A stretch of 64,000 nt of DNA from an uncultured Lachnospiraceae bacterium (lineage in GTDB: Bacteria; Bacillota; Clostridia; Lachnospirales; Lachnospiraceae): the NCBI GenBank assembly GCA_910588535.1, contig CAJUOO010000002.1, positions 47,176 through 111,175 of the forward strand. The letters are read 5' to 3'. Numbering within the stretch: the first letter of the stretch is position 1; every line of letters begins with the position of its first letter. The translations under genes were made by a program, and so were the position numbers. Under the pieces are notes generated by a model. The model had not been told where the DNA came from. It searched no databases and worked only from the letters and a program-made list of their open reading frames with translations. Positions 1 to 64,000 of this stretch are shown one piece after another.

Positions 1-190
1 TCAGCCAGCCCCATTCCCCTGCGGATAAACTGCTGCAATTATGGTTCGCAAAAACGCAATATAATCCCTGCTTCACCACAAGCTGGCAGGCTTCCCCCAC
101 AATCTGCGCTGCTGCCAGTTCCCCCGATACCAGATATTGCCGATAATTCTTTACTTCCTGTTCCATCCGTCTTAAAACATTTTCTCTCAT
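1..190 (-). CDS. hypothetical protein, N-terminal 63 codons only (gene runs off the window start); probably mobile-element associated
   Basis: ATG at 190-188 with SD GGAAGGAG 6 nt upstream. The frame stays open to position 1. It directly follows the Cys-rich gene in the same orientation. Confidence 0.5.
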   Translation of the reverse strand, partial: MRENVLRRMEQEVKNYRQYLVSGELAAAQIVGEACQLVVKQGLYCVFANHNCSSLSAGEWGWL

Positions 191-203
191 AAAGTTCTCC
201 TTC

Positions 204-392
204 CTATGCCCCGCATTCTTCATAAAGAGGGCAGTCACAACAATAGTCATAGTCACATTCCGCACCTGTCAGAAAACCATACTGCACAATCGGCATACAG
301 GTGTTCAGATACAGGCTGCACCTTCCGCAAGCCCCAGGCATTTCAGGCGTTACGGGCTTCCCCTGTAATAAGCAGTTCTCCATCCCATTCAT
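204..392 (-). CDS. small cysteine-rich protein of the kind carried by Firmicutes conjugative elements
   Basis: 62-aa ORF with 9 Cys, including GACGRC and CCDC clusters. The internal ATG at 383 (M4) has better SD spacing. The family call is from memory. Confidence 0.55.
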   Translation of the reverse strand: MNGMENCLLQGKPVTPEMPGACGRCSLYLNTCMPIVQYGFLTGAECDYDYCCDCPLYEECGA

Positions 393-435
393 CTCCTTTC
401 CTTAAAAAATGGCAAAAAAATAAGACCTATGGGGG

Positions 436-1440
436 TTACACTATTTCCACACGGTCATATGCCCTGCTGTAAAAATACACATTGTCGGATAAGACTTCTT
501 CCTCCGCAACCTCGGAACCGTTGATTCCCTGAACCATCATTTTCATGTATTCAACATCCATGTCCTCCGTGTCAGGGAGAAAGATAAGCTCATGTATAGA
601 GGACGGGAGAATGTAAAAATCAGAACCGATACACTCCGCAAAATCCCTTAACAGGTTCGGGTACAGAAGGACGGATGCGCCGTTAAGCCTGTCATGATTG
701 GAAGCCACATACATAGGAAACACATCTTCCGTTACCGCTGGCATATCATAAAATTCTCCTGAATCACCAGCATCCAGCATATCCTCCATCATTTCCACCA
801 TCACGCTTTCCATGGACTGCACCCTGCCCCTGAAAATACGCTGCGTGTTCTCCATGGCGATAGGATAGATTGTCTGCGTATCGGTTCCCCATGCATCCAT
901 AAAACTATTTCTTACAAGGATTGTGCCTGCATCTTTATGCCCCCTTGACACCAGAATGTAAAAGACAACGGCAAGGTCATGGTACGGGATATAAGGGATG
1001 CCTGAAAGCAATTCCCTGTTCCGCTCCGCATTTACCAGCTTGAAGCATATCCTTTCTTTCGCACGGTTGAAGTCTGTTACCATCCTGCTGTCAAATCCCC
1101 GTACCGCCTTGCCCTGCTCATATAAGCGCATAATTTCCTTACATACCGCTTCCATTGTCATGCCGTCCTGATATTCTTCAAACAGGCTTTCAAGGTAGAT
1201 GGTCGGGGCTATGTTGATAACCTTCTCACGGATGGCAAGCCCTGTTAAATGTGTGCCGTTGTTCTTCGTCACTGGCTGGATGCTGATGCTATACCCGCTG
1301 CCATAGACCGCCTCCATTGCGCTCTTTACTGTCCCTGCAAATGCCTCCATAGTCCTGATTGTACCGTCTGCCATGATTATGCGTCCTCCTTCGTTGTTCG
1401 AATTGCTGTTAGCTGCTCCGTTATTCTTTGCGTTGTTCAT
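436..1440 (-). CDS. DUF5688-like protein (ICE accessory/leading-region protein)
   Basis: 334 aa with SD AAAGGAG 9 nt upstream of the ATG. It has an Asn/Gly-rich N-terminus followed by a globular domain. The resemblance to DUF5688 is recalled, not searched. Confidence 0.6.
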   Translation of the reverse strand: MNNAKNNGAANSNSNNEGGRIIMADGTIRTMEAFAGTVKSAMEAVYGSGYSISIQPVTKNNGTHLTGLAIREKVINIAPTIYLESLFEEYQDGMTMEAVCKEIMRLYEQGKAVRGFDSRMVTDFNRAKERICFKLVNAERNRELLSGIPYIPYHDLAVVFYILVSRGHKDAGTILVRNSFMDAWGTDTQTIYPIAMENTQRIFRGRVQSMESVMVEMMEDMLDAGDSGEFYDMPAVTEDVFPMYVASNHDRLNGASVLLYPNLLRDFAECIGSDFYILPSSIHELIFLPDTEDMDVEYMKMMVQGINGSEVAEEEVLSDNVYFYSRAYDRVEIV

Positions 1441-1731
1441 AGTGATAATCTCCTTTTCTTTGATAAAATGTGTTGTCGTGTTCCATATTCAGTTGTAAGC
1501 TGCTGTTTCAGGCACAGCTACCATGGATTCTGCAAGGGAACCACCGCCTTTCCTTTGGATTGTGTACAAAAATAGAACAGTTTTATGACTTGTTCAGGTC
1601 AAATAAAAAAGACACCAAGATTTCTCCTGATGCCTTAAATACTCTGATATATAGACCCGTGGGGTTCCGAACGAAAAACTTCTGTAAAAGTTAAAAGCGG
1701 GAACCGAACGGAAAATATATCTGAAAATTTC

Positions 1732-2475
1732 CTATATAACGGGCGTTGCCACACCCATGTTTACATATGTATAATCCACAATAATAATCAAATGGTCATA
1801 CACTACTATCGTGAAAGTCGCTGCCTTATTCCCATCCTCTTTTATTATTATGAATTGCATGGGCGTACAAACCATAGTACCCAGATTATAATATGACTTT
1901 TGCAGACAATCCGCTGCTTCATCAAAAAATGGCATACTTAATTCCCTGCTTGGAATACCATTACCATGCTGCCCTGCATACTTGCAAAAAGCATTATAAG
2001 TATTCAGGATATAATAATCCGTACCAGAATAAAGCCTGTAAAAATCTTCTTTATCAGGTATGTACTCCCACCTGTGATAATCAACCCAATTGCAGAAATC
2101 CTTACCGTCTGGCTCACAGTTTATAAGGATTTTATATTCATTGCATACCAGAAAAAGATACTTATATCCTCTGTAGCTTAGTATTTTTAAGCCGTTATCC
2201 TTACTATTGCTGTTGGCAACATGGTAGCTGCCACTTTCCATAAGGGTGACATATTCCGTATCAGATTCAGGAGCACTCTGCGCCACATAATCAATGCTTT
2301 TCCTGATTCGCTCATTTAACGCTCTGGCATCCATATTATCTTGATAAAGTTCCCAATCTATAAACTCTAAAGGAATCTTTTGTCTTTTTATTTTCTCAAA
2401 AACAATATATAAATTTGTACAAACCATAGTTTTTACTTTTCCTACTTTCCATGTACCACTTCCATAAAACATCAC
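1732..2475 (-). CDS. hypothetical protein (AT-rich cargo gene)
   Basis: 247-aa ORF. The start is uncertain; the ATG at 2427 (M17) has a better AGGAAAAG SD. No motif recognised. Confidence 0.55.
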   Translation of the reverse strand: MMFYGSGTWKVGKVKTMVCTNLYIVFEKIKRQKIPLEFIDWELYQDNMDARALNERIRKSIDYVAQSAPESDTEYVTLMESGSYHVANSNSKDNGLKILSYRGYKYLFLVCNEYKILINCEPDGKDFCNWVDYHRWEYIPDKEDFYRLYSGTDYYILNTYNAFCKYAGQHGNGIPSRELSMPFFDEAADCLQKSYYNLGTMVCTPMQFIIIKEDGNKAATFTIVVYDHLIIIVDYTYVNMGVATPVI

Positions 2476-2524
2476 TCAATTTTTTTAGTATTCGTTTTTA
2501 CTAATAATATATGTATACTTCCTT

Positions 2525-3013
2525 TCAAACCTCTCCCCGCAGCATTTTCGATACAAGATATTCTTTTCCAAAAAACTTTTCATAATCTTTCAAGGTATGG
2601 TTACAGTATAATATAGTTTCGGTGATTTGTTTTTCTAGCGCGATAGTATTATTATTCCTAACTCCTGTTTCATTTAAAATTCTTTTTGCGTTTTCGCAAT
2701 GTACTAGTGCATCCTTATGTAACATCTTATATTTCTCAAAAATCATATCATATTTTTCACCATTGCTTTCCTCCCATTTATCAATCAACTCTTTTATATT
2801 ACTGACTCTTCTAGTGGCAGTAGTACCCCAAATAATGCCAAGGCCATATAATTCGTTTCGCATTTCACATAAGTCTGTAAAGAAACGACCAGCTAGACCC
2901 GTTGCTTCTTTTGCTTTATCGTAATGTTCTAAAACTACATTCAACACACTTGGGTCATCTACTTTTTCAATAGTTACATTTATTTTTCCCCACTGTATAT
3001 CTCCCATTGACAT
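2525..3013 (-). CDS. hypothetical helical protein
   Basis: 162-aa ORF with AGGAGGT immediately upstream. The likely start is the third codon, ATG at 3007. It lies 5 nt downstream of the preceding gene. Confidence 0.6.
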   Translation of the reverse strand: MSMGDIQWGKINVTIEKVDDPSVLNVVLEHYDKAKEATGLAGRFFTDLCEMRNELYGLGIIWGTTATRRVSNIKELIDKWEESNGEKYDMIFEKYKMLHKDALVHCENAKRILNETGVRNNNTIALEKQITETILYCNHTLKDYEKFFGKEYLVSKMLRGEV

Positions 3014-3018
3014 ACCTC

Positions 3019-3378
3019 CTAATAATACTGGAACTCATTAACAAGTTCCCCTTTTTTGTCTATTTCATTCAGGATATCTTCATCCACCTGATATGCAGGG
3101 GCTTCTGTTTCATATGTAGCTTTAATAAAATACCTATCCATTGGATTTTTCTTTGTATAAATTACACCGTGGTTGCGAAGCCTATCTCTTATCCTGCTTA
3201 CTGTCACAACCGCCCTCTGCATATTTTTCCTTGCATTAACTCCCAGCATTCTTCCAACCACATCAGCCGCTGTGTTATTCAGCCAATTTGCAATGCTATC
3301 CCAAAATTTGTCTAAAATAACCGCCAATGCAATCCCCACTACAGCTCCAAGTGCTATTCCTGCTACTACATGCCACAT
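3019..3378 (-). CDS. small membrane-anchored protein (one N-terminal TM helix)
   Basis: 119 aa with SD GGGAGG 10 nt upstream. The N-terminus WHVVAGIALGAVVGIALAVIL is hydrophobic and the rest is soluble. Confidence 0.65.
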   Translation of the reverse strand: MWHVVAGIALGAVVGIALAVILDKFWDSIANWLNNTAADVVGRMLGVNARKNMQRAVVTVSRIRDRLRNHGVIYTKKNPMDRYFIKATYETEAPAYQVDEDILNEIDKKGELVNEFQYY

Positions 3379-3486
3379 AATGTATCTACCTCCCTATCTT
3401 ATATATTTTCTTAATTCCGAGTCATTTATTATAAATCTGGCAAATATGGATTATCTTTTTGCACTCCATATTTTAAACTTATGTCT

Positions 3487-4344
3487 TTATTCAGAACAAC
3501 GAGCTATTGTCGCATATATTTCCTTTTCAGTTTCTTTATCACCACCCGCATATTCTAACGCATAATTTGCTACTTCTATTGCTTTATCTTTTTCTCCGCA
3601 TTCTTCATATATTATAGACATCCATCGATAACAAAAACATGCCATTGTCCGCCAATATGGAATGCCCCTCGATAGATTATCTCCTTGATTATTAGAGAGA
3701 ATCCTCTCTACAGATTCCAGACAAAGATTTGAATATCTTATTACCTCTCGACCATGACCTTCTAAATCAGATTCAGACAATTCAAATTCTGAATTTGACA
3801 TTAGACTAAAGCATTCTGCAATCTCACCATCAGATTCAGCATAATCCAAAGCAGATTGCACCATTTTTAATTCATTATGAAAATCCTTATAATTACCATA
3901 CAGTCTCCCCATATTTATATAATAAGTCCAATGGTCTCTACTCGTCTCTGCGAACCTAAATCCCGCTTTCCATACTTTCATAGCATTTTCAGGCATATTC
4001 ATTCCCATATAACACACGCCCAAATCGTTATGACATAAGAACCTCTGTGTATGAGCACCATAATAATTAGTGCAATATTCTATCGCTTTCGAAAATTCTA
4101 TAACAACTTTCGCATCATTCATCTCCGATAAACTTCGCGCCATCAAATAGTGTCCCCAAAATTTATCAGCATCCGTTTTTGCAAACCACAAAACTTTCTT
4201 TGCCGCATTTAATGCCCCCTTATAATCTGCGCTATTATAAAGAGTCATCGCTTTATCTACTGCGTTTAACAGTGCCTTTCCAGGTGTTCCTTCATATTTG
4301 GTTTCTATGCTTTTTATGGTAACATTCGACCATTCCATTTCCAT
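3487..4344 (-). CDS. tetratricopeptide-repeat protein (operon gene E)
   Basis: 285 aa with repeated ~34-aa A/Y/G-patterned helical pairs (e.g. GHYLMARSLSEMNDAKVVIEFSKAIEY). It starts 6 nt after the stop of gene D. Confidence 0.75.
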   Translation of the reverse strand: MEMEWSNVTIKSIETKYEGTPGKALLNAVDKAMTLYNSADYKGALNAAKKVLWFAKTDADKFWGHYLMARSLSEMNDAKVVIEFSKAIEYCTNYYGAHTQRFLCHNDLGVCYMGMNMPENAMKVWKAGFRFAETSRDHWTYYINMGRLYGNYKDFHNELKMVQSALDYAESDGEIAECFSLMSNSEFELSESDLEGHGREVIRYSNLCLESVERILSNNQGDNLSRGIPYWRTMACFCYRWMSIIYEECGEKDKAIEVANYALEYAGGDKETEKEIYATIARCSE

Positions 4345-4350
4345 AATTTA

Positions 4351-5115
4351 TCATTTCCTCTCTTTCATCCCTCGTTCCGATACTGCATAACCTAATAAAT
4401 TCTGTATTCTATGGGGTGCATACGGTACAATTTCATCTGCCTTAGTATAATTGAGTACCATATCATCCAGCCTGTTTATCTCGGATGCCTGACTGATAAA
4501 CTCCTTCACGTCCACCTGTTCTGCCAACATTATGCTGTTCAGTACCATTTTCAGGATTGCATCAACAGAGCTTTTCACGCTCCCACACATCAGATATGCA
4601 AAATTATCAGCGGAATAATTCGCAAGCCTGTACCAGTGGTAGAATGACAGTTTTGACGATTTTTCAAACTGGTCTGGTGCCATCTGGTGAATAACTTTAA
4701 ATCGTTCCTCCATCATAGTACGCTGCTTTGTCACGCCATCCGCAATCTTATATATCTCCCTTGCCAATACAAATTGCAGCTCCCTATCCGTAAAATCCTG
4801 TATGGTCTTTGCGGAAAGCTCTATCCAGAAATTGCTGATTCCATAGCTCTCTGCGCCGTAATAATAATCCTCATAGACATACACGGTCGGGCTGCTTATC
4901 CCTGCTGCCCCTGCCATATCTCTAACCATCTGGAACACTCTGGGAAACTGTTTTTCCGATACCCTTACTGTCTTCCCAAGGAAATCAGGCAGCTTTATCT
5001 TATAGTCGATTTCGTCATAAACCTTCTCGAAATCCTCCTGAAACATCACACCGCCCTCATACTGGCTGTATGCTTTATCCTGCCCTGCATGGATAAACGC
5101 CGAACGTTCCATCAT
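4351..5115 (-). CDS. M48 (HtpX/Ste24)-fold protein lacking the HExxH zinc site (operon gene D, pseudo-peptidase)
   Basis: 254 aa. The region PTVYVYED...NFWIELSAKTIQDFTDRELQFVLAREIYKIADG follows the M48 pattern, but HExxH reads AREIYK. There is an ATGA overlap with gene C. Confidence 0.6.
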   Translation of the reverse strand: MMERSAFIHAGQDKAYSQYEGGVMFQEDFEKVYDEIDYKIKLPDFLGKTVRVSEKQFPRVFQMVRDMAGAAGISSPTVYVYEDYYYGAESYGISNFWIELSAKTIQDFTDRELQFVLAREIYKIADGVTKQRTMMEERFKVIHQMAPDQFEKSSKLSFYHWYRLANYSADNFAYLMCGSVKSSVDAILKMVLNSIMLAEQVDVKEFISQASEINRLDDMVLNYTKADEIVPYAPHRIQNLLGYAVSERGMKERK

Positions 5116-5777
5116 ATATACACATACACCTCCGTATCTCCCAGAACTGCAAGCACTTCCCCCACAACCTCACGGCATCTTGTTTCTCCCGTTTCCCTGT
5201 AGCATGACTGCAACGCTTCCAATGCCTCCATATCATCAGGGATGAATTGCAGCGCATAGGTTAGGAACGGAACCGCTTTCTTGTACAGCCCTTTCCCTGA
5301 CAGCAGCATTCCGAACACTTTATTTGCAAGGAAATGTCCCTCCACGCTCCCATGCTCCCGAAAATACGCCTCCATCAGCTCAAATGCCTTGTCCTTATGC
5401 CCTGCATGGTATTCCTGCAATCCCTGAATACACTCCATGAACACAAAATTATGACCATCTGCCATCTTCACACAGTCACCCAGATTTTTGAAACTGTTGG
5501 ATGCAAGGAACACCATGCGGTACAATAGCTGCTCCCTCTGCGCCATCAGTTCTGACCTGTGCTTTTTCCCATAGTCCGAATTGTCCTGTATCTCAATGCT
5601 GGTCTTTACTTCGCCCTCAATCCGCTTTAGCTCCTTCTGGATGCGGCTTATCTGTGTCTGCATATAGCCTGTGTCATAAAAATGTGTTTCTTCTATGACT
5701 TTTTCCGTTGCCCCTGATAATGCATTGACAAATCCCATCTCTGCCTTGCGGTACATTGTCACGGTTTTTTCAATCAT
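5112..5777 (-). CDS. coiled-coil / TPR-like helical protein (operon gene C)
   Basis: 221 aa with SD AGGAGGG inside the end of gene B. The N-terminal part is a charged helical segment and the C-terminal part has TPR-like repeats. Confidence 0.65.
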   Translation of the reverse strand: MIEKTVTMYRKAEMGFVNALSGATEKVIEETHFYDTGYMQTQISRIQKELKRIEGEVKTSIEIQDNSDYGKKHRSELMAQREQLLYRMVFLASNSFKNLGDCVKMADGHNFVFMECIQGLQEYHAGHKDKAFELMEAYFREHGSVEGHFLANKVFGMLLSGKGLYKKAVPFLTYALQFIPDDMEALEALQSCYRETGETRCREVVGEVLAVLGDTEVYVYI

Positions 5778-5780
5778 CCC

Positions 5781-6953
5781 TTATCCCTCCTGACCGCTTA
5801 TCTCTTTCTGGTACTGTTCCTCGGTAATGGTTTCCGTGGATACTACCTGAAACCCTCCCGTCCCGCTTTTATCCTCATAACGTTCTCGGATAACATGGTA
5901 GGCATAATCAAACACAGAAAAATCCAGCATTTCCTTTTCCTGCTCCAATGCATACAGGGCAGCATAAAATACCATATCCTTGATATCTGCCCCTGAAATG
6001 CCCCCATAACGCCCTGCAAGGCTGTCTGCTGTGACTTCCCCCTGCAATGGCATTCTCGCCCCTAAATGCAGCTTCCAGATAGCTTCCCGCGCCTCCCTGT
6101 CTGGCATATCGAAATAAACGCTCAACAGGATTCTCCGCTTGAACGCCTCGTCATAATTGCTGATAAGGTTTGTTGTAAAGACCACGACACCCACAAACTT
6201 TTCCAGTTCCATCAAAAGTACGCTTCTGGTGATGTTCACCCCATAATCCGCTGACTGCGTGACGGATGTAAGCCGTTTCCCCAGAAAGGAATCCGCTTCA
6301 TCAAATACCAGCACCGCATCATCCCTTGTGGCGCACTCAAAAGCCTTTCGGATGTTCTTGGGCGTTTCCCCAACATACTTTGATTCCAGCTCCGAATAAT
6401 TGATGTGGTACACTTTCTTGCCTAGAGCCTGTGCGACCGCCTCCGCTGTCATGCTCTTGCCTGTCCCAGCTTTACCATAAAAATTGAGGATGATAGCCCT
6501 GCTGCCATTAAAATATTCTGACATCCCCCATTCCTCGGACATCTTCTTCCTGTGCCTGACCGCTGATATGGCTGTCCTGACCTTCTCCCTGACTTCCTCA
6601 TTCAATGCGACCTGTCCCAGCGAAAACCTCGGTTCGTAGCTCTCTATGATTTCCTGTGCTGGCTCCTGCTGCCCCTGCTTATCATTATCAGATATAGCCC
6701 TGCTGCCCGACTTTCGGATGATGATTTCATCTGGTACGGGGTTGTATCTGGAACAGTTGCCCTTGACCGCCTTTGCCATCTGTTCCAGCATATTGTCAAT
6801 CAGTATCTCGTCCAGCAGTTCCTCTTTCCCGTTTACCTCCCCCGTAAAGACATCCTGCAAATGGAAGCTCACTGTCCTGCCCCCTATGGAACAGTATTTT
6901 GTAATCCCTGCTGCCTTTATGTTCTGTACATCTGGTTCTCTTTTCTGTTTCAT
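5781..6953 (-). CDS. classical-clade AAA+ ATPase with ~150-aa N-terminal non-ATPase domain (operon gene B)
   Basis: Walker A is GKAGTGKS and Walker B is LVFDEAD. It also has the ESKYVGETPKNIRKAF and FKRR motifs. There is an ATGA overlap with gene A. Confidence 0.9.
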   Translation of the reverse strand: MKQKREPDVQNIKAAGITKYCSIGGRTVSFHLQDVFTGEVNGKEELLDEILIDNMLEQMAKAVKGNCSRYNPVPDEIIIRKSGSRAISDNDKQGQQEPAQEIIESYEPRFSLGQVALNEEVREKVRTAISAVRHRKKMSEEWGMSEYFNGSRAIILNFYGKAGTGKSMTAEAVAQALGKKVYHINYSELESKYVGETPKNIRKAFECATRDDAVLVFDEADSFLGKRLTSVTQSADYGVNITRSVLLMELEKFVGVVVFTTNLISNYDEAFKRRILLSVYFDMPDREAREAIWKLHLGARMPLQGEVTADSLAGRYGGISGADIKDMVFYAALYALEQEKEMLDFSVFDYAYHVIRERYEDKSGTGGFQVVSTETITEEQYQKEISGQEG

Positions 6954-7204
6954 TTCTTCCCGCCTTTCCCGAATATCAAAGGTACGGCATTGGGGTTTCT
7001 GGCAAAATAGCCTGTTGCCCTGTTGATGGCTGTATTACCGTCACCATCACGCCAATATCCCGCTACGGATGTACCGTCTTTCCGCATATATGCGCTTACA
7101 TTGTGTGGATGGACATAATGCGCTGGCGTGAGTGTGGTAAACTGCCTCCCCCTGCCACTGAATGTATTGATTGCATAAGGCTGGAATGTCGTTTCCCCTA
7201 ACAT
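6950..7204 (-). CDS. small soluble protein, Gly/Arg/aromatic rich (operon gene A)
   Basis: The track ORF starts at a GTG (7213). The ATG at 7204 has SD GGAAAGG about 8 nt upstream. Motif: YMRKDGTSVAGYWRDGDG. No TM segment or signal peptide. Confidence 0.6.
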   Translation of the reverse strand: MLGETTFQPYAINTFSGRGRQFTTLTPAHYVHPHNVSAYMRKDGTSVAGYWRDGDGNTAINRATGYFARNPNAVPLIFGKGGKK

Positions 7205-7232
7205 ATCTTTCACCTTTCCTGTCCGCTACAGT

Positions 7233-7255
7233 CTGTATCTTATTTTTCGATACAG
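7233..7255. promoter_or_regulatory. inverted repeat CTGTATC-N9-GATACAG in the divergent promoter region (possible operator)
   Basis: A perfect 7-bp inverted repeat lies between the first gene of the minus-strand operon and the XRE gene. Confidence 0.3.
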
Positions 7256-7357
7256 CTACACATATATTAACATATTAATAACTAAAATGCTACATCATGT
7301 TACATTTTTCTATGTTATGCCAAATAAAATTTTTATAAATGGAAGGTGGATAAGGAT

Positions 7358-7786
7358 ATGAAGGAACGGCTGCTCCCTGAAAAACTGAAAGAACTGCGGA
7401 AAGCGCACAACTACACACAGGATTATGTGGCTGCTGCCCTCGGTGTTGTGAGGCAGACCTACAGCCATTATGAATCTGGCAGAAGGACACCAAGCCCCGA
7501 CATCCTCTATAAGCTGGCTGGGCTTTACAATATCACCGTGGATGATTTGATGCAGCTCACGATTGAATTAGACCGCAATGTCTACTATGATGCACCAGCA
7601 CCCACACAATCCAGTGAGGATTTAGCTGGGTTCCTCGAATACTTCAACAGCCCGAACAACAAAAAGAAATACCAGCTTTTCAACAATCTGGAAAAAGAGC
7701 TGCTGTATTATTTTGAGAAGATATCAGAGGATGATAAGAGGGAAATCATAGAGTTTACGAAAATCAAAGCACATAAGAACAGATAA
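7358..7786 (+). CDS. XRE-family helix-turn-helix transcriptional regulator
   Basis: The HTH signature is LKELRKAHNYTQDYVAAALGVVRQTYSHYESGRRTP. The ATG at 7358 is preferred over the GTG at 7346 (SD GGAAGGTGG). Confidence 0.85.
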   Translation: MKERLLPEKLKELRKAHNYTQDYVAAALGVVRQTYSHYESGRRTPSPDILYKLAGLYNITVDDLMQLTIELDRNVYYDAPAPTQSSEDLAGFLEYFNSPNNKKKYQLFNNLEKELLYYFEKISEDDKREIIEFTKIKAHKNR

Positions 7787-7829
7787 CAGCCAAAGTATAG
7801 CATGACCGTACTCTGGCTGTTCTTGTATT
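7785..7829 (+). terminator. possible intrinsic terminator of the XRE gene
   Basis: The stem AACAGCCAAAG / CTCTGGCTGTT has 1 mismatch and is followed by a weak T-rich tail, CTTGTATT. Confidence 0.35.
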
Positions 7830-8297
7830 AAAGCCATATATAGGAAGGGCTGGGTATATATCTTTTTGTTTCTTTAAAGGAAAAGGAGTCGGTTCTCCCA
7901 GAAATTTTCACTGGATTTTCCCCTATACTGCGATTCCAAAAATATATATGCAGATTTTTCTCCCTAAATTGGCAGTTTCTTTAACCTATAACAGCAAAAA
8001 AGATACCATTCATAGAAGTATATCCTATGAATATAGTATCCCTAAGTTAACAATATTGTGTCGTCATCAAGAGAGACAGACTGACATATTATTAAAGAAA
8101 ATATTGCTCTAATCTGCATCCGCTAATCTTCATTGACTTGGCTGCTGCCACGCTATGCTTTGCTACAATATTCTATATTATAATATAATTCGCTAAGATA
8201 TGCTCTGCTCTGCAATATCCACTTTCAAATATACACCAGCCGTCTCTTCTATTAAGATAACACACTCCGCATAAAAAGACAATCAACTAAACAATAT

Positions 8298-8870
8298 TCA
8301 ATTTTCACACTGTAGCCTCTTAGCCCGCAACAATGTACTTTTGCTGATGCCTGTCATTTCTGAAACCTCTTTGTAAGAATGATTCTCCAATAGCTCCATA
8401 GCATGATTCAGTTGTGCCCTGCCATACTTCGGTGGTCTTCCCTCCTTAAAGTCAGGGTTCTGCCTTGCTATGGCTTTCCCTTCCCCTGTGCGCTCCACAA
8501 TCATATCACGCTCAAATTCCGCAAATGCAAGCATGACGTTCCGCACCAGCTTCCCCGTAGGGGTATTGTCCATCATGCCCATATTCAGCACATGGACGGT
8601 GATACCCTTATCAAGCAATGACTGTATCAGTTCAATGCCCTGTGTGGCACTTCTGGCTATCCTGTCCAGCTTCGTGACCTTCAATGTATCGCCTGGCTGC
8701 ATGACTGTCAGCAGCTTATCCAGTTCTGGGCGGCGTGATTTCGTTCCCGTAAAAGCATCTGCATAAACCTCCTCTGCCCCTGCTGCCCTTAGTGCGTTCT
8801 CCTGTGCTTCCAGACTGTTCCCGTCCTTTGCCTGTGTCTTTGTTGATACCCTTGCATAACCGTAAATCAT
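8298..8870 (-). CDS. small serine recombinase (resolvase/invertase family)
   Basis: [13 protein letters not shown] carries the catalytic Ser, and there is a C-terminal HTH ([16 protein letters not shown]). The ATG at 8870 has SD AAAGGAGAA. The upstream 44 codons of the track ORF are discarded. Confidence 0.9.
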
Positions 8871-9027
8871 AATGTGTTTCTCCTTTCGTAATTTGATTTC
8901 AGGAATCAAAAAAAGAAGGTCATTACAACCTTCTCCTAATGATACCCATGATTCTATTTTGTTACTTATGAATATAAGAAATGACACCACTGGAAGCCCC
9001 ATAAAACCGTAGGTCAGCAGTTGGTGT

Positions 9028-9045
9028 CATAACTTAAAAGTTATG
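9028..9045. other. perfect palindrome CATAACTT-AA-AAGTTATG (hix/res-like candidate recombinase site)
   Basis: Two 8-bp half sites surround a central AA, about 160 bp upstream of the recombinase start. The loop is too short, and there is no T-run, for a good terminator. Confidence 0.3.
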
Positions 9046-9059
9046 GTACTACACAATAC

Positions 9060-9848
9060 TTACCAAGATAATTTACCATTCTCTATTTGTATCGGTTTAC
9101 CTTGAACGTTTGATAAAACTTGCATGATTCCAGCAAACTGCAATTGCACCCCATTTGACTTAATTGTCACTCTCATTGCATTATTAGGTGTTAATGGTCT
9201 AAACAGTCGTATCGTTTTCATTTTCAATCTAACAGGAGTTCCGTTAATACTTCCATCTACCTCACCTGTACTATCATAATGAGTTGAATCCTCTGGTTGC
9301 ACATCAAATTCTTCATATTTGTTATTAAAAATAAAAGCAAAATTTGCATCATTTTCGCTAAACATCATTGCCCTGATTTCTATTTTAATCAATTTATCTG
9401 ACACAATATCTACTACAGCCTTTACGTTCTCTATATCCGCCAAAGCTTTATATGTACTATTTCCTTTTGCTACGCACTTCATTTGTGCAACTGCATCATC
9501 TAAACCAACTCCATACAAATCTATATATAATGAATCGGTTAATATAGCAGGAGGTTTACAATCCGCAATTCTTACAGGTACAAATTTCAAGTTCTCGTTT
9601 ATGGACTTAGTTAATCCACTTTGCCATTCCTTTGTTACCATCTTACTGTTTAAACTATTTGGAGATAAAAAATAGAAGAATGTAGTAAACTTTTCTATCC
9701 CTTCATTCATTTTTCCAATTATGCTATCTCCTGGCTGTATAGACCATTTATCATAAAAAATATTATTTCTTCCAAATTCCAATTCCAACCTTCTTGCAAC
9801 CATATCTACTATTTGTTCATCATTATGGTTATAACTAATAAAAATCAT
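9060..9848 (-). CDS. TIR-domain protein with ~130-aa beta-rich C-terminal domain
   Basis: MIFISYNHND ... NNIFYDKWSIQPGDSI ... FLSPNSLNSKMVTKEWQSGL matches the bacterial TIR pattern, including the Glu before Trp. The ATG at 9848 has SD AAGGAGG. Confidence 0.85.
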   Translation of the reverse strand: MIFISYNHNDEQIVDMVARRLELEFGRNNIFYDKWSIQPGDSIIGKMNEGIEKFTTFFYFLSPNSLNSKMVTKEWQSGLTKSINENLKFVPVRIADCKPPAILTDSLYIDLYGVGLDDAVAQMKCVAKGNSTYKALADIENVKAVVDIVSDKLIKIEIRAMMFSENDANFAFIFNNKYEEFDVQPEDSTHYDSTGEVDGSINGTPVRLKMKTIRLFRPLTPNNAMRVTIKSNGVQLQFAGIMQVLSNVQGKPIQIENGKLSW

Positions 9849-9934
9849 TTTACATGACCTCCTTCTCAAATGTTATTGTTAATCTATTCTCAGCATATCT
9901 ACGCCATTTAAAATCCTATCCTAAAATTTTTCAA

Positions 9935-11593
9935 TTAGCAAATCACATTAAAATATTTTAAGGCATCCTTAATGTACTCCACCTTCTCCTGCGGACAGTG
10001 CTTGACTTCTGGATTATCTTTCTTGGATTTATTATAGTTCTCTCCCATATCCAATCCACACATCCGCTTTACTTCTGCAATATACCTCGTATGCACATTC
10101 ACACCATACTTTTCCTTCACATACTCCTTAATCTTCCCATAGGTAGCCTTTTCTGTTGGCGTGTAATTGCTTTCTGCACTAGGCTCCATTGTTACCTCAA
10201 TTTTAGGTGTATCTTTTTTGAGGGATAATTTGACAACCGTCTCCACATGCCTCGTCTGCGGAAACATATCCACCATCTGCACCTTCTCCGCCCGATATCC
10301 CATCTCCTCCAGCTTTTTCAAATCTCTCGCCAATGTAGCCGAGTCACATGATACATACACTATTCGTTCTGGTTGCATCTCAACCATAGTTTGTAACAGT
10401 CCTTCTTCACACCCCTTTCTTGGCGGATCTACTACAATTACATCCACCTGCGCCGCAACCTCATCTCCACTATGCGTTTTATTCTTCTTACACCATTCAG
10501 GAAACACTTCCTCTGCTTTTCCAACAAAAAATTCTGCATTATCCACTCCATTTTTTAATGCATTTTGCCGTGCATTATCAATAGCAGCTGGTACAATCTC
10601 AACCCCATACACTTTACCAGCCTTTTTTGCAAGAAAAAGTGAAATAGTACCAATTCCACAATACAGATCCCACACCACCTCACGTCCAGTAAGCTCTGCA
10701 TATTCTAATACTTTCGCATATAGCTTTTCTGTCTGCACAGGATTTACTTGAAAAAATGACAACGGCGAGATCTCAAACCACACATCACCAATTCGATCCT
10801 CAATCGTTGTATCACCCCAAAGACTAATAATCTCTTTACCCAAAATTACATTTGTCCTCTCCTGATTTGGGCTTATTGTAATACTCTTCATCCCATTTAC
10901 CACCGCCAAACGCTCTGCCAAAATCTGCCCATGCGGAAGCTGTCTACCATTTATCACAATACAAACCATCAGATGTCCCGTGTGATATCCTTTTCGGATC
11001 AACACATGCCGAACCAGACCTGAATGGCTCTCCTCACAATATGGCTCCACATAATACTCACGCATATAATCCATGACAATAGACAAAATCTCTTTATTCT
11101 CCTCCACTCCCAACACACAATCATCACAAGAAATAACCGAATGAGTCCTGCCCGCATAAAACCCAGCAATCAGATTGCCGGACTTATCCCGCCCTATTGG
11201 AAACTGTGCCTTATTGCGGTAGCGCCACGGATTGTCCATACCAATAATCGGCTCACAACTATACTCAGATAACTTGCCGATACGATCCAGATTATTTCTC
11301 ACCATAGCTTCCTTAAGTCTAAGCTGCTCTTGATACTCATACGCCTGAAGCTGACATCCCCCACACTGCCTCGCCACTGGGCATCGTGGAGCAACACGCT
11401 TCTCTGAAGGCTTTATTAATTTAACAAGCCTGCCATACCCATAACTTTTTTTTGCCTTAATCACTTTAATCTCCGCCACATCTCCGACAACTGTATCCTT
11501 GATAAAAAGGGTATAGCCATCAACCTTGCCTATACCCTCTCCATCCTGATTGATATCTATAATTTCTACAACCGAATAATCATTTTTTTTCAT
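9935..11593 (-). CDS. rlmD: 23S rRNA (uracil-5-)-methyltransferase RlmD/RumA family with ~95-aa C-terminal extension
   Basis: It has a TRAM-like N-terminus, the Cys cluster CPVARQCGGCQ, the SAM motif DLYCGIGT and the PPRKG motif. The ATG at 11593 has SD GAGGTGG. Confidence 0.85.
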   Translation of the reverse strand: MKKNDYSVVEIIDINQDGEGIGKVDGYTLFIKDTVVGDVAEIKVIKAKKSYGYGRLVKLIKPSEKRVAPRCPVARQCGGCQLQAYEYQEQLRLKEAMVRNNLDRIGKLSEYSCEPIIGMDNPWRYRNKAQFPIGRDKSGNLIAGFYAGRTHSVISCDDCVLGVEENKEILSIVMDYMREYYVEPYCEESHSGLVRHVLIRKGYHTGHLMVCIVINGRQLPHGQILAERLAVVNGMKSITISPNQERTNVILGKEIISLWGDTTIEDRIGDVWFEISPLSFFQVNPVQTEKLYAKVLEYAELTGREVVWDLYCGIGTISLFLAKKAGKVYGVEIVPAAIDNARQNALKNGVDNAEFFVGKAEEVFPEWCKKNKTHSGDEVAAQVDVIVVDPPRKGCEEGLLQTMVEMQPERIVYVSCDSATLARDLKKLEEMGYRAEKVQMVDMFPQTRHVETVVKLSLKKDTPKIEVTMEPSAESNYTPTEKATYGKIKEYVKEKYGVNVHTRYIAEVKRMCGLDMGENYNKSKKDNPEVKHCPQEKVEYIKDALKYFNVIC

Positions 11594-11968
11594 ATATAAA
11601 CCACCTCTCTGCCCCAAACACCAATATATCATAAAATATATTAACTAACTCTTGCTTATCCACTCTAGCCTTCTTCTGTTTTTATCTTCTACTTAGTTAT
11701 AAAACTGACACACTATAAAAACACGCGGAAATAAAGCCACAATCACAACTGCCAATGATCCGTTTGTTTCGTATTTCTGCGGCATTACAGACAGCAGATA
11801 GAAAAAATTGAAAAATCAAACTAATCCAAGCAGGAAAAATAATACTATTTCCAACAAATTCCACATCTCCCTAATATACCTAAGTATAATAACTATCCAA
11901 ATGTAATTTTGACAAGTAAGACAGAATATTTATATTTCTTATTTTGTCACTCTTACTCTGAAAAAAAT

Positions 11969-12619
11969 TTACCTCTTTTCTCTCAAAATATGCCACACAT
12001 CATTACCAATGAAACCACATTTACGATATAGTTCTTCTGGTTTATCAGGGCTGCAACATTGTCCCGATACAGTAACAAATCGTGCTGTGTTTTTCATTCT
12101 CCGTAACAGATCCAATACCATATAACGCCCTAACCCACATCTACGATAATTCTTTGATACCTGAATCCATTCTAGTACACCTTCACCGATCTCCTCATCC
12201 AGTTCAGCAATACCAGTTGCCACAATTTCTCCTGTATTAATGTCCTTGACAGCCAACCACAATTCTGGGCAATATACTCTTCTGGCTATATAGCTCTGTA
12301 ACTCAGACACAGAAAGACAGACGTCTTTATAACATTTATTAATATGTTCAGCAAACTCTGGAATAGTGGCTTTATAAAGCGAATATCCATCTGGCATTGA
12401 TACAGAATCAACTTCCTGCAAATGATGCTGCAGACGAAAATATGGTTCATCAAAATATTTATCCAACAACTCTGGATAAAACTCCCTATGATGTAAGATT
12501 TTCATATGATCTGGCACAGTAGTACAATTTGCTTTCCAATAAGGAACAGATAATGTACCACATGGATTTTCAAGATATTGCTTTTTTGATACGATATTCA
12601 TAAACCAATTTTTCTCCAT
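11969..12619 (-). CDS. GNAT family N-acetyltransferase
   Basis: The acetyl-CoA motif is RRCGLGRYMVLDLLRR. 216 aa; start uncertain. Confidence 0.7.
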   Translation of the reverse strand: MEKNWFMNIVSKKQYLENPCGTLSVPYWKANCTTVPDHMKILHHREFYPELLDKYFDEPYFRLQHHLQEVDSVSMPDGYSLYKATIPEFAEHINKCYKDVCLSVSELQSYIARRVYCPELWLAVKDINTGEIVATGIAELDEEIGEGVLEWIQVSKNYRRCGLGRYMVLDLLRRMKNTARFVTVSGQCCSPDKPEELYRKCGFIGNDVWHILREKR

Positions 12620-12721
12620 ATTTTCAAGAATTTTTTATCACCCAGATAAATTCTATTAAAATACATAATATATATTAAGAAAATTCCTATTAACTATAAC
12701 CATAACAAATCATACAAAAAC

Positions 12722-13339
12722 CTAATTTAAAACCTCCATAACTTTATCAAACTTTATCTTATAATACTTTGCACTGCATTCCGACAATTTCTGAAAGCTT
12801 CTCATCCATTTATTTCTTACAAACTCTCTGCCTTCTTCTATACCCATTCCATTCTCTACATACGCTAAATACAGTAAACTGGGCACATTATCAAAATGTG
12901 AAATTGCATCTGCATCCGCCACACACAATTCTTCCAAACTGTCTCTTTCGCTCCACACACTTCCTCTATGTTTTTTTATGCAATCCTGTACCAAAGCAAT
13001 TTTCTCATCATCATAATTATATTCTTTCAAAATTCCATAAGCCATTTCTGCCCCATAAATATGGTGTTGTTTATATAAACTATAATCTGTAACAGAGGCA
13101 ATATCATGTAGCCATGCTGCAATCATTACTATTTCCTTATCTGCTCCAAATCTCTCCGCAAGAATTTCTGCATTTTTCACCACAGCCGCAATATGATAAT
13201 AACATCCCATTCCAAATTTATTTGTTTCTTTTAAACACCTGCTATATACTTCTTTTTGCAACCCTTCTAAAATATCTTTCCGCATAGCTTTCTTTATCCC
13301 ACACCCAAACATAACAACCGCCATCACATCATACTCCAC
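12722..13339 (-). CDS. HD-domain phosphohydrolase
   Basis: Contains the H...HD motif (AAWLHDIASV). The track start is a GTG and the true start may be an internal ATG. Confidence 0.7.
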   Translation of the reverse strand: MEYDVMAVVMFGCGIKKAMRKDILEGLQKEVYSRCLKETNKFGMGCYYHIAAVVKNAEILAERFGADKEIVMIAAWLHDIASVTDYSLYKQHHIYGAEMAYGILKEYNYDDEKIALVQDCIKKHRGSVWSERDSLEELCVADADAISHFDNVPSLLYLAYVENGMGIEEGREFVRNKWMRSFQKLSECSAKYYKIKFDKVMEVLN

Positions 13340-13393
13340 TTTTTATTCCCTTACATTGCACATGAGTAGACTGGGCGGTCATACAATAAGCAT

Positions 13394-14194
13394 CTATATA
13401 ATCTCTCCGCGAATTAAATTATAATCTGCTGCACATTTCCTTAATCCATCTATAACAGTGCTAAACCTTACACCATATTTTTTTGCCTTATCACAATTCA
13501 TCCATAAATTATGTCTCGCAGGACTATCTTCTAACTTAACTGTTCTCCCCAATAAATCAATGAATTCTTGAGTAATATCATACATTGATTTTGTTGTTTC
13601 ACTACCAAAATTATATACGCCTCCCGGTAAAGCAATGGCTTTTTCTATGTTTTTTCCTACTTCTTTCAAATATGTAATCCCTCGAAACTGTCTGGAACTA
13701 AACGAGACACTTTCTTTTGCATGAATAATATTCATAAAATAATTTGTTTTGTTCAAATAATAATCATACATCCATTCAGCACGCAATATCACTACATTAG
13801 GATTCATTTCTAATACCCTCTGTTCCATCTCTAACTTATGTTTTGCATATATATTTTTCGGGTTTACTATATCCTCCTGATATGGTCCTTCTTCGTTACA
13901 TCCATTATAAACCTGATCCGAACTAAAACAGACTAATTTCCTGTCTTTTGATGCTTGTGCAATAAAAAGTGGAATTTGCACATTTGCATAATAAGAAGCA
14001 TCTGGGTCAGCTTGACACACTCCCATATCAGAAATAACAGCAGTATGAATAATGACATCTGCGTCACTTTCCGCGATTATGCGATTTATTTCTTCTTGCG
14101 TGACATTACGAAGCGATGGAGCAGCAATTGTATTCTTATATATCTCCATTATTTTATGACCTACAAATCCATTCGCCCCTGTTACCAAAATCAT
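13394..14194 (-). CDS. NAD-dependent epimerase/dehydratase (RmlD-like sugar-nucleotide reductase)
   Basis: Contains the Rossmann motif VTGANGFVG and the YxxxK motif (YAKHK). The ATG at 14194 has SD GGGAGGA 5 nt upstream. Confidence 0.8.
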   Translation of the reverse strand: MILVTGANGFVGHKIMEIYKNTIAAPSLRNVTQEEINRIIAESDADVIIHTAVISDMGVCQADPDASYYANVQIPLFIAQASKDRKLVCFSSDQVYNGCNEEGPYQEDIVNPKNIYAKHKLEMEQRVLEMNPNVVILRAEWMYDYYLNKTNYFMNIIHAKESVSFSSRQFRGITYLKEVGKNIEKAIALPGGVYNFGSETTKSMYDITQEFIDLLGRTVKLEDSPARHNLWMNCDKAKKYGVRFSTVIDGLRKCAADYNLIRGEII

Positions 14195-14348
14195 ACTATC
14201 CTCCCAAATTGTCACTATCTAAATTCACTCAAATCCTACAAATTTCTGCTCTCTTATACTCTCACACAACAAGATTTTTATATGATAGTACAGTTATCCA
14301 TAACTTCTTGTAGGATAAATGTTCGTTCATCATTTTCGAAGAAGGTCC

Positions 14349-14489
14349 GTATAGCCAATCCGCTGTTTTCCTCCGTCACCCCGCTCCCGCTTAGTGAAAA
14401 ACGTAATGGATACTAAGCTCGTAAAATACCTCGCTAAGTACCAACGTTTTTCAATAGGTTCCTTGAGGAAAACAGCGGATTGGCTATAC
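14349..14489 (+). repeat. structured palindromic repeat module 1A (candidate ncRNA / hairpin element)
   Basis: A 23-bp perfect outer stem (GTATAGCCAATCCGCTGTTTTCC / complement) encloses the conserved core TCCGTCACCCCGCTCCCGCTTAGTGAAAAACG ... CGTTTTTCAATAGGTTCCTTGAG. Confidence 0.7.
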
Positions 14490-14839
14490 TACTTTACTAG
14501 ATGTTTCAGACACGCTGTACATCTGCATATACTTACAGCTCCATATCTATTCTTATTCCCTCGAATAACTAGACAAGTGACTGCTTACAGTTATATGATA
14601 ACTGCCATGAAAATCAAAAATTCCACTGCAAATACTCAATTTGACCCACATTTGTAAATTTACACAACTATAGTTATCAAAAGATACTTTGCTGATTTTA
14701 TTTTTTCTATAATCAATACACGTAGAATTGTAAGCAGGAAGTTAGTTTTATGTTGTACAAAATTACCTGTTTTTTGACTTGTGGGTTAAGTTAAATGCAA
14801 GCAGAATTACAATTTGTTTCGCCTAACTGATAAAACAGT

Positions 14840-14975
14840 CTGGTGAATTGTCTGTGGTTCTCAAGGAACCTATTGAAAAACGCCGGCGGTTAGCGAGGTA
14901 GTTTCGAGCTTACCGTCCGTTGCGTTTTTCACTAAGCGGGAGCGGGGTGACGGAGAACCACAGACAATTCACCGG
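14840..14975 (-). repeat. structured palindromic repeat module 1B (inverted relative to 1A)
   Basis: It has the same core in reverse complement. The outer stem differs (CTGGTGAATTGTCTGTGGTTC / GAACCACAGACAATTCACCGG) but is still self-complementary. Confidence 0.7.
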
Positions 14976-15128
14976 ACGGAACTTCCCCAAAATGATACAG
15001 CAAATTTTAAACAACAGAAAAAATATAAAACTCACAAAAAACTATAATAAATTGCTATATTTATCTATCCCAGAAATAAGTAAATTCAGCTAAGAAGATT
15101 ATATACAAAAACTCTCATTCTATTATTT

Positions 15129-15162
15129 AAAAAACAGGCAGAACAACAATATGTCCTGCCTT
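15129..15162 (-). terminator. intrinsic terminator downstream of yhaM
   Basis: On the minus strand: AGGCAGGACATATTGTTGTTCTGCCTGTTTTTT. Confidence 0.5.
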
Positions 15163-15287
15163 TAAATCACAAGTACAGTTTAGTATAGTTAAAAGTATCG
15201 CTGGTTTCGACACCCTGCGAAGCCAGCTTCACCTATAAAATCCACAGCAAACCCATATGGAAGCAATATCTGCTCAAAAATACAATA

Positions 15288-16244
15288 CTACTCTGGATTG
15301 ATCTGGCTGGTTCTTCTTAGATTCGAGTCAGCAAAGCGATTAAACCCAAGCCAGCCGTCATTGCCAGCCGCATTATCAAGTATCTCTGTCATCATCTCCA
15401 GCTTATCGTCCGCCACATCGGCAAAATTAAGTGCCATCGCCTCCACAAGTGCTGGTTTCTTTGGCGAACCAAATTCTAGCTCACCGTGATGTGCCAAGAT
15501 ACAGTGCTTCAACTCACTTGCAAGTTTTTGTGGAAAGCCCTCTATTTTTCTAATATGTTCACCGATCAGCTCACTTCCAATAACAATATGCCCCAGAAGC
15601 TGTCCATCGTCTGTATAATCATTCTCTGGAAAAGCAGAGATCTCCCAAACCTTTCCTATATCATGGAACATGGCCGCAGGAATCAAAAGATCATATTGCA
15701 ACACCTTATAATTCTCTGTAAAATATGAACATATCTTTGTAACTCCGAGCGTATGCTCCAACAAACCGCCTATAAATCCGTGATGGACTGTCTTTGCCGC
15801 AGAATGTTTTTTAAACCTATTGATAAATTCCTGATCCTCCACAAAAAAGCTGTCAACCAACTTCTTCATGTAGGGATTGCGAATTTTAGCCGCATAGCCC
15901 ATCAACTCACAATACATCTGTTCAATATCCCGGCTGCTTGCCGGAAGATAATCTGCCGGATTACAGTCCTTTGCCTCAATTTTGCGAATACGCTTAATAT
16001 TTAACTGTTTTGTGCCGTTAAAGACCGTCACCTCACCCATAACCTCAACATAATCGAGTGAATCAAAATCCTCTATTCCCATGGAATTTGGCTCCCAGAT
16101 CTTTGCGTCAAGAACTCCCGTCTTATCCTGCAAGATAACATTGTCATAAGCCTTCCCATTCTTTGTCACTGCTGACTGCTTATATTTACACAAGTACACA
16201 GACTGTACCCGCTCTCCTTCTGTGATATCCTTAATATATTTCAT
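15288..16244 (-). CDS. yhaM: 3'-5' exoribonuclease YhaM (OB-fold + HD domain)
   Basis: It has an N-terminal OB-fold pattern (VYLCKYKQSAVTKNGKAYDNVILQDKTG) and an HD domain (MFHDIGK, ILAHHG). SD GGAGG is 6 nt upstream. Confidence 0.85.
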   Translation of the reverse strand: MKYIKDITEGERVQSVYLCKYKQSAVTKNGKAYDNVILQDKTGVLDAKIWEPNSMGIEDFDSLDYVEVMGEVTVFNGTKQLNIKRIRKIEAKDCNPADYLPASSRDIEQMYCELMGYAAKIRNPYMKKLVDSFFVEDQEFINRFKKHSAAKTVHHGFIGGLLEHTLGVTKICSYFTENYKVLQYDLLIPAAMFHDIGKVWEISAFPENDYTDDGQLLGHIVIGSELIGEHIRKIEGFPQKLASELKHCILAHHGELEFGSPKKPALVEAMALNFADVADDKLEMMTEILDNAAGNDGWLGFNRFADSNLRRTSQINPE

Positions 16245-16343
16245 ATTTCGCCTCCATCCTACAACTGTTTTCTGAGAACAATAAATTATTCAATCCTTGA
16301 CACAACACAAGGCTAAAAATTAAAGTCCTTCAAAATCATTCCG

Positions 16344-17687
16344 CTACTCATGCGTGCTGACCGTCACATCAAACTCTATATTGGTATACCCTTCTCTTCC
16401 ACGGCGCATCACCTTAATGTGTATCACATCACCCGCCTGATGACTTTCCAGTAGATTCCGGTATGCTCTCATACTCCGCACTTCCACGCCATCAAATTCT
16501 ACTAAGACATCTCCGCTCTGCACGCCGGACTGGTACACTGGTGATCCCGCGACAGCTTCAGCGATATACACACCCTCAGGAAGCCCTGTCTCCTTTGCAA
16601 TATCAGCAGTCACATCCTGACCTTTAATGCCAAAATACAATATCTCCTGTTCATTGGACAGCCGTTCCAGCACTCCCTTCAAATCTGAGATAGCAAGTGC
16701 GGTCGTAATTCCATTTGACGCCCCATTTTTATAGATCTTTGTAATAACCCCCATAATCTCACCCTTGGTGTTAATCAAAAATCCGCCTCCTGTTGGGCTT
16801 TCCAATATATTCGTGTCGATCACACGATAATTCACATCGATCGCCTGAGCAATATTTCTCACAGAGGAAATCACTCCATATGACATAGAATAGTTATATC
16901 CAAAAGGATTTCCCACTGTCATGGCAAGTGCTCCCTGCTTCATGCTGTAAGAATTTCCCAGTACCGCCACCGGATATTCACTGAGAGCCTTCCCAAGCGG
17001 CGCCGGATCAACAGCAAGTACCGCCAGACCAGAAACGGGATCTGCCTTTCTCAAAACCGCGTCACATTCCTCACCATTTAAAAATGTCACCCATATATTA
17101 TCCGCCGCGTGAAGACTTTCCGCATCTGTAAGAATCAGAATCTCTGTGTCCGTCTTATTGTAGATAAGCCCTGCTGCTTCCTCTTTCAGCTCATAAGGCT
17201 GATTAAACAGATCCAACTTACTCTCTGCCGAGGTAACAGTCACTATGGATCGATTGACTGCCGCCACCACCTCATACATGGAATCATACAATGCCTCATA
17301 ATCCTCAAGTGTCAAACTTCTCTCTGATAAAACATTCTCCACTATCTGTTCAATTGGTTCTGTTGTTTCGGTCGGTGTAGTTGGTGCCTCTGTCGTCGTC
17401 TCAGGAGGACTGTCTGTCACGGGCTCCGTTGTCGGCGCCTCCGTCATAGTGGGAACCTCATCACGCGGTATTGTGACAGATGGCCTTACCCGATCTTCCT
17501 CCTTTACGATCATTCCCTTGTAAGAAAGCACAAAGACAAAACTGACTCCCGCTGTCACCCCAAATATCACCGCCAAAGTCACTGCCTTAACAATCTTCCA
17601 AAGCCGCCGTTTTATACTTGACTGTCTCACAATCTGCTCTGTGACAAAAGGCAGCTCTTTTTGTTCATCCCCTTTTCTGCCAGCCAT
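16344..17687 (-). CDS. HtrA/DegP-like trypsin-fold + PDZ membrane protein with apparently substituted catalytic triad
   Basis: It has an N-terminal TM helix, a Thr/Pro-rich linker, an S1C-like core (GNPFGYNYSMSYGVISS) and a C-terminal PDZ domain. GNSGG reads SPTGGG, DLAV reads GLAV and TNNHV reads TDAES. Confidence 0.75.
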   Translation of the reverse strand: MAGRKGDEQKELPFVTEQIVRQSSIKRRLWKIVKAVTLAVIFGVTAGVSFVFVLSYKGMIVKEEDRVRPSVTIPRDEVPTMTEAPTTEPVTDSPPETTTEAPTTPTETTEPIEQIVENVLSERSLTLEDYEALYDSMYEVVAAVNRSIVTVTSAESKLDLFNQPYELKEEAAGLIYNKTDTEILILTDAESLHAADNIWVTFLNGEECDAVLRKADPVSGLAVLAVDPAPLGKALSEYPVAVLGNSYSMKQGALAMTVGNPFGYNYSMSYGVISSVRNIAQAIDVNYRVIDTNILESPTGGGFLINTKGEIMGVITKIYKNGASNGITTALAISDLKGVLERLSNEQEILYFGIKGQDVTADIAKETGLPEGVYIAEAVAGSPVYQSGVQSGDVLVEFDGVEVRSMRAYRNLLESHQAGDVIHIKVMRRGREGYTNIEFDVTVSTHE

Positions 17688-17901
17688 ACCCTTCTCCTTC
17701 GCATCCTACGAACCTGTAAAAACACCCATATGCGCTATTATACCGAAACTTTATGAACAATTTATGAATGAATGTAAAAAAACTGTATTCAAACACCAAA
17801 AATTCGTGTATACTTGTACTAGAATCGCCGGTCCTTCTGCCCGGAAAGGTGATTGGAACAGATAATGACACAGTTACTATTTAATTATAGAAGGGATAAT
17901 C

Positions 17902-20268
17902 ATGAACGAGAAGGTTTTAAAAACACTAGAATTTACCAAGATCATCTCACAGCTTGAGGAATATGCCTCCTCCGATGCCGCTAAGGATATATGCCGGCAT
18001 CTGACTCCCTCCTCCGATCTGGAGACGATACAGACCAATCAGGCACAGACAAGTGATGCCTTAACACGCATCTTAAGAAAAGGGAGCATCTCCTTCTCCG
18101 GTATTCGTGACGTACGTGCATCCTTAAAAAGACTTGCCATCGGCAGTGTGCTGGGTATGGGAGAATTATTAGCTGTCAGCTCTTTGCTCGACTGTGCTGC
18201 ACGAGTTAAGGCATTTTCAAGAAATCTGGATGCTGACACCCAAGAAGATTCCTTAGATAGTTTTTTTGATGCACTGGAGCCACTCACTCCACTTAATCAT
18301 GAACTAAAGCGCTGCATTCTCTCCGAGGAGGAGATAAGCGACGATGCAAGCCCCGGACTAAAAAGTGTGCGCAGACAGATGCAGACAGCCAATGAGCGCA
18401 TACGCAGCCAGCTAAACTCTATGATAAGCAGCCAGACCACCCGCACCTACCTTCAGGAAAATGTAGTCACCATGAGGAATGGCAGATATTGTATTCCTGT
18501 AAAACAAGAATATCGCGGTCAAGTGCCCGGCATGATCCATGATCAATCATCCACAGGCTCCACATTATTTATTGAGCCAATGGCTGTGGTTAAACTAAAT
18601 AATGATATTAAAGAACTTATATTAAAGGAACAAGATGAGATCGAAAAGATTCTCTCTGAGTTAAGCAATCAGACGGCTGTTCATATCGAAGAGATTGAAG
18701 AGAATTTCACATTGCTGACCAAGCTAGATTTTATTTTTGCTAAGGCGATGTTGTCATGCTCCTACAAGGGAAGCGAGCCAATATTGAACCAACAGGGCAT
18801 TATTCATCTTAAGCAGGCAAGGCATCCTCTTCTCAACCCCGACCATGTTGTGCCATCCAATATCCATTTAGGAGAGGACTTTACACTGCTTATCGTCACC
18901 GGACCCAACACGGGAGGAAAAACCGTTTCTCTTAAGACTGTAGGATTGTTGACCTTGATGGGGCAGGCAGGGCTTCATATTCCTGCCTTTGATGGTTCTA
19001 AACTAGCTGTATTTGAGGAGGTCTACGCGGACATTGGAGATGAGCAGAGTATTGAGCAGAGCTTAAGTACCTTCTCTTCACATATGACCAATATCGTATC
19101 TATACTTGAGAAAGCTGACGATCGATCACTTGTTCTCTTTGACGAGCTGGGAGCAGGTACAGATCCCACAGAAGGCGCTGCCCTCGCGATCTCCATTCTG
19201 TCCTTTCTTCATAATATGCAGGTCAGAACCATGGCAACCACTCACTACAGTGAGCTTAAGGTCTATGCACTTTCCACAGAGGGAGTCGAAAATGCCTGTT
19301 GTGAATTTGACGTGGAGACTTTGCGTCCTACCTATCGCCTGCTTATCGGAATCCCCGGAAAGAGCAACGCATTCGCCATCTCTGGCAAGCTCGGTCTTCC
19401 TGCATTTCTGATAGAAGATGCAAAAAAACATGTTACGGAGCAGGATATCGCCTTTGAGGATCTGATATCTGATCTGGAAACCAGCCGTGTCACGATAGAG
19501 CGCGAGCGAGAAGAAATCAAGCACTATAAAGCAGAGGTTGAGACCTTAAAGCAAAAACTTGAGCAGAAACAGGAACGCTTTGAAGAACAGAAAGAACGAA
19601 TTCTTCGCGAGGCAACCGAGCAGGCAAGAGATATTCTGCAGGGAGCAAAGGACTATGTAGACGAGACCATAAGAAAATTTAATAAAGGACTGTCTGGTAA
19701 GGAGATGGAACAGGAGCGCAGCAAAGTTCGAGAAAAGCTATCCTCCACCAATGATAAGTTGTCCTTTCAGACAAAGCCAGCCAAGAAGAAGGCCTCCAAG
19801 GCAGAGGATTTCCACATCGGTGATGCTGTCCGGGTACTCTCACTTAATCTAAATGGAACAGTGAGCACATTACCTAACGCAAAGGGTGATCTCTTTGTTC
19901 AGATGGGAATTTTGCGGTCCCAGATTAACATCAAGGATCTGGAACGGCTTGATGAGCCTGTAATCACAGGTCCGAATCTTACAAAGACCTCCTCCGGCAA
20001 GATTAAGATGTCCAAGACCTCCACCATATCGCCGGAGATTAACTTAATTGGCAAGACCTCAGACGAAGCATTGTCCGAGTTGGATAAGTATCTGGATGAC
20101 GCATATTTGTCACATCTATCGCAGGTGCGCGTCGTGCATGGAAAAGGTACAGGAGCACTGCGGCAGGCAGTGCACACTCACCTTAAGCGCCAAAAATATA
20201 TTAAATCTTTTCATCTTGGCGCCTTTGGAGAGGGCGACGCAGGTGTGACAATAGTAGAATTTAAGTAA
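17902..20268 (+). CDS. mutS2: endonuclease MutS2 (with C-terminal Smr domain)
   Basis: Contains the Walker A motif GPNTGGKT, a coiled-coil region and the Smr motif VRVVHGKGTGALR at the C-terminus. Confidence 0.92.
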   Translation: MNEKVLKTLEFTKIISQLEEYASSDAAKDICRHLTPSSDLETIQTNQAQTSDALTRILRKGSISFSGIRDVRASLKRLAIGSVLGMGELLAVSSLLDCAARVKAFSRNLDADTQEDSLDSFFDALEPLTPLNHELKRCILSEEEISDDASPGLKSVRRQMQTANERIRSQLNSMISSQTTRTYLQENVVTMRNGRYCIPVKQEYRGQVPGMIHDQSSTGSTLFIEPMAVVKLNNDIKELILKEQDEIEKILSELSNQTAVHIEEIEENFTLLTKLDFIFAKAMLSCSYKGSEPILNQQGIIHLKQARHPLLNPDHVVPSNIHLGEDFTLLIVTGPNTGGKTVSLKTVGLLTLMGQAGLHIPAFDGSKLAVFEEVYADIGDEQSIEQSLSTFSSHMTNIVSILEKADDRSLVLFDELGAGTDPTEGAALAISILSFLHNMQVRTMATTHYSELKVYALSTEGVENACCEFDVETLRPTYRLLIGIPGKSNAFAISGKLGLPAFLIEDAKKHVTEQDIAFEDLISDLETSRVTIEREREEIKHYKAEVETLKQKLEQKQERFEEQKERILREATEQARDILQGAKDYVDETIRKFNKGLSGKEMEQERSKVREKLSSTNDKLSFQTKPAKKKASKAEDFHIGDAVRVLSLNLNGTVSTLPNAKGDLFVQMGILRSQINIKDLERLDEPVITGPNLTKTSSGKIKMSKTSTISPEINLIGKTSDEALSELDKYLDDAYLSHLSQVRVVHGKGTGALRQAVHTHLKRQKYIKSFHLGAFGEGDAGVTIVEFK

Positions 20269-20279
20269 CGGAGGCAACC

Positions 20280-20984
20280 ATGGCTGCAAAGCAGAAAATT
20301 TTGATTGTAGATGATGATGTCAACATCGCAGAGCTGATCTCATTATATCTGCTCAAGGAATGTTTTGACACAATGATTGTAAACGACGGGGAGGAAGCAC
20401 TTTCTGTATTCTCAACTTATAAACCGAATCTCGTCCTGCTTGACCTGATGCTTCCGGGTATTGACGGCTATCAGGTCTGCAGGGAGCTGCGCAGAGATTC
20501 CTCCGTGCCGATCATTATGCTCTCTGCAAAGGGTGAGATATTTGACAAGGTGCTGGGGCTTGAACTTGGTGCAGATGATTATATGATCAAGCCCTTTGAT
20601 TCCAAAGAACTGGTAGCAAGGGTAAAAGCTGTGCTTCGGCGCTACCAGCCCACCATACAGGAGCCAGAAGTCCCAAAGGGAAACTTTGTGGAATATCCGG
20701 ATCTCACCATTAACCTGACAAATTACTCTGTATTGTATAAAGGTTTTCCGGTGGAGATGCCACCAAAGGAATTGGAGCTTCTCTATTTTCTCGCCTCCTC
20801 GCCCAATCAAGTATTTACCAGAGAACAGCTCTTAGATCATATCTGGGGCTATGAATACATCGGAGACACACGCACGGTTGATGTACATATCAAGCGACTG
20901 CGTGAGAAAATCAAGGATCATGAAAGCTGGAGCTTGTCTACTGTGTGGGGAATTGGCTACAAATTCGAGGTACGCACAAGATGA
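20280..20984 (+). CDS. OmpR-family response regulator
   Basis: It has a receiver domain (ILIVDDD, LLDLMLPG) and a winged-helix C-terminus (VDVHIKRLREKI, WGIGYKF). Confidence 0.9.
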   Translation: MAAKQKILIVDDDVNIAELISLYLLKECFDTMIVNDGEEALSVFSTYKPNLVLLDLMLPGIDGYQVCRELRRDSSVPIIMLSAKGEIFDKVLGLELGADDYMIKPFDSKELVARVKAVLRRYQPTIQEPEVPKGNFVEYPDLTINLTNYSVLYKGFPVEMPPKELELLYFLASSPNQVFTREQLLDHIWGYEYIGDTRTVDVHIKRLREKIKDHESWSLSTVWGIGYKFEVRTR

Positions 20985-22387
20985 GAGGCACCGTCTACAC
21001 CAAGTTTATTATAGGATATATCTTATTTGGCTTATTTGGCTTTTTGACAATCGCTATCCTGACCTCAGATTGGACCTTCGATCACCTCGCCAGAGAGAGG
21101 GCACAGGAACTGTATAACGAGGCAAACTTAATTGCAAACCAGTATGGATCGGAATATTATAACAATCAGATGACGCGCTCAGAGGTGTCCATTCAGCTTA
21201 AGGCGGTGGATACCTTTTTGAACGTTACCATCTGGATGGTTGACACGACGGGAAATATTATTATTAATACTAGAGATTCTTCTCTAACTACCTCCTCTAT
21301 ACCTGATTTTGATCCCGCCTCCCTCGGCAAAAGCTTATATCAGATCGGTTATTATTATAATATGTTCTCGGAGGAGATGATCAGTGTCTCTGCACCGATC
21401 ACCTCCAATTTCCGCATACGGGGCTATATTATTATTCATTCGTCCATCCGATCCTTAAGAGGAGCGAGAGATGCTCTGCTCAATATATCCTATTTTACTT
21501 TACTGGTTATCTTTGTGCTGTCGCTTGTCTTTTTGGTTATCTTTACGGTCAGCATCTATCTTCCACTAAAAAAGATCACCGCTGCCGCAAATGCCTACGC
21601 GGAAGGCAATCTAAAATATAAGCTGATCTACTACAGCAACGACGAGATGGGCTACCTTGCCGCCACATTAAATTATATGGCACATGAACTAAACAAATCA
21701 GAAGAATATCAAAAAACCTTTATTGCCAATGTATCTCATGATTTTCGCTCTCCTTTAACCTCCATCAAGGGCTATGTTGAAGCGATGAAAGATGGTACCA
21801 TCCCCTACGAGATGCAGGAAAAATATCTGGATATCGTGATCTTTGAGACAGAGCGGCTGCGCAAGCTTACCAGCAGCTTGCTGACACTAAACTCCTATGA
21901 CTCCCGCGCGGTATTATTAGATATCAGCACCTTTGATATTAATCAGGTTATCAAAAATACACTTGCGTCCTTTGAAGGAACTTGCGGCAAAAAAAAGATA
22001 TCCTTTGTATTGACCTTAGATGAAAAGGTAAAGCCTGTCTCCGCCGATCTGGGAAAGATCCAGCAGGTATTATATAATTTAATTGACAATGCTGTGAAAT
22101 TCAGTCATAACAACTCTTCCATCCGCATAGCTGTGAGCGAGCGAAACGGAAAAATCTTTGTGTCTGTCAAGGATACTGGAATAGGAATTCCAAAAGATTC
22201 GATCGGAAAGATATGGGATCGGTTCTATAAAACGGATCTCTCACGTGGAAAGGATAAGAAAGGCACAGGACTCGGCCTTTCTATCACAAAAGAAATTATA
22301 CAAAGTCATAACGAAAATATCGATGTGATTTCCACCGAGGGGGTTGGGACAGAATTTATATTCTCGCTTCCCAAAGCAAAAAATTAA
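20981..22387 (+). CDS. sensor histidine kinase
   Basis: ATGA overlap with the regulator gene. It has two TM segments, a HAMP-like region, an H-box (SHDFRSPLTSIKGY) and N/G boxes (DNAVKF, GTGLGLSI). Confidence 0.9.
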   Translation: MRGTVYTKFIIGYILFGLFGFLTIAILTSDWTFDHLARERAQELYNEANLIANQYGSEYYNNQMTRSEVSIQLKAVDTFLNVTIWMVDTTGNIIINTRDSSLTTSSIPDFDPASLGKSLYQIGYYYNMFSEEMISVSAPITSNFRIRGYIIIHSSIRSLRGARDALLNISYFTLLVIFVLSLVFLVIFTVSIYLPLKKITAAANAYAEGNLKYKLIYYSNDEMGYLAATLNYMAHELNKSEEYQKTFIANVSHDFRSPLTSIKGYVEAMKDGTIPYEMQEKYLDIVIFETERLRKLTSSLLTLNSYDSRAVLLDISTFDINQVIKNTLASFEGTCGKKKISFVLTLDEKVKPVSADLGKIQQVLYNLIDNAVKFSHNNSSIRIAVSERNGKIFVSVKDTGIGIPKDSIGKIWDRFYKTDLSRGKDKKGTGLGLSITKEIIQSHNENIDVISTEGVGTEFIFSLPKAKN

Positions 22388-22422
22388 ATTCCCCACAGCC
22401 CCGCAGCTTCGCATAAGTGCAA

Positions 22423-22917
22423 TTATCTCCAGCTCAGCCGATGCAGCTCTCCCTCTCTTTGCATATGTACAAAGTCCTGCTGCCGCAAAGCCTCATACAA
22501 CACTATCGCAACAGAATTTGACAGATTCAGAGAGCGGATCTCTTCCTTCATCGGTATCCGCACCGCACACTCCTGATACTGCACCAGCAGCTCCTCTGGA
22601 AGCCCTGCACTTTCCTTTCCAAACATCAGGTAAGCAGAATCAGGATAGCGGACCTCGGCATAATTTTTCTTTGCCTTAGTCGTCGCCATAAATAGCTTGG
22701 CACTCGGATTCCTCTGCATAAAATCTTCAAAATTCTCATATACACTGACATCCAGATCCTTCCAATAATCCAAACCAGCGCGCCTAAGTTCCTTCTCCTC
22801 CAAGCGAAACCCCAAAGGCTTAATCAGATGAAGCCTACTTCCAGTCGCCACACAGGTCCTTCCAATATTTCCTGTATTTGCAGGAATCTCCGGCTCTAAC
22901 AGCACAATATTCATCAT
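22423..22917 (-). CDS. trmL: tRNA (cytidine/uridine-2'-O)-methyltransferase TrmL (SpoU family)
   Basis: The N-terminus reads MMNIVLLEPEIPANTGNIGRTC. ATGA overlap with the aminotransferase stop. The upstream 36 codons of the track ORF are discarded. Confidence 0.85.
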   Translation of the reverse strand: MMNIVLLEPEIPANTGNIGRTCVATGSRLHLIKPLGFRLEEKELRRAGLDYWKDLDVSVYENFEDFMQRNPSAKLFMATTKAKKNYAEVRYPDSAYLMFGKESAGLPEELLVQYQECAVRIPMKEEIRSLNLSNSVAIVLYEALRQQDFVHMQREGELHRLSWR

Positions 22918-24086
22918 CTTAGTTCTACCTCTAATTTCTTGATAAATCGTTCCAGTCTCTCCAAAGCTCTTTTTAAATCTTCCAAGGAATACGCGTAGGA
23001 TATTCTCAAAAAGCCTTCTCCGCAAGCTCCAAACGCCGTTCCGGGCACTATGGCAACCTTCTCTTCCATTAAAAGTCTTGTGGCAAACTCATCTGAGCTT
23101 AACCCAAATTTCTTAATGCTAGGAAATACATAAAATGCACCGAAGGGCTCAAAACATTGAAGTCCCATCTTTCGCAGAGCGTGAACCAGATAACGCCTTC
23201 TCTGATTATATGCCTCCCGCATGACAGCAATATCCTTATCACCATTTCGTAACGCCTCCACTGCCGCATACTGGCTGTTGGTGGGTGCACACATTATGGC
23301 AAATTGATGAATCTTAAGTATCTGCTCCATAATCTCCGCTGGTCCCGCCACATACCCAAGACGCCAGCCCGTCATAGCATATGCCTTAGAAAAGCCGTTG
23401 ATCACGATGGTCCGCTCCTTCATGCCCGGACATGCTGCTATGGATATATGCTCTGACTTGTACGTAAGCTCCGAGTAAATCTCATCCGATAGCACCAGAA
23501 TATCCTTCTCCACCACCACATTGGCGATCTCCAAAAGCTCTTCCCTCTCCATAATCGCTCCTGTCGGATTATTTGGAAAAGGAAAGACCAAAACCTTTGT
23601 CCTCGGTGTAATATGGGCAAGAAGCTGTTCTTTTGTGAGTCGAAACTCATTTTCCTCTTTTAATTCAATAATCACCGGTGTGGCACCAGCCATCACGGCA
23701 CAGGGAAGATAGGAGACAAAGCTCGGCTGTGGAATTAATACCTCATCGCCGGGATTGATAACAGCGCGCAGCGCATTGTCAATCCCCTCACTGCCTCCCA
23801 CCGTCACCACAATCTCCTTCTTGCTGTCATAACTAATTCCAATCCGCCTTTTAAGATAGCTGCCTATCTCTTCCCTCAGCTCCTTAAGACCTGCATTGGA
23901 TGTATAGAAGGTCCTTCCTCTCTCCAGAGAATAGATTCCCTCCTCCCTAATATGCCATGGTGTATCAAAATCAGGCTCCCCAACACCAAGTGAGATTGCA
24001 TCCTTCATCTCACTCACAATATCAAAAAACTTTCGAATACCGGAAGGTTCTATCTCCACTATTTTATCTGCCAAAAAATTTCTCAA
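22914..24086 (-). CDS. class I/II PLP-dependent aminotransferase (aspartate/aromatic type)
   Basis: Contains the EPSGIRKF and GVGEPDF motifs and the PLP-Lys motif SFSKAYAMTGWR. Confidence 0.88.
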   Translation of the reverse strand: MRNFLADKIVEIEPSGIRKFFDIVSEMKDAISLGVGEPDFDTPWHIREEGIYSLERGRTFYTSNAGLKELREEIGSYLKRRIGISYDSKKEIVVTVGGSEGIDNALRAVINPGDEVLIPQPSFVSYLPCAVMAGATPVIIELKEENEFRLTKEQLLAHITPRTKVLVFPFPNNPTGAIMEREELLEIANVVVEKDILVLSDEIYSELTYKSEHISIAACPGMKERTIVINGFSKAYAMTGWRLGYVAGPAEIMEQILKIHQFAIMCAPTNSQYAAVEALRNGDKDIAVMREAYNQRRRYLVHALRKMGLQCFEPFGAFYVFPSIKKFGLSSDEFATRLLMEEKVAIVPGTAFGACGEGFLRISYAYSLEDLKRALERLERFIKKLEVELR

Positions 24087-24565
24087 GGTGTCACCAGCAT
24101 CCTTTCCTCACGCACCATATCCACAAGCACTGTTCCGTGATCCTTATATTTCTTTAATACAAAATGCGTCGCTGTGCTTAAGATCGCATCCATGGGTGCA
24201 AGCTTATCAGAGACAAACTGCGCCACCTCCCGCATAGTTTTCTCCTCAATAATTACGGTAAAATCAAAACCGCCTGACATTAGATACACTGCATTTACCT
24301 CAGGAAATTTATAGATGCGCTCCGCTATCTTATCAAATCCCTGTCCTCTCTGCGGTGTCACCTTCACCTCAATAAGGGCTGTCACCTTCTCCTCGCTAGT
24401 ATTATCCCAGTTAATCAACGTGTGATAGCCACAGATCACCTTTTCTTGTTCCATCGCCGCGATCTCTTCCGCCACAGTTTCCTCTGGCTCACCAAGCAAG
24501 ACAGCGAGATCCTTTACTGCAATTCTGCTGTTTTTCTCAATAACAGCCAATATTTTCTCTCTCAT
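24083..24565 (-). CDS. Lrp/AsnC-family transcriptional regulator
   Basis: N-terminal HTH (ILAVIEKNSRIAVKDLAVLLG) plus an RAM-like domain. ATG at 24565 with SD AGAGGGA. 4-nt overlap with the aminotransferase start. Confidence 0.8.
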   Translation of the reverse strand: MREKILAVIEKNSRIAVKDLAVLLGEPEETVAEEIAAMEQEKVICGYHTLINWDNTSEEKVTALIEVKVTPQRGQGFDKIAERIYKFPEVNAVYLMSGGFDFTVIIEEKTMREVAQFVSDKLAPMDAILSTATHFVLKKYKDHGTVLVDMVREERMLVTP

Positions 24566-24589
24566 CCATATCCCTCTTTTCACTGATCT

Positions 24590-25597
24590 TTATTCTTCTC
24601 TTTCGCCAAGCGGCCCACCATAATTGGGCAGCTCCAAAAAACGCTTTTCCTCTCCATGAAACAATATCCTGTCTCTTCCTTCTGTCAACCTTCCTATCAC
24701 CACAGCCGACATTCCTTCTGCCATTAAACTCTTTCTTAGATGCTCTCCATCTTCTGCCGCAATTAGCAGACTTCCCGCAGAAGAAAGCTGATATGGATTC
24801 TTGTGAAGCAACTCACATACCTCTATCGTTTCCTGCTTGACAGGAATCGCCCTGACATCTACCTCTAAGCCAAGTCCTGCACCCTCTGCAAGCTCCCAGA
24901 GCGCGCCAAAGATACCTCCCTCCTCTATAGGAAGCACCGCAGCAGCATGGTATCGAAATGCTGCCTTTGCCTCCTGCACCACAGAAAGATACTGAAACAG
25001 CTCCTTGATGTGCGAGACAAACACTGGTGTAAATCGCCTACGCAGTTCCTTCTCATATATGGCAGCAAGCTGGATGGATGCCTCCATCGCAATCCAATTT
25101 ACCACAAGCAGATCCTGATTAGCGGCCAAATTTTGACCGGGCAGGAACTCCTGCCCGGCCTGTTCTCGTGTTCCAAATCCACTCAGTGTAAGATAGGGCT
25201 TCTTTACGGCCAAGGAGGCTTCAATTATGCCGGGAAGCAGAGATATGCCTAGCTTCTCTGCCTCCTTCTCCAATCCGCCAATCACCTTTCTTAAATCCGG
25301 CTCAGCAAAAGCCTCTGGACACAAAAGCTGAAGCTGAACTGCCAAAGGCTCAGCACCCATGGCAACACAGCTATTGACTGCTCGATGAAGCAGGATTCTT
25401 GCACAAAGTTCACCACCTGACAAAAGGGATGGGAGAAAGGCAGCCTTTGCAGAGACTGCCACACTCCCCTCCTTCACAGACAAAATACTGCCTGCCCTTC
25501 CCACTTCTGCTCTCTGTTTTATCTCTGATCTTCTATTCTTTATTTTTCTCAGCACAGAACGCTTCCATATTGGCTCTGATATTCTGCCCTCTTTCAT
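24590..25597 (-). CDS. AIR synthase-related (PurM-like fold) protein
   Basis: 335 aa with the general PurM/HypE-like pattern, but the assignment is weak. ATG at 25597 with SD AGGAGG 6 nt upstream. Confidence 0.55.
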   Translation of the reverse strand: MKEGRISEPIWKRSVLRKIKNRRSEIKQRAEVGRAGSILSVKEGSVAVSAKAAFLPSLLSGGELCARILLHRAVNSCVAMGAEPLAVQLQLLCPEAFAEPDLRKVIGGLEKEAEKLGISLLPGIIEASLAVKKPYLTLSGFGTREQAGQEFLPGQNLAANQDLLVVNWIAMEASIQLAAIYEKELRRRFTPVFVSHIKELFQYLSVVQEAKAAFRYHAAAVLPIEEGGIFGALWELAEGAGLGLEVDVRAIPVKQETIEVCELLHKNPYQLSSAGSLLIAAEDGEHLRKSLMAEGMSAVVIGRLTEGRDRILFHGEEKRFLELPNYGGPLGEREE

Positions 25598-25608
25598 TCT
25601 CTGTCCTC

Positions 25609-27432
25609 CTAACCAACAGGCTGATCCCAAGGTCCAGAGGGACCCTGCTGACTTGGCTGCGACCCCGGTCCAGACGAATAGCCCGGTCCCTGTTGGTAAG
25701 AATTATCTGGCTGTGAACTCGGTCCAGACTGTGGTCCCTGTTGGGATGGCATACCCGGTGTACCTGATGGTCCCTGCTGGTATGAATTATCTGGTGTACC
25801 TGATGGGTTTTGTTGATCAGAATTTTCTGGCGTGCCCGACGATCCCTGCTGATAAGGACCTTGCTGACCGGGATTATCTGGCGTACTAGGTGGATTCTGC
25901 TGACCAGAATTATCTGGTGTGCCCGATGGATTTTGTTGGCCAGAATTTTCTGGCGTACCAGATGAATTTTGCTGATCCGCTGGATCTGCCACTGCTGGGA
26001 CATCTTCTGGATTTTCAGGGTTCTCCGATGATGGCTCCTCTGAAACCGTTGCCCCCGGTCCCACTGAGATATAATTTGGTGCCGGCGCATAATAACTTGA
26101 ATTTACCTTTTCTTTCGAAACCTGAACACCATCTACATATACATATTTATATAGCTCTGCGCGATAGCCCGTGTGAGAACTTTGTGTCACCTTTCTGGCT
26201 CCCTCAGGAAGCGATGGATCTTCCTTTATCACATCCTCCGGCGGATTAATCACCTCTATCACTGTATTCTTATACTCAACCTTTCTGTTGGCAGGACGTT
26301 CATCCAAACCATAGATATTGAATGTGACACGCTTGTCCTTTGTGTAGCCCTCAATATAGATTGGAGCATTTGTATTATTTGTAAATACAAAATCCATACC
26401 ACTGCTCTCTGCTATCGCAGCATCTGAGGAAAGCTGCACATAACCAACTGTCAATCCATGATTATAGCGCTGATTCACCTCAAGCTCTGCCAACAAAACA
26501 GAATTATAAAGAGTGGTTGACACCTGACATACTCCGCCACCATAGCTGTCCACCAACATTCCACCCATGTAAGAGCCCGCTGGGAAATATCCATTTTCAG
26601 CGGTAAATGGAAGCATATGCTCCAGACAGGAGAATTTGTCTCCCGGCATCAAAACAGCTCCATTGATCTTTGAGACGGCCGCATCAATATTTTTGCATCT
26701 AGAACTTCCCGAAGAAGTGTATGATGTAGTAAATTCTGCCATCGGCGTAGATTGAATCTTAGCACACTCTGCAGCAGTCACCCTAGGATTCTGCACAGCT
26801 CCCACAAGACTCACTGTACAATCCTCATAATTCCAGCTTTCCAACATATAATTCTTCACTGCCAGAATAGAAGCTTCTATATCCACAGTACTTCCCACCT
26901 GCTCAGGAGTAATAGAAAAACCCTGCTCTGTCTTCTGGATCACAGCATCTACTGCTGGACTTTCCAATGTCCCAAGATTCGCCTCAATCCATGCTCTTAT
27001 CTTCGCATCATCAACAGCGATCTCTAGATCCAACGATGTCTCTGTATAAGCGAGATCCTTCTTCACCTTATATCTTCGAATTACATTCCCAGACTTACCC
27101 ATCTGATCAATATTGTCAAAGACATCGGGATTTGCCCATGACAGCCCAACCTCTGCCATCGAAGACTCTATTTTCTTATCGTCACTTCCCTCCAGAGCAA
27201 GCGTAATCTTTTTTGAACGAAGCTCTTCCATATAAGCTTCCACTGCTGCTTTTGCTTCTTCTTTTGTCATGCCGCCGACCTCTACTGGTCCAACTTTCAC
27301 ACCATCATACACAACTGCCTCTGACGCTTCTGACGTCTCCGCCGCGTATGCAGGACATACTGCCGTTCCCGCCACCGCTGTTAAACTCAGCACGACGGAA
27401 GCCACCATCGCGTAAGCATGATTCCTTTTCAT
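25609..27432 (-). CDS. VanW-family protein with G5 domain and Q/P/S/G-rich repetitive C-terminal tail
   Basis: It has a signal/anchor sequence (AYAMVASVVLSLTAVAG), a VanW core (GGGVCQVSTTLYN) and a G5-like segment. The ATG at 27432 (SD GGAGG) is preferred over the TTG at 27492. Confidence 0.8.
   Translation of the reverse strand: MKRNHAYAMVASVVLSLTAVAGTAVCPAYAAETSEASEAVVYDGVKVGPVEVGGMTKEEAKAAVEAYMEELRSKKITLALEGSDDKKIESSMAEVGLSWANPDVFDNIDQMGKSGNVIRRYKVKKDLAYTETSLDLEIAVDDAKIRAWIEANLGTLESPAVDAVIQKTEQGFSITPEQVGSTVDIEASILAVKNYMLESWNYEDCTVSLVGAVQNPRVTAAECAKIQSTPMAEFTTSYTSSGSSRCKNIDAAVSKINGAVLMPGDKFSCLEHMLPFTAENGYFPAGSYMGGMLVDSYGGGVCQVSTTLYNSVLLAELEVNQRYNHGLTVGYVQLSSDAAIAESSGMDFVFTNNTNAPIYIEGYTKDKRVTFNIYGLDERPANRKVEYKNTVIEVINPPEDVIKEDPSLPEGARKVTQSSHTGYRAELYKYVYVDGVQVSKEKVNSSYYAPAPNYISVGPGATVSEEPSSENPENPEDVPAVADPADQQNSSGTPENSGQQNPSGTPDNSGQQNPPSTPDNPGQQGPYQQGSSGTPENSDQQNPSGTPDNSYQQGPSGTPGMPSQQGPQSGPSSQPDNSYQQGPGYSSGPGSQPSQQGPSGPWDQPVG
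25612..26015 (-). repeat. degenerate in-frame tandem repeats encoding (QQNPSGTPDNSG)-like units
   Basis: Repeated CTGGTGTRCCYGATGG-like units are visible in the DNA, and the protein tail is low-complexity. Confidence 0.6.
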
Positions 27433-27525
27433 ATCTTCCTCCATACTTTCTACTTCAAAACTATTGCTATCCTTTGACATCCTCTTCTTCAAACGGTTGA
27501 CGCCAAAGCGAATTTCCGCTATACT

Positions 27526-27630
27526 TTATTGTAATGCACCTAACAGAACCGGAAGGATCATGGAAATAACCAGCAGAATAATAATTACTGCGGAAATAAT
27601 CTTTTTGGTTTTGGAATTATTAAAATCCAT
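27526..27630 (-). CDS. possible 34-aa hydrophobic peptide upstream of the VanW gene
   Basis: Encodes MDFNNSKTKKIISAVIIILLVISMILPVLLGALQ with SD AAGGGG about 7 nt upstream. Below the ORF-track cutoff. Confidence 0.3.
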   Translation of the reverse strand: MDFNNSKTKKIISAVIIILLVISMILPVLLGALQ

Positions 27631-27663
27631 ACTATCACCCCTTTCATGATTGGAGAAACAGCT

Positions 27664-28272
27664 ATGCGCTTTCCTGCACTTTTTGCTATTTTTGTCACAT
27701 TTTTACTCTGGCTGTCCTATGAGCTGCGAAAAGCTAAAAAGCTTGACGCAGATTCCTCTGCTTCCTTCTGGCAGCGTGAGGCACAAGCTGATAATGTCCG
27801 TAGACAGTCATTGGACAATCTTGATTATATCACAATTCCATTAGATTCCCTACCCTTTTTTTCTGGAATTGATGAAAAACTTGATGAACTACAAAAAAAT
27901 ATTACTGATCTCGCTCCCTGCACCATGGTAAACTTAAGTAATTACACCAACACAGAGCTAAAGCTCATGTATGGTCCCGCCAATCTTCCCGCACTTACGG
28001 AGTACGATCAAAATTACACACGGCTAGTACGCACTTTGTATCAGTGGGGAAACAGGCTGTCAGAAATTGGACATGACAAGGAAGCGATCCAAGTTCTTGA
28101 ATATGCCGTCTCTATTAAAAGTGATGTTACTGGTGGATATCTGCTTTTGGGAAAGCTATATCAAAAAACTGGAAGTCCGCATAAAATTGATACTCTTATT
28201 GCCACCGCCTCTTCATTGGACTCACTTCTCAAGGATAGCCTTGTACAACAACTAAAAACTCTGCGCCTCTAA
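27664..28272 (+). CDS. membrane-anchored protein with TPR-like C-terminal region
   Basis: One N-terminal TM helix (FPALFAIFVTFLLWLSY). The ATG at 27664 has SD TGGAGAA. Confidence 0.6.
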   Translation: MRFPALFAIFVTFLLWLSYELRKAKKLDADSSASFWQREAQADNVRRQSLDNLDYITIPLDSLPFFSGIDEKLDELQKNITDLAPCTMVNLSNYTNTELKLMYGPANLPALTEYDQNYTRLVRTLYQWGNRLSEIGHDKEAIQVLEYAVSIKSDVTGGYLLLGKLYQKTGSPHKIDTLIATASSLDSLLKDSLVQQLKTLRL

Positions 28273-28325
28273 CTTTAGCGCATACCATATCAATCAGGCT
28301 TCCATTATTTATCCTGTCATTTTTC

Positions 28326-29066
28326 TTACATCTTGTTTGAAATTTTGCCATGCATAAGGATTATTTTATCAATCCGCCTTGAAGCCTCACTTTTTGTGAG
28401 GTTCTCAAGCTCCATCTCCGGCAAACCATGGCAGGCCAAAAGTGCTTTCAGGTATCTAAGCTGTGCCGCTGTGGCTGGACTGTTCTTTTTTAGACGACAG
28501 TACAGTGGCACAGGACAGAAAAGCTTATTCACTTCTAAACTGCCACCATAACTATCCTTCAGCCGGCAATAAAGCTTAAACGCCGCTATCGCATCCTCCT
28601 TTGCTCGATGTGCCCGCGCGTTTTCAATCTGATAATAATGGCACAGTGCACCCAAACTGCGATCTTCCATATCAGGAAGCAATTTCCTTGCAATAGATAA
28701 GGTATCTATTCCGTTCCTCACAAATTTCTCTCCAATATCCGCCATATGTCTCTTAAGAAAACTATAATCAAATGTAACATTATGCCCAAGAAGTGCCTCT
28801 TGTCCGGCAAAATCCAAAAAAGCTCTTAAAGCTCTTTCTATATCAGGTGCTCCATCCAACATAGAATCCGTGATCCCTGTCAATTCTGTGACAAAACTAC
28901 TTAATTTCCTCTCCGGCTGTACAAATGTCTGAAATTCCTCTTCTATCCGCCCTGCTCTTATTCGCACCGCTCCAATCTCAATAATATGCTCCGTGCACGG
29001 ATTCAAACCTGTAGTCTCAACATCCACCGCAACAAAGCTATCCATGCTAGATTCCAATATAGGCAT
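28326..29066 (-). CDS. DEDDh 3'-5' exonuclease (DnaQ/PolC epsilon-like)
   Basis: Exo I is VAVDVETTG, Exo II is LLGHNVTFD and Exo III is HRAKEDA. SD AAAGGAGAG. The start overlaps the upstream gene by 20 nt. Confidence 0.85.
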   Translation of the reverse strand: MPILESSMDSFVAVDVETTGLNPCTEHIIEIGAVRIRAGRIEEEFQTFVQPERKLSSFVTELTGITDSMLDGAPDIERALRAFLDFAGQEALLGHNVTFDYSFLKRHMADIGEKFVRNGIDTLSIARKLLPDMEDRSLGALCHYYQIENARAHRAKEDAIAAFKLYCRLKDSYGGSLEVNKLFCPVPLYCRLKKNSPATAAQLRYLKALLACHGLPEMELENLTKSEASRRIDKIILMHGKISNKM

Positions 29067-30795
29067 ACAGCTCTCCTTTCTGTATCTGTGTCACTGCCGC
29101 CGCATAACTAAATGGATCTCTATTTCTATAATCAAACAGAAGAAACACCTCCTGCTCACTCCCCGTCAGCGGATTATAACAAAAATATTCTAGCTGCGTC
29201 AGCCTTGCAAGCTGCTTTCCATCACATTCTACATAATCTGGCAGATAATGGTGCCGTCTCGCCTCCACCTTATAAAAGGTCTTTCTCTCCTCCTTGTATT
29301 TCTCCGTATTCTGCGCAAAATCTATGCGACTTTTCCAGTTCTCCCTCAGATATAGATCATAACAAAGGCATTCTCGAAACTGTCCTTTTTCTCTTTCCGT
29401 CATATAGTTCTCCGCAAATGCAAGCAAAATCTCATATCGCTCCAACCGATTCAGTTTTCTGTTCGTCAAACCTTCCTGTCTGTAATATTCTGCCATACCA
29501 TCATACATATCATACGGTGATTTAAAATATGGAAGTAATTTTCGCACACTGGAAGTAAACTGTGCACTATTATAATATACCTCCACCATCTCCTCCACTC
29601 CCTTAAGTCTCAAGAGCTCCTTATAGCTGATCCATCTTGTATATAGCACCTCATAAGTTGGCATACTGCGAAATACCATGCCATAGCGCTCTGCCTCTTC
29701 CGCCATATAGGTTCCCGGCAAAACCTTTAAAAAACCAAGCTGAAGTTGATCTGGCTCCATCTGATAAATGGTATTAAAAGATTGGCAAAAACTATTATAA
29801 TCCTCATAGGGAAGCCCTGCAATCAGATCCAGATGAAGATGAATATTTCTGCCACCGCGCAATCTATCTACCACATACCTAACCTTATCAAGCTGCATTG
29901 TGCGGTGAATTTCTTTAAGAGTGCGGCTATTCGCCGACTGAACTCCTATCTCAAGCTGCACCAGCCCTCTTCTCATCCTTCCCAGAAGTAGAAGCTCATC
30001 CTCCTCCAACAAATCAGCCGCTATCTCAAAGTGAAAATTTGTGATCCCATTATCATGCTCAAAAAGATATCTCCAGATTTCCACTGCATGTTCCTTCCAA
30101 ACATTAAAGGTTCGGTCGACAAATTTCACCTGTCTCACCTTCTGATCTAGAAAAAACTGCAACTCCTTCTTCACCATAGAAAGCTCACGAAACCGAAGCT
30201 TTTTATCCACCGATGAGAGACAATAACTGCACGAAAATGGGCATCCTCTGCTGCTCTCATAATATACAATCCGATTTCTAAAATCTGTCATATCCTTATA
30301 GGGAAATGGCACCTCCGACAAAGCCACCATCTCCCCCACCTGTGTGTAAAAGATACCATCTTTCCCACGGCAAGCTAAATTCTGAACCGACGAAAGCTCC
30401 CTGATCCCACTGACATAATGTTCCAGCAACTGATAAAAGGTTCTCTCTCCCTCACCTATCATAATACCACTCAGACATGGATGCCTGCCAAGCAGCTCCG
30501 CCGCCCGATAAGAAGCCTCCGGCCCACCTAACCACAGCTTTGTGTCGGGAAGCACCTTACACAGCTCATCCGCCAACTGTTCTATCAGCACAATATTCCA
30601 GATATAGCAAGAAAACGCCACTGCATCCGGCTCACGCTGAAAAATATCTTCTAATATATGATCGACAGTATCATTGATGGTATATTCTGCCAACTCAATA
30701 TTTTCCTTAAAATCCCGACAATATGCCCGCAGATCATAGAGCGCCAGATTTGAATGGATATATTTAGCATTGACCGCAGCCAATAAAAATTTCAT
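29047..30795 (-). CDS. B12-binding-domain radical SAM protein
   Basis: Contains the CxxxCxxC motif (GCPFSCSYC) after an N-terminal B12-binding-like domain. ATG at 30795 with SD GGGAGG. Confidence 0.85.
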   Translation of the reverse strand: MKFLLAAVNAKYIHSNLALYDLRAYCRDFKENIELAEYTINDTVDHILEDIFQREPDAVAFSCYIWNIVLIEQLADELCKVLPDTKLWLGGPEASYRAAELLGRHPCLSGIMIGEGERTFYQLLEHYVSGIRELSSVQNLACRGKDGIFYTQVGEMVALSEVPFPYKDMTDFRNRIVYYESSRGCPFSCSYCLSSVDKKLRFRELSMVKKELQFFLDQKVRQVKFVDRTFNVWKEHAVEIWRYLFEHDNGITNFHFEIAADLLEEDELLLLGRMRRGLVQLEIGVQSANSRTLKEIHRTMQLDKVRYVVDRLRGGRNIHLHLDLIAGLPYEDYNSFCQSFNTIYQMEPDQLQLGFLKVLPGTYMAEEAERYGMVFRSMPTYEVLYTRWISYKELLRLKGVEEMVEVYYNSAQFTSSVRKLLPYFKSPYDMYDGMAEYYRQEGLTNRKLNRLERYEILLAFAENYMTEREKGQFRECLCYDLYLRENWKSRIDFAQNTEKYKEERKTFYKVEARRHHYLPDYVECDGKQLARLTQLEYFCYNPLTGSEQEVFLLFDYRNRDPFSYAAAVTQIQKGELYAYIGI

Positions 30796-30926
30796 AAAAC
30801 CTCCCATTTTTAGTCACTCTTTTTCATAATATCCAAAGTATAACATATTTCCTGAAAAAAAACAGTAATATTCCTTGTATATAATTTTGAACTTTTTGCG
30901 TTTTTCGAATTTTTATAAATTATTAG

Positions 30927-30955
30927 TTGACTTTTGAGAATGTATATGATAAAAT
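30927..30955 (+). promoter_or_regulatory. sigma-A type promoter for the tRNA-Gly pair
   Basis: TTGACT, a 17-nt spacer, then TAAAAT, about 30 nt upstream of the first tRNA. Confidence 0.6.
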
Positions 30956-30985
30956 ATTATTCAGTTACAGGTGTTAGATAATTTT

Positions 30986-31056
30986 GCGGGTGTAGTTCAA
31001 TGGTAGAACACTAGCCTTCCAAGCTAGATACGTGGGTTCGATTCCCATCACCCGCT
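30986..31056 (+). tRNA. tRNA-Gly (anticodon UCC)
   Basis: Cloverleaf folded by hand: acceptor GCGGGTG/CACCCGC, anticodon loop CTTCCAA, T-loop TTCGATT. No encoded CCA. Confidence 0.9.
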
Positions 31057-31085
31057 CTGGCGTCAGTTTAATATTATTTTTGTAT

Positions 31086-31157
<72 letters not shown>

Positions 31158-31218
31158 TTTTTTATTTAAGAAACCATATGCAAGTGTATATTCTTATCAC
31201 AATATGCGTACCACACTT

Positions 31219-31256
31219 CGAGTAGAGAAAAACGTTTTTCCCTACTCGATTTTTTA
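31219..31256 (+). terminator. intrinsic terminator after the tRNA genes
   Basis: The sequence CGAGTAGAGAAAAACGTTTTTCCCTACTCG forms a ~13-bp stem and is followed by ATTTTTT. Confidence 0.7.
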
Positions 31257-31450
31257 TATGCCGTCCTATACTACCCAAATATGCCTCTAAGGCTGCTGTA
31301 CACAGAATGAACGACAAGAAGAAAACTTCCCCCTACTCAACTTTCTCCGTCCATAATACCTACTCACAACATTGGTTCAAAAAAATATCAGTTTATTTCA
31401 AAAAAGTACTCTCTATCTTATCAAGCAAGAAGATTCTATTCTAAATCCTA

Positions 31451-32257
31451 TCAATCCCACCAGAAAAACCATACTTTTGACATTGTTAGCATCTCTGCCA
31501 ACATACCTACTGTCACATTATCACCCTGCTCCACAATATCGGGACAATACCCATACTGCTCTATAGCAAGCTTTATTGCCTTTTCCATATCCACAGGTTT
31601 TGGCACGTCAAATTCTAATACATCATGTGTTATCACAGCGGGAACTGCGCCATGTTGCTCATACCAATATTTAGCCACTGCCATCTGAGTTAGAGTATCA
31701 GGACATTCATTCCACCCGCCAAAGGGAACCCAAGCAAATACCTCCCAAGGATTTTTCACCGGAATCTTTGCCAGAAGCACCGGACCACAACCGCCGGAAG
31801 AATAATCACGATAGCCACTAAAATCGTTTACCTCGTTTTCCACGTCCTCGTCGTATTCCACCCCACCAAGCTCCTCCAGCATTTCTTCTATATCAAAAAG
31901 ATCTTCCTCATACATTTTCTTATACTGTTCCATCATGGATATTAGAATTTCCCTTCCATCCTCAAGTGGGGCTGCCAACATTTCTTGACGAAAGGCTGAT
32001 ACCTGTTCAGCATTATAATCTTCCTCTCCTTCTTCTTGGCTCTCATCAAACATATACATCGTCAGCCACTCTCCAAGTATCCCCTCCACCGGGACGATCA
32101 CTGGGACAAATCCTTCTTTCTCCCCCTGTCTTCTCGCTTCACGGTATGCACTTATCAGTGCAAAATCATCTGACGATGGCTCAAAGTACTGACAGGGACA
32201 GCCAAGATACTGGATAAACCCCGAAATTAACTCTTCTAATGTGTCATCTCTTCTCAT
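31451..32257 (-). CDS. DUF4253-like protein
   Basis: 268 aa with an acidic middle and C-terminal WVPFGGWNECPD, which I recall as a DUF4253 signature. Confidence 0.6.
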   Translation of the reverse strand: MRRDDTLEELISGFIQYLGCPCQYFEPSSDDFALISAYREARRQGEKEGFVPVIVPVEGILGEWLTMYMFDESQEEGEEDYNAEQVSAFRQEMLAAPLEDGREILISMMEQYKKMYEEDLFDIEEMLEELGGVEYDEDVENEVNDFSGYRDYSSGGCGPVLLAKIPVKNPWEVFAWVPFGGWNECPDTLTQMAVAKYWYEQHGAVPAVITHDVLEFDVPKPVDMEKAIKLAIEQYGYCPDIVEQGDNVTVGMLAEMLTMSKVWFFWWD

Positions 32258-32289
32258 ACTTATTATACTCCTTCTCTCTTATCAGAATG

Positions 32290-33585
32290 TTACATCTCAC
32301 TCGCCAAAAGATTAAGACAAACTGCTCCATATGGGCGTATGCTCATGAGATATACATTTCCTTTTCCTAGAGCTGCCTCCATATAATCCGCGTATTCATC
32401 TGCCAGCTCCTCCGGCAGCATCGCCATAATCACGCCTGCAAAACCTCCTCCGTGTATTCGGCACGCCCCGCATTTCTTTTCCTTTATAAAAAGCTCTGTG
32501 AGAGCAAGAGCTATCGAAATCCCCTGCTCTTGATACGAATGATTTGTAAAGCAATTCTGAAGCCATTTCCATGAGGAATTTCCAGATTCTGTGATCTCGG
32601 AAAGAAAATCATTAAATCGATTCTCCTTAAGTGCCAGCACCTCAGCCTCCACACGCTTATTTTCCTCAAAAAAATGAAGTGCTCTCATCACGGCACGATC
32701 CCCACATGCTTCTCTCACCGCAGCGAGATTTTCCAGCACCTGCTTCTCAGTAATGTCCGCACATACCTCTTTTCCAAAATAAGCTGCCACACTCTTCATC
32801 TCCTTTGGAACGGATGAATAGTCCTCACTCAAATCAGCATGGCCCTTCCCTGTATTTACGATAATCAGCTTATGCTTCTGTGCTCCAAAGTCAAACGCTA
32901 TCTTCTCCACCTCCGGCTCCTTCGGATTCTTAAAATCAATGGTAATCAGTCCCCCTGCCGCACATGCCATCTGATCCAGAAGCCCGGACGCCTTATCCCA
33001 ATACTGATTCTCTGCAAATTGCCCTATATGTGCATAATTTACAATATTTAATCGATCCTCATTATAAAAATGATTTAAGATCACGCAGATCAGCATCTCA
33101 AATGCCGCTGAGGAGCTAACCCCTGCCGCACTGATCACAGTGCTGCTTGTGTAGAGATCAAATCCGCCTATCTGAAAGCCAAAGCTTTGAAAACCTTTCA
33201 CTAAACCTTTGACAAGCTCTACCGTTCCCACATGCCTCTCGCCTCGCTCCAGCTCCTGCACAGATACTGTAAAATCCTGTGAAAACGTCTCACTGACAAT
33301 ATGTATCAACCCAGTATTATTTTTAGCTGCCACTCCAATGCAGTCAAGATTTATACTGCCTGCCAGCACCTTCCCGTGATTGTGATCTGTGTGGTTGCCA
33401 CTGATCTCCGTGCGCCCCGGTGAGCTAAAAAGACAGATATCCTTATCCCCAAAGGTCTGCTTGAACTTTTCCACAAGTTCCTGATAACGCTTTTGATTCT
33501 TCTCCCTCTCTCCCTTATACAGCCTCTCCAACAATGCCTCTGTTTTTTCTTCCTTCAAAAATGCCAGCGTTTCCTTACTATTCAT
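32290..33585 (-). CDS. galK: galactokinase (GHMP kinase family)
   Basis: Contains the PGRTEISGNHTDHNHG signature and the GHMP motif GAGVSSSAA. The ATG at 33585 is preferred over the GTG at 33597. Confidence 0.85.
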   Translation of the reverse strand: MNSKETLAFLKEEKTEALLERLYKGEREKNQKRYQELVEKFKQTFGDKDICLFSSPGRTEISGNHTDHNHGKVLAGSINLDCIGVAAKNNTGLIHIVSETFSQDFTVSVQELERGERHVGTVELVKGLVKGFQSFGFQIGGFDLYTSSTVISAAGVSSSAAFEMLICVILNHFYNEDRLNIVNYAHIGQFAENQYWDKASGLLDQMACAAGGLITIDFKNPKEPEVEKIAFDFGAQKHKLIIVNTGKGHADLSEDYSSVPKEMKSVAAYFGKEVCADITEKQVLENLAAVREACGDRAVMRALHFFEENKRVEAEVLALKENRFNDFLSEITESGNSSWKWLQNCFTNHSYQEQGISIALALTELFIKEKKCGACRIHGGGFAGVIMAMLPEELADEYADYMEAALGKGNVYLMSIRPYGAVCLNLLASEM

Positions 33586-33867
33586 TCTCCTACACACCTC
33601 TCCATTCCCATAAATTTAGCTCAAAAGTCAGCAATCTCACAGCAAAGCTGCGAAACAGGTTGATCTGGTACTATATCATGTATTATCTTATCACCCTTTT
33701 TACAAATTGCAAACCCTTTTTCACACTAACTCCCATCTGCCTGCTTTTTCATTCTTTCCAACAGAAAAATCCGTGCATTTCTGATAATTACACAGATCCA
33801 TGTATAAAAAGCTGCCACAGTTATATCCCGTGACAGCTCTCTTTTACAAATTACTATATGTCTTTTT

Positions 33868-34023
33868 CTATGCCTCTACAAACTGGTCTTTTCCTACACT
33901 GCACAGTGGACATTCAAAGTCCTCCGGCACATCCTCCCACTTTGTTCCCGGTGCAATTCCACCTTCTGGATAACCAGCTTCCTCATCGTACTCCCATCCA
34001 CATACTTCACAAACATATTTCAT
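33868..34023 (-). CDS. rubredoxin
   Basis: 51-aa ORF MKYVCEVCGWEYDEEAGYPEGGIAPGTKWEDVPEDFECPLCSVGKDQFVEA with two CxxC pairs. SD AAGGAGG 8 nt upstream. Below the track cutoff. Confidence 0.9.
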   Translation of the reverse strand: MKYVCEVCGWEYDEEAGYPEGGIAPGTKWEDVPEDFECPLCSVGKDQFVEA

Positions 34024-34079
34024 TGTCGTGTCCTCCTTTTATAATTTTCTCTTCTAATCATTACCCTATTTACTTCCAC

Positions 34080-35915
34080 CTATGCAAGTGGCTGAAAATC
34101 ACTTGCTCCATGCTTACAGATTGGACATACATAGTCTTCAGGAAGAGTATCTCCCTCATACACATAGCCACAGATCTTGCACACAAATCCCTTCTTTGGT
34201 TTCTCCTCCTTGCTAGCTGCAGCCGGCTTAGGTTTCACATTATCAAAATAATACTGATAGGTCATGCTTGGTTCCTCAACAAGCACCTTAGCCTCCGTCA
34301 CCTTGGCAACAAACAAGGTATGTGTGCCATAATCTTTGGAATCCACTAATTCCGCTGATATCACTGTATTTGTGTAAGCCGTCAGATAACAAATACCATT
34401 CTCTGTGCGCGCTGTATTCTCAAAACCTGCGAACTTGTCTGTATTCTTTCCACTCTGGAAGCCAAAGTTTTTAAATACCTCAAGCGGCGCTTCTTCGCTG
34501 AGCACGGATAGATTAAATACCCCTGTATTGCAGATCATCTCATGAGTGTAATTCATCTTATTTACAATTACAGCGATCTGATTAGGGGAAGCTGTCACCT
34601 GCATAGCTGTGTTAATTATACAGCCATTATCCTTTCCTCCATCCTTTGCCGTAAGCACATATAGACCATATGGCAGCTTAAGCATTGGATCAGAAACTGG
34701 TACCTCCTTCTTCTCACTCTTAATACTATCTGCTATCTTGTCTGCTATCACACAGAGCTGCTGATACTGTGCTTCCTTTACAGAAGAACTTATGCTGCAC
34801 ACAGGCTCCATATAGGTTATATTTTTACAACCCTTCAATACATCCATCATAAGCTTTGCACTGACAGGTGCCCATGAGCCATTCTCTATTATCGCCACTG
34901 TTCGATTCTGGATATTATGTGCGGCAAGATCATGGAGAAATGCCTCCATTGTGACAAAAATGCCTGCATTGTAGGTAGGTGAAGCCAGAACAAGATGGCT
35001 CATCTTAAATACCTCGGCGATCACCTCCGACGCCGCTGTCACAGAGACATCAAACATTACTGTTTTCACTCCCTGCTCTCTAAGCTTACATGCAAGAACC
35101 TCAGCAGCATTTCCTGTATTGCCGTAGATAGTAGCATAGGCAATCACAACTCCCTGCTCCTCCGGCTCATAACGACTCCACTTATCGTACTTGTCCACAT
35201 AAAATCCAATATTTTTTCTCCACACAAAGCCATGAAGTGGGCAGATCATCTGAATTGCAAGCCCGGATGCCTTCTTGAGCAGAGCCTGAACCTGCGGGCC
35301 ATATTTCCCCACAATATTTGTGTAATAGCGCCTTGCCTCATCCAGATAATCTCTCTCAAAATCTACCTCATCCGCAAAGATCGCTCCATTCAGCGCACCA
35401 AAGCAGCCAAATGCATCTGCCGCAAACAATATCTTATCTGTCTTGTCATATGATACCATAACTTCCGGCCAATGAACCATTGGAGCCATCACAAATGTAA
35501 GTACATGACGCCCAAAGGAGATCTCCTCCCCTTCCTTTACCACAACAGCACAACTATCCACATCAAAGCTGAAAAATTGCTTCATCATCGCTGCACTTTT
35601 TGCATTGCATATAATTTTAACCTGAGGATAGCGCAGCACAAGCTCCTGAAGTGTCGCGGAATGATCTGGTTCCATGTGATGAACCACAACATAATCAAGC
35701 TCTCTGTCTTTTAAAAGTTCTTCCAGATTCTCAAAAAATACCCCCGACACTGCCTTATCCACGGTATCAAATAATACGGTCTTCTCATCCAACAAAAGAT
35801 AAGAGTTATACGATACTCCGTCCGGCACGGAATAAACTCCCTCGAACATACTCAATCTTCTGTCATTTGCTCCAACCCAGATAAGATCCTCTGTCACATT
35901 TCTATAACAATACAT
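34080..35915 (-). CDS. multidomain flavodiiron protein (diiron beta-lactamase fold + flavodoxin + flavin-reductase-like + C-terminal rubredoxin)
   Basis: Contains the diiron motif HHMEPDHS, the flavodoxin-like segment VIAYATIYGNTGNAA, a flavin-reductase-like region and a C-terminal CKICG...CPICK. Confidence 0.85.
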   Translation of the reverse strand: MYCYRNVTEDLIWVGANDRRLSMFEGVYSVPDGVSYNSYLLLDEKTVLFDTVDKAVSGVFFENLEELLKDRELDYVVVHHMEPDHSATLQELVLRYPQVKIICNAKSAAMMKQFFSFDVDSCAVVVKEGEEISFGRHVLTFVMAPMVHWPEVMVSYDKTDKILFAADAFGCFGALNGAIFADEVDFERDYLDEARRYYTNIVGKYGPQVQALLKKASGLAIQMICPLHGFVWRKNIGFYVDKYDKWSRYEPEEQGVVIAYATIYGNTGNAAEVLACKLREQGVKTVMFDVSVTAASEVIAEVFKMSHLVLASPTYNAGIFVTMEAFLHDLAAHNIQNRTVAIIENGSWAPVSAKLMMDVLKGCKNITYMEPVCSISSSVKEAQYQQLCVIADKIADSIKSEKKEVPVSDPMLKLPYGLYVLTAKDGGKDNGCIINTAMQVTASPNQIAVIVNKMNYTHEMICNTGVFNLSVLSEEAPLEVFKNFGFQSGKNTDKFAGFENTARTENGICYLTAYTNTVISAELVDSKDYGTHTLFVAKVTEAKVLVEEPSMTYQYYFDNVKPKPAAASKEEKPKKGFVCKICGYVYEGDTLPEDYVCPICKHGASDFQPLA

Positions 35916-35943
35916 ATTTCTCCTCCTTATTCCTCACTTTTCA

Positions 35944-38055
35944 TCAAAATTTCTTTCGGTAAACGGCTGCCGATACTGGTGGAAGCGTAACCTTAAGTAC
36001 TCTGTTTTCTATACTATATACCATTCTGCCAATACTATAGCCTGTCTCTGTCGTCAATATAAGCTGCTCCATCAAGGAACCATTCTCCACTCCGATCTCC
36101 CACACCGGAATCTCAAGCTCCATCTCCTCATAATTATTGTTGATCGCAACAGCTATCTGACTGTCCCATGTAAATCTTCCATATGCGATTACCTTATGCA
36201 TCCCCAACAGCGCCTTGTAGGAACCACACATCAAAGCTCTGTTCTCCTTATGAATCTGAATAATATCCCTGTGAAACTCTATCAGCTCCATATCCTCATG
36301 CTTCCACGGATAACTTCTGCGGTTATCTGGATCGGTCCATCCACACAGCCCCGCCTCATCGCCATAATAGATGGTCGGTGCTCCCGGCCATGTCATCTGA
36401 ATGACTACAGCCTCCCGGAAGGTCCCTTTGTTAATATTCTGGTTCGCGGCCTCCGGTCCAAGACCTGCCACTCTTCCCACGCGGCGGTTTGTCCTTGTCA
36501 AAAATCTGGAATGATCATGATTCGAAAGCTCATTCATCGCCACCTGAAGTGACGGAGCAGGAAAGCGGGACATATGATGTGACATCGCGGAAAAAAAACT
36601 TTCAGAATTCCCCAGCAGATCTCCTCGAAATTCATCACTATGTTTCTCCATGCCTGTCAAGAACCATGTCACAGGTTCCATAAAGGCATCATAATTCATA
36701 ACAGTATCCCACTCTTTTCCATGAAGCCAGCTCCACGGATCACCGTAATGCTCTGCCAAGATAATCGCCTCAGGATTTGCCTCCTTCACGGCAGCCCGAA
36801 ATTTCTTCCAAAACTCATGATTGTACTCACTGCTGTGGCCCAGATCAGCGGCCACGTCAAGCCGCCAGCCATCTGCATAATATGGAGCAGACACCCATTT
36901 TGCGGCAACTCTCAAAATATCCTGAACCAGATTCTCCGACTCCTCATAATTAAGCTTGGGAAGTGTATCGTGTCCCCACCAGCCATCATAGCTGGTGTTA
37001 TATGGCCAGCGGTTTTGATCATTAAACTGGAAAAAACTCCGATATGGACTATCCGCAGACACATATGCTCCCTTTTCATAACCTTCCTGCTTCTCATAGA
37101 TACGCTCTCTGTCAAGCCACTTATTAAAAGAACCACAATGATTAAACACGCCGTCAAGGATCACCTTCATACCTCTTCGGTGTGCTTCCTCCACCAGCTC
37201 CCGAAACAGCTCATTGCTCGCCTCCAGATTCTCCTTGTCCGTCACTCGCATAATATAGCGAGAAGCGTGAGAATTATCCCTGTCCCCCGGCGCAAGCAGC
37301 TCTCCCTCATCCTTCACTATTCTTCCTATATGAGGATCGATATAATCATAATCCTGTATATCATATTTATGATTAGAAGGGGACACAAATAAGGGATTAA
37401 AATATATGACATCCACCCCCAAGGACTGAAGATAATCCAACTTCTCCATAACTCCCTGCAAATCACCGCCATAAAATTCCCGCACACCCATCGACGCCGG
37501 ATATTTCATCCAATCCCTAACTTGGCTGATCCCCTCTCCAATATAAGCATACTCATTATCCAGAGGATCGTTCCCTGTATCACTATTATAAAATCTGTCT
37601 ACAAAAATCTGATAAAACACCGCGCCCTTTGCCCAGTCTGGTGTTTTATAGCCCGGCAGCAGCCTGAAATCATAATAAGGTTCTCTATTCCTCATAGCTC
37701 CCCTCTGATTATAATAACACTCTACCTTGCCAGATATAATTCGAAAGCAATAGGAGATCATCTCCTCTCCCACTGTTATCTCTGTTGCATAGTAATCAAA
37801 GCTTCCCATTGACCCCTTGAGAAAAAGCTCCTTACATTCCTCTCCATACAACAGATATACATGATCTACATTATTTTTCAAAGTGCGAAACCGGATAATA
37901 ACCCTATCTCCCGGCATCGGCTGTGCAGGACTTACAAATTCCTCTGTTCCATCACTAAATAGTGCTTTTGTGTTCAATGCAGATCGCATGCTCATCATAT
38001 ACATCTGCATCTTGCCGGTTTTTGTCATTTGCTTCAATCTAACTTTGATATCCAT
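35944..38055 (-). CDS. glycoside hydrolase family 13 (neopullulanase/cyclomaltodextrinase-like alpha-amylase)
   Basis: Contains the GH13 regions DGVFNHC, GWRLDVA and EHYG, plus FLTRTNRR near region IV. Confidence 0.85.
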   Translation of the reverse strand: MDIKVRLKQMTKTGKMQMYMMSMRSALNTKALFSDGTEEFVSPAQPMPGDRVIIRFRTLKNNVDHVYLLYGEECKELFLKGSMGSFDYYATEITVGEEMISYCFRIISGKVECYYNQRGAMRNREPYYDFRLLPGYKTPDWAKGAVFYQIFVDRFYNSDTGNDPLDNEYAYIGEGISQVRDWMKYPASMGVREFYGGDLQGVMEKLDYLQSLGVDVIYFNPLFVSPSNHKYDIQDYDYIDPHIGRIVKDEGELLAPGDRDNSHASRYIMRVTDKENLEASNELFRELVEEAHRRGMKVILDGVFNHCGSFNKWLDRERIYEKQEGYEKGAYVSADSPYRSFFQFNDQNRWPYNTSYDGWWGHDTLPKLNYEESENLVQDILRVAAKWVSAPYYADGWRLDVAADLGHSSEYNHEFWKKFRAAVKEANPEAIILAEHYGDPWSWLHGKEWDTVMNYDAFMEPVTWFLTGMEKHSDEFRGDLLGNSESFFSAMSHHMSRFPAPSLQVAMNELSNHDHSRFLTRTNRRVGRVAGLGPEAANQNINKGTFREAVVIQMTWPGAPTIYYGDEAGLCGWTDPDNRRSYPWKHEDMELIEFHRDIIQIHKENRALMCGSYKALLGMHKVIAYGRFTWDSQIAVAINNNYEEMELEIPVWEIGVENGSLMEQLILTTETGYSIGRMVYSIENRVLKVTLPPVSAAVYRKKF

Positions 38056-38180
38056 TGCAATCCCCTGCCCACCTTTATAGTGTATTCTTATTTTTTGGTT
38101 CTAGTCTCTATTTTATTATAAACAAGCCAGAAATACAACCTTTTTCTGCCAACGCATAAAATAAACTTATTCTCTATTCT

Positions 38181-38217
38181 AAAAAGTGAAAAGGACAACC
38201 AAACGGCTGTCCTTTTC
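38181..38217 (-). terminator. intrinsic terminator between ftsH and the GH13 gene
   Basis: On the minus strand: AAAAGGACAGCCGTTTGGTTGTCCTTTTCACTTTTT. Confidence 0.55.
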
Positions 38218-38399
38218 GGAGAAGGTATTTCATTTCTTATGGGGTGTAGCAAAAAACTATATAATGTATTGGGGGTTTTACAATATTTAGTATAGCATCT
38301 CCTTGTCAAAAAGTGTGCACAAACTTTTTCCTTCTTTCCCCAATTTTTTGTTACTTTTAACGTCGTTCCATTTTATCTTATATATTTCCGCCGTTATTT

Positions 38400-40220
38400 T
38401 TAACAAGCCTCCCACAATCCTTCAAATTCCTCTCTGCCAATCTTCTCTTTCTCTAAAAGCAATCCGGCACATCGATGCAGCACCGCCTCGTTCTCCAACA
38501 AAAGCTTTTTTGCCTTCTCATAACATTCATCCACAATCCGCTTTACTTCTGCGTCAATAACACTTGCTGTATTCTCTGCATAGCTTCTGGTATGTGCCAG
38601 ATCTCTGCCGATAAATACTTCATCTTCGTCACTTCCATAGTGAATCAGACCAATCTTCTCAGACATACCATATTTTGTTATCATAGAGCGCGCAATTCCT
38701 GTCGCCTGCTTAATGTCTTGAGATGCACCTGTCGTGATATCATCAAAGACAAGCTCCTCCGCGATCCGTCCTCCTAAGTCCACCATAATATCCTGAAGCA
38801 TCCGCCCTTTTGTATTAAACATTTCATCCTTCTCAGGCAGAGGCATAGTATAACCTGCTGCTCCTATTCCAGTTGGGATAATTGACACAGAATACACTGG
38901 TCCCACATCTGGTAGCACATGGAATAAAATCGCATGGCCAGCCTCATGATAGGCTGTCACCTTCTTTTCCTTCTCCGATATTACACGGCTCTTCTTTTCC
39001 ACACCAATGCCAACCTTGACAAAGGCTTCCTTTATATCTGCTCCCGTGATAAAGTTTCGATCTCCTTTAGCAGCAAGAATTGCAGACTCATTCAACAGAT
39101 TCTCCAAGTCTGCACCAGTAAAGCCAGATGTTGTTCTGGCTATTTCCTTAAGATCCACATCATCTCCCAGAGGCTTTCCTTTCGCGTGTACAGATAAGAT
39201 CTCCTCTCTGCCCTTTACATCGGGTCTTCCCACCATAACCTTGCGATCAAACCGTCCCGGTCTTAAGATAGCTGGATCAAGAATATCCACGCGGTTTGTC
39301 GCGGACATCACAATAATCCCCTCATTGGCATTAAAGCCATCCATCTCCACCAAAAGCTGGTTCAATGTCTGCTCTCTCTCATCATGCCCGCCGCCCATGC
39401 CAGTTCCTCGCCTTCTAGCCACGGCATCAATCTCGTCGATAAATACAATACAGGGTGAATTTTTCTTTGCATCCTCAAACAGATCCCTGACGCGGGAAGC
39501 TCCCACGCCGACGAACATCTCCACAAAGTCAGAGCCAGATATGCTGAAAAACGGCACTCCTGCCTCACCTGCCACCGCGCGGGCAAGCAACGTCTTACCT
39601 GTTCCGGGAGGTCCCACAAGCAGCACTCCTTTTGGAATCCTCGCGCCGACCATCAGATATTTCTTTGGATTTTTAAGAAAATCTACAATCTCTCGAAGTT
39701 CCTCCTTCTCCTCATCTAACCCGGCTACATTTTTAAAACTTATCTGCTTTATTGTATCAACCACCATTCTTGCACGGCTTTTGCCAAAGTTCATCACCCT
39801 GCTGTTTCCGCCTCCTGATGCCTGATTATTCATGTAGGCAAAAAATACAATAATCACGACGACACCGATCATAATCGGAAAAACAGTAGTCAAGAAAACA
39901 CTGTCTCTCTGAACATCCGTAACATAATAATTCTTCATGCTCCGCTTATCCAGATCCGCTATCACATCCTTGACATCGGGAACATATAGGCTTTCCCGCG
40001 AACCATTGGTAAATTCTATAACCAGCTCACCGGTGGGAGTTTCTCCATTTCCATTCTGCCGGATTGTAACAGAGGAGACATTTCCCTCCTCAACATTCGT
40101 GAGAAACTGCGGATAGGTATAATCATTTACATGATATTGATTTCTGGTCGTCCACAGCATTATTACCACAATAATCGCCATAATGGCAAAATAAATTCCC
40201 AATCCTTTTGTTTTCAACAT
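38400..40220 (-). CDS. ftsH: ATP-dependent zinc metalloprotease FtsH
   Basis: Contains Walker A GPPGTGKT, Walker B VFIDEID and the zinc site HEAGHAI, with two N-terminal TM segments. Confidence 0.95.
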
Positions 40221-40252
40221 CTATCCTCCTTCTTATGCGATCTCTGGCATTT

Positions 40253-40780
40253 TTATTCTATCTCCACCACGCCAATATACGGCAGATTCCTGTACTTCTG
40301 ATCGTAATCCAACCCATAGCCGACAACAAATTCATCTGGAATGGCAAAGCCCACATAATCCACCTTCACATCTGCCACACGGCGCTCCGGCTTATCCAAA
40401 AGTGTGCAGAGGCGTATCGAAGCCGGATTCCTCTTATATAATATCTCAATAAGATAACTCAGGGTCCTTCCAGAATCAATGATGTCCTCCACAATCAAAA
40501 CTTCCTTGCCATCCAAAGGTTCATCCAGATCCTTCACAAGCTTTACCACTCCGCTGGACTTTGTTCCTGAACCATAGCTGGACACTGACATAAAATCCAT
40601 GGAAACCGGGATACTGATTCTCTTTGCAAGCTCACAGGTAAAGAAAACGCCTCCCTTAAGCACACAGATCAGATGGACCTGCTTGCCAGCATAATCCTTG
40701 CTTATCTGCGCACCGATCTCTTCAATCCTTCTGTCAACTTCTTCCTCACTCACAAGTACCCTAATCTTATCTTCTGCCAT
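40253..40780 (-). CDS. hpt: hypoxanthine phosphoribosyltransferase
   Basis: Contains the PRPP motif VLIVEDIIDSGRTL. Its position between tilS and ftsH matches Bacillus. Confidence 0.92.
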   Translation of the reverse strand: MAEDKIRVLVSEEEVDRRIEEIGAQISKDYAGKQVHLICVLKGGVFFTCELAKRISIPVSMDFMSVSSYGSGTKSSGVVKLVKDLDEPLDGKEVLIVEDIIDSGRTLSYLIEILYKRNPASIRLCTLLDKPERRVADVKVDYVGFAIPDEFVVGYGLDYDQKYRNLPYIGVVEIE

Positions 40781-40784
40781 ATTC

Positions 40785-42206
40785 TTACCTCCATTTCATC
40801 TCTGCTTTCACCGCATACTTTGTACTTTTTCCTATCTTGTATCCTTCGCTTATTCTATATCCTATAATCCAAAGTACATGACTTTGGTCTGCAAGAAGCC
40901 AAATGCTGTCCCGAAGCTGTCTTGGAACCTTCTTATCAATAAAGTAGGACTTAAGCTTCTTTCTGTTGCCCGTCTTTGAGATCTCGATATAATCGCCCTC
41001 TCGGCGGGTCCTTAATTGCAAAGTACCTTTTATTTTATCATAATCAAACCATTTCGTATAGGTATTTTCTTCATTTTTAGCGATTTCTTTTATAGGCACC
41101 TGCTCTGCTGGAACGGGAGAGGATACCAAGAGTACTCCTTTTCCATCGGGGAGTACATATTCTGTACCAGATGCTCGTAGATATTCACATACTTCTCCCA
41201 TATTCTGTGATTCTTCTTTATCCAAATCAGACCGTGCAAACACTAGCCTCCCATATTCCCGGCAAACCAGAAGGCCCCCCGGAAGATTGGCAGACCTCCC
41301 CGTCTGTGCCTCTGTAAGCCTTAACACCATAGAGAGGTGCTCCGATGTCAAATCTTTCCTTCCTGTTCCCAGATCATCTGCTGCCATAAAGATTAATTGC
41401 TTTTTTATCACAATATCCAGACAGCCATACTTCTCCAGATCAAACCATAATGTCGTCTTTTCTTTTTCTTTGCTAGCACAACACGCCCACGCTTTTTTTG
41501 CCTGTCCTGCAAGATACCTATCTGCCTCTGCCAGATAAGAAGCACATGCTGCAATATGCTGCGCCGCCGCCCTGTTAATATTTTCCTGAAGACATGGAAT
41601 CACTTGGCTGCGTATCCGGTTCCTCGTATAATGCAGCTCTTTATTCGTCGCGTCCTCCTGCCAGCTTATCCGCCGTTTTTTCAGATATAAGATTATCTCT
41701 TCCTTTTGCACGCACAAAAGTGGCCGGATGCGGTTCCCCGATACTGGGCGGATACCAGAAAGACCTGTAAGCCCGCTTCCCCTGCACAGATGATATATCA
41801 CGGTCTCCGCCTGATCTAACATATGGTGTGCCACTGCTATTTTATTAAATCCAAGCTCGTCTAAGACCTTTTCAAAGCTCTGATATCGCAAAATCCTCCC
41901 TGTCTCTTCCTCCGAAAGACCTCTTCTCTTGGCCTCTTCCTTTACATTATAAAAATAGCTTCTATATGGCACATTATACTTCCTACATAACTGCGATGCA
42001 TATTCCTCGTCCTCGTCCGCAGCTTGTCCTCGTATTCCATGATGTACATGGACACACACAAGCTGAAACTTCCACTCCACTCTCACAGAAAGTAACAGAA
42101 AGAAAAGGCAGACGGAATCTGCTCCTCCTGACAGACCCAGCACAATCCCATCTCCCGGAAGGATCATCTGATTTTCTATCATAAATGTTCTGACTTTCTC
42201 CTCCAC
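40785..42206 (-). CDS. tilS: tRNA(Ile)-lysidine synthetase
   Basis: Contains the PP-loop motif GLSGGADS and is in conserved synteny. Confidence 0.9.
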   Translation of the reverse strand: MEEKVRTFMIENQMILPGDGIVLGLSGGADSVCLFFLLLSVRVEWKFQLVCVHVHHGIRGQAADEDEEYASQLCRKYNVPYRSYFYNVKEEAKRRGLSEEETGRILRYQSFEKVLDELGFNKIAVAHHMLDQAETVIYHLCRGSGLTGLSGIRPVSGNRIRPLLCVQKEEIILYLKKRRISWQEDATNKELHYTRNRIRSQVIPCLQENINRAAAQHIAACASYLAEADRYLAGQAKKAWACCASKEKEKTTLWFDLEKYGCLDIVIKKQLIFMAADDLGTGRKDLTSEHLSMVLRLTEAQTGRSANLPGGLLVCREYGRLVFARSDLDKEESQNMGEVCEYLRASGTEYVLPDGKGVLLVSSPVPAEQVPIKEIAKNEENTYTKWFDYDKIKGTLQLRTRREGDYIEISKTGNRKKLKSYFIDKKVPRQLRDSIWLLADQSHVLWIIGYRISEGYKIGKSTKYAVKAEMKWR

Positions 42207-42296
42207 CTAAGTCCTCCTTTTCAATAAGATCCTATATCAAACCACCATGTTTTCACAAGTATAGAACAAAGCAGATAAAAAGTCAAACCTTTCCCA

Positions 42297-44294
42297 TTAT
42301 GCCGTTCTCTGCCAGATCCCTGTCACAAGAACCGTCATATCATCCATAATATTCTGCCCACTGTACTCACGAACTGCCATGAGAAGTTCGTCCGCCATAT
42401 CCTTTGGATTCTTTGTGTTAATATCCATCAAAAGCCTGCCAAGCTCCTCCTCCTTGTTCTCCCCCTCAAATACATCAAGTACCCCATCAGATACCATAAT
42501 AATATAATCACCGTCATATAACTTTTTATAAGCAGATTCATAGTCTACCTCCCTGAGCACTCCTATGGGAAGACTCGTGGATTTCATCACCTCCACCCAT
42601 TGATTCCGCTTAATAAATGTAGCCGCAGCCCCAGATTTGTAGAAGCTACATTTTCCAGAATACAGATCTGTGATCGCTAAATCCACCGCGGTTGAAGCCT
42701 CCCCATTTTCTTTGCCCAAAAGCACAGAATTAACAAGGCGCAGCGCCGTCTCCTCCTCATATCCCGCCTTCAACAAATCTTCCAGAAGTCCTATAATCTC
42801 TTCACTGTCCTCACTCGCCTCTCCCCCAGAGCCCATTCCATCCACAATTCCCATCAGAAGCTGTCCCTCCATCAGCTCCGTGCAGGAAAAATTATCACCA
42901 GACACAATCTCGCCTGTCTTTGTCACACCACTCGCTCCGTGCAGAACCATAAAATTAGGTTCCTCCACAAAGCCATATACAGCATACTCTCTATTTACGA
43001 TCGTCTTTCCCTCCGAGCACACTCTCACTTTTCTTCCATAACCCTTGCTGACATGAGCACATACTTCTCTCATGGTGGCAATTCTGCCCCCAACACTTCT
43101 CATCTCGATCTGTATCCGCTCTCTTCCATTCTGCTGTCTTACAATATGTACATATCGCACCTCGAACCGCGCACGCTCCAAGGCTCGCCATATGGCTGTC
43201 TCCTGCTTCCCTCTATTTCTGTGCTCTCCAAGCTGTTCGGTCATATCCTCCAAAAGTGCGGCTGTCTCCGAGAGCTGAACAGAAGCAGCGAAGGACAGAT
43301 CATTCTGTGTATGAAAACGCCCAATACTTCTTGACAATGATTTAAAGGATTCCGCAAGCTCAACAAGCCGTCCTCTCTTCTCCTCCAAGCCTCCGTCTGT
43401 CAATATCCCCCTTCTTCCTTGCTCCAGACGATAAGCCACACTTCTAGGAAGTATCAGAAAAAACAAGCTTCCTAGCACTGCTCCCATCAGTTGATCTATC
43501 TCCAATAAAAACGGTGCATATAATGTTCCAAGCAGCCACACACCAAGCAAAAATCCCGCTGTGCTCCCAAGCCTTCCCAATGCCCGGAATATCCCTGCCA
43601 TTATGCCAAGTGCGCAGAGCATCCCCAACATACTTCCATCTCCGTGCCACAATGTCATCACCATGCCGCACGCGGCACCGACCATTGCCCCCATACCGAT
43701 CCCATGGCGGTAGGAGAACAGCAAAATTCCTAAATACATACTGACTGGACCTACCGCCACAGTAAAAAGCCTCTGTCCCCGCAATGCATATAAAAAAATT
43801 CCAAACAAGATTCCAATTACCGCCGTCTCTTCATTGCCAAAAGCCTCTCCACTCTTTCTGTATAATATCCCCTTCACTCCTATCTGAAAAAGCTGCACCA
43901 GAGCAAATACCAACACTCCCTCACACACACCCGCCAACAGCTCATAGCGAGGTTCTCTTATCATAAGTGCCCCTGCACACTGAATAGATAAAAGACAGAA
44001 CACTGCCAAGATTCCGGCTGTGCTTCTTTTTACACTGCCATTGCGCGCCTCCAAAAATCCCATCACCAAAGCATAGGTCATCATCGCGAGCAGATACTTG
44101 ATCGCGGGTATCGCGGGCATGGCTGCCGCAATCACTGCAAATATCACTGGAAAAGCAAAAATCCTCTGTCCTTTTTCCATATAGAGAGCAGCAAAATATG
44201 CAAATCCCACTGGATTATAATTTCCCACTGTGCACAAAGCTGCTGCCACTCCCATCATTTGTACGCCAATTTTACGAATTATGTTTTCTTTCAT
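42297..44294 (-). CDS. spoIIE: stage II sporulation protein E (PP2C phosphatase with polytopic membrane domain)
   Basis: About 10 TM helices followed by a PP2C-like domain (GIVDGMGSG ... DGDYIIMVSDGV). ATG at 44294 with SD AGGAGGGA. Confidence 0.88.
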   Translation of the reverse strand: MKENIIRKIGVQMMGVAAALCTVGNYNPVGFAYFAALYMEKGQRIFAFPVIFAVIAAAMPAIPAIKYLLAMMTYALVMGFLEARNGSVKRSTAGILAVFCLLSIQCAGALMIREPRYELLAGVCEGVLVFALVQLFQIGVKGILYRKSGEAFGNEETAVIGILFGIFLYALRGQRLFTVAVGPVSMYLGILLFSYRHGIGMGAMVGAACGMVMTLWHGDGSMLGMLCALGIMAGIFRALGRLGSTAGFLLGVWLLGTLYAPFLLEIDQLMGAVLGSLFFLILPRSVAYRLEQGRRGILTDGGLEEKRGRLVELAESFKSLSRSIGRFHTQNDLSFAASVQLSETAALLEDMTEQLGEHRNRGKQETAIWRALERARFEVRYVHIVRQQNGRERIQIEMRSVGGRIATMREVCAHVSKGYGRKVRVCSEGKTIVNREYAVYGFVEEPNFMVLHGASGVTKTGEIVSGDNFSCTELMEGQLLMGIVDGMGSGGEASEDSEEIIGLLEDLLKAGYEEETALRLVNSVLLGKENGEASTAVDLAITDLYSGKCSFYKSGAAATFIKRNQWVEVMKSTSLPIGVLREVDYESAYKKLYDGDYIIMVSDGVLDVFEGENKEEELGRLLMDINTKNPKDMADELLMAVREYSGQNIMDDMTVLVTGIWQRTA

Positions 44295-44467
44295 ATCCTG
44301 TCCCTCCTGTTTCCTTGTCACTGATTTGGTATTATAGCGGACAGGTTTTACTAATTTTGTCAAATCTGGTACAGGTTTTTCAAAAAATTATTGACAAAAA
44401 GAAGCACCACTGCAATCTTTTATCGAATACAGGGTGCTCACAGTGATTCAGATATTCATACTCCTTT

Positions 44468-44782
44468 TTATTTCTCAGGCTTGAAAATAATCTCATTTTC
44501 ATAGACCAGTCCTAATTTCTCTCTGGCAACCTCCTCCACATATTTTTTCGTCTGCACATATTTCTCATACTCCTCAAGCTCCGCCTTGCGCTCCATCTCG
44601 TCCTCGATCTGTCTGCTAAGACTTTCCTCCCTCTGTATATACGCCTTATTCTTCGCCTTAAGCTCAACGCTCTTATATGCTATCACAGCAGATAACATCA
44701 TAACAACAAGACTGATCGCAATCACGCTGATCTTACTCTTTCTCTTTCTTCTCTGCCTTCTTTTTTGTGTTCTTTCTGCCAT
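44468..44782 (-). CDS. divIC: septum formation initiator (DivIC/FtsB family)
   Basis: It has a basic N-terminus, one TM helix and a coiled coil. Its position after yabQ matches B. subtilis. Confidence 0.8.
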   Translation of the reverse strand: MAERTQKRRQRRKRKSKISVIAISLVVMMLSAVIAYKSVELKAKNKAYIQREESLSRQIEDEMERKAELEEYEKYVQTKKYVEEVAREKLGLVYENEIIFKPEK

Positions 44783-45176
44783 GAAACCACCTTCTCTTTA
44801 CCTTGCTAAGCATTATTTTAAACTTTTTTCCTGCTCTTTTCAATACCTTTCCAATAAAATCTATCGGTGTCCGAAGAAGTCCCCCGATAAAAGGAACTAC
44901 AAATCGGCTGACACAGAGGTTAAAAAGGAACATCGCTGCCGCCACCGCAGCGATCGCATACCATCGAATAATCCCATCATTTCCCTTATAGAGCAGGACA
45001 AATACCGCCACCGCCACCACAAGCCAATAGATGGCATCCTCTATACCTATTATAAATAATTTCCGAGGCAGCACAATTCTTGCAATTCTTAACACATCAT
45101 AGAGCATGGCAAGAAAAATACCCAGCAAAAAGCAAGAAAGCAGATAATCTGTCTCCCACAGAATCATCTGGCTCAT
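44733..45176 (-). CDS. yabQ: spore cortex biosynthesis protein YabQ
   Basis: A small polytopic membrane protein immediately downstream of yabP (1-nt overlap). Confidence 0.75.
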   Translation of the reverse strand: MSQMILWETDYLLSCFLLGIFLAMLYDVLRIARIVLPRKLFIIGIEDAIYWLVVAVAVFVLLYKGNDGIIRWYAIAAVAAAMFLFNLCVSRFVVPFIGGLLRTPIDFIGKVLKRAGKKFKIMLSKVKRRWFHGRKNTKKKAEKKEKE

Positions 45177-45487
45177 CAGCTAAATAGTCTTTTGATCAAA
45201 GACTCCCCTTTTTTTGAGTAATCGCTGACTTCCGAGTAGGTAAGGCTGTCGATTGTACCATCGATATCCACTTCCCCCTTCTCCAGATTCAGCTTATTGA
45301 CGTGCAGATCCTTCCCTTTTATCATCAACATGCCAAGCTCTGTCTCAAGGAGCACCTCATTCATATCGAAGGCTATCACGTCGGTCACTCCTGTCATGGC
45401 GCCGCCCTTTCTGTTATTCACTACCAACCTGTGGCTCCCTGATGGTACTCTTTCCTCCATAAAAAACCTCCTAATATACTTCTTCAA
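45176..45487 (-). CDS. yabP: sporulation protein YabP
   Basis: HRLVVNNRKGGAMTGVTDVIAFDMNEVLLETELGMLMIKGKDLHVNKLNLEKGEVDIDG matches the YabP pattern. Confidence 0.88.
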   Translation of the reverse strand: MKKYIRRFFMEERVPSGSHRLVVNNRKGGAMTGVTDVIAFDMNEVLLETELGMLMIKGKDLHVNKLNLEKGEVDIDGTIDSLTYSEVSDYSKKGESLIKRLFS

Positions 45488-45523
45488 TCTGATAAAGTAT
45501 ATTAGGAGTGTCCATGTTTTATG

Positions 45524-45763
45524 CTAAATGTATCTGTACAGCTCTTTTGCCTCGTCCTTCTTCACTGTCTCCAAAACATCAAGAACTTGTACCTTTACTG
45601 CCTTTGTTCCAAACTGGATCTCGATCTCGTCGCCCTCCTTCACAGTGGCAGATGCCTTTGCAACCTTACCATTCACAAGCACCCTGCCAGAATCACATGC
45701 CTCATTGGCGATCGTGCGGCGCTTGATCAGACGCGAAACCTTTAAAAACTTATCTAATCTCAT
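45524..45763 (-). CDS. yabO: S4-domain RNA-binding protein (YabO-like)
   Basis: The N-terminus MRLDKFLKVSRLIKRRT is an S4 signature. Synteny with yabP. Confidence 0.8.
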   Translation of the reverse strand: MRLDKFLKVSRLIKRRTIANEACDSGRVLVNGKVAKASATVKEGDEIEIQFGTKAVKVQVLDVLETVKKDEAKELYRYI

Positions 45764-45766
45764 AAA

Positions 45767-46042
45767 TTATTCGTTAATTTCATCCTTTAAAGCCTTGCCC
45801 GCCTTGAACTTAGGAGCCTTGGATGCAGGGATCGGCATCACTTCACCGGTCTGAGGATTTCTTCCGTCTCTTGCAGCCCTCTCTGCCACCTCAAATGTAC
45901 CAAAGCCGACTAACTGGATCTTCTCACCTTTCTTTAATTCTTCCGTCACTACCTCGATAAATGCCTTTAAAGCCTTTTCAGAATCCTTCTTGGACAACTC
46001 GGTTTTCTCTGCAATCGCAGCAATAAGTTCAGTCTTGTTCAT
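45767..46042 (-). CDS. hup: HU-family DNA-binding protein
   Basis: Contains [13 protein letters not shown] ... [18 protein letters not shown]. Confidence 0.93.
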
Positions 46043-46212
46043 TGACTAACTCCTCCTCTGATATTTTATACTTTTCGTTGAGGTGATATCATACGTGAAA
46101 CTGCCTGTCCTCATCTAAGAACCCTCAACACCTTCATGTTTATTTATAAACTGTTACGCCTCATTTGTCAAGGAATTTTTCCTCTATTTTCCGGTATTTG
46201 CGCAAATTTCCC

Positions 46213-46761
46213 TTAATTTTCCATCTGCCTGCCCAAAAAGCTGGAAGCAACCCCCACAAGCTTCAACTCTGTCTCTCCCATCTGACTTCTACCATCCTTG
46301 CTCAGCATGGCAACCACGCCGATCACATCCCCCTCACAGATAATTGGCTGAGCGACAAGCGAAACATATTCTTCCGTCTGCCCATTCACGATAGGAATCA
46401 TATTCCTGCCATCCCTTCCTGTCATCAAAACCTCTCTCTCACTCATCAGATGCTCTAACTGCTTGCTGATTGGCTTATCCTGAAGCTCCTTCTTAGCAGT
46501 TCCTGTGGCGGCGATAATCTGATCTCTGTCCGCAATACATACAATATGCCCTGTAATCTGTGCCAAACTCTCCGCATACTGCCTTGCAAACAAACTCAAT
46601 TCTCCAATGGGAGAATATTTCTTAAGAATTATCTCCCCTTCCCGATCTGTAAATATCTCTAATGGATCTCCTTCCCTAATTCTCAAGGTTCTCCTAATTT
46701 CCTTCGGCACTACCACTCTTCCTAAATCATCTATCCGTCTCACTATTCCGGTCGCTTTCAT
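46213..46761 (-). CDS. spoVT: stage V sporulation protein T (AbrB-family regulator)
   Basis: N-terminal SpoVT/AbrB domain MKATGIVRRIDDLGRVVVPKEIRRTLRIREGDPLEIF plus a GAF-like C-terminus. Confidence 0.9.
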   Translation of the reverse strand: MKATGIVRRIDDLGRVVVPKEIRRTLRIREGDPLEIFTDREGEIILKKYSPIGELSLFARQYAESLAQITGHIVCIADRDQIIAATGTAKKELQDKPISKQLEHLMSEREVLMTGRDGRNMIPIVNGQTEEYVSLVAQPIICEGDVIGVVAMLSKDGRSQMGETELKLVGVASSFLGRQMEN

Positions 46762-46847
46762 ATTCTAATTGCTCCTCCATTTTTATATAGTTCTATGATG
46801 CTATTGTTTGTAAAAAATGGAGATTTATTCATTCATATGAGAAGAGA

Positions 46848-47348
46848 TCAATAGCTTCTAATGGAATCTCCTTCGTCATCGGTATTTTTTATGTTCTTAA
46901 TTTCAATATAATAGCCACATTGTTCATCTATGGCGACATAGACGCGATCCCCCACCTTTTTTCCTAATATGGCCCTGCCAAGAGGAGACTGTGTGCTGAT
47001 CATTCCTTTCATAGAATTACCGCGAATCGAGGTGACAAGCTTAAAGGTCTCAAGCTCCTCCTCATCCTCCATATAGATCTCCACAGTATTATTGATGCCG
47101 ACCTCATCCTCCATAGACTGATCTGACACAATCTGGGCGGTTCTTATTAATCGCTCCAAATAACGGATACGGCTCTCATTTTTATTCTTGTCCTTTTTGG
47201 CAGCATAATATTCAAAATTCTCGCTCAGATCCCCCTGAGCACGTGCCTCCTTGACAGCCTCAATAGCTTCCTTGCGGACGACAAGTTTACGATAGTCAAT
47301 CTCCTCCTGAATTTTCTTAATATCATTATAGGTAAGCTGATTTTGCAT
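46848..47348 (-). CDS. greA: transcription elongation factor GreA
   Basis: Coiled-coil N-terminus with GDLSENFEYYAAK, and a C-terminal FKBP-like domain with SPLGRAILGKKVGD. Confidence 0.92.
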   Translation of the reverse strand: MQNQLTYNDIKKIQEEIDYRKLVVRKEAIEAVKEARAQGDLSENFEYYAAKKDKNKNESRIRYLERLIRTAQIVSDQSMEDEVGINNTVEIYMEDEEELETFKLVTSIRGNSMKGMISTQSPLGRAILGKKVGDRVYVAIDEQCGYYIEIKNIKNTDDEGDSIRSY

Positions 47349-47400
47349 GGTAGTGTGCCTTTCTATGTTTTTATATCAGTTTTTATATTATGTTTCACTT

Positions 47401-47760
47401 CTATATCTCGTCCAATATTTTCTTTCTCTGCTCCTCGCGCTCCTCCATCGTGATGATTCCTTCATTATATAAACTGTCCAGCTTACTTAAGCGCTCCTTA
47501 ACCGTCTCCTTCTGCTCTGGCTTGCCGATATCTCTTGTCTCATCCTCTATCATAATCTCATGTGTGGCTATTCCTTTCTCAGAAAAAACATTCATTGCAT
47601 TTAAAACCGTGATAATCACTGCCACCACTGTCCAAATCAATCCAAAAATCCCCATGCTGGGAATTGCTACTAACAGCCCAAAGAAACAAAAAAATACACC
47701 CACAATCATACCTGCTATCGATTGCCCTTTCCCCGGCTTTATCCTCATATTTTTACTCAT
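47401..47760 (-). CDS. membrane protein with C-terminal SHOCT domain
   Basis: Two TM helices followed by LSKLDSLYNEGIITMEEREEQRKKIL. ATG at 47760 with SD AAGGAGGAG. Confidence 0.7.
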   Translation of the reverse strand: MSKNMRIKPGKGQSIAGMIVGVFFCFFGLLVAIPSMGIFGLIWTVVAVIITVLNAMNVFSEKGIATHEIMIEDETRDIGKPEQKETVKERLSKLDSLYNEGIITMEEREEQRKKILDEI

Positions 47761-48042
47761 ATTTTCTCCTCCTTTTCTCAAAGTATCGCAATCCTTTCGA
47801 CATATTTGTAAGAGAACCATCCTATATCTTTCAGGCAAACTCCTATCCCACAGATTACAAATCAGCTTCTCAAGCTAATAACCCAGCGCTGGCTGAACGA
47901 TATTTGTTTTTATTATAATATATTATTCCACACATGCATAGCAGATTTTTTCTTTCACTATAAGTGAAATTTTTTCCTTACCAAATTATGAGAAAATAAC
48001 AATATCATTAATTGGCACATCCTGCCGGAAATGAGGTTATAT

Positions 48043-48294
48043 ATGCAATTCAAGGATGATAGCGAGCTTTATAAAACCATCAGCCGTAACATCAAATACT
48101 ACAGGGAACATGCCAACATGACACAGGCCCGGCTCGCAGAAAAGAGCCACTTAAGCCTTAGCTACATAACTAAAATTGAAGCTTCTGGCTGTGATAAAAG
48201 CATTTCCTTATCTGCCCTGCACCAAATTGCACGGGCTCTTAACGTGGATATGACTCTTTTCTTTGAAAACCGGCATACATCACAAAAATGTTAA
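48043..48294 (+). CDS. XRE-family HTH transcriptional regulator
   Basis: Contains IKYYREHANMTQARLAEKSHLSLSYITKIE. ATG at 48043 with SD GAGG. Confidence 0.8.
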   Translation: MQFKDDSELYKTISRNIKYYREHANMTQARLAEKSHLSLSYITKIEASGCDKSISLSALHQIARALNVDMTLFFENRHTSQKC

Positions 48295-48312
48295 GCTGAT
48301 AAACATGTTGTA

Positions 48313-50208
48313 TTATTCATAATGAATAACACCCTGTGTGTATTTCCTGTCCATCTGATGTCGAAGCTTTCGGTTCTCCACTGTGTCGAAAATAATTGAA
48401 AAATCATAGTCCTCAGGATACAATTCCTCTGCCGCCACATGAAGCTTAATTCGCTTGTGGTTAATCCATATTTTTCGGTCTGGTAATTGTATGCGGAGAA
48501 CCCCTTTTTCATTTGCCGTCTGGCACACAATCCCAATCTTCCGGTCCGGCAGAACAAAAACACTGTCACCAAGCTGGAATTTGTCTGCCTCCTGTTGATG
48601 ATGTACCTTCTTCTTTTTCACAATCTTCTCCGCCGAAAGCTTCAAGAACTCGTCGCTCTCCTCACCGGGCAATGCAAGCGTATACTCCTCCCCATAAGCA
48701 GCCATAGAAGCTCTTCTAAGCATAGAGTATGGCATGCCAAGCTTTTTGGCAATATAGAACGCACAGCTCTCTCCTGCCTCTCCTATAATCATCTGATACA
48801 ATGGTTTTAAGCTATCTCTGTCAAACGTCATTCTTGCATTGAGAAGTCCACTTTCCCTCTCCGCGTACTCTTTTATCTCAGGGTAATGTGTTGTCACCAA
48901 AAACAGTGCTCCACTCTTCTTTAGTTCCTCAAGCACTGCAACCGCGATGCCCATGCCTTCCGCTGGATCCGTCCCAGAACCAAGCTCATCCAAGACCACA
49001 AGACTATCTTTTTCCACACGCCTTAAAATATCCAATATATTTGTAATATGCGCAGAAAATGTTGATAGATTTTCTGACAGATTCTGCCCATCGCCAATAT
49101 CGCAGAGAAATTGGCTGTTCATGCTGATCTGTGCCTCCTCGCATGTAACATGCAGACCACTCTGTGCCATCAAACAATTGAGCGCCACCGTCTTGATTGC
49201 CACCGTTTTTCCTCCAGTGTTTGGCCCTGTAATTACAATGCCCCGCACATCTCCACCCATCTCAAATTGAAGAGGAACACAGATCTCTCTGTCAATCAGA
49301 GGATGTCTTGCCGATTTAAGGATAATCCTTCGATCTGTTGTAATTACAGGTCTCACACCACCATACAGCAGACTTAGCTTCCCTTTTGCAAAGGCAAAAT
49401 CAAGTTTTTCTATAGTATCAATATTCTGTTCCATACTCTCTGCAGAATCTGCAACCATCGCTGTCAAAACATAAAGAATCCGCCGCTCCTCATTCTCTTC
49501 ATCCAACCGTAATCCCACCAATTCCTCATAATATTTTGCTGCTGAGGAAGGCTCCATAAACAATGTATTACCCGTGGAAGATTTATCAATCACCGTACCA
49601 GAAATCCGAAATTTATATTCTTTCTTAACTGGAATACAAATATGTCCATTTCTTATTGTACTAAAACTGTCAGACATACATTCCTTATTGGAGCGCAGTA
49701 TATTCTCTGCCTTCTCTCTCATACGCTCTGAGGTTCGCTCTATCCCCTCCCTGAGAGAGCATAAAAGCTTGGATGCATAATCATCTACTCTTCCTCCTCT
49801 TATCTGTGTGCGGATGGCATCCTTAAGCTCCTCCAACACACAGAGCCTATCCTCCTCATACGCCAGAGAAATCTCATACCCTTTGCACTTCTGAAGATAT
49901 GCTTTCAACCTTCCCACTGCTACTAATGCATTTCCAAATGTCTCCAACTGTTCTGCGCTGAGACACTCACCTCTATTAGCGGCCTTCATTAACTCCATCA
50001 TCCCCTGCAAAGACACCAGTGGTGGATTTCCTGCTCTCTCTATCAGAATCCTAGCCTCCTCCGTCTCCCTCTGCGCCGCAGCAAGCCTGCTCTCAGAAAG
50101 ATATGGTTTTAACTCTTGTATCTCCTGTTTTGCTTTCTCCGTAAGAGCTAACTCAGAAAGCTTCTCCTTTATTTTATAAAATTCTAATACTTGTTCTATC
50201 TCTATCAT
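48313..50208 (-). CDS. MutS2-family ATPase paralog lacking the Smr domain
   Basis: The N-terminus MIEIEQVLEFYKIKEKL parallels MutS2. It has Walker A GPNTGGKT, DELGSGTD and a KOW-like segment, but no HGxGxG Smr motif. The upstream 43 codons of the track ORF are discarded. Confidence 0.8.
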   Translation of the reverse strand: MIEIEQVLEFYKIKEKLSELALTEKAKQEIQELKPYLSESRLAAAQRETEEARILIERAGNPPLVSLQGMMELMKAANRGECLSAEQLETFGNALVAVGRLKAYLQKCKGYEISLAYEEDRLCVLEELKDAIRTQIRGGRVDDYASKLLCSLREGIERTSERMREKAENILRSNKECMSDSFSTIRNGHICIPVKKEYKFRISGTVIDKSSTGNTLFMEPSSAAKYYEELVGLRLDEENEERRILYVLTAMVADSAESMEQNIDTIEKLDFAFAKGKLSLLYGGVRPVITTDRRIILKSARHPLIDREICVPLQFEMGGDVRGIVITGPNTGGKTVAIKTVALNCLMAQSGLHVTCEEAQISMNSQFLCDIGDGQNLSENLSTFSAHITNILDILRRVEKDSLVVLDELGSGTDPAEGMGIAVAVLEELKKSGALFLVTTHYPEIKEYAERESGLLNARMTFDRDSLKPLYQMIIGEAGESCAFYIAKKLGMPYSMLRRASMAAYGEEYTLALPGEESDEFLKLSAEKIVKKKKVHHQQEADKFQLGDSVFVLPDRKIGIVCQTANEKGVLRIQLPDRKIWINHKRIKLHVAAEELYPEDYDFSIIFDTVENRKLRHQMDRKYTQGVIHYE

Positions 50209-50318
50209 TGTTCCAATCCTTTCTAAAAATACTAATCGAGCAGGAGAACGATCTTCTCCACTGCTCGCCGCGCGGGGCACGTGCAGCTTCTGCCAATCTC
50301 CCTGCGCGCCCCAACACA

Positions 50319-50359
50319 TAAAAAAACCATACAGCAATCACAACGTAAATGCTGCATGG
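50319..50359 (-). terminator. intrinsic terminator closing a ~300-nt leader/sRNA unit
   Basis: On the minus strand CCATGCAGCA-13 nt-TGCTGTATGG (10 bp, one G-T pair) is followed by TTTTTTTAT. Confidence 0.65.
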
Positions 50360-50556
50360 TCAAAAAAGGGCACACTAACTCCTATCTACCTGCTTTAGCA
50401 GGCATACAAATCAGGATGTGAAATTCTAATTTCACACTAGTTCCCAAAATTATTTATACACATAATAAGCATATGAGACGTTGGACCATCAGCTTTTACG
50501 CTGAAAAAAGGACATACTTCCAGCCAACTCTTGGCAGAAAACCCTTCAACAACTAT

Positions 50557-50595
50557 TTAGTTAGCTGTATTCTCCATTCTCACAATGCTTAACAT
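50557..50595 (-). other. 12-codon mini-ORF (MLSIVRMENTAN) inside the leader unit
   Basis: The ATG is preceded by AAGAAGGAGA at 10-nt spacing. It could be a leader peptide or chance. Confidence 0.25.
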
Positions 50596-50627
50596 ACTAC
50601 ACAATCTCCTTCTTTTAGACTGTTACC

Positions 50628-50656
50628 AGTATAAAAGAAAATATCTGCAAAGTCAA
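50628..50656 (-). promoter_or_regulatory. near-consensus sigma-A promoter
   Basis: On the minus strand: TTGACT, a 17-nt spacer, then TATACT, immediately after the stop of the oxidoreductase gene. Confidence 0.6.
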
Positions 50657-50666
50657 GGACTTAATA

Positions 50667-52037
50667 TTATTCTGCCTGACATTCTTTCTGTTTCAGTTCT
50701 ATCCCCTTTTTCGCTGGATTATCTACCAAGCTTCCATCCTCCTCAAATCTCGAACCATGGCAGGGACATTCCCATGTTCCTTCTTGAGGATTCCACTTCA
50801 GTGCACAACCCATATGAGAACATCTTGGAGATGTCTTGGAAAACAGCCTTATGGCTCCTTCAGAAAGCCCTTTTAAGCTCGCTCCCATATCAACGACAAA
50901 ATTCCTCGCTGACGCCACAGGGTATATGCGCTGTGGAGAAAATAGCTGCTCATAAGGATTTCTCCTGCCACATATCTCATCACTTATCAACACTGCAGCC
51001 AGCATGGCAGATGTCATTCCCCATTTCTTAAACCCTGATATCACATACCAGTATGGGCGAAATATAGAATACCTACCTATAAATGGAAAATCATCATGTG
51101 TTATGCAATCCTGTGCTGACCAACTATATTCCTCGTTGCAGCAGGGGTAATATCTCTGTGCCTTCTGTCTAAGAGCAGTATATCCACAACTTCCTTTCAG
51201 CTCTCCTGTGCGGTGTGCACCTCCCCCGATTAATAGAAAATCTTGAAAACTTCTCAAGGATATCCCATCTCGATCAGCACTGTAATACATGCCTATTAAT
51301 TTATCTGCTCCCGACATAGCCAGCACATAGCTTCTTTCCTGATGTTGACGCATAAAATAAAAGCCCGGCAGATTTACCATTGGGTAATGTGTCGCTATCA
51401 CAATATAATCCGCCTGAACCTGTGCTTGTCTGGTTATGATTGTATGTCCCTTCACAGATAAAACTTTTGTTTTTTCAAATATAGTGAGTTCCCGTGACAT
51501 TTCCTTTAGAAAACGAAGCGGCTCAAACTGAGCCTGATGCTCAAAACAGACCGCTCCCACATGCTCAAATGGCAGCTCTGTATCCGACACCAATCGGGAA
51601 GGTATGCCAAGAGAAGCTGCTGCACTCGCTTCTCTTGCAAGTAATTCTCTGTCCTCCACAGAATAAAGGTAGGATGGCAGACGCTCAAAATTACAGTCAA
51701 TCTGCTTTTCTTTGATAAACTGTTCATAAAGATCCATCGCCTGTTGATTTGCACGCCAGTAATCCAATGCCTTTTTCCTACCATATTTTCTTATCAGCTT
51801 CTCATACAACAATCCATGCTGAACTGTCAGCTTTGCTGTTGTGTTCCCCGTCTGTCCGCTGCCTATCCGCTCTGCCTCCAGCACCACCACTTTCTTTCCC
51901 TGTCGCTGTAAAAAGCAGGCTGTCAGTATTCCTGCCATGCCTGCTCCAATCACTGCCACCTCTGTAGTTAGATTCTCAAGAAGTGCTTCTCGCTCTGGTA
52001 TAATTGTATGCTCCTTCCACACTGATATTTTTTTCAT
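50667..52037 (-). CDS. FAD-dependent oxidoreductase with C-terminal Rieske [2Fe-2S] domain
   Basis: Contains the dinucleotide motif VAVIGAGMAGI and the Rieske motifs CSHMGC ... CPCHGS. The ATG at 52037 (SD GGAAGGTGAG) is preferred over the GTG at 52058. Confidence 0.85.
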   Translation of the reverse strand: MKKISVWKEHTIIPEREALLENLTTEVAVIGAGMAGILTACFLQRQGKKVVVLEAERIGSGQTGNTTAKLTVQHGLLYEKLIRKYGRKKALDYWRANQQAMDLYEQFIKEKQIDCNFERLPSYLYSVEDRELLAREASAAASLGIPSRLVSDTELPFEHVGAVCFEHQAQFEPLRFLKEMSRELTIFEKTKVLSVKGHTIITRQAQVQADYIVIATHYPMVNLPGFYFMRQHQERSYVLAMSGADKLIGMYYSADRDGISLRSFQDFLLIGGGAHRTGELKGSCGYTALRQKAQRYYPCCNEEYSWSAQDCITHDDFPFIGRYSIFRPYWYVISGFKKWGMTSAMLAAVLISDEICGRRNPYEQLFSPQRIYPVASARNFVVDMGASLKGLSEGAIRLFSKTSPRCSHMGCALKWNPQEGTWECPCHGSRFEEDGSLVDNPAKKGIELKQKECQAE

Positions 52038-52151
52038 TTTCTCACCTTCCTGCAGCACTTGCGCCCAATCTTATTTCTGTACAGTATCTCCCTTAGTTAG
52101 AAATTCATACATATAACAAAATAAAGCTCATGTGATGCAGGCAATGTAGCT

Positions 52152-53627
52152 TTAATACTTTGAAGCCTTTTTTGAAGAAGTGCTAAAAGCACACGCAAAG
52201 ATAAATATAAGAAATAAAACAGCCACTGTCATCCAAATCAACAATGTAACCGTCCCCTTTTTGGCGAACATATCATAATAACCTTTTAGGTAGATCACCA
52301 CGATAATAGCAGGAATAACATAAGACACATAATATCGAAACTTCTCAGGGAACGGAAGCCCTGTTCCCTGATTTGCCTCATTAATAAATGCCTGCCAGCC
52401 CCATCCTCTTCGGCTGGTACAAAAAAGCACATACCCAAGACTTCCCAGTGGAAGCAGATTGTTAGACACGATAAAATCCTCCAGATCCATAATAGTACTT
52501 CCACTGCCAAAAGGCATTATCCATGAGAGCAGATGGAATCCCAGCACACAGGGCATACTAAGCACAATCATCAAACCCAAACTTACAAACACACTCTTTT
52601 TTCTAGACCAGTTTAAAAGATCCATATTAAATGCCACAATATTTTCAAATACTGCAATAATGGTTGTCAGAGCAGCAAAAGTCAAAAATAAAAAAAATAA
52701 GGAACCCCACAGCCTTCCTCCTGCCATCTGAGAGAAGATGCGTGGAAGCGTGATAAATACTAGGCTTGGTCCTGCACCCGGCTCTATTCCAAAAGCAAAA
52801 CATGCTGGTATCACTATAAAGCCTGCCGTCAATGCGACAAAAGTATCTAATCCCGTGATACTAAGCGCCTCCCCTGTCAGACTCCTCTCATTTCCCAGAT
52901 AACTTCCAAAGATCAGCATGGCACCCACACCAAGCGAAAGCGTAAAAAATGCCTGACTGAGCGCTGCAAATACTACATTTCCAATCCCCTGCTCTGCCAT
53001 CTTACCAAAATCAGGAATTAAATAAAAGCGGATGCCCTCTGCAGCACCCTTTAAGAAGACAGAATGTACGGCAAGCACAACCATAATCACCAACAGCGCT
53101 GCCATCATAAATTTCGTGATCTTCTCAATTCCTTTCTGCAGACCAAACAAGCACACAGCAAAGCCAATCACACAGATAAGCACAGTCCAGAAAATCATCT
53201 CAGGAGTATTCACCAGCATTTGGTTAAAGGTATTCGTAATCTGCTCCTGTGATGCTTGATGAAATACTCCCTGCACACTTTTCACGCAGTAATTCATCAT
53301 CCAACCACCCACTGATGTGTAAAACATCATCAGCATATAACAGCCCACAATTCCTATTAGCTTCAACCTATGCCACGCCGTTCCCTCAGGCTCCAGACGC
53401 TCAAAGCTCATCACCACACTGCGACGGCTTGCCCGTCCCACCGCAAATTCACAGACAAGTACCGGAATTCCCAACAACACTAAAAAACAAAGATAAATTA
53501 ATATAAATGCTGCCCCACCATATTCACCACACATATATGGAAACTTCCACACATTTCCTATCCCGATCGCACAGCCTGCCGACACCAAGATAAAACCTAT
53601 TCTTGAACCAAACCTTTCTCTACCCAT
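52152..53627 (-). CDS. sodium-dependent transporter (NSS/SNF family)
   Basis: Contains the signature GFILVSAGCAIGIGNVWKFPY and about 11-12 TM helices. Confidence 0.9.
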   Translation of the reverse strand: MGRERFGSRIGFILVSAGCAIGIGNVWKFPYMCGEYGGAAFILIYLCFLVLLGIPVLVCEFAVGRASRRSVVMSFERLEPEGTAWHRLKLIGIVGCYMLMMFYTSVGGWMMNYCVKSVQGVFHQASQEQITNTFNQMLVNTPEMIFWTVLICVIGFAVCLFGLQKGIEKITKFMMAALLVIMVVLAVHSVFLKGAAEGIRFYLIPDFGKMAEQGIGNVVFAALSQAFFTLSLGVGAMLIFGSYLGNERSLTGEALSITGLDTFVALTAGFIVIPACFAFGIEPGAGPSLVFITLPRIFSQMAGGRLWGSLFFLFLTFAALTTIIAVFENIVAFNMDLLNWSRKKSVFVSLGLMIVLSMPCVLGFHLLSWIMPFGSGSTIMDLEDFIVSNNLLPLGSLGYVLFCTSRRGWGWQAFINEANQGTGLPFPEKFRYYVSYVIPAIIVVIYLKGYYDMFAKKGTVTLLIWMTVAVLFLIFIFACAFSTSSKKASKY

Positions 53628-53664
53628 ACGCCTCCTGTTCCTCTCTTATTATTTCTCTTTGCTA

Positions 53665-55614
53665 TCACAACTTCTGAATCTTTAAAAGCTCCTCTTGAAT
53701 CTGCCCTGATAACTCCTCCACCAGTTTGGTGCTTGCAGCAATCTGCTCTGTCGCAGCCGCAAGAGTATCCACTCTCTGATCCACCTGAAACACAAGCCCA
53801 GACAAATTTTCTGCCTGCTGTCTTAGATCTTCCATAAACTTCTTCACCTTTGCTGAAGTATCATTGGAATCCTTTGCCGCATCACGACTCGAATCTGACA
53901 GATTCTTAATCTCTCCTGCCACCACTGCAAAACCCTTACCGGCTTCACCAGCCTTCGCTGCCTCGATGGATGCATTGAGTGATAACAGCTCCGTCTCAGA
54001 AGCAATGTCAAAGATCGATTCATTATTCTTCTCAATGCTGTTTAACAAATCCGTAATATGCCCGAACGCTTCTGCCATCTGCCTGCTGTAATTATTAATA
54101 TTCTGCATATTGACCGCGATCTCTGTGCTCTCCTGCGCATTTCCCTCATTCCCCACACTCACCTCTGAAAGTGAGCTCTGCATAGACTGAAAGCTTTCTG
54201 TCACATAATCAATAATGTCCCTCACGGTATCTGCGCGCCTTATTCTCTCCTCTGTCTCCGCCTGTACCTGAGCACTGAGTTCCTTCACATGCTCCATCTC
54301 CTCCATCGCCAGATCCTTCATATAATGGATACAATTCTCTTTAAAATTAATTCCATTGTAGATCGCACACGCCATATCCCTACAACTTGCATACCCGCAC
54401 GCGGAGCAATCAACCTGCTGCTGTTCTGCTGTATGTTTACCCATCTCATCAAATATTTTTAAAATCTCTTGATTGGATACTGGTTTTCCTTTTATCTGGC
54501 TTGATTTATTAGTATAATGGCGAATAAAATCCTCCAGCCTCAGCTTCCTAAATTGAAAATTCAAAGCTGCTAATCTTCTTCTTGGCGAAAGCTTTCTGCC
54601 CCATGCACCTCCATGCTTCATGCTACTCTCGCGAATCTTCTGAATATTCATCAGAGTGTCATCACCCTTTGCTTTGCTCTCCTCAATTCCAGTGCCATAC
54701 AGGCATCCCTGAGAACAATTTAAAGCATCCACCATAAAAGGAAGCTGTTTTCCTGTATGTATTCTCTCCTGATACTCCTTCAAATACTCATACATATGCC
54801 TTTCGCCCTCTGACTGACGAACAAAGATCTCATCCCCAAGAAACCAATATATATTTTCCTTCAACCCACCGGGTGTGGGATAAATAGAGCCAAGCCCATA
54901 CTCTATCTCATCCTTCGCCAGCGCATTTCCAGACAATTTGTGTTCCTTAATATATTGTACTAAATGCTGGAATGTGACATTATAAGATACATAGCCCCCA
55001 CAATTCTGATCCATAATCTCATTCTTTTTGGCTATACAAGGACTGATAAAAGCCAGCTTATCCCTAAGCCCCATGTATTTCTTCACATAGATTGCCGCGC
55101 ACATCAAAGGACTGTGCACTGGCATCAGTCGTGACAGAAGATCAGGCATATTTTTCTCAATATAATCTACTACTGCCGGACATGGCTGAGAAATTCCGCC
55201 AAGAAAATGATGTGATTTTATATAATTCAGATATGCCCATGTTGTGATATCCGCCCCGAAAGACACACTAAAAATCCGATTAATCCCGGCATTCTTTAAA
55301 ATACCTAGATACTTCTGATACTCCGACGGATAGTTCGCCATAAAGGCTGGCGCTATCAAAAGTGAAATCTTCTCTCCCTTTTTCAAATCCTCAAAAAAGC
55401 TTTCTGTGTCATCCCTGTAGGATCTTGCATTATGCTTACAGGCATCAAAACAAGCTCCACAAGAGATACAAGCATCTCCCTCCACCTCAATCCTGCTGCT
55501 TCCATCCAAAAGCTTGACTGCATAGTTGGCGGATGGAACTGGACATACCGAAATACATTTGTTACACACAATACAATTTTCGTTAGTATAAACTAATCCC
55601 GTGTTTTTTCCCAT
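53665..55614 (-). CDS. [FeFe]-hydrogenase-like sensory domain fused to a methyl-accepting chemotaxis signalling domain
   Basis: N-terminal 2x[4Fe-4S] ferredoxin motifs (CIVCNKCISVCP, CISCGACFDAC). H-cluster-like motifs are PCP, SPCIAKKNE and CSQGC. The C-terminus has the MCP motif LLSLNASIEAAKAGEAGKGFAVVAGEI. Confidence 0.8.
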   Translation of the reverse strand: MGKNTGLVYTNENCIVCNKCISVCPVPSANYAVKLLDGSSRIEVEGDACISCGACFDACKHNARSYRDDTESFFEDLKKGEKISLLIAPAFMANYPSEYQKYLGILKNAGINRIFSVSFGADITTWAYLNYIKSHHFLGGISQPCPAVVDYIEKNMPDLLSRLMPVHSPLMCAAIYVKKYMGLRDKLAFISPCIAKKNEIMDQNCGGYVSYNVTFQHLVQYIKEHKLSGNALAKDEIEYGLGSIYPTPGGLKENIYWFLGDEIFVRQSEGERHMYEYLKEYQERIHTGKQLPFMVDALNCSQGCLYGTGIEESKAKGDDTLMNIQKIRESSMKHGGAWGRKLSPRRRLAALNFQFRKLRLEDFIRHYTNKSSQIKGKPVSNQEILKIFDEMGKHTAEQQQVDCSACGYASCRDMACAIYNGINFKENCIHYMKDLAMEEMEHVKELSAQVQAETEERIRRADTVRDIIDYVTESFQSMQSSLSEVSVGNEGNAQESTEIAVNMQNINNYSRQMAEAFGHITDLLNSIEKNNESIFDIASETELLSLNASIEAAKAGEAGKGFAVVAGEIKNLSDSSRDAAKDSNDTSAKVKKFMEDLRQQAENLSGLVFQVDQRVDTLAAATEQIAASTKLVEELSGQIQEELLKIQKL

Positions 55615-55816
55615 TCCTCATTCCCCTCTCAAGTTCTCTCAGTAATACTGCCATATAATGCTTCTCCGATCGCTTCATACAAAAATATTATAAACTCAAA
55701 CGCCAATATCATCAACAAAATTTTACAAAGAATAAAGATAAAAAATAATCCGAGCAAAAGCGTTTCTTCACAATACCAAAACCAGAGGCAAAATGGTCTG
55801 TCCATGTGGCTTTAAC

Positions 55817-55845
55817 TTGCCATTCCATCTGAAATTTGCTATACT
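55817..55845 (+). promoter_or_regulatory. sigma-A type promoter for the ABC transporter operon
   Basis: TTGCCA, a 17-nt spacer, then TATACT, about 55 nt upstream of the start codon. Confidence 0.55.
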
Positions 55846-55900
55846 CTATGTTGAAAAAACTGCTCCTGTTATAAGGTGACAATTACAGAAAGGATCGATT

Positions 55901-56914
55901 ATGCATATGTACAAGAAGCTTATTACCCTTATTTTATTGGGCTGCACCGCCCTAACCCTTTTGTCTGGCTGTTCTTCTAAGCCACAAGAAACGACACAAA
56001 GCGAAAGCACAAACGCTCCCTCACAGGTAAACGAGATCCGCATAGGCTGCATGAAGGGTCCAACCGCCATAGGTATGATCCAGTTATTATCCGAATCTGA
56101 CGCTGGCAATACAGAAAATACCTATCAGTATACTATCGCGGGAGCTGCGGATGAGCTAAGTGCTGCACTGATAAAGGGGGATCTGGATATCGCCTCCATT
56201 CCCTGCAATCTTGCGAGTGTACTATACAATAAGACAGAGGGAGAGATCTTGACAGCCGCGATCAACACTTTGGGGGTTCTCTATATTGTCGAGGGTGGCA
56301 CCTCCATCCAAACGGTCAGCGATCTTGCCGGAAAGACGCTGTACTCTACCGGTCAGGGAACCACACCAGAATACACGTTGCGCTACCTTTTGACCTGCGC
56401 AGGTCTTGATCCTGACAAGGATGTCACCATTGAGTACAAAGCGGAGGCTTCTGAGGTAGTTGCCACACTCTCTCAACACCCTGATGGTGCCGCCATGCTG
56501 CCACAACCCTTTGTCACCGCCGCCATGAATAGCAATCCCGATCTTCGCATTGCATTAGATATCACAAAAGAATGGGAGGCACTCACACAAAATACCGTTG
56601 TCACTGGTGTGATTGTAGTGCGCAAAGCCTTTCTTGAGCAAAATCCAGAGGCCTTTCACACCTTCTTGACAGAATATCAAAGCTCTGCAGAATATGCTAA
56701 CCATTCCATTGACGAGACAGCCGCACTCTTAGAAAAATATGATGTTTTTAAGGCTGCCATAGCCAAAAAAGCTATTCCATATTGTAATGTCGTCTTTCTG
56801 ACAGGAAAAGAAATGAAGGAACATACAACTGCCTACCTTCAAGTTTTATATGATCAGAATCCGTCTTCTATAGGCGGCAGCTTAAAAGAGGAGATGTTCT
56901 ATCTTGAAGAATAA
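55901..56914 (+). CDS. ABC transporter substrate-binding lipoprotein (NMT1/THI5-, NitT/TauT-type)
   Basis: It has a lipobox (LLSGCSS) and the overall SsuA/THI5-like pattern. Confidence 0.75.
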   Translation: MHMYKKLITLILLGCTALTLLSGCSSKPQETTQSESTNAPSQVNEIRIGCMKGPTAIGMIQLLSESDAGNTENTYQYTIAGAADELSAALIKGDLDIASIPCNLASVLYNKTEGEILTAAINTLGVLYIVEGGTSIQTVSDLAGKTLYSTGQGTTPEYTLRYLLTCAGLDPDKDVTIEYKAEASEVVATLSQHPDGAAMLPQPFVTAAMNSNPDLRIALDITKEWEALTQNTVVTGVIVVRKAFLEQNPEAFHTFLTEYQSSAEYANHSIDETAALLEKYDVFKAAIAKKAIPYCNVVFLTGKEMKEHTTAYLQVLYDQNPSSIGGSLKEEMFYLEE

Positions 56915-57671
56915 ACCAGCGATTCTATATTACTCTCTGGCTTCCCTGTTTTGGCTGCTGCTTTGGCAAGTGGCGGCCAAACAAATAGGAAAAGAATTAT
57001 TTCTGCCCGCTCCCATACAAGTATTTACTGTGCTTGTCACAGAGCTGCTTCCATCCAAAAGTTTCTGGATCTGTGTGCTCTCTTCCTTTCTCCGCATTGG
57101 CGCCGGTTTTCTGTCAGGCTTAGCTGCCGGGGTATCTTTGGCTGTGGCCTCCCACTGCTGCGAGCCTGTAAAAATACTTCTCTGGCTTCCCATCAAGGTA
57201 ATAAAAGCTGTCCCTGTGGCTTCCTTTGTTATATTGACACTGCTTTGGATGGACTCTTCCATGTTGGCTGTTTTTATTCCCTTTTTGATGGTGCTTCCTA
57301 TTTTGTACCTGCACACTCTGACAGCACTCTCACAGACCGATCAAAAACTGCTTGAGATGGCAAGACTTTTTCACATTCCTTTTCTTAACCAACTTTCTGC
57401 CATCTATCTGCCACATATATTCCCTTCTGTGCTGTCAGCCTGCTCTCTCGCTGCTGGCATGGCTTGGAAATCCGGCATCGCGGCAGAGATTATAGGACTT
57501 TCCAGAAATTCTGTGGGAAATAAGCTCTACCAAGCCAAAATCTATCTGCTGACACCAGAACTATTTGCATGGACGATTGTCATTGTACTATTAAGCATAG
57601 GATGGGAACAGCTTTTTAAACTCTTATCCAGACTGATTGGATCAGAAACATCCTCAATAAAAAGGAGCTAA
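56904..57671 (+). CDS. ABC transporter permease (NitT/TauT family)
   Basis: About six TM helices. Overlaps the binding-protein gene by 11 nt. Confidence 0.8.
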   Translation: MKNKPAILYYSLASLFWLLLWQVAAKQIGKELFLPAPIQVFTVLVTELLPSKSFWICVLSSFLRIGAGFLSGLAAGVSLAVASHCCEPVKILLWLPIKVIKAVPVASFVILTLLWMDSSMLAVFIPFLMVLPILYLHTLTALSQTDQKLLEMARLFHIPFLNQLSAIYLPHIFPSVLSACSLAAGMAWKSGIAAEIIGLSRNSVGNKLYQAKIYLLTPELFAWTIVIVLLSIGWEQLFKLLSRLIGSETSSIKRS

Positions 57672-57675
57672 TGCC

Positions 57676-58260
57676 ATGGCTGATAGAATATCCATTCAAA
57701 ATATATCTTTTTCCTATCCCAATAAAGCACCCATTTTTTCGCATTTCTCCACATCCATCCACACAGAGACAGCGACAGCACTCACCGCACCCTCTGGCTC
57801 AGGCAAAACAACACTATTGCACTTGATAGCAGGACTGATTAAGCCACAGGAGGGCCAGATACTATTTCCGCAATCACATAATAGAATTTCCATGGTATTT
57901 CAAGAAAATCGCCTGATCCCCTCCGCCAGCATTGCCAAAAACATCAGACTGGTTAATAAAAAACTGACGGATAGTGAAATCTTCAGCTTACTAGAACAGG
58001 CAAAGCTTGAACGCTATACAGCCTGTAAACCCAGTTCTCTGAGCGGTGGTGAACAAAGACGCGCCGCCATTATCCGTGCACTTGCCGCAGACTATGATAT
58101 ACTACTTCTGGATGAGCCTTTCACCGGGCTTGACGCTGGCATAAAAGAAACAATAAGCCAGTTCATTCATAACCGCACACAAAGCAAGACACTCATTCTT
58201 GTCACACACAATCCTGACGATATTGCACTCTTAAAATGTAAAATGGCAGTACAGCTCTAA
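57676..58260 (+). CDS. ABC transporter ATP-binding protein
   Basis: Contains Walker A APSGSGKTT, the signature LSGGEQRR and Walker B LLLDEP. Confidence 0.9.
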   Translation: MADRISIQNISFSYPNKAPIFSHFSTSIHTETATALTAPSGSGKTTLLHLIAGLIKPQEGQILFPQSHNRISMVFQENRLIPSASIAKNIRLVNKKLTDSEIFSLLEQAKLERYTACKPSSLSGGEQRRAAIIRALAADYDILLLDEPFTGLDAGIKETISQFIHNRTQSKTLILVTHNPDDIALLKCKMAVQL

Positions 58261-58282
58261 GCTCTGTACTGCCTGATCTTTT
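58245..58282. terminator. bidirectional hairpin terminator between convergent genes
   Basis: GGCAGTACAG-9 nt-CTGTACTGCC followed by TGATCTTTTATTT. It overlaps the ABC ATPase stop codon. Confidence 0.55.
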
Positions 58283-59441
58283 ATTTCTCTTTTCCTTCTT
58301 GGTGAATCAACCTTGTGTATATCGAATTTTCCTGATAATTACTGCCCTTGTAGGTCAATTTCTGCAAAAATCCACCTTCTGTATACCTTTGGTATACCTC
58401 TGGATCATATTCCTCAGAAAGATGTTTTTGTAATTCTGTTCCGTGTAAATTATTCATTGGAATCCTTCTAAACTTTTCTTCTACTCCCGGCAAACTTCTA
58501 CACGCAATCGCAATAAGAAAATCTATCATATAATAATGGATTGCCTTCCTGTGCGATCGAAAATAAGCAAAGAACATTTCCATCAGAAAGCGAAAAAGTT
58601 CTTCTCCTTTTCTCGCACCCAAAAACCATGTCACCCAAGAAACACCTGTACAATATATCCCTTCTCCTGTCGTGCGGGTAAACAGAGAATAATTGAAATA
58701 TTCCTCTGGCAGCTTTCCTGTCATAAACACAGTAGCATCCAGCCAGATACCTCCATATCGATACAACAAGCAGCATCTTGTAATATCTGCCAGATGTGCC
58801 ATACACAGATCTCCACACCTAGCCATCTCCATTATCTCGTCAGGCATCTCTATATAATCTCTTACATTCTCCCACGTAACCACAATATGCTTTGCCTGAG
58901 TCGGCAGATTCTCTCTCTGACTTTTCAGACACACCTGCACCAGCTCAGGGGCATTTTCCTCCCCCTGCCACCAGCAGCTCCATACATAGATATCTTCTTC
59001 TTTTCCCGGAACATTACGATTGCTTACATCATGTGGATACTTCTTTAAATATGGCTCTATTTCTTTATAAACTTTATGATAGGGTATTCTGTCAATTATC
59101 GAATAATCTAGTTGATACACCTGATCTACAACACCATAATCTTCTAACGTTCTTTTTACATCTTCTACAAAGCAATCACTTATTGTAAGTAAAATACAAT
59201 CTGCCTCACAAAGCTCTGCCCCCGCTATCTCCACTATAGGAATCTCAAAAGCAGTGCTTGGGTTTCCTTTTGCAGAGGATACCAAAATACAGGACGCATG
59301 AAATGGCAGCTTTTGTTCCTCCACCAGTTCCATAAAAGAAGCGAGGCGAAGCCCTGCTCCATATAACTTTATTTGCTCTGTTCTTCTTAACAGATTCTCC
59401 AAATCCTCCAAACTCGAAATTCTTCTCATGCCAATCCTCAT
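58281..59441 (-). CDS. capsular-polysaccharide-synthesis family glycosyltransferase (Caps_synth / DXD type)
   Basis: WSCWWQGEENAP ... AHLADITRCCLLYRYGGIWLDATVF resembles the Caps_synth family. ATGA overlap with the upstream gene. Confidence 0.7.
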   Translation of the reverse strand: MRIGMRRISSLEDLENLLRRTEQIKLYGAGLRLASFMELVEEQKLPFHASCILVSSAKGNPSTAFEIPIVEIAGAELCEADCILLTISDCFVEDVKRTLEDYGVVDQVYQLDYSIIDRIPYHKVYKEIEPYLKKYPHDVSNRNVPGKEEDIYVWSCWWQGEENAPELVQVCLKSQRENLPTQAKHIVVTWENVRDYIEMPDEIMEMARCGDLCMAHLADITRCCLLYRYGGIWLDATVFMTGKLPEEYFNYSLFTRTTGEGIYCTGVSWVTWFLGARKGEELFRFLMEMFFAYFRSHRKAIHYYMIDFLIAIACRSLPGVEEKFRRIPMNNLHGTELQKHLSEEYDPEVYQRYTEGGFLQKLTYKGSNYQENSIYTRLIHQEGKEK

Positions 59442-61795
59442 TTCTCTGCATCTCTATCTGCACCTATCCTATCTTTTAATTCTGTGGTACTGATCCCTTC
59501 TGTATAGGGAAAAAACACCAAGTCCGATCCATGGCGCTGCAAAAACTCCTTTTTTGCTATCCACTTTGGATCGTCCGCATAATCACTCCCTGAAAACTGT
59601 ACATCAAACCGATATCTGCGGTACGCCTCATCAGTATCCCCCTGATCCAGTGGTATCTCCACCGCCTCATCTACATATCTACATGCACGTACCAACTCAA
59701 TCCGCTCTTGAAATGGAATTTTTGGATTGGATTTTTTATGCTTAATCACACCCTCATCTGTGACAACTCCCACTATCAGATAATCACATTGTTCCTTTGC
59801 ACGGCGAAACAAATTGAGATGCCCAATATGAAATAAATCAAATACACCTGCCACATATCCAACGTGATAGTTTTTACTAATCTTTTCTGATGAATCCTCC
59901 TGATACATCTTCTTATTGTCCTGCCTTAAATTAGATGCTTCTTGATAAACATCATTGCGATATATCTCATTTGGATTATATACACTAAAATTAGGGACGC
60001 CCTCTCTGCGAAGCTGCTGCATTACAGGCATATAATTTCTAATACAGATAATTACCTTATACTCTGCTGGGTTCATCTCCCTTAGAATAGCTGGATTTTG
60101 TACCGATACCCCGTCAATCTCGCTGCCCCAACGACTTGCCTCATTATCCAGATAACCTGACACAGGATATACTTCCCCATATCTCTCCCGAAATATTTTG
60201 GCATATTTTCCAGAACCAAACAAGTAAAGCTTGCGTCCTTTTGTCTGATGAAAAATATCTTTAAATATTAACGAATATTCTTCTTCTGCATAATTCATCC
60301 TTTTTCGATTTTCCTGAACAACATAATATTCTCTTCTTCCCTCCTTAAAATAATCAGAGAGCCCATCGTCATTCCGCAGTATTTTTAAAAAATAACTGAT
60401 AAAAGATTGATACAAAGATTGATATGTGCTCAGTCCATATCGCATCAAAAGTTCTTCTCTGGGCAGAATATGATCAAGTTGTTCATTAAATTTATAGATA
60501 AACTCTATTGTGCGAAGCAAAATTGCCTTAGCAGGTACATTTTCAAGATAAAGCTCCTGATCGTAAAATAAAAACGATTGATTCAGATAAAAACAGTTTA
60601 AAGAGACCAGATCCAGATAACCTCGTTTTAATATCACTCCCAATTCCTCTCTCTCTCTGGAAGAGCCGGAGGCAATCCGCTTCCATTTCCCTCTATTTGG
60701 ATCATCTTTTTTTCTTTTCTCCCAGCCCGGCTCGAATTGCTCCCAATTGATTTCATCCACAGATGCATAATCAGACGAATGTAAGATCAGCTCCCAAAAC
60801 TTGTCCAATTGCTGCAAAAAAGCTGCCTTATCCTGCTCTAATAGACTGCGAAAGTAACTATTTAATGGCACCCCTACTATATAGGGCATCACAAGTGTAT
60901 CCTCTTTTATGCTGGAATTTATCATGGGTACACCATGTGCAGATAAATATTGCTGGTTAGAAAAAAGCTGCCTTACTTTACCTTTCCCGGCCGGATACAG
61001 CGCATATTTTTCTACCATATTATCTTTCCGTATTATAGTGGCCATCGCCTGCTCTGATCCTCTCTCCGCGGAAAGTGTCACTTGATTTACTGGCGAAAAA
61101 TCGCCATTAAGAGGACATTCTATAAAGAATCCATTTGCCATAGTATGGAGAAGTTGATTTTCCATCAAAGTCGGATATAGCTCTTCTTCCATCAAAAATA
61201 CTGTGTTGGGATTGTTATATTCTGGAAATATTCGAATATCCAACGCTTCATTAGGCGTATAATCCTCTGCGAGAAGTAACTGTGGATTGGATATTCTGGG
61301 AAATACAGAAAAAAAACGATGATTTTGAAATCCGACATTCTCTAAAAATCGAATCCATTCTGCTTTTGCATAAGCTCTTCCTTTTCTTTTCTCCTGCTCC
61401 CATGGCAGCAGATGCGAATAATTCTCCACACCGTCGAAATTCTTTCCAGTAAATATATCCTGATCTCCACAAAAATATCGGATTCCCAAGCGATTGTCCG
61501 TCGCCAAAAGCAACTTTCCATCAGGCTTAAGCAGAGATTTTATATCACGTAGCATCTGCTCCACATTCTGCACATATTCCAATACATCCACCACAACTGC
61601 AAAGTCATATCTGGCCGTATCTTCTTCTATTGTTGACATTCTTTTTACATGCAGACCTCTTTCTTCCAAAGCCTCTGCTATCAAATTGCTGTTTCCATAT
61701 TCTGATACAATACAAAGTATCTTACTTTCTTTGTCAATTTTATACCATCTGATAAGTGCTTTTGGCAGCTCTCTTCGCTGCTGCTCCGATACCAT
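59438..61795 (-). CDS. multidomain protein: N-terminal class I SAM methyltransferase, central unknown region, C-terminal glycerol-3-phosphate cytidylyltransferase (TagD-like)
   Basis: The N-terminus has DFAVVVDVLEYV ... LKPDGKLLL. The C-terminus has GYVAGVFDLFHIGHLNLFRRAKE (HxGH) and RYVDE. Confidence 0.8.
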   Translation of the reverse strand: MVSEQQRRELPKALIRWYKIDKESKILCIVSEYGNSNLIAEALEERGLHVKRMSTIEEDTARYDFAVVVDVLEYVQNVEQMLRDIKSLLKPDGKLLLATDNRLGIRYFCGDQDIFTGKNFDGVENYSHLLPWEQEKRKGRAYAKAEWIRFLENVGFQNHRFFSVFPRISNPQLLLAEDYTPNEALDIRIFPEYNNPNTVFLMEEELYPTLMENQLLHTMANGFFIECPLNGDFSPVNQVTLSAERGSEQAMATIIRKDNMVEKYALYPAGKGKVRQLFSNQQYLSAHGVPMINSSIKEDTLVMPYIVGVPLNSYFRSLLEQDKAAFLQQLDKFWELILHSSDYASVDEINWEQFEPGWEKRKKDDPNRGKWKRIASGSSREREELGVILKRGYLDLVSLNCFYLNQSFLFYDQELYLENVPAKAILLRTIEFIYKFNEQLDHILPREELLMRYGLSTYQSLYQSFISYFLKILRNDDGLSDYFKEGRREYYVVQENRKRMNYAEEEYSLIFKDIFHQTKGRKLYLFGSGKYAKIFRERYGEVYPVSGYLDNEASRWGSEIDGVSVQNPAILREMNPAEYKVIICIRNYMPVMQQLRREGVPNFSVYNPNEIYRNDVYQEASNLRQDNKKMYQEDSSEKISKNYHVGYVAGVFDLFHIGHLNLFRRAKEQCDYLIVGVVTDEGVIKHKKSNPKIPFQERIELVRACRYVDEAVEIPLDQGDTDEAYRRYRFDVQFSGSDYADDPKWIAKKEFLQRHGSDLVFFPYTEGISTTELKDRIGADRDAEK

Positions 61796-61940
61796 ATCTA
61801 TGTCCCTGCCTTTCCTATTTCTATTTTCTTATCTTTTTTTATTTCCTCTTCCCCAACCTGCTATTTTTCGATGTTCCTAATATGTGGTTATTCTATATGC
61901 ATTTCTAGGACCATAATATCGATTAAATTAAAACAACTAT

Positions 61941-63302
61941 TTACAGCTCTCTCATAAAAAGATTGGTACTTCCAAATGCCTGAAGAGGAAGCTGATAGGC
62001 CGACGTCTGTTCCTTTTTTATCCCACATTCGCCCAGCTGTTCTAATATCTCCGCCGGACATTTCTTGTTGGCAACCAGATAGTATGCCTGCGGATAATTT
62101 TTTACCGCCTCTTCCGGCGGCAGGATTATATGCCCATAAAAGCTTTTTCCCCATTTTTCTCTGTTATTATCACAGACAGCCACGATATTTTCTAGTCGGT
62201 TCATCCGCATAAGGCATAGAGCAAATTTTGCTGCTTTTCCACTGCCAAATATAACAATCTGCTCTTTATCAGCCATCTTTTTAACAAAATCCCCATATAA
62301 GTCATGGTCTGCTTTTGCTTTTATTTCTATATAATCCTCATAAGACGCCGGCTTTTCTGTAAATAACCGCATCTCAATCCAATGCTGAGGCAGCATCTCC
62401 TCTTGTTTTAACAGCCCGTCTTCTCTGTCTTTTATAATTATCTGACGAAATTCGTCCAGCACAGCAAGAATTGCTTTGTCTGGCTGGCTGTGTTCTCTGT
62501 ATGTTGTATATGGGGACAATGCCATCATCACCGTTTCTCTCGCGAAAAAAGCTCGTCTCGCTCTATCTGTCAATCCGTCCTCTTCCATCCTTTTTCTAAT
62601 ATATTTATATTCCGCAAGATTAAATTCTGCAAATCTTGAATTATAGGTGGAGGAGGCCGCGTTGTCTCTTCGATAATGATAGAATAGCTGACTTAAAAAC
62701 ATCCCTCTTCTCAGATTCATATCGGTTAAATAACGAAAACCACAATCCTGAAAAGCTGCTCCCTTCGTTTCATTGAGCCGAATATGAAATTCACGAAGAA
62801 ACGATAGCTTATATATACCATTCCATATGTAAATATCAGGAGACAGCCTGTTTTCTGTAAAATATTGATAGGATAGTATCTTATCACAATCAGTGAAAGG
62901 ATATTCCAAAAGATATTGTTCTTTTTCATAGGGTGTCACTAATGTACAAAAGCCTGCCTTGACATAATCCAACTCTTTCTCTACAGCAGCTTGATATAGA
63001 GTTTCATACATATCTGGCTCTATACTGTCATCTGTCTCTACAATTCCCAGATATTCTCCCTTCGCGATGTCCATACCCAAATTAACTTGATAGCCATAAC
63101 TTTTTTTGTCAGAACAAATAAGATGAATCCGCTGATCTTTGGCGGCATACTCTTTTATTATTTCGCAGGTGCCGTCTGTGGAACCGGCATCGATACATAA
63201 AATTTCTATATCAGATAATGTTTGATTCATTACACTTTCTATACATTCTCCTATATATGCTACCACATTTAAGGATGGCAGGATAACAGATATTTTCGGC
63301 AT
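61941..63302 (-). CDS. family 2 glycosyltransferase with C-terminal extension
   Basis: Contains ISVILPSLNVVAYIGECIESVMNQT ... DAGSTDGT and a DxD-type motif (ETDD). Confidence 0.85.
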   Translation of the reverse strand: MPKISVILPSLNVVAYIGECIESVMNQTLSDIEILCIDAGSTDGTCEIIKEYAAKDQRIHLICSDKKSYGYQVNLGMDIAKGEYLGIVETDDSIEPDMYETLYQAAVEKELDYVKAGFCTLVTPYEKEQYLLEYPFTDCDKILSYQYFTENRLSPDIYIWNGIYKLSFLREFHIRLNETKGAAFQDCGFRYLTDMNLRRGMFLSQLFYHYRRDNAASSTYNSRFAEFNLAEYKYIRKRMEEDGLTDRARRAFFARETVMMALSPYTTYREHSQPDKAILAVLDEFRQIIIKDREDGLLKQEEMLPQHWIEMRLFTEKPASYEDYIEIKAKADHDLYGDFVKKMADKEQIVIFGSGKAAKFALCLMRMNRLENIVAVCDNNREKWGKSFYGHIILPPEEAVKNYPQAYYLVANKKCPAEILEQLGECGIKKEQTSAYQLPLQAFGSTNLFMREL

Positions 63303-63381
63303 ATTGCACCTCCATTTTCATTATTAATAACTATAACTTCTTGTAAGATAAGTTTTTTGACATCATTTTCGAAAGAGGTTC

Positions 63382-63522
63382 GTATAGCCAGTCCGCTGTT
63401 TTCCTCCGTCACCCCGCTCCCGCTTAGTGAAAAACGTAACGGATACTAAGCTCGTAAAACACCTCGCTAAGTACCAACGTTTTTCAATAGGTTCCTTGAG
63501 GAAAACAGCGGGCTGGCTATAC
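63382..63522 (+). repeat. structured palindromic repeat module 2A
   Basis: Near-identical to module 1A. The outer stem carries one compensated A-T to G-C change and one T-G pair. Confidence 0.7.
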
Positions 63523-63691
63523 TGCTTTGCTGAATATTTCACATACGCTGTGATTCTTCATATACTTGCAGCTTTGTGTCTATTTTTTGTATTCATAGAT
63601 CATCAAATTTTTTTAAGGAAGACAATAAAAATTATCTATCAATCCTATACAAGCAGAGATACAGCGTGTTTTGCCTTATCGATAAAAACAG

Positions 63692-63829
63692 CCCGGCGAA
63701 CTGCCTATGGTCCTCAAGGAACCTATTGAAAAACGCTGGCGCTTAGCAAGGTATTATCGAGCTTAGCGTCCACTGCGTTTTTCACTAAGCGAGAGCAGGG
63801 TGACGGAGGACCATAGGCAGTTCGCCGGG
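63692..63829 (-). repeat. structured palindromic repeat module 2B (inverted relative to 2A)
   Basis: The core is nearly the same as in 1B (2 substitutions, CCCCGCTCCC to CCCTGCTCTC). The 22-bp perfect outer stem (CCCGGCGAACTGCCTATGGTCC / complement) differs from 1B at 5 positions, all compensated. Confidence 0.7.
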
Positions 63830-64000
63830 TGGATCTCTCCAGAAAATGATACAGCAAATTTTTAACAGCAAATAAAGTATAACACTTACAAAAAAGTATA
63901 CAAAATGGCATAGAACAACGCTTATCCAAAGCAATTCTTATATGTTTTCACATGCAAAAATCTTTCTCTAACTAAAATCTGTTTCATTTCCTTATATGCT

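Follow-up and report, generated by a model that had tools for sequence, protein, structure and literature searches.

An 8-kb block of the 64,000-nucleotide window (the whole stretch of DNA that was analysed) forms the third of a 22.6-kb mobile element nearest to rlmD and is organized in layers: a conserved backbone (4354-9051), an inner cargo slot (1741-4353), and an outer cargo slot (about 9050-9950). The backbone makes up 58% of the block and holds s87, an AAA+ ATPase gene, u221, pM48, HTH146 and a resolvase gene. We hypothesize that the TIR-domain protein of the outer slot is an NAD-consuming defence effector, and that the conserved and undescribed AAA+ ATPase/dead-protease operon, which runs from the backbone into the inner slot, encodes an ATP-driven protein-remodelling machine acting at the membrane. 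To this reading as a whole (the backbone/cargo split, the TIR effector, and the AAA+ machine) we assign a probability of roughly 70%; observed within it are both ends of the element, its empty site, the conserved/variable split, base composition, folds and motifs.

The integrated element and its attachment site

The ends of the element were fixed by comparison with an empty site in L027, an element-free strain of this species, whose DNA aligns with the two flanks at 99.6-99.8% identity, the alignments overlapping by 15 bp. The element measures 22,607 bp (C2:34801-57407), its right end is window position 10232, and it sits at a conserved GAG codon of rlmD/rumA, 11 codons short of the gene's end. 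On the rlmD side the attachment-site core is an imperfect 15-bp repeat (10233-10247, minus strand) with a 9-bp exact core, TGTGGAGAC (10239-10247, minus-strand reading); the other copy lies outside the window (C2:34786-34800). The initial annotation, which had suggested mapping the ends, was right to see the block as lying at one end of an integrated element, but the true junction with the chromosome is this recombination core and not the rlmD stop at 9935, to which the annotation ran the block. The annotation also spoke of a last ICE-type gene; profile searches across its 22.6 kb found no relaxase, coupling protein or type IV secretion domains, and with no recognisable conjugation genes it is therefore not a complete ICE.

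The inserting enzyme is the element's large serine recombinase (LSR). The rlmD open reading frame (9935-11632, minus strand) includes an element-encoded tail of 98 codons (9935-10232, minus strand) that is fused in frame to rlmD upon integration and joins the recombinase instead in the circular or tandem state; RlmD has 565 aa here, whereas the empty-site strain has a version of 461 aa and relatives have versions of 451-458 aa. Homologues of the tail form more than 1000 clusters, in which the fusion partner is an RlmD-type methyltransferase or a large serine recombinase, and the C-terminal ...VETVVLIQRKDT is common to native RlmD and the LSR of the integrated form. The rlmD/rumA gene is a published insertion hotspot, for which the same in-frame tail swap has been described (PMC4120198).

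Conserved backbone and replaceable cargo

Synteny was examined by tblastn at 23 genome loci and 5 metagenome loci. DNA identity to the element of another species (L031) is 78.6% over 4354-9051 and 75.6% over 1-1740, and the stretches 1741-4353 and 9052-10030 are without DNA counterpart there, a pattern repeated in L062 and L039. In the closest related element (L062/L063, whose pM48 is 91% identical), no gene separates rlmD::tail from the resolvase or pM48 from the TM protein. The stretch 4354-9051 is collinear and kept in at least 12 related elements of other species, neighbouring DUF5688, ArdC and YqaJ, and is conserved at least as well as these backbone genes; the DUF5688 gene (436-1440, minus strand; PF18941, 6.1e-101), the first backbone gene past the block, is collinear with the AAA+ module in related elements at 36-62% identity.

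Base composition follows the same division. Against a genome GC content of 42.0 +/- 4.5% (800-bp windows), low values belong to the TIR gene (32.1% GC, GC3 0.25, 3rd percentile) and to the inner-slot genes o162 (33.5%, GC3 0.28, 5th percentile), o247 (36.0%, GC3 0.35) and TPR285 (36.1%, GC3 0.28); TM119 has 40%, and pM48, u221, AAA, s87 and the resolvase have 43.8-49.2% (GC3 0.48-0.57, 61st-98th percentile). GC3 is 0.25-0.35 in the AT-rich cargo versus 0.48-0.58 in the backbone, and the composition of 4354-9051 equals that of the element backbone. The mosaic is not a chance fluctuation, because the AT-rich stretches are exactly those that lack DNA homology in related elements.

The whole 8 kb had been interpreted in the initial annotation as a defence-island-like mosaic, with independently acquired cargo piled up at the element's end. 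Much of what suggested this is confirmed: Pfam, PADLOC and NCBIfam searches return the gene content as stated (orphans, a regulator, a recombinase, AAA+, TPR, pseudo-protease and TIR), so that every gene is an orphan, a regulator, a recombinase or a conflict-type domain; and GC content alternates by sub-block as described. The block is also missing from the element-free strain of the same species and from the genus's other species, so that the annotation's own counter-case, an intact block in all relatives including element-free ones, does not arise. The two AT-rich sub-blocks are indeed replaceable, but not 4354-9051, whose identity with the element of another species, constant gene order and backbone-like composition are those of one collinear stretch carrying the AAA+/dead-M48 genes, the HTH gene and the resolvase; moreover, the three orphans belong together with the TPR gene, as the variable 3' part of the AAA+ operon. 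Such a mosaic is therefore very improbable for the block as a whole, and largely refuted for its middle part.

Two further backbone genes lie upstream of the operon. HTH146 (7346-7786, plus strand), an Xre-type regulator (HTH_3 1.3e-17) divergent from the operon, is 67-90% identical across related elements, which places it among the best conserved proteins, and its position and orientation are constant. The 132-bp AT-rich spacer between them (7214-7345) is a putative control region that contains short palindromes (for example ACATCATGT) and, at 7323-7294 of the minus strand, a sequence resembling a promoter, and HTH146 would repress the operon. Between HTH146 and the convergent resolvase gene is an AT-rich non-coding gap (7787-8297, 34.8% GC) that has no Rfam match and is in part non-homologous to L062 and L039; ASF492-type relatives have a 196-aa gene here. 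The resolvase (8298-8870, minus strand) is a small serine recombinase of the resolvase/invertase type (Resolvase 1.5e-36 plus HTH_7 and HTH_49) with 190 aa, an open frame that extends to 9002, and the catalytic-serine motif YARVST; its homologues (51-90% identity) occupy the equivalent position in related elements. Flanking inverted repeats defining an invertible segment were looked for and not found, and the enzyme may resolve multimers of the circular element form.

The TIR gene of the outer slot

The cargo of the outer slot is a TIR-domain gene (9060-9848, minus strand; TIR_2 1.5e-22) followed by a terminator-like hairpin (8911-8937, minus strand). In the model of the protein (pLDDT 81) residues 1-128 adopt a TIR fold, and residues 142-257 form an all-beta domain, a C-terminal beta-sandwich. 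E74 and W75 do not vary among 24 homologues and would occupy the position of NADase catalysis, the conserved Glu being the one feature that suggests NADase activity; the protein may be switched on by its own beta-sandwich domain. The gene is absent at the equivalent position in L062, L031 and L039. In relatives the slot is empty (the closest, L062/L063), carries a type IIG R-M gene plus a methyltransferase gene (L033), or elsewhere encodes a pentapeptide-repeat protein.

A defence role for the TIR gene is plausible, and the slot carries defence-type genes in two cases (TIR here, R-M in L033), in line with the initial claim of defence for this part of the block; in the AAA+ operon only the ATPase matches PADLOC. 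Alternatively, the TIR protein could act in signalling or in interaction with a host, or be an inactive scaffold. Certain bacterial TIR proteins on mobile elements act on animal hosts; the protein here has no partner gene, a ThsA-type partner is found nowhere in the genome, and its PADLOC match is at the level of the TIR domain only. Yet it has no signal peptide, and the invariant Glu-Trp pair and the R-M genes in a relative's slot argue for defence, as does an integrated element of Streptococcus suis in which the family adjoins a Schlafen-like ATPase and a Fic/MazE pair. The family comprises 417 clusters and extends to streptococcal integrated elements. We regard a role outside defence as rather unlikely.

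The AAA+ operon and its possible roles

Eight genes, all on the minus strand, form one tightly packed operon: s87, AAA+, u221, pM48, TPR285, TM119, o162 and o247. Overlaps or gaps of at most 6 nt join s87/AAA/u221/pM48/TPR285 and TM119/o162 (4-bp overlaps of s87 with AAA and of u221 with pM48; o162 starts 5 nt beyond the TM119 stop), and a terminator-like hairpin with a 12-pair stem and T run (1609-1636, minus strand), some 100 nt past the o247 stop and within the L031-conserved DNA that reaches position 1740, closes the operon. The small first gene, s87 (6950-7213), has homologues of 43-79% identity that immediately precede the AAA gene at related loci. The ATPase (5781-6953; Pfam AAA 1.3e-22 plus AAA_lid_3) is of the classic clade, with a Cdc48/VAT/FtsH-like cassette and an N-terminal domain, about 150 aa long, that is unique to it. 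Among PDB sequences, Cdc48, VAT and p97 match it best, and its motifs are intact: GKAGTGKS is the Walker A sequence, VLVFDEAD is Walker B, KYVGE is the pore loop, and FKRR is present as well. PADLOC IetA models match the ATPase at 5e-28; on NCBIfam IteA it scores 87 bits, far under the cut-off of 510. The helical protein u221 (5112-5777) has homologues of 21-75% identity, always between the AAA gene and pM48; neither it nor s87 matches anything in Pfam, PADLOC or NCBIfam. The product of pM48 (4351-5115), with weak Peptidase_M48 and HtpX matches and homologues in at least 185 clusters, is predicted to be a soluble M48-fold pseudo-peptidase: its AlphaFold model (pLDDT 85) has Ste24p, ZMPSTE24, HtpX, BepA and BlaR1 as top structural matches, together with viral M48 proteins, its zinc motif reads AREIYK in place of HExxH, and 17 aligned family members have lost both histidines, with only the Glu of the motif invariant.

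The 3' end of the operon is the inner slot, always occupied by variable genes. TM119 (3019-3378), a small protein without family match and with one N-terminal membrane helix, MWHVVAGIALGAVVGIALAVIL, is a conserved member of the AAA+ module sitting among these replaceable genes: its homologues (34-67% identity) come after pM48 in 21 of the 23 genome loci, and occur also in L018-L022 and G030. TPR285 (3487-4344; weak TPR_2 and TPR_12 matches), between pM48 and TM119, is missing from this position in L062, where the TM protein directly follows pM48. The orphan o162 (2525-3013) has no family match (a sub-threshold Pfam hit to Spatacsin_C, E 0.0063 and 16.1 bits against a cut-off of 25, was taken as noise), and the last gene, the orphan o247 (1732-2475; 231-247 aa), has none in Pfam, PADLOC, NCBIfam or PHROG, its sole relative found being 30% identical and at the same position in L034; s87 and o162 have no PHROG match either. 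Relatives carry here TPR- or Sel1-handle proteins with beta-helix, Ig-like (Big_2) or SH3 ends, or, in other cases, a GrpE/Hsp70/DnaJ set. The N-terminal handle common to slot-2 proteins is weak in TPR285 and o162, the latter having a degenerate 'W..V.I..IE' version that aligns weakly with that of the relatives.

None of pM48, u221, s87, TM119, TPR285, o162 and o247 matches a PADLOC model, and the AAA+/dead-M48 module was not found in PADLOC, in phage collections, or in the literature searched. We propose that the dead peptidase holds clients or adaptors of the AAA+ machine, that the variable TPR, Sel1 or J-domain proteins pick its target, and that the element may use the machine against phages, other elements or host defences. 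A defence function would be one form of this; the neighbours ArdC and YqaJ are of establishment or anti-restriction type, and a counter-defence or life-cycle role therefore fits as well.

That the operon serves the element's life cycle or counter-defence, and not host protection, is possible, though not the likelier case. Together with ArdC and YqaJ it could disarm the defence proteins of a host that the element has just entered, or the variable TPR proteins could sense a signal upon which the HTH146 repressor is removed by unfolding. In at least 12 elements the module is found in collinear arrangement with DUF5688, ArdC, YqaJ and a putative annealing protein, nearly always in the same orientation; the operon is divergent from the highly conserved HTH146; and module identity is 63-92%, typical for core genes and unlike many fast-evolving defence genes. 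On the other hand, six loci (L021, L041, L045, L048, L049 and G030) carry the module by itself, with neither HTH146 nor a backbone gene. With its zincin fold and HTH146 near the attachment site, pM48 also recalls the ImmR/ImmA pair. In ICEBs1, ImmA removes the ImmR repressor; pM48, however, has lost both zinc-binding histidines and therefore cannot cleave a repressor.

A membrane or envelope protein quality-control machine, of housekeeping type and riding on the element with no role in conflict, seems unlikely. The patchy distribution (23 matches among 185,579 species genomes, in a narrow pattern search), the hypervariable, AT-rich and replaceable 3' genes, and the location of most copies on integrated mobile elements are traits of conflict genes and therefore argue against it. 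Yet certain copies lie off the element backbone, beside ordinary chromosomal genes (L041, L045 and L059), and the parts are suggestive: a Cdc48/FtsH-type unfoldase, an HtpX/Ste24/BepA-type fold, the membrane anchor of TM119, and, in the relatives' inner slot, GrpE, Hsp70, a DnaJ protein bearing TPR and PASTA domains, or Sel1 repeats, with envelope-binding domains of SH3, Big_2 and PASTA type. Such a machine would resemble FtsH/HtpX, or the logic of ERAD, with its Cdc48, Sel1-repeat, Hsp70 and pseudo-protease components.

Element ends and the attachment site in rlmD

The sequence comes from a draft genome of 3.27 Mb with 42% GC, in which the window occupies contig positions 47176-111175. RlmD is 565 aa long here versus 451-458 aa in other species of the genus, and its identity to the protein of the nearest species (87%) ends at residue 467, between window positions 10232 and 10233. 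By way of an identical MATE transporter protein we found another strain of the same species in which the element is absent and the gene order is HD, GNAT, rlmD (461 aa), two small ORFs, GmrSD and, further on, DUF3788 and MATE. This empty site matches contig positions 60639-57408 and 34800-28760 at 99.6-99.8% identity, and because the two alignments overlap by 15 bp, the element can be delimited to contig positions 34801-57407 (22,607 bp, 43.1% GC). It is flanked by TGTGGAGAC(T/G)GT(G/T)GT, with an exact core of 9 bp, and the attachment core next to rlmD lies at window 10233-10247. GmrSD, considered as a possible element gene, is chromosomal, being present in the empty-site strain. Two other approaches to the left end yielded nothing: the 3' flank of rlmD from the nearest species (G003), compared with this genome by BLAST, gave no match past the junction, and MATE synteny with a further genome (G002) is not conserved.

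At the empty site RlmD ends in ...HVETVVLIQRKDT, where the Glu is the 11th residue counted from the end and its GAG codon sits inside the shared core TGTGGAGAC. The same C-terminus, ...VETVVLIQRKDT, is found in native RlmD and in the integrated large serine recombinase at the other end of the element; the integrated RlmD runs on instead into 98 element-encoded residues (the tail, window 9935-10232). On integration the recombinase loses its C-terminal tail of 98 aa and receives the last 11 codons of rlmD in exchange, so that the integrated RlmD gains the tail. In more than 1000 protein clusters, homologues of the tail are attached to one of two partners, an RlmD-type methyltransferase or a large serine recombinase.

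The attachment site accordingly lies inside the recombinase gene (window 9935-10247 together with contig positions 34761-34800, outside the window). Across the more than 1000 clusters the tail is 86-100% conserved despite the great divergence of the recombinases; the swap itself has been published (PMC4120198). In another genus (locus L016, G018:C12:1371-2599) the tail accompanies the same TIR family as in this element: a TIR homologue (70% identical) is followed by a separate 104-aa ORF, 46% identical to the recombinase/RlmD tail, so the tail is able to exist as a separate small protein.

These ends identify a rumA/rlmD-targeting serine-recombinase element, of a known kind and with a published mechanism of insertion. 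The vanG elements and ICE-r of streptococci, enterococci and Roseburia insert at the GA of a GAG codon, 11 codons from the end of rumA (PMC4120198), with in-frame fusions on both sides (PMC4120198, Srinivasan et al. 2014). The present element likewise inserts within a GAG codon 11 codons before the rumA 3' end, has its recombinase gene at the far end fused in frame to the last 11 rumA codons, carries an ORF of about 100 codons in frame with the 5' part of rumA, and shares the tandem accretion of a second element: a metagenome contig (ENA ERZ17751861) that aligns with window 5581-10249 has an identical tail on another large serine recombinase, and after it the TIR, resolvase, HTH and AAA genes of this element (99.9% identity), which shows that in some samples a second rumA-targeting element has been added in tandem next to this one. 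Copies of the element from other samples are 99.99% identical across 11.4 kb. It differs from the vanG elements and ICE-r in being just 22.6 kb long, in lacking recognisable conjugation or resistance genes, and in having a backbone of DUF5688, ArdC, YqaJ and an AAA+/dead-M48 operon that is not what PMC4120198 describes.

The part of the element that lies upstream of the window codes for the large serine recombinase (Resolvase, Recombinase and Zn_ribbon_recom domains), two proteins of 500 and 459 aa that match nothing, a DUF6076 protein, an HTH protein, a 299-aa protein (phrog_10048), a YqaJ exonuclease and an ArdC-like protein. No ORF of the 22.6 kb has a Pfam domain of a relaxase, coupling protein, VirB4-type ATPase or type IV secretion, and a PDB sequence search with the 500-aa and 459-aa proteins gave no match; a novel relaxase may be among these two. 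The element is not a complete ICE, and looks like a mobilisable or otherwise dependent integrative element. A viral nature was rejected: the 299-aa protein is the sole PHROGs match of the element, and neither 50,697 phage records nor 2.9 million IMG/VR contigs contain a match to the element's dead M48 protein, pM48 (a plasmid search returned one distant match). Rfam gave no match at E <= 0.1 over window 1-12000, and the only tRNAs of the window are far off, at about 31 kb.

Backbone and cargo in the terminal block

The interval from the DUF5688 gene (436-1440) to rlmD contains eleven genes on the minus strand and one on the plus strand. Searches of Pfam, PADLOC and NCBIfam return the same families as were listed in the initial annotation, and the GC profile alternates between sub-blocks as described there. 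From the inner side, the minus strand carries o247 (1732-2475) and o162 (2525-3013), both of no family in these three databases; TM119 (3019-3378), of no family and with an N-terminal membrane helix; TPR285 (3487-4344), with a weak TPR match; pM48 (4351-5115), with a weak M48/HtpX match; u221 (5112-5777), of 221 aa and no assignment; an AAA ATPase (5781-6953); and s87 (6950-7213), of 87 aa. These are followed by an Xre HTH regulator on the plus strand (HTH146, 7346-7786) and, again on the minus strand, by a resolvase-type serine recombinase (8298-8870) and a TIR protein (TIR_2, 9060-9848). The genes for the TIR protein, TPR285, o162 and o247 have 32-36% GC and a GC3 of 0.25-0.35, at the 3rd-11th percentile of genome windows; those for pM48, u221, the ATPase, s87 and the resolvase have 44-49% GC and a GC3 of 0.48-0.57, like the rest of the element.

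The two compositions correspond to two behaviours in DNA comparison. Against an rlmD element of another species (L031), 4354-9051 aligns at 78.6% and 1-1740 at 75.6%; 1741-4353 and 9052-10030 do not align, and the same pattern holds for L039 and for the closest relative, L062. In L062 and L063, where pM48 is 91% identical, the resolvase follows straight after rlmD with its tail, and pM48 is followed directly by the TM protein and then by a Sel1-repeat protein. On these comparisons the AT-rich sub-blocks are cassettes that can be replaced, and the backbone of the family consists of the GC-richer parts: content differs among related elements at two fixed sites, an outer one at about 9050-9950 (slot 1) and an inner one at 1741-4353 (slot 2), and 4354-9051 is conserved instead. 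The order slot 1, resolvase, divergent HTH146, s87, AAA, u221, pM48, TM119, slot 2, DUF5688, ArdC, YqaJ and 299-aa protein is kept in at least 12 loci from Lachnospiraceae, Oscillospiraceae, Acetobacterium and the Eubacterium plexicaudatum group. Relatives were searched with one genome per species, so absence among them tells little about strains. The initial annotation had read the whole block as defence-type cargo at the end of an element. Its observation holds, and its reading is supported in part: the block is the attachment-site end and has two true cargo slots, but the centre belongs to the conserved backbone, which includes an undescribed multi-gene AAA+/pseudo-protease module.

One further copy of the module, on a contig binned as an Ignavibacteriae MAG (PGYR01000050.1), is 70-74% identical to the Lachnospiraceae copies, in a layout almost identical to that of an Acetobacterium locus (L033); it is probably a binning error or a recent transfer.

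Among integrated elements, cargo hotspots are familiar from P2/P4 prophages and from hotspot 5 of the SXT ICE. The likeness lies in fixed backbone positions that hold different, compositionally atypical genes in each relative, some of them known defence genes. The differences are that there are just two short slots here (2.6 kb and about 0.9 kb), and that one slot coincides with the 3' end of an operon, where the variable genes resemble exchangeable subunits of one machine and not independent systems.

Slot 1 is empty in L062. In L039 it is occupied by a pentapeptide-repeat protein, in L031 by a 204-aa protein and a small HTH, and in L033 by a type IIG R-M enzyme together with a methyltransferase. 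Apart from the last pair and the TIR protein, slot-1 occupants have no PADLOC match in about 10 loci, too few for enrichment statistics; within this small sample, slot 1 fits the defence-type cargo site at the element end that had been pictured. The TIR gene has its own ribosome-binding site and terminator-like hairpin and is the sole TIR_2 gene of the genome. Its modelled product (pLDDT 81) consists of a TIR fold and, after it, an all-beta sandwich; in 24 homologues Glu74 and Trp75 never change, and the C-terminal domain is variable. The family comprises 417 clusters, and also occurs in streptococcal integrated elements beside a Schlafen-like ATPase and a Fic/MazE pair. With Thoeris ThsB and bacterial TIR NADases it shares the TIR_2 domain, the conserved Glu, carriage on a mobile element and a second domain as a possible sensor; unlike Thoeris, it stands as a lone gene without ThsA, and its C-terminal domain is a beta-sandwich. 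Canonical Thoeris was rejected on the absence of any SIR2_2 (ThsA-type) match in the whole 92%-complete genome; no ThsA effector (SIR2 or TM/Macro with SLOG) adjoins the gene, and the PADLOC matches (PDC-S66, bSEFIR, TIR-NLR) are at the domain level, with no ThsB-specific model among them. The protein may act as a stand-alone NAD-consuming effector, turned on via its beta-sandwich domain.

The resolvase that borders slot 1 (PF00239 1.5e-36, HTH_7 7.5e-6) has the active-site Ser motif YARVST and a C-terminal HTH. No res or hix sites were identified as its substrates, and 6900-10300 holds no convincing inverted repeats of an invertible segment; it could serve to resolve multimers of the element's circular form. 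The resolvase and HTH146 genes converge on a 511-bp AT-rich non-coding gap (7787-8297). ASF492-type relatives carry in its place a 196-aa gene that is related to u208, a protein encoded by the element itself; the gap may be a decayed gene or a resolvase site.

The chromosome around rlmD is itself variable. From the 3' end of rlmD to the MATE gene (contig positions 28175-34785, outside the window), contigs of the same species differ strongly (loci L023-L028), with GmrSD, Pkinase and a 1241-aa protein, RmuC, R2K proteins, a GH25 lysin, and a 1588-aa DEAD/YjiV/MZB helicase with a Fic-like ATPase; this chromosomal side of the hotspot looks nearer to a classical defence island than the element's own block. 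On the opposite side of rlmD, window 11633-15290 is a second variable segment: in the nearest species rlmD comes directly after a yhaM-like HD gene, and in this genome the two are separated by a GNAT gene, an HD gene of 205 aa and additional sequence (all AT-rich, 35-37% GC), with homologues on other contigs in G003 and G004.

An AAA+/dead-M48 operon with variable partner genes

From 7213 down to 1732 the genes overlap or are spaced by a few bases, save for gaps of 108 nt and 49 nt, and a terminator-like hairpin (1636-1609) marks the end of the operon. The ATPase belongs to the classic clade, with Walker A, Walker B, pore loop (KYVGE) and arginine motifs all intact, and its best PDB relatives are Cdc48, VAT and p97. 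Its neighbour pM48 is soluble and has an M48 fold (model pLDDT 85): the top Foldseek matches are Ste24p, ZMPSTE24, HtpX and BepA (probability 0.93-1.00, best chains), then BlaR1 (0.82), with TM-scores up to 0.53, and a library of viral structures also returns M48 proteins. AREIYK stands at the HExxH position, and both His sites are non-His in 17 of 17 aligned members, among them a distant copy (G030) that has AKEMCA there. At least 185 clusters of pM48 homologues were found (about 60-91% identity). The AAA gene precedes pM48 in all but one of 23 genome loci (several metagenome loci were also examined), a TM119 homologue almost always follows pM48, and s87 is usually the first gene. No homology was detected between s87 and the 84-85-aa genes of distant modules, or between HTH146 and the ORFs upstream of stand-alone loci; HTH146 would repress the operon. 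PADLOC matched no operon protein other than the ATPase, and in the literature searched the combination of AAA+ and dead M48 genes is not described, DUF5688 is not mentioned, and no paper ties M48 to AAA+ anti-phage systems.

Beyond TM119 the relatives carry one or more AT-rich variable genes in slot 2. Some of their proteins have GW..V.VE.V.D.NP.LY..R as an N-terminal motif together with TPR, and continue with beta-helix, Big_2, MORN/SH3 or membrane segments; other occupants have Sel1 repeats. TPR285 and o162 have a degenerate form of the N-terminal motif, and o247 has a 30%-identical relative at the same place in L034. These apparent orphans are therefore best read as the exchangeable end of one machine. 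Two lineages (L059-L061, and L046:10973-14969) have a private set of GrpE, Hsp70 and DnaJ after the TM119 homologue, the DnaJ protein of L059-L061 also with TPR and PASTA domains, which links the module to chaperone machinery; no paper tying Hsp70 or J-domain proteins to anti-phage defence was found in the literature searched.

We hypothesize, with a probability of roughly three in ten, that the eight-gene operon (1732-7213) is one copy of an undescribed Firmicutes conflict system, in which a conserved core of the small s87, the Cdc48-like AAA+ unfoldase, the helical u221, the pseudo-peptidase pM48 and the membrane anchor TM119, with exchangeable specificity subunits (TPR/Sel1, or private Hsp70/DnaJ/GrpE) would unfold or extract phage or rival-element proteins; jointly with this, it would be an immune or counter-immune machine that works via protein remodelling and not by attack on nucleic acids or NAD. 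Its proteins might form an ATP-driven unfoldase complex at the membrane, in which the dead peptidase would serve for binding and the targets would be picked by the variable proteins with TPR, Sel1 or J domains. A role in conflict is favoured by the patchy distribution, the linkage to elements and the hypervariable AT-rich partners. The machine may defend the host, or act in counter-defence by shielding the element once it has entered, which agrees with ArdC and YqaJ as its neighbours; it may also control how the element is derepressed, or perform envelope quality control. Stand-alone copies amid ordinary chromosomal genes (L041, L045, L059) and the high conservation of the module argue against a simple defence gene.

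By itself the call of a defence island is fairly ordinary. The element gives a precisely delimited example of how a small integrative element of gut Firmicutes is organised, with a conserved backbone and two exact cargo positions at which thousands of rumA insertions can be mined for defence or counter-defence genes. The block's most exotic genes prove not to be cargo: they are part of an AAA+/pseudo-protease module that is conserved and widespread, has hypervariable partner genes and has so far gone undescribed. Should this be a conflict system, bacterial immunity would gain a mechanism based on protein remodelling; otherwise the module is a new machine for proteostasis or regulation that is carried by an element.

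Comparison of the operon with known systems

The IetAS anti-phage system, reportedly from Gao et al. 2020, resembles the operon in having a classic-clade AAA+ ATPase beside a protease-fold protein, and PADLOC matches the ATPase to IetA at 5e-28. It differs in that the partner here is a dead M48 zincin and not the subtilisin-like IetS, and in that there are at least five conserved genes plus variable ones. The IetA match is of the same order as generic AAA matches, with PAN and Cdc48 matching the ATPase equally well, and no neighbouring ORF matches Peptidase_S8 or IetS. The ATPase falls short of the NCBIfam IteA_antiphage threshold (87.2 bits, where 510 are required) and lies beside a protein other than a serine protease; the operon is therefore not IetAS, and this identity was rejected.

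ImmR and ImmA form the regulatory pair of an integrated element, ICEBs1. Here too, an Xre repressor-like gene and a zincin-fold protein are found near the attachment-site end; the zincin, however, is M48-like and not of the ImmA/IrrE type, is without catalytic histidines, and is encoded inside an ATPase operon.

As a comparison of how the machine may work, FtsH/HtpX membrane quality control and the ERAD apparatus (Cdc48, Sel1, Hsp70 and pseudo-protease) are alike in the classic-clade AAA unfoldase, the M48-type fold, the membrane anchor and, in relatives of the operon, the TPR/Sel1 adaptors and Hsp70/J-protein partners. In contrast to these, the ATPase and the zincin are here separate soluble proteins, the zincin is inactive, no homology was found beyond the domain level, and the system is sporadic and mostly borne by elements.

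Follow-up and report, generated by a model that had tools for sequence, protein, structure and literature searches.

A predicted multi-gene conflict system with exchangeable partners in the cargo slot of integrated elements from Lachnospiraceae and relatives

Conflict systems of the chaperone-centred 'ternary' type and of the GTPase-Hsp70 type, which Kaur, Burroughs, Iyer and Aravind (2020; PMC7159879) predicted, are among the closest described counterparts of the locus presented here; some of their variants contain a classical-clade (FtsH-type) AAA+ protein, while others combine Hsp70 and GrpE with DnaJ- or TPR-fused partners. The toxin-antitoxin-chaperone (TAC) defence systems (10.1101/2024.02.24.581848) make use of a chaperone-addiction tag. 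Searches over our operon with PADLOC, NCBIfam and Pfam returned nothing named except a generic AAA domain, as the initial annotation had anticipated; the PADLOC-DB used dates from 2023, and the system may be listed in more recent catalogues.

What the analysis shows is the gene content with its conservation, the motifs and folds, a shared tag, cassette swapping and the slot context, and the system is carried as facultative cargo in a hotspot of an integrated-element family found in Lachnospiraceae and their relatives. The reading that we favour, at about an even chance, is that the locus would encode a conflict system of several genes that has not been described so far and is most likely an anti-phage or anti-plasmid defence, acting by the mechanism proposed below. 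Its hotspot position and its architecture both point to defence, which is a probable, predicted role.

Layout of the operon and its constant genes

The locus, part of a mobile element of a gut bacterium, lies in a 64-kb stretch of DNA (the window, within which all positions are counted), where the initial annotation had placed a five-gene operon at 3487–7213. The five ORFs, A to E, are all present on the minus strand with the motifs attributed to them, and their junctions (an ATGA overlap for A/B, a 3-nt gap for B/C, a 4-nt overlap for C/D and a 6-nt gap for D/E) agree with the tight spacing of ATGA overlaps or 3–6 nt gaps that had been claimed. The limits of the operon, however, did not hold. 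Beyond E it runs on through the genes at 3019–3378, 2525–3013 and 1732–2427, so that the unit has eight genes, all on the minus strand, from about 7290 down to a terminator-like hairpin with a T-run (1609–1636, minus strand, found by pattern match only), at which transcription probably ends. Its probable start is the promoter-like site TTGGCA-18-CATGAT (7294–7323, minus strand, found by consensus scan only), in the 141-bp intergenic region between the XRE regulator gene and gene A.

The loci with the module come from species genomes (17) and metagenome contigs (32), and in 37 of the 38 with enough flank the genes A, B, C, D and that for a 119-aa protein (F119) occur in that order. F119 is a fifth conserved core component, which had been missed. 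While A, B, C and D are co-ordered and tightly packed across genomes, E is not conserved; it is a swappable gene, which apart from one homologue of 51% identity is confined to copies of this element, and the set A to E does not define the system.

The first gene, A (6950–7204, minus strand), is an ORF that begins with ATG behind the Shine-Dalgarno sequence AAAGGTG and encodes an 84-aa soluble protein with the core motif HYVxPH...RKDGTxVxGYWRDGDGNT...GYFARNP. Gly, Arg and aromatic residues make up 37% of it, which bears out its description as rich in these residues. Although gene callers passed over it, A is to be regarded as a real gene because an identity of 44–81% is kept across loci. It was found in all loci, is 100% identical between loci that differ by 5–20% in B to D, and has no match in PDB or Pfam.

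Gene B (5781–6953, minus strand) encodes a 390-aa classical-clade AAA+ ATPase, assigned by Pfam AAA (1.3e-22), by its motifs and by fold matches. A beta-rich N-domain (residues ~10–80) is followed by a disordered linker (82–103) and the AAA core. The Walker A (GKAGTGKS) and Walker B (LVFDEAD) motifs, which the initial annotation had called intact, are invariant in 25 homologues, as are the pore loop KYVG, TTN and KRR; the invariant residues are K166 of Walker A, D218/E219 of Walker B, Y193-V194-G195, the sensor-1 N262 and R273/R274. With both Walker motifs, an aromatic pore loop 1, a sensor-1 Asn and Arg fingers, B has the features of the classical clade, and the motifs indicate an intact classical AAA+ unfoldase with predicted ATPase activity. 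Its predicted model, of moderate confidence only (mean pLDDT 61), matches the folds of Cdc48, Rpt, PAN and the i-AAA protease. The best PADLOC match of B is IetA (5.1e-28, 96.5 bits), a score comparable to that of Pfam AAA (81 bits), and against NCBIfam IteA_antiphage it reaches 87.2 bits where the cut-off is 510, PAN scoring higher (93.8 bits).

Gene C (5112–5777, minus strand) encodes a protein of 221 aa whose C-terminal half matches consensus TPR proteins (2.6e-16) and holds 2–3 TPR repeats, while the N-terminal half looks, from its sequence only, like a helical coiled coil; both are in line with its first description as coiled-coil/TPR-like. Gene D (4351–5115, minus strand) encodes a 254-aa soluble protein with an M48 fold, as judged from a structure model (pLDDT 79.8, pTM 0.83), Foldseek and alignments. 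The top Foldseek matches are all M48/M56 peptidases (HtpX, Ste24, ZMPSTE24, BepA and BlaR1), with weak E values of ~1e-2, yet probabilities of ~1, and BLASTP against an active M48 gave E=1e-18. The sequence R119-E120-x-x-K123 (R119-E120-I-Y-K123) aligns with the HExxH motif in both HtpX and an active M48, and N166 aligns on the third-ligand Glu (NYSAD versus ELSAD in an active relative). D therefore has the M48 fold and lacks both HExxH and the third Glu of the ExxAD motif: the zinc ligands are all replaced (H to R119, H to K123 and E to N166), with E120 retained at the position of the catalytic base. Since R119, K123 and N166 stand at the ligand positions in all 23 homologues, D is by alignment a pseudo-peptidase, and not an M48 member in the enzymatic sense, and the earlier view of an M48 fold without its zinc site applies to the whole family. 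Within the core, divergence is fastest in the N-domain of B (48%), in F119 (50%) and in C (55%); D (71%) and the AAA core (75%) evolve more slowly.

The cargo slot and its neighbours

The module is facultative cargo, as D forms 185 clusters against 1271 for the neighbouring backbone gene DUF5688. It always lies on mobile elements or islands. It was not found in phage, IMG/VR and plasmid collections, an absence that limits comparison and says nothing on function. That the block lies in the cargo region of an integrated element, as the initial annotation had it, is borne out, and the same slot was seen in sister elements.

Facing the operon is a divergent gene for an XRE/CapH-like HTH regulator (7346–7786, plus strand), and the element backbone gene preceding the slot encodes a small serine recombinase, or resolvase (8298–8870, minus strand). 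The XRE regulator had been taken for a paired regulator of the system; it is found beside other cargo in L062, L063 and L066. Because the XRE and resolvase genes flank the slot in sister elements without the module and are absent where the module lies outside this element, both belong to the element backbone and not to the system. The regulator probably represses the slot promoter. A divergent repressor with CapH/RstR-like similarity, next to an operon with a metallopeptidase fold and TPR proteins, would suit an ICE induction switch of the ImmR/ImmA type, in which D is the anti-repressor protease for XRE and the TPR proteins are Rap-like inputs. We consider this highly improbable: D lacks the zinc ligands in every family member and is M48-like rather than ImmA/IrrE-like, the cargo next to XRE and the resolvase in sister elements is unrelated, and about one third of the module loci have no XRE. 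Membership in the ImmR/ImmA (CapH/CapP) class was rejected on the same grounds, with no ImmA/IrrE match obtained.

The content of the slot varies between sister elements. Defence-type genes occupy four of the six sampled: KwaA/KwaB (Kiwa) with McrBC and a methylase (L068), a GajB-like helicase (L063, 4.5e-67), dynamin-like and HerA-like genes (L065), and a HEPN_Toprim_N protein with a Band_7 and GYF_2 protein (L067), the last assigned by Pfam families only, as PADLOC matches neither protein. The other two carry flagellin (L066) or a sortase with LRR (L062), which shows that the slot is not reserved for defence. Genes found directly beside the module encode, among others, a TIR protein in the window, a Type II/IIG R-M system in L016, and in L024 and L008 a DUF3990 protein, which corresponds to the PADLOC candidate PDC-M13/M10.

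In most loci the module shares the orientation of the ArdC-N and YqaJ genes and lies upstream of them. This arrangement would fit a role in establishment, in which tagged adaptors bind defence proteins of the recipient after transfer and pass them to the unfoldase for inactivation, and a variable set of adaptors would suit variable host defences. Such an anti-defence role seems improbable to us, as the sister slots hold bona fide defence (Kiwa, McrBC, GajB-like), the module also occurs away from ArdC/YqaJ (L008, L024/L045 and L027/L051), and the leading-region status is putative, neither origin of transfer nor relaxase having been located.

Exchangeable partners and their N-terminal tag

F119 (3019–3378, minus strand) has one N-terminal transmembrane helix (residues 4–22), a small C-terminal domain and the conserved motif FWxxIxxWLNNTAA. 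The initial annotation had stated that no classical effector was visible. No classical effector domain (nuclease, NADase, pore-forming or other) was recognisable in the module, yet the statement was too strong, given F119 and the multi-pass membrane partners within the operon; as a membrane protein, F119 could act as an effector.

In the window the swappable partners are E and G162. Gene E (3487–4344, minus strand) encodes a putative TPR-like protein of 285 aa that begins with the tag MEMEWSNVTIKSIETKYEG. Its own TPR matches stay below threshold (the best, TPR_2 at 6.1e-5, has 23.3 bits where 27 are required), and its homologue in L031 (51% identity) passes the thresholds (TPR_2 36.5 bits, TPR_12 33.5 bits). 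G162 (2525–3013, minus strand; 160–162 aa) bears the tag (M)GDIQWGKINVTIEKVDD and has a homologue at the same place in L031. The last gene of the unit, H247 (1732–2427, minus strand; 231 aa), is an ORF whose homologues (29–36%) in L017, L030, L043 and L044 occupy the corresponding place, and its membership in the system is uncertain.

The partner proteins are polymorphic, and every one opens with a tag of ~20 aa, W-x3-[IV]-x-[VI]-E-x-[VI]. When an HMM of the tag was run over 4755 ORFs from all loci with a cut at E<0.01, all matches were N-terminal, on the operon strand and 0–2 kb after D, and they included loci outside the training set; in the whole window only E and G162 matched. Behind the tag stand TPR, Beta_helix (2.2e-9) or PP-binding/ACP (2.1e-12) modules, or 3–7 TM helices. 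In one subtype (L028, L037 and L039) GrpE, Hsp70 and J-domain/TPR genes replace the tagged partners.

F119 is exchanged together with the partner genes. Between L034 and L037 A, B and D are 100%, 95% and 89% identical, F119 is 35% identical and the partner types differ, while between L037 and L028, which share a partner type, A to D are 32–51% identical and F119 61%. The window and L030 agree by 95%, 100% and 95% in B, C and D, and by 48% in F119. F119 and the partners thus swap as one cassette on a constant A–D engine; the correlation between F119 and partner type could be mere physical linkage.

Several of these features would also fit a mobile proteostasis or envelope-maintenance cargo, that is, an element-borne chaperone set for membrane or surface proteins that confers stress tolerance or a surface trait, comparable to the heat-resistance islands of enterobacteria rather than to immunity. 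B is similar to the FtsH, PAN and Cdc48 unfoldases and D to HtpX, which works with FtsH in the quality control of membrane proteins; one subtype has a full GrpE-Hsp70-J set, many partners are multi-pass membrane proteins, and surface cargo (flagellin; sortase with LRR) is possible in sister slots. We nevertheless judge this reading unlikely, because D cannot bind zinc canonically, small heat-shock proteins and a ClpB/ClpK-type disaggregase were not found with Pfam and NCBIfam, four of the six sister slots hold defence-type genes, and partner cassettes are swapped fast between near-identical engines, which is typical of recognition arms races and not of housekeeping quality control.

There is a slim chance that the module is instead a toxin-antitoxin-type addiction or stabilisation device, with F119 or the membrane partners toxic and restrained by the ATPase complex, such that loss of the element kills the cell. 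IetAS was reportedly first described as a stabilisation module of this kind, on the Ti plasmid, and papers on toxin-antitoxin systems cite the Iet pair. IetA being the best PADLOC match for B, the constant association with mobile DNA and the membrane proteins in the cassette are consistent with this; the shortfall of B against the IteA family (87 versus 510 bits), the lack of an S8 protease, and the absence of the module from most sister elements are not, and five to eight genes with polymorphic TPR/beta-helix partners far exceed the needs of a stabilisation pair.

Proposed mode of action and comparison with known systems

For the favoured reading, a conflict system, we propose a constant engine of the small protein A, B (the AAA+ unfoldase), C (coiled coil and TPR) and D (the pseudo-peptidase without zinc ligands), which would be served by an exchangeable cassette of the membrane-anchored F119 and one to three partners. 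The tag, a Trp followed by the beta-strand-like [IV]-x-[VI]-E-x-[VI], may be the docking handle of the partners for the engine, much as a J-domain recruits Hsp70; this connection is inferential, and F119 or something else could be the binder instead. The variable C-terminal modules (TPR, beta-helix, or multi-pass membrane with outside domains) would recognise a cue or client, such as an event at the envelope or a protein of the invader. Driven by ATP, B would then thread a protein at the membrane and remodel it, with D offering a peptide-binding groove without cleavage and C a scaffold. The outcome might be that the protein of the invader is inactivated directly, or that the membrane components (F119 and membrane partners) are released and activated, by which the infected cell would be arrested.

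IetAS likewise pairs a classical-type AAA+ ATPase with a protease-fold protein on mobile DNA. The likeness noted by the initial annotation is, however, thematic only: the score of B against IetA does not exceed those against PAN or FtsH, IetS is an S8 serine protease where D is a dead M48-like protein, and nothing in Iet corresponds to A, C, F119 or the tagged partners. Neither Pfam, PADLOC nor NCBIfam revealed an S8 or IetS protease among the operon proteins, and membership in IetAS/Gao_Iet was rejected, B falling far under the IteA cut-off with no IetS in the operon. CBASS with TRIP13/Pch2 and HORMA also places a classical AAA+ remodeller on a peptide-binding partner in an immune operon, and TRIP13 is a weaker PADLOC match of B (2.2e-12); type III CBASS was rejected, as PADLOC and Pfam gave no HORMA, CD-NTase or cyclic-nucleotide effector.

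With FtsH and HtpX the locus shares the FtsH/i-AAA-like core of B and the HtpX-like D, and Ycf2-FtsHi, among the fold matches of B, is a precedent for an AAA+ motor with an inactivated metalloprotease module. B and D, in contrast, are soluble, separate and much smaller; D is M48 where the FtsH domain is M41, and nothing here predicts a stacked ring with B. The likeness to TAC (10.1101/2024.02.24.581848) is conceptual, a short peptide element that links a partner protein to a dedicated chaperone within a defence system; the TAC chaperone is SecB-like and ATP-independent, the element is C-terminal and on the antitoxin, and homology is not expected.

From the systems of PMC7159879 the locus differs in that MoxR, vWA, VMAP, iSTAND and GAP1 GTPase were not found at it with Pfam and NCBIfam, and a MoxR-vWA ternary system, with VMAP, iSTAND, FtsH or a beta-propeller as its third component, was rejected, B being of the classical clade (AAA_5 only 0.063) and the operon having no vWA match. 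Where those systems have an FtsH-type component, it is a double AAA+ protein, and their description includes neither the A/C/D/F119 set nor the W-tag. What the two have in common is an NTP-driven chaperone/co-chaperone core combined with diversifying partner or effector modules.

Gene content and limits of the operon

The five minus-strand ORFs of the initial annotation are all present, exactly where they had been placed: gene A (6950–7204; 84 aa, with AAAGGTG ahead of its ATG and 37% Gly, Arg, and aromatic residues), the AAA+ ATPase gene B (5781–6953), gene C (5112–5777), gene D for an M48-fold protein (4351–5115), and gene E (3487–4344). The junctions are also as described, with ATGA overlaps at A/B and C/D and gaps of 3 nt between B and C and 6 nt between D and E; in each of the two gapped pairs the genes share a reading frame, with a stop codon in between. 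Gene A was passed over by the gene callers in public assemblies, and we regard it as a real gene because it is kept in every related locus.

The operon had been taken to end at E, but three further minus-strand genes follow before a terminator-like hairpin (1609–1636) at the end of the unit. The first, 108 nt from E, encodes a 119-aa membrane-anchored protein (F119; 3019–3378), and the second, after a 5-nt gap, a 162-aa protein (G162; 2525–3013) that carries an N-terminal tag also present in E; both the membrane protein and this second tagged partner had been overlooked. The last gene (1732–2427) encodes a 231-aa protein with no match in Pfam, NCBIfam, or PHROGs, and homologues (29–36%) occupy the same position in the related loci L017, L030, L043, and L044. 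A promoter-like site (7294–7323) lies in the intergenic region common to A and the divergent XRE gene; like the hairpin, it is a pattern match only. No Rfam match to an RNA element was found within positions 1–12000. Switching of the partner genes by the adjoining resolvase, in the manner of a shufflon or invertase, was rejected, as any direct or inverted repeats in the same interval are no longer than expected by chance. Two adjoining tRNA-Gly genes (anticodons TCC and GCC; 30986–31157) belong to the chromosomal part and are unrelated to the operon.

A conserved engine with an exchangeable cassette

Protein B contains a Pfam AAA domain (1.3e-22) followed by AAA_lid_3, and scores almost equally against the PAN, IteA, Cdc48, CdvC, and FtsH models, far under the cut-off of each family. 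The Walker A Lys, the Walker B Asp-Glu, the pore-loop Tyr-Val-Gly, the sensor-1 Asn, and an Arg pair are invariant among 25 homologues. Its AlphaFold model (mean pLDDT 61, with N-domain residues 10–80 at 80–87) consists of a beta-hairpin-rich N-domain, a disordered linker (82–103), and an AAA core whose nearest solved structures are Cdc48/p97, proteasomal Rpt subunits, PAN, the i-AAA protease, and Ycf2-FtsHi. By sequence and fold, B is therefore a substrate-threading unfoldase. In the C-terminal half of C, a PDB sequence-profile search matched consensus TPR proteins at 2.6e-16, the sole match for this protein, while the N-terminal half, on inspection of the sequence, looks like a coiled coil.

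Protein D scores 16.4 bits against Pfam M48, below the threshold of 20.3. Its family profile aligns REIYK on the HEVSH of HtpX, and BLASTP against an active Bernardetia M48 (E = 1e-18) places REIYK on HELGH and NYSAD on ELSAD. The top of a PDB fold search with its confident model (pLDDT 79.8, pTM 0.83) held M48/M56 peptidases only, and R119, E120, K123, and N166 are all invariant in the family. D is a zinc-less M48 pseudo-peptidase across its whole family; the fold search and the invariant R119, K123, and N166 bear out the original description of an M48 fold without its zinc site. Protein E is TPR-like, its own TPR matches being sub-threshold and those of its homologue in locus L031 above threshold. 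None of A–E has a transmembrane helix, and F119 has one, at its N-terminus.

Neither A nor F119 matched any PDB sequence profile below E = 0.5. The core of A (residues ~25–75), HxVxPHxVxxYxRxDGTxVxGYWRDGDG[ND]T...GGYxRxNP, is a widespread module of ~50 aa that has no Pfam family. A phmmer search with it against 1.84 billion representatives gave 116 matches at E<1e-3, mostly at the extreme C-terminus of proteins of 100–250 aa with Gly-zipper or transmembrane-like N-termini. Several matched stretches lie inside proteins of 2000–5000 aa, and one 622-aa protein combines a kinase domain with tandem copies of a related short repeat, VSGYTRxDGTYVSGYTRS.

The genes adjoining F119 vary from locus to locus. 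They mostly lie directly past it and sometimes, like E, between D and F119; in one case the partner gene is between B and C, and in another it is upstream on the other strand. Their products share an N-terminus of the form M-x-(G)-W-x3, 0–11 residues, [IV]-x-[VI]-E-x-[VI], and D-x-NP-x-[LIV]-Y often comes next. When an HMM of this tag was scanned over all 4755 ORFs of all loci, every match at E<0.01 was N-terminal, on the operon strand, and 0–2 kb past D, including those in loci that had not contributed seeds. Among the 372 ORFs of the window, only E (MEMEWSNVTIKSIETKYEG) and G162 (GDIQWGKINVTIEKVDD) carry it, both being seeds of the HMM. Past the tag come TPR-like helices and then one of several modules: more TPRs, Sel1-like repeats, a right-handed beta-helix (Beta_helix 2.2e-9), an acyl-carrier-like domain (PP-binding 2.1e-12), or 3–7 transmembrane helices, at times with an extra C-terminal domain. 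A second subtype (L028, L037, L039, and partly L046) has, in place of the tagged genes, genes for a GrpE-like protein (1.3e-13), an Hsp70 (1.8e-146), and a J-domain protein, the last of which has TPRs in L037.

Some partner genes depart from this arrangement. The tagged 478-aa partner of L043 (7911–9347), with a beta-helix-like sequence, sits between B and C, so that the A–D block itself can receive partner genes. The two Candidatus Weimeria loci have no tagged gene past F119; they encode a 321-aa TPR protein with three transmembrane helices, starting MPNFSKPKVTVERVDID (L027, 6712–7677; L051, 6245–7210; minus strand), on the opposite strand to the module, ~0.2 kb upstream of its first gene and ~2.3 kb upstream of the start of D. 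Its tag is a Trp-less variant with a weak HMM match (E = 3.8). The Trp-less form is also found past F119 in L056, and the Trp-containing form in L050, L052, and L053.

Pairwise identities indicate that F119 follows the partner type, and not A–D. Loci L034 and L037, with beta-helix and Hsp70 partners, respectively, are 100, 95, 67, and 89% identical in A, B, C, and D and only 35% in F119, whereas L037 and L028, both of the Hsp70 subtype, share 49, 51, 32, and 48% in A–D and 61% in F119. Similarly, L022 and L026, with the same beta-helix partner, share 51, 75, 57, and 73% in A–D and 85% in F119. The F119 of the window is 48% identical to that of L030, where the partners differ (B 95, C 100, and D 95%), and 78% identical to that of L031, which has the same E/G162 partners. 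Mean identity over 17 loci was 75% for the AAA core, 71% for D, 66% for A, 55% for C, 50% for F119, and 48% for the B N-domain. The module thus consists of a constant engine, A–D, and an exchangeable cassette of F119 and its partners. Modular shuffling of this kind is typical of conflict systems. The main rival reading, that the module is mobile proteostasis or envelope cargo, we consider unlikely. Tag similarity correlates most strongly with F119 (Spearman 0.50, partial 0.60; 17 loci, with pairs that are non-independent and an F119 gene physically linked to the partners), a co-variation that is only suggestive of F119 as the tag receptor.

Distribution and the cargo slot of the element

The D family comprises 185 homologous clusters. 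D was found in 17 of 185,579 species-representative genomes, mostly Lachnospiraceae (among them Eubacterium, Butyrivibrio, Pseudobutyrivibrio, Waltera, and Weimeria), with one Oscillospiraceae MAG and one Acetobacterium MAG, and on a further 32 metagenome contigs; a near-identical copy in an 'Ignavibacteriae' MAG points to transfer or a binning error. One B variant is present on 163 contigs, and the system is common in Lachnospiraceae of the human gut and rumen. When the window proteins were mapped on all loci, the order A-B-C-D-F119 was kept in 37 of the 38 with enough flank, the exception being broken by a recombinase insertion. The proposed five-gene co-occurrence therefore stands for A–D, in order, but not for E, which is swappable and found only in copies of the window's own element and, at 51% identity, in L031; the fifth conserved gene is F119, with the motif FWxxIxxWLNNTAA. 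The system is real and conserved. A phage origin was rejected, D having no match in 50,697 phage records or in IMG/VR, as was a plasmid origin, the sole plasmid match for D being the active Bernardetia M48 in an unrelated context; megablast of the operon against plasmids gave no match. A heavily pseudogenised copy (L061, 7900–11400 on a 116-kb contig), in which A, D, and a tagged gene survive as pieces in short broken ORFs, was left out of the comparison. Evidently the module can decay in place.

The window opens with ~10.2 kb that form the end of an integrated element. Its insertion site is probably the 3' end of an rlmD-type methyltransferase gene (9935–11632), because an element-encoded C-terminal extension recurs in L037. 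The window gene, for a 23S rRNA (uracil-5)-methyltransferase, has an extension of ~100 aa (…VVKLSLKKDTPKIEVTMEP…), apparently contributed by the inserted element; in L037, the same extension is a separate ORF at the element end. The element family thus integrates at the rlmD 3' end and rebuilds the reading frame. Its backbone runs from the att side through variable genes (here one for a TIR protein), a resolvase, the XRE gene (reverse), and the cargo slot to DUF5688, ArdC-N, and YqaJ. The TIR gene (9060–9869), which belongs to the variable region near the att side, is a candidate defence gene in its own right. The 262–269-aa product has an N-terminal TIR domain (NCBIfam Retron_TIR 1.7e-10 over the TIR part), weak PADLOC matches to PDC-S66, bSEFIR, and ThsB, and an uncharacterised C-terminal half.

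DUF5688 forms 1271 homologous clusters, against the 185 of D, and most such elements are therefore without the module. Six of these sister elements were inspected. All six have the DUF5688-ArdC-N-YqaJ backbone, three (L062, L063, and L066) have the divergent XRE gene ahead of the slot, and in all six the slot holds something else: KwaA/KwaB with a DNA methylase, McrBC, and an AAA_15/21 ATPase (L068); a 239-aa protein with a GajB-like helicase (4.5e-67; L063); a dynamin-like protein with a HerA-like ATPase (L065); a HEPN_Toprim_N protein and a Band_7 + GYF_2 protein (L067); a flagellin (L066); or a sortase and an LRR protein, with DarTG directly upstream (L062). Because these slots hold other cargo, the XRE gene and the resolvase are features of the slot and not of the system, and the original pairing of the operon with the XRE regulator is not supported. 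Several slot proteins of the sister elements have no PADLOC match and may represent further uncharacterised systems. Some copies of the module lie outside this backbone (L008/L009, L024/L045, and L027/L051), twice beside DUF3990, which matches the PADLOC candidates PDC-M13/M10, and in L016 it adjoins Type II/IIG restriction-modification genes. Of the further readings, an addiction module and an anti-defence function are each improbable, and a role in ICE regulation is very improbable. The hotspot, past the backbone resolvase and XRE gene and bounded by the latter and DUF5688, is now defined in an element family of which many members insert in rlmD, and could be mined for further systems.

Possible mechanism and relation to known systems

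The replacement of tag/TPR proteins by a J-domain/TPR protein in one subtype suggests that the tag is a recruitment handle coupling a client-binding module to an ATP-driven remodeller. Tagged partners would dock on the engine, and their variable domains would either recognise an invader protein or respond to an event at the envelope. B would then thread a protein, while D would hold the peptide without cleaving it and C would serve as a scaffold, so that the client is inactivated or the membrane components are activated. The initial idea of a candidate conflict system survives: on evidence that is computational throughout, we put at about even the chances that the locus serves conflict or defence and does so through protein remodelling directed by the tag. 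A specific, non-abortive version of this is doubtful. In such a 'programmable' unfoldase immunity, interchangeable adaptors would use the W-beta tag to aim the AAA+ unfoldase and its pseudo-M48 clamp at invader proteins in the cytosol or at the membrane, and forced unfolding would neutralise the invader with no nucleic-acid cleavage or cell suicide; F119 would co-evolve with each adaptor type, and a J-domain protein with its own Hsp70/GrpE would replace the adaptors in one subtype.

Candidate defence systems are numerous; a tag-addressed cassette around a classical unfoldase and a pseudo-protease is an unusual architecture. If defensive, the system would represent a mechanistically different class of immunity, with an unfoldase and a dead protease as engine, specificity from swappable tag-docked adaptors, and, in one subtype, a dedicated Hsp70 system in place of the adaptors. 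Because it is common in gut and rumen Lachnospiraceae, it may affect the movement of phages and plasmids there. The shared tag and the division into engine and cassette offer direct and cheap experimental handles.

The system is apparently undescribed. A PADLOC (2023) search, as initially proposed, returned only generic AAA similarity for B, and so did NCBIfam (June 2026), Pfam, and PHROGs; A, C, E, F119, and G162 gave nothing meaningful in these four databases, and D nothing in PADLOC or PHROGs and weak HtpX matches elsewhere. It is not Iet, because B falls under the IteA cut-off and no S8 protease is present. No MoxR/vWA, HORMA/CD-NTase, or ImmA-type protease was found in the operon with PADLOC, NCBIfam, and Pfam. 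No account of this gene set turned up in full-text literature searches or in Kaur et al. (2020; PMC7159879), and these proteins are not named in the sources. In theme, the nearest precedent is the set of diversifying, chaperone-centred conflict systems that Kaur et al. (2020) predicted, with FtsH-type and Hsp70/GrpE/DnaJ-TPR variants, built around cores that differ from that of this operon.

Follow-up and report, generated by a model that had tools for sequence, protein, structure and literature searches.

We describe a TIR-domain protein encoded at one end of an integrative element in the window (the whole 64,000-nucleotide stretch of Lachnospiraceae DNA analyzed here), in which a TIR domain with an NADase-type active-site signature, predicted from its residues to cleave NAD, is followed by a previously undescribed all-beta domain that we propose to be a sensor. 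By analogy with characterized TIR proteins, it is probably a self-contained, single-polypeptide abortive-infection NADase that travels as cargo of the element. The principle of one-polypeptide TIR defence is already known; the layout and the C-terminal domain are new.

The TIR ORF is a genuine gene: it is conserved as a family, which sets it apart from reading frames that arise by chance. It runs from an ATG at 9848 to a TAA at 9062-9060 (Table 1); the preliminary description had its coordinates exactly right and left unstated that it lies on the minus strand. In the mechanical ORF list the frame reaches further 5', starting from a TTG at 9869; the ATG is preferred because the homologues begin at MIFISYNH. 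With its own Shine-Dalgarno sequence and a predicted terminator, the gene is monocistronic, the terminator-like hairpin separating it from the resolvase gene. The RNA fold of the region 3' of the gene has a z score of −3.5 relative to shuffled sequences, and a sigma-70 promoter scan was uninformative, with 7 sites found versus 6.6 expected.

Table 1. Features of the TIR gene and its surroundings, with positions counted along the window.
Feature	Position	Strand	Basis or remark
TIR + beta-sandwich gene, complete, 262 aa	9060..9848	minus	Translation; Pfam TIR_2; 417 homologous clusters with ~260-aa architecture
TIR domain, residues 1-131	9456..9848	minus	Pfam TIR_2; Foldseek; 70% mean pairwise identity in the family
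GAA codon of E74 (predicted catalytic glutamate)	9627..9629	minus	Aligned with Cat1 E74 by phmmer and family profile
C-terminal all-beta (sandwich) domain, residues 140-262	9063..9431	minus	AlphaFold2; proposed specificity/sensor domain
Shine-Dalgarno sequence GAAGGAGG	9858..9865	minus	9 nt 5' of the TIR-gene ATG; sequence reading
Long imperfect inverted repeat / RNA hairpin	8975..9036	minus	Directly 3' of the TIR stop; 15-nt arms, 87% complementary
Intrinsic-terminator-like hairpin and T-run	8904..8937	minus	Terminator scan (12-pair stem, then TTTTTTT); RNA fold
Small serine recombinase (resolvase), 190 aa, ATG 8870	8298..8870	minus	Pfam Resolvase, E = 1.5e-36
Element-supplied C-terminal tail of the rumA/rlmD ORF, residues ~463-565	9935..10250	minus	rumA model stops at residue 464 of 565
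rumA/rlmD body, 23S rRNA methyltransferase, integration target	10251..11632	minus	TIGR00479 rumA, E = 1.4e-141; chromosomal context, outside the system

With respect to the N-terminal domain, Pfam TIR_2 (PF13676) matches residues 2-113 with E = 1.4e-22 and 80.9 bits (cut-off 28), and the landmarks of the fold are in place, with strand beta-A at FISYNH, a BB loop containing the invariant P39 and G40, and an alpha-C helix carrying S68...E74-W75. All three motifs on which the preliminary description had based its TIR assignment are present, namely FISYNHND at residues 3-10, FYDKWSIQPGDSI at 31-43, and FLSPNSLNSKMVTKEWQ at 60-76. Foldseek against the PDB places the AlphaFold2 (AF2) model among solved TIR domains with a probability of 1.00 and target-normalized TM scores of 0.6-0.68, the matches including MyD88, TRR-2, TLR10, BtpA, PdTIR, and AbTir. 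When the whole protein is used, the top PDB matches are EF-Tu/EF-Ts and diphtheria toxin, which are spurious two-domain alignments (TM 0.2-0.28, rmsd 13-16 Å), so that only the TIR matches of that search are meaningful.

The resemblance to the TIR domains of BtpA, PdTIR, and MyD88, together with the many commensals of gut and mouth and the streptococci among the carriers, would suit a host-directed effector of the Tcp type (BtpA/TcpB, TirS, TcpC) acting against eukaryotic TLR/MyD88 signalling. We consider such a role very improbable, since a likeness of this kind is generic to all TIR domains, the protein has no signal peptide or secretion motif (its N terminus is beta-A itself, MIFISYNH), and the family is found on soil Bacillus plasmids too, with restriction-modification (R-M) and defence genes as neighbours and not virulence loci.

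The nearest solved relatives by sequence are 9m0n (profile E = 1.1e-6) and then Cat1, PDB 9mud (E = 1.3e-4), both of which consist of an N-terminal TIR domain and an extra C-terminal domain. In the phmmer and family-profile alignments, Cat1 residues S7, N9, D33, S68, and E74 correspond to the identical S5, N7, D33, S68, and E74 of the window protein, and all five are conserved without exception in the 32 family members compared. The glutamate had been assigned to the catalytic position with the proviso that a profile alignment could refute it, and the family profile does set E74 against Cat1 E74. In Cat1, D33A, S68A, and E74A are defective mutants, and E74A abolishes function (PMC12162218). 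Two residues of the second-subunit site of Cat1, K121 and Y122, are not among the five mapped here. The catalytic Glu usually has a Trp at the fourth position ahead of it (W-x-x-x-E; WCWDE in Cat1); here the place of this Trp is taken by Met70, so the chemistry or the product may differ. W75, which adjoins E74, is invariant in the family.

The C-terminal half, earlier noted as beta-rich and unassigned, has ~10 strands across residues 142-257 in the AF2 model, at a pLDDT of ~90, and when modelled alone it reaches a pLDDT of 90.2 and a pTM of 0.82. Neither Pfam nor a sequence-profile search of the PDB gives a match. The Foldseek run that had been suggested for this domain returned nothing at E ≤ 1e-3 from the PDB and the viral structures of BFVD (best TM 0.3-0.49), and no ThsB structure appeared in the fold search. 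Its weak matches, to the diphtheria toxin R domain, cohesin, and CBM3b, are generic sandwiches that offer no functional or ligand clue. A word-indexed search with the C-terminal domain alone recovered 4 proteins and missed the known family; as it was too insensitive, we used an exhaustive profile search of 1.84 billion representatives, in which the domain is almost confined to proteins with this TIR domain.

We observe that the two domains have diverged to very different degrees, with a mean pairwise identity of 30% for the C-terminal domain versus 70% for the TIR domain, and a nonsynonymous divergence 2.4 times that of the TIR domain. In close pairs omega is below 1 for the C-terminal domain, indicating purifying selection and giving no sign of positive selection. 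Judged from these sequence comparisons, the faster evolution is compatible with a sensor, as is the near confinement of the domain to this family; the faster evolution would also fit relaxed constraint.

The family comprises 417 clusters at E ≤ 1e-3, all of which keep the ~260-aa architecture, in Lachnospiraceae, Ruminococcus, Streptococcus (including S. thermophilus, S. suis, and S. salivarius), Clostridium sp. Marseille-P299, and Bacillus plasmids. The TIR gene transfers as a single cassette between unrelated elements and phyla, and the phage genome collection holds no homologue. The sources name the family no further than "TIR domain-containing protein," and PADLOC-DB v2, NCBIfam, and Pfam give it a generic TIR label at most. 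A literature search found no paper describing a TIR plus beta-sandwich family, and a survey of S. thermophilus defence islands mentions no TIR protein. We tentatively suggest, as a reading that could well be wrong, that the beta-sandwich may be an unrecognized phage-sensing module and the family an unnamed one-gene TIR immune system widespread among gut and oral Firmicutes, whose specificity would be set through rapid diversification of the C-terminal domain.

[quoted passage not shown] The right end of the element lies at ~10235-10255, where in the junction alignment the related locus L082 diverges upstream of CAYGTNGAGACGGTTG, and the element extends past the left end of the window, in which no second att site or copy of the rumA 3' end was found. 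The element-supplied tail of rumA has homologues in L001 and L082 that stand as separate ORFs, and because it starts with the rumA motif ETVV, we read it as the element's replacement rumA 3' end and not as a partner of the TIR gene. As a candidate small partner gene, this ~100-aa tail was also set aside for being confined to the window, L013, L001, and L081-L084. It has no Pfam match.

No conserved partner gene is present in 37 related loci and on two 8-kb Bacillus plasmids, which favours a single-gene system and bears out the earlier view of a stand-alone TIR protein. The neighbour co-occurrence check that accompanied that view gave the same outcome for the 37 family loci, in which the most widespread neighbour cluster is common to at most 6. 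Pfam and PADLOC scans of the 124 neighbours within ±2 genes in these loci show no recurring SIR2, SLOG, or Macro family, and no candidate effector recurs within ±8 kb. The two plasmids, of 8.3 and 8.8 kb, have in common only the TIR gene, a small recombinase, and replication functions, and neither encodes a SIR2/SLOG/Macro effector. A 273-aa membrane protein encoded 5' of the TIR gene on pHS18-8 was rejected as a partner, since neither the sister plasmid nor any other locus has it. In the window itself, the statement that no ThsA-like, cyclase, or reverse transcriptase (RT) gene lies nearby holds for the flanking genes and for 33 larger ORFs scanned between 17.9 and 63 kb, and the 64 kb contain no ThsA match.

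What defines ThsB of Thoeris is a ThsA effector (SIR2-SLOG, or Macro/TM) encoded next to it, and no such gene occurs in the window or in the 37 related loci. One could still suppose that the TIR domain makes a cyclic-ADPR-type or ADPR-conjugate messenger for an effector (ThsA-like or other) encoded elsewhere, as in ThsB, whose signalling nucleotide (gcADPR or His-ADPR) activates ThsA. An unlinked effector is compatible with the missing linked one, the retained active-site residues (with the invariant W75) fit cyclase as well as hydrolase chemistry, and ThsB is likewise a small TIR protein and infection sensor. ThsB proteins are reported to be small TIR sensors of phage proteins, the staphylococcal one recognizing the phage capsid (PMC12578639, PMC11312562; also cited in PMC12847820). 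We nonetheless hold this arrangement to be unlikely, since no effector recurs within the distances given above or on the two plasmids, and the movement of the gene as a single cassette across elements and phyla would uncouple it from an unlinked effector. Furthermore, a PADLOC scan of the window protein (E ≤ 0.01) gave no ThsB match, nor did any other scan, the ThsB models being assumed present in PADLOC-DB.

In the specific case of the neighbouring ATPase operon (3487-6953), to which the preliminary description had considered a functional link, we compared 11 element genes (436-8870) with 90 loci by tblastn. Only the resolvase (in L085-L088) and a DUF5688 gene (in L081-L083) accompany the TIR family, and none of the 37 family loci has the ATPase, the peptidase-like, or the TPR gene, so the proposed link is rejected. 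The operon does lie ~2 kb from the TIR gene, on the same strand and in the same element, and its ATPase matches PADLOC IetA models (E = 5e-28). A multi-gene system uniting the TIR protein with this IetA-like AAA-ATPase, the peptidase-like protein, and the TPR protein has, however, next to no likelihood, given the lack of co-occurrence, the terminator, resolvase gene, and divergent HTH gene that intervene, and a GC content of 0.45-0.51 in the ATPase region versus the low 0.31-0.34 of the TIR gene. The order of TIR gene then resolvase is repeated in L085-L088 (71% protein identity), and the resolvase is absent from the other family loci; it is a recurrent neighbour and no functional partner.

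Across the family, the neighbours include type I R-M subunits, AlbA_2/Schlafen-like, RhuM, PLD, RT, and Fic proteins, and integrases, with the TIR gene often embedded inside type I R-M loci; this setting of defence-island cargo supports a role in defence. A lead toward SPARTA came from TIR-APAZ proteins among the weak fold matches and from a PADLOC "pAgo" model that matched four neighbours. These four are AlbA_2/HATPase_c_4 proteins whose match to the model, a fusion 1121 positions long, is limited to positions ~55-470, and for this reason, and since no Piwi is found among the recurring Pfam families, SPARTA and pAgo were rejected.

The TIR gene is always on mobile DNA, whether at the edge of a rumA element, next to resolvase or integrase genes, or on small plasmids, and ParE and RelB toxin-antitoxin genes come after it in L081-L083. 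Both observations would fit an NADase serving as an inter-element weapon or maintenance toxin, whose trigger would be a competing element (plasmid, ICE, or prophage) or the loss of the element that carries it, instead of a lytic phage. There is a precedent in SpbK, which targets a temperate phage that shares its host (PMC8880864). Such a use would share its mechanism with the abortive-infection reading and differ in the trigger alone; we judge it rather improbable, as the frequent embedding among type I R-M and other defence genes suggests defence, and no antitoxin-like neighbour is conserved in the 37 family loci.

SpbK (YddK) of Bacillus subtilis ICEBs1 is also a close parallel in organization: a single-protein TIR defence, alone sufficient for abortive infection, whose sensor docks on the multimeric phage portal YonE and thereby brings about TIR clustering (PMC8880864, PMC12847820). 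Like the window protein, it is a single protein of ~260 aa with a TIR domain and a small noncatalytic extra domain, carried as cargo of a Firmicute integrative element. Unlike the window protein, it has an N-terminal four-helix bundle (residues 1-94) and a C-terminal TIR domain (PMC12847820), the order here being reversed and the extra domain all-beta, with a fold unrelated to that of the SpbK sensor. The PADLOC spbK model (PDLC03825) gives no match to the window protein at E ≤ 0.01, although it is functional, recovering at 1.7e-62 a second, SpbK-like TIR gene in L085 (5132-5905) that adjoins the family member there. Cat1, at 263 aa, has an N-terminal TIR NADase and a C-terminal sensor, a layout close to that of the 262-aa window protein, and depletes NAD+ after sensor-driven filament formation. 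The sensor of Cat1 is of the CARF type and binds cA4 from type III CRISPR-Cas, whereas the domain described here is all-beta and matches neither CARF nor any Pfam family; no cas family recurs in the neighbourhoods of the TIR family.

The PADLOC matches of the window protein at E ≤ 0.01 are to PDC-S66, bSEFIR, TIR-NLR, SAVED_TIR, and RT-TIR models, all of them partial and restricted to the TIR domain, so that the PADLOC check advised earlier gave generic TIR matches, with spbK and ThsB unmatched. In PDC-S66, residues 2-91 align with positions 151-239 of 282 (E = 1.7e-6), a TIR-only match at another position, and we do not assign the protein to that group, as a full-length profile match is absent. 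A TIR-STAND or TIR-NLR (Avs-like) protein was likewise dismissed, since only residues 5-92 match the first 92 of 824 model positions, with no NTPase or TPR match in Pfam. The solved relative 9m0n, an 824-aa chain deposited as a tetratricopeptide repeat protein, shares the N-terminal TIR domain and differs in its long C-terminal part, the window protein having no TPR or NTPase module in Pfam or PADLOC. [quoted passage not shown] Compared by description, these are proteobacterial and have "only a short TIR domain," whereas the present family, found chiefly in Bacillota, carries a well-delimited C-terminal domain of 120 aa.

Should the protein be the single-polypeptide NADase that we favour, its action can be sketched by analogy with SpbK, Cat1, and staphylococcal ThsB. 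In the uninfected cell it would be an inactive monomer or dimer. The fast-diverging C-terminal domain would bind a trigger supplied by the phage, the likeliest being a structural protein that forms multimers, and binding would concentrate the TIR domains, which could then stack, with the BB-loop/BE interface as contact, and so create composite active sites. These would hydrolyze NAD+ to nicotinamide and ADPR, possibly yielding a cyclic ADPR isomer as well, and the resulting NAD+ depletion would stop growth before phage progeny are released.

To our knowledge, one-polypeptide TIR NADases such as SpbK, Cat1, TIR-STING, and TIR-SAVED are the simplest sensor-effector immune switches, and each new sensor domain represents another way of detecting infection. 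The present family adds a layout of N-terminal TIR domain and C-terminal beta-sandwich, with a putative sensor that has no known relative. It is common in bacteria of industrial and medical weight, namely S. thermophilus starter cultures, S. suis, S. salivarius, and gut Lachnospiraceae, whose defence inventories probably miss the family, since the databases offer only the generic TIR label. Being small and monocistronic, the system should be easy to test, and its conserved enzyme half and variable putative sensor half make it convenient for mapping how trigger recognition is coupled to TIR activation. If the beta-sandwich is indeed a phage-sensing module, swaps of the C-terminal domain between homologues would re-target the defence.

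The N-terminal half of the TIR protein is a TIR domain and, from its active-site signature, is predicted to be catalytically competent. Pfam TIR_2 covers residues 2 to 113 (E=1.4e-22, 80.9 bits, cut-off 28), and the three motifs quoted in the preliminary description are present in the translation at residues 3 to 10, 31 to 43, and 60 to 76. The AlphaFold2 model of the protein (mean pLDDT 81) aligns in Foldseek with solved TIR domains, including MyD88, Hydra TRR-2, TLR10, BtpA, PdTIR, and AbTir, at target-normalized TM scores of 0.6 to 0.68. In sequence, the solved structures closest to the family profile are 9m0n (E=1.1e-6, the best match; 824 aa with its TIR at the N terminus) and the TIR-CARF protein Cat1 (263 aa; E=1.3e-4). 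The NADase site of Cat1 is lined by S7, H8, N9, N10, D33, S68, and E74, and the mutants N10A, D33A, S68A, and E74A are defective (PMC12162218). HMMER alignment pairs these residues (Cat1 first) as S7-S5, H8-Y6, N9-N7, N10-H8, D33-D33, S68-S68, and E74-E74. Across the 32 aligned members of the family, S5, N7, H8, D33, S68, E74, and W75, as well as BB-loop P39 and G40, are all invariant. Since E74 aligns with Cat1 E74 and is invariant, the catalytic glutamate proposed earlier is in place. One deviation is Met70, where Trp is usual, four residues before the Glu.

The C-terminal half, modeled alone with 29 homologues, is confidently predicted as a beta-sandwich of about 10 strands (pLDDT 90.2, pTM 0.82) and has no Pfam match, in line with the beta-rich, unassigned region described at the outset. 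Its profile found nothing below E=0.045 among all PDB sequences, and Foldseek against PDB and BFVD returned nothing at E<=1e-3, the best matches being generic sandwiches (TM 0.3 to 0.49). An exhaustive HMMER search over 1.84 billion representative proteins gave 111 matches, 65 of them with a family-type TIR in front; because the remainder are nearly all truncated fragments of ORFs, with a handful carrying something else, the domain is, judging from these sequences, specific to this TIR family. There is one clear case of a non-TIR N terminus: the 280-aa protein P0192 has the sandwich at residues 161 to 279 behind a helical region of about 160 aa, which matches neither the family TIR profile nor any Pfam family and may represent a different effector joined to this sandwich. 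The C-domain is also variable, with a mean pairwise identity of 30% versus 70% for the TIR domain and 2.4 times higher nonsynonymous divergence, while closely related pairs indicate purifying selection (omega 0.1 to 0.5). This divergence pattern, which does not prove positive selection, would suit a specificity or sensor domain.

PADLOC matches to the TIR protein (PDC-S66, bSEFIR, TIR-NLR, SAVED-TIR, and RT-TIR) are weak, partial, and confined to the TIR domain, and in NCBIfam the sole match, to a retron-TIR model, is partial as well. No source names the family beyond "TIR domain-containing protein," and our literature searches turned up no description of it. Cat1 agrees in domain order and length but senses through a CARF domain tied to type III CRISPR. 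In SpbK the order is inverted, with the TIR behind a 4-helix bundle (PMC8880864, PMC12847820). Single-protein TIR systems are experimentally established for Escherichia coli TIR-V, -VI, and -IX (PMC11350192). We consider the TIR protein to be probably a self-contained abortive-infection NADase, and the earlier interpretation was essentially right, a single-gene system being the best supported of its options. On the model of SpbK, Cat1, and staphylococcal ThsB, the C-terminal sandwich would sense a phage component, the TIR domains would cluster, composite active sites would form, and NAD+ would be depleted.

The alternative of a ThsB-like signal generator acting with an unlinked effector appears doubtful. 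ThsB is defined by an adjoining ThsA, which the TIR gene lacks; the absence of ThsA noted earlier extends to the 33 larger ORFs at 17.9 to 63 kb of the window, and Pfam and PADLOC scans of the 124 genes within two positions of the family's TIR genes showed no recurring SIR2, SLOG, or Macro family. One genome per species was scanned, yielding 37 family loci, mainly in Lachnospiraceae, Ruminococcus, Oscillospiraceae, Streptococcus, Granulicatella, and other Bacilli. The co-occurrence check proposed in the preliminary description, run by clustering all ORFs within 8 kb on either side, revealed no neighbor family common to more than 6 of 38 loci. The recurrent neighbors (type I R-M subunits, AlbA_2/HATPase_c_4, tyrosine and serine recombinases, RhuM, and UvrB), with which the scans of the 124 genes agree while adding PLD, RT, Fic, and Eco57I-type genes, form a defense-island context; a host-directed Tcp-like effector is most improbable. 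PADLOC "pAgo" hits among the neighbors were rejected, since they come from AlbA_2 proteins that align with the N-terminal portion of a fusion model. At four Streptococcus/Bacilli loci (L006, L007, L009, and L026), the TIR gene is immediately preceded by one for a 450- to 502-aa AlbA_2 (Schlafen-like) plus HATPase_c_4 protein, frequently within a type I R-M locus; not found family-wide, this protein could be a lineage-specific companion.

To the left of the TIR gene in the window lie genes for a 190-aa serine resolvase, an XRE regulator, an IetA-like AAA ATPase operon, and DUF5688. The operon is a separate candidate defense operon within the same element. Canonical IetAS was rejected because the ORFs flanking the ATPase have no IetS-like serine-protease match. 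A functional link between this operon and the TIR gene, raised earlier as one option, has next to no probability, as its genes occur near no other family member.

Coordinates of the TIR gene, its surroundings, and compared loci
Feature	Location	Strand	Details
TIR ORF	window 9060-9848	minus	ATG 9848, stop 9062-9060; 262 aa
Shine-Dalgarno	9 nt 5' of TIR ATG	minus	GAAGGAGG
Inverted repeat	window 8975-9036		15-nt arms, directly 3' of TIR stop
Second hairpin	window 8937-8904	minus	terminator-like stem and T-run
Serine resolvase	window 8298-8870; L085:3587-4162; also L086-L088		next to TIR gene
Candidate defense operon	window 3487-7786		
XRE-type HTH regulator	window 7346-7786		divergently oriented, before ATPase operon
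AAA ATPase	window 5781-6953		PADLOC IetA, E=5e-28
221-aa protein	window 5112-5777		no assignment
254-aa protein	window 4351-5115		weak M48/HtpX-like peptidase similarity
285-aa protein	window 3487-4344		TPR
Element end	window ~10235-10255		within HVETV codons of rumA
rumA/rlmD tail	window 9935-10250	minus	~100 aa, outside rumA family model
Tail homologues	L001:2285-2596; L082:4499-4879; L013:9772-9999		
Degraded TIR copy	L013:9772-10414		Roseburia MAG
DUF6414 and second TIR gene	L085:4322-5908; also L086-L088		
Tyrosine recombinase	L089:2744-3316; L090:7730-8302		~190 aa, Bacillus plasmids

The TIR gene is monocistronic, since the second of two hairpins 3' of its stop codon is terminator-like (3' region fold energy z=-3.5 versus shuffles). 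The inverted repeat in this region could be a recombination site rather than an RNA element. At 0.31 to 0.34, the GC content of the gene is well under the values for its two neighbors, rumA (~0.43) and the resolvase gene (~0.46). Small site-specific recombinases, not always of one type, are repeatedly encoded next to the TIR gene, which suggests that the gene travels as a compact cassette associated with a recombinase. A family member (38% identity, 93% coverage) is present on two Bacillus plasmids, 8.3 and 8.8 kb in size, which, beyond replication functions, have in common only this gene and a small tyrosine recombinase; the mobility is that of a single gene. That the TIR protein serves to attack other mobile elements, or as an addiction toxin, is distinctly unlikely. 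The homologue P0004 (90% identical) occupies the same site after rumA in three contigs and is followed by ParE, RadC, DUF5688, and RelB genes, while P0002 (94% identical) has resolvase genes on its flanks in a different context. Directly after the TIR-resolvase pair of P0002 come DUF6414, which may be an SpbK-associated partner, and a second TIR gene; the PADLOC spbK model matches the latter (E=1.7e-62) though not the TIR protein, and thus two different one-gene TIR systems stand side by side.

The gene upstream, rumA/rlmD (TIGR00479, E=1.4e-141), is a known hotspot at which ICEs and prophages integrate (PMC7168690). The family model stops at residue 464 of the 565-aa ORF, and the remaining tail has no Pfam family. 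Tail homologues occur as separate ORFs in other copies of the element, next to the TIR gene in L001 and, in L082, as a 126-aa ORF with no rumA body upstream. From a junction alignment, the mobile element ends within conserved rumA codons, and the TIR gene is the first full gene inside, as its described position at the element edge had implied. The element substitutes its own sequence for the rumA 3' end beyond these codons, supplying the tail of a putative chimeric RumA. In the Roseburia copy, the rumA tail is fused directly to TIR residue 60 by a deletion of about 340 bp that took out the TIR start, so the gene has been lost by decay in some lineages.

The finding is real; a one-polypeptide TIR sensor-effector is a known principle and not a new one, and the proposed sensor domain is undescribed. 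The family is widespread in Firmicutes, with only generic TIR-domain matches in the defense and family libraries searched, and the gene is easily testable and relevant to dairy and gut bacteria.

Follow-up and report, generated by a model that had tools for sequence, protein, structure and literature searches.

The window (the whole stretch of DNA analysed here, 64,000 nt from an uncultured Lachnospiraceae bacterium) carries a large fold-back element at 14300-15046 (locus 1). The element raises the question of whether its hairpins act as RNA, as a DNA site or as neither, and to which class of bacterial repeat, if any, they belong.

Structure of the element at locus 1

The two inverted, rod-like hairpin modules of about 140 nt that the initial annotation had described at this locus were present, each with a conserved asymmetric core and a variable apical helix. 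The outer left end of the element is the leader of unit A (14300-14348, plus strand), which aligns with 63332-63381 and includes TATAAC/TTGTAGG as well as ATCATTTTCGAAGAAGGTCC. The left and right leaders are inverted repeats of each other; the consensus of the left one was also found 5' of modules in the loci from metagenome-assembled genomes (MAGs) described below. Module A (14349-14489, sense on the plus strand) had a covariance-model score of 181.6 bits. Its outer arms (14349-14373 and 14465-14489) form a perfect 25-bp stem, a stem that had been reported as perfect at 23 bp. Between the arms, all on the plus strand, lie the C-rich core strand (14374-14394), the two inner helix strands (TGAAAAACG, 14395-14403; CGTTTTTCA, 14445-14453), the apical hairpin enclosed by them (14404-14444) and the 3' core strand ATAGGTTCCTT (14454-14464). 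The inner helix was found as annotated, at 9-10 bp, and in both modules an inner 13-nt inverted repeat surrounds TGAAAAACG/CGTTTTTCA.

The spacer (14490-14837) is non-coding: the tails of units A and B form its two ends, and the AT-rich stretch between them is variable; the separation of the modules, first put at 350 bp, was measured as 348 bp. Within the unit A tail, a sequence scan alone identified a promoter-like TTCAGA-17-TATACT facing module B (14505-14533, plus strand). Module B has its sense on the minus strand and a score of 167 bits; it is inverted as annotated, and its span was corrected from 14840-14975 to 14838-14977. Its 25-nt arms (14838-14862 and 14953-14977) are of the B type and 96% complementary. 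The core equals that of module A: the strings CCGTCACCCCGCTCCCGCTTAGTGAAAAACG and CGTTTTTCAATAGGTTCCTTGAG are exact in both modules in opposite orientation, where shuffled sequences are expected to give 0 such matches. The apical helix differs in sequence with complementarity kept (TAC/GTA in module A, CGG/CCG in module B), and the bulged A and the A-A mismatch attributed to it were both found. The outer right end is the leader of unit B (14978-15046, minus strand), an inverted repeat of the left leader (…CAAAATGAT) of which the last part is CTCACAAAAAACTATA. Over 14334-14424 and 14902-14992 the two sides are 77% complementary overall, and the flanks outside the modules are, as claimed, inverted repeats of each other, if imperfect ones.

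Each module was predicted to fold as RNA with a dG of -68 to -89 kcal/mol (z -8 to -12 against shuffles, on either strand) and as DNA with a dG of -38 to -51 kcal/mol (z -8.5 to -12 against shuffles). The HD/OB-fold gene (15288-16244) has a canonical intrinsic terminator at 15136-15161 (minus strand), just beyond the element's right end, so transcription of that gene probably ends before module B.

Second copy in the window and gene context

Searches with the core strings recovered a second complete copy of the element at 63332-63900 (locus 2), in which the CCGTCACCCCGCTCCCGCTTAGTGAAAAACG/CGTTTTTCAATAGGTTCCTTGAG core recurs at 63406-63500 (plus strand) and 63713-63806 (minus strand). By alignment with locus 1, this copy comprises the leader of unit A (63332-63381, plus strand), module A (63382-63522, plus strand; covariance-model score 176.7 bits), a spacer (63523-63690) with a promoter-like site at 63538-63566 (plus strand), module B (63691-63830, minus strand; 170 bits) and the leader of unit B (63831-63900, minus strand). 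Flanks, modules and both spacer ends match between the loci; only the spacer middle differs, giving spacer lengths of 348 bp at locus 1 versus 168 bp at locus 2. The covariance model detected four modules in the window in total.

The window is ordinary chromosome of a spore-forming member of the Clostridia, encoding SpoIIE, SpoVT, YabQ, TilS, FtsH and MutS2. Locus 1 adjoins an RmlD-like gene (13394-14194) and locus 2 a GT2 gene (61941-63302), with both elements directly upstream; from there, they may affect the expression of surface structures. Locus 2 is inside a polysaccharide gene cluster, and the GT2 glycosyltransferase gene is encoded on the minus strand.

Copy number, dispersal and variants of the unit

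In a species-representative genome collection, the 20-mer of the 3' core strand was found in at least 36 stretches; among the 36 matches listed, 35 were from two uncultured Clostridia MAGs (U and W), and many were at contig ends. Individual loci or contigs are given L-numbers below. Family loci numbered at least 17-18 in each of MAGs U and W and at least three in the window's own genome, where the third locus, with three modules, is on another contig of the assembly (GCA_948577435.1). JGI metagenomes yielded 0 hits for a gapped pattern and three stretches for the plain 20-mer, just one of which had modules by covariance model. The conceptual peptide across the antisense module matched 12 unnamed protein clusters, every one originating in metagenome assemblies of ENA or NCBI; the sample source was mouse gut wherever a record name stated one. 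No match was obtained in plasmid collections, in phage collections (BLAST) or in viral contigs (scan).

The 87 proteins flanking MAG copies were unrelated housekeeping proteins (tRNA synthetases, ribosomal protein S2, chaperonin, NrdD, transporters), so the placement upstream of sugar genes in the window is probably incidental. No flanking gene was common to MAG U, MAG W and the window, and no conserved ORF was found in the elements (0.45-0.8 kb). Full-text searches of the literature returned no description of the family. It is a genuine, undescribed, non-coding family of dispersed composite palindromic repeats of some animal-gut Clostridia.

The unit of the family measures about 250 bp. From a leader it runs through a 25-nt arm, the core and the second, complementary arm into a T-run and a short conserved tail. 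The leader (about 50-75 nt) has the consensus TATAA..TTGTAAG...ATCATTTTCGARRAGGTCCG. The conserved core combines the C-rich strand and a 10-bp helix with an apical hairpin that varies and with AATAGGTTCCTT; CGTAGCGG of MAG copies corresponds to CGTAATGG or CGTAACGG in the window. After the T-run, the tail reads ..CCAGACACG.. in MAG W and ..TTCAGACACGCTG.. in the window. About 40 nt of non-palindromic core are almost invariant across the three lineages, and arms and apex vary. Two arm classes, A (GYAKAGCC...) and B (..CAGAGAA.TG.CTAT.GTCCTC), were recognisable in all three sampled lineages. Near-identical arms are common to many copies per genome and define subfamilies, which indicates recent amplification of these subfamilies. 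The ATCATTTTCGARRAGGTCCG leader stands inverted at both ends of doublets in the window and in MAGs U and W. As both modules of a doublet face the spacer, the leaders are the terminal inverted repeats of the whole element. The initial annotation had noticed these flanks at locus 1 without treating them as conserved termini.

Arrangements included convergent doublets as in the window and also solo units (L016, L005, L022), tandem units (L024, L026), units truncated at the 5' side at a gene end (L003, L031) and fused forms, among them two 3' halves joined head-to-head (L014). A mini-hairpin lacking the core was present in L002 (87-170). Apical hairpins were alternative or enlarged in L005, L015, L019 and L028. 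An alternative or extra apex (GCGCATAAT..GAGCTTGCG..ATTATGCGC) replaces or lengthens the usual one in these four loci and in L031 and L036, so that the tip of the rod is modular. Hybrid-arm modules (one A arm and one B arm: L001, L004, L035, L029, L002, L020) occurred in the fragmented MAGs only and may be recombinants or assembly chimeras. Assemblies often break exactly at the border of arm and core, as expected for a repeat.

Covariation and the RNA reading

Twenty-eight modules were scored against a structure that we specified; controls consisted of partners slid by 1-3 columns and of 500 shuffles. Standard pairs were formed in 95.4% of cells, versus 35-44% in the slid controls. Changes on both sides were found at 24 of 45 pairs, and the observed covariation score was reached by 0 of the 500 shuffles. 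Covariation was located in the apical helix and in the outer arms. The inner helix of 10 bp was essentially invariant, as were the GCUUA/UAGGU pairs that we proposed, so that the statistics speak neither for nor against these pairings. These statistics indicate that the hairpin is real in an evolutionary sense, and they bear out the conserved core with covarying helices that had been noticed in the two modules of locus 1.

With three hybrid-arm modules excluded, 999 pairs were scored, comprising 957 Watson-Crick pairs, 11 G-T, 17 A-C and 14 other mismatches. On the sense strand of the module, G-U accounted for about 1% of pairs and was no commoner than A-C, without strand bias, in a comparison resting on 28 transition mismatches in all. 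The two pairs that switch most (73-102, C-G/U-A 20:8; 74-101, G-C/A-U 15:13) had no G-U intermediates. Selection on one RNA strand should tolerate G-U and exclude A-C. Watson-Crick-only compensation, with G-T no more frequent than A-C, therefore argues against selection on a single RNA strand. Covariation by itself is no proof of RNA, because compensation of the Watson-Crick-only kind can arise at the DNA level. The initial proposal of a structured RNA or a hairpin-recognised DNA site was accordingly upheld for the hairpin and disfavoured for RNA, where the wobble signature was absent; the DNA site is plausible, with no enzyme found in the window or among the 25 best-represented flanking Pfam families. 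As stated at the outset, the modules matched no known RNA family: at the Rfam gathering threshold the window gave only two tRNAs, and a permissive search of the element region (E up to 10) gave nothing credible, the best sub-threshold matches being miRNA models at 25 bits.

The main rival, which we consider possible though doubtful, is a structured RNA: each unit would be either a gene for a small RNA or an element that acts in cis as a processing stalk, terminator or insulator. Transcripts would then begin at the leader and end at the T-run, and a doublet would represent two convergent genes. The 25-bp arm would act as a double-stranded stem for processing by an enzyme such as RNase III, for which a perfect 25-bp RNA duplex would be a substrate. 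The C-rich unpaired strand (UCCUCCGUCACCCCGCUCCCGC) would serve as a seed for pairing to Shine-Dalgarno regions, in the manner of the C-rich small RNAs found in Firmicutes. The very stable fold with covariation is consistent with such a role, as is the combination of varying helices with an unpaired core strand that is invariant, C-rich and contains CCUCC. Units also took any orientation to their neighbours, as independent genes do (25 co-directional and 17 divergent by our own count). The near absence of G-U pairs, including at the two switching positions, and the lack of an Rfam match weigh on the other side. The T-run itself points both ways: it follows the hairpin on the 3' side in nearly all copies, but it begins 2-3 nt past the stem, and none of the modules received a terminator call in the scan.

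Promoter-like signals were similarly divided. Many MAG copies have a -10-like box (TATAAT, CATAAT or TGTAAT) immediately 5' of CATTTTCGAG, as the RNA reading would have it, but the boxes are inconsistent: they lack canonical -35 spacing, the A leaders of the window have GTTCAT or TGACAT in their place, and the consensus promoter scan of the window called no leader box. The only promoter-like site called by scan in both window loci was TTCA[GC]A-17-TATACT in the A tail, which was also seen by eye in L074 and lacks conservation in MAGs U and W. For the B leaders of the window lineage, a canonical promoter was considered and rejected, the TTGTAA and TAAAAT motifs being spaced 21-22 nt apart.

Structural alleles between close strains

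Locus 1 was compared with that of close relatives whose RmlD-like protein falls into one cluster with that of the window at 90% identity and which share the gene order HtrA-like, HD, element, RmlD-like, HD, GNAT. In the orthologues of window positions 14195-15287 (L066 1785-2501, L068 and L069), module B was intact, and the core and inner arm of module A and most of the spacer were deleted at a junction with AAAACAG microhomology. Within about 50 nt of arms, the orthologous B modules differed by one compensated pair and three single changes. RmlD-like homologues at 74-84% identity were not syntenic and had no modules.

At the third locus, three structural alleles were found between near-identical flanks. 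L073 (9590-10620) and L086 contain a fused double element in which B> is followed by a degenerate <A joined to an A tail and then by <B. L084 (1923-2635) has a standard B>..<A doublet with a different gene (Fic) after it. L080 (3711-4080) has a single B module with inverted leaders directly on both sides, and the two B arms of L073 are joined in its chimeric 3' arm (junction CAATTC|GCCGGGC). Since arm pairs are palindromic, any arm repeats the arms of other modules in direct as well as in inverted orientation, which makes the elements hot spots of deletion and fusion. The elements accordingly mark such hot spots between close strains, and they break short-read assemblies. For an RNA gene these alleles are unfavourable, as the core of module A was lost in a close relative and at a second locus another strain retained a single one of three modules. 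The orthologous loci showed no empty site and no insertion polymorphism, only deletion and fusion alleles of pre-existing copies; no target-site duplication was recognised, and the outer boundaries were fuzzy.

The same observations bear on whether the family needs any function at all. Neutral or selfish palindromic DNA without a dedicated enzyme could spread by general recombination and replication slippage, its arms staying complementary solely because quasi-palindromes are corrected (by intrastrand template switching) or because extruded hairpins undergo mismatch repair. Deletion junctions at microhomology and inside arms agree with this account, as do the compensated pair and the single changes in orthologous arms, the Watson-Crick-only pairing without strand bias, and the finding of no enzyme in the window or among the listed flanking Pfam families. 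We nevertheless judge it unlikely. The roughly 40-nt core has stayed almost invariant over three lineages while arms and apex changed, which indicates purifying selection on sequence, unlike neutral palindromes; and occupation of many unrelated intergenic sites, with lineage-specific subfamilies, requires a copying mechanism.

A further account is that the element is an inverton in which a site-specific recombinase flips the promoter-bearing spacer and thereby controls downstream polysaccharide genes. Its appeal lies in the window, where inverted repeats bracket a short spacer with a promoter-like site conserved between the two copies, RmlD-like and GT2 genes lie downstream, and a small serine recombinase is encoded 5 kb away (8298-9002). 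A resemblance of the TGAAAAAC half-sites to the hix/gix sites of serine invertases was set aside, since here they are about 40 bp apart. Hybrid-arm modules, which crossover in the core is expected to produce, occur in the MAGs, but may be assembly chimeras. However, no inversion was observed: at locus 1, locus 2 and the third locus, all spanning contigs from independent assemblies were collinear, in a single orientation. The repeats measure 140 bp against about 20-30 bp in invertons, units also occur solo and in tandem, MAGs U and W lack a conserved spacer promoter, and the neighbours there are housekeeping and not surface genes. Membership of the inverton class was rejected, both orientations not being seen at contig level and no consistent class of regulated genes being found, and we regard inversion control as very improbable.

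Comparison with known repeat systems

REPINs are non-coding, extragenic, high-copy and vertically persisting, and form inverted doublets with long hairpins in single-stranded DNA or mRNA in which compensatory changes are common (PMC3116915). The Clostridia family is likewise dispersed, extragenic, multi-copy and hairpin-forming with compensatory changes, and shares with REPINs and BIMEs the higher-order clusters and decayed singlets. It differs in that the conserved REP sequence forms the stem in REPINs, whereas here an asymmetric, non-palindromic core is held in a 140-nt rod of which the stems vary. It also fails the definition of a REP (a palindrome of 20-40 bp with 5' GTAG), having no conserved GTAG. 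BIMEs are composed of Y and Z units, which the two unit types of alternating orientation recall, but the units here measure about 250 bp, with convergent doublets of 0.45-0.8 kb and two conserved arm classes. RAYTs are tyrosine transposases that mobilise REP doublets and are encoded by a single-copy gene with the repeats on its flanks; the host here is a Firmicute, and no RAYT (Y1/HUH) was found in the window or in the best 25 of 119 flanking Pfam families.

Correia/NEMIS, ERIC, BOX and RUP elements are multi-copy, non-coding sequences between genes, shorter than 1 kb, in which terminal inverted repeats are combined with strong hairpin potential. Bacterial MITE-like repeats can also bear promoter- or terminator-like signals and be co-transcribed. 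The elements described here are likewise small, non-coding and multi-copy, with conserved terminal inverted repeats. The initial annotation had set the locus apart from a classical MITE on the ground that it is the core and not the termini that is conserved; this was weakened by the inverted leaders conserved outside the modules in three lineages, by the dispersed multi-copy state and by decay and rearrangement between close strains. On the other hand, neither a target duplication nor a cognate IS was identified in the loci examined, and without one of these the family cannot be called a MITE. Each element end, moreover, is a complete internal palindrome with its own covarying arms, and the A and B arm classes are conserved across species.

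In integron attC sites, the subterminal hairpins of IS200/IS605 and CTX attP, structure is conserved and stem sequence varies, and asymmetric unpaired bases in hairpin-recognised DNA sites could give strand selectivity. Our modules are much longer than any of these sites, with a 25-bp perfect outer stem; they lie on opposite strands, whereas IS200/IS605 hairpins lie on one strand and attC arrays are co-oriented, and no integrase or TnpA was found near them. Integron attC sites were rejected as an identification, because the modules of the window converge, searches of the window gave no Phage_integrase domain, and no GTTRRRY (R/L box) ends were seen at the modules.

Preferred reading and search for an enzyme

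Taking these likenesses and differences together, we give an even chance to the reading that the elements are a new REPIN/BIME- or MITE-like family of palindromic DNA repeats. With the same balanced confidence we attribute the family to amplification and recombination at the DNA level, with hairpin and core as the recognition structure; mobility, an enzyme and DNA-level selection are what we infer here. The element would amplify and rearrange as DNA, its hairpin forming either as a cruciform or where the DNA is single-stranded, and an enzyme encoded elsewhere would recognise the non-palindromic core, by a logic like that of REPIN/RAYT, IS200/IS605 ends or attC. Complementarity of the arms might be kept by the requirement for a hairpin or by quasi-palindrome correction during replication. 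Several observations stand against this DNA-repeat reading: no transposase (in the window or the listed flanking families), target duplication or empty site was found; the hybrid-arm modules may be assembly chimeras; the wobble comparison comprises 28 transition mismatches in all; and the T-run and the C-rich strand with CCUCC are also expected of a small RNA gene.

More tentatively, the modules could be sites recognised by a putative Firmicutes transposase or recombinase that is specific for hairpins in single-strand DNA, in a system functionally analogous to REPIN-RAYT or attC-IntI. Selectivity for strand and orientation would then come from the invariant asymmetric internal loop, and the freely varying arms would need only to pair. 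REP/REPIN-type systems have been described mainly in Proteobacteria and cyanobacteria. Structured, persistent repeats in gut Clostridia would extend REPIN-type intragenomic sequence populations to Firmicutes and would also point to a partner enzyme not yet known.

Genes for such an enzyme were sought in the window and around the family loci. The window contained no transposase or HUH/Y1 gene, the best-represented 25 of the 119 Pfam families matched by flanking genes included no recombinase or transposase family, and the loci examined held no cognate autonomous IS with the same ends. The long spacers of L014 and L010 had no transposase-like ORF. In L014, the 900-bp spacer between modules contains an ORF for a 96-aa acidic protein (645-935, plus strand; MDKARIYIDFNEMVSEDVYLL...), not transposase-like by eye. 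A conserved small peptide in the spacer was also considered and rejected, as by eye the frame was not kept across lineages.

Other features of the window

Positions 436-9869 are a probable mobile or defence island, for which no link to the repeat family was found. It contains a DUF5688 gene (436-1440), five ORFs without Pfam hits, an AAA ATPase (5781-6953), an HTH_3 protein (7346-7786), the small serine recombinase mentioned above (Resolvase and HTH_7 domains, 8298-9002) and a TIR-domain protein (9060-9869). Two adjacent tRNA-Gly genes (30986-31157, plus strand; anticodons TCC and GCC) were the sole Rfam or ARAGORN hits in the window. In an ORF at 53665-55614 (minus strand), a methyl-accepting chemotaxis signalling domain is joined to an Fe-only hydrogenase large-subunit domain and 4Fe-4S clusters; judged by this domain content, the product looks like a sensory hydrogenase-like chemoreceptor.
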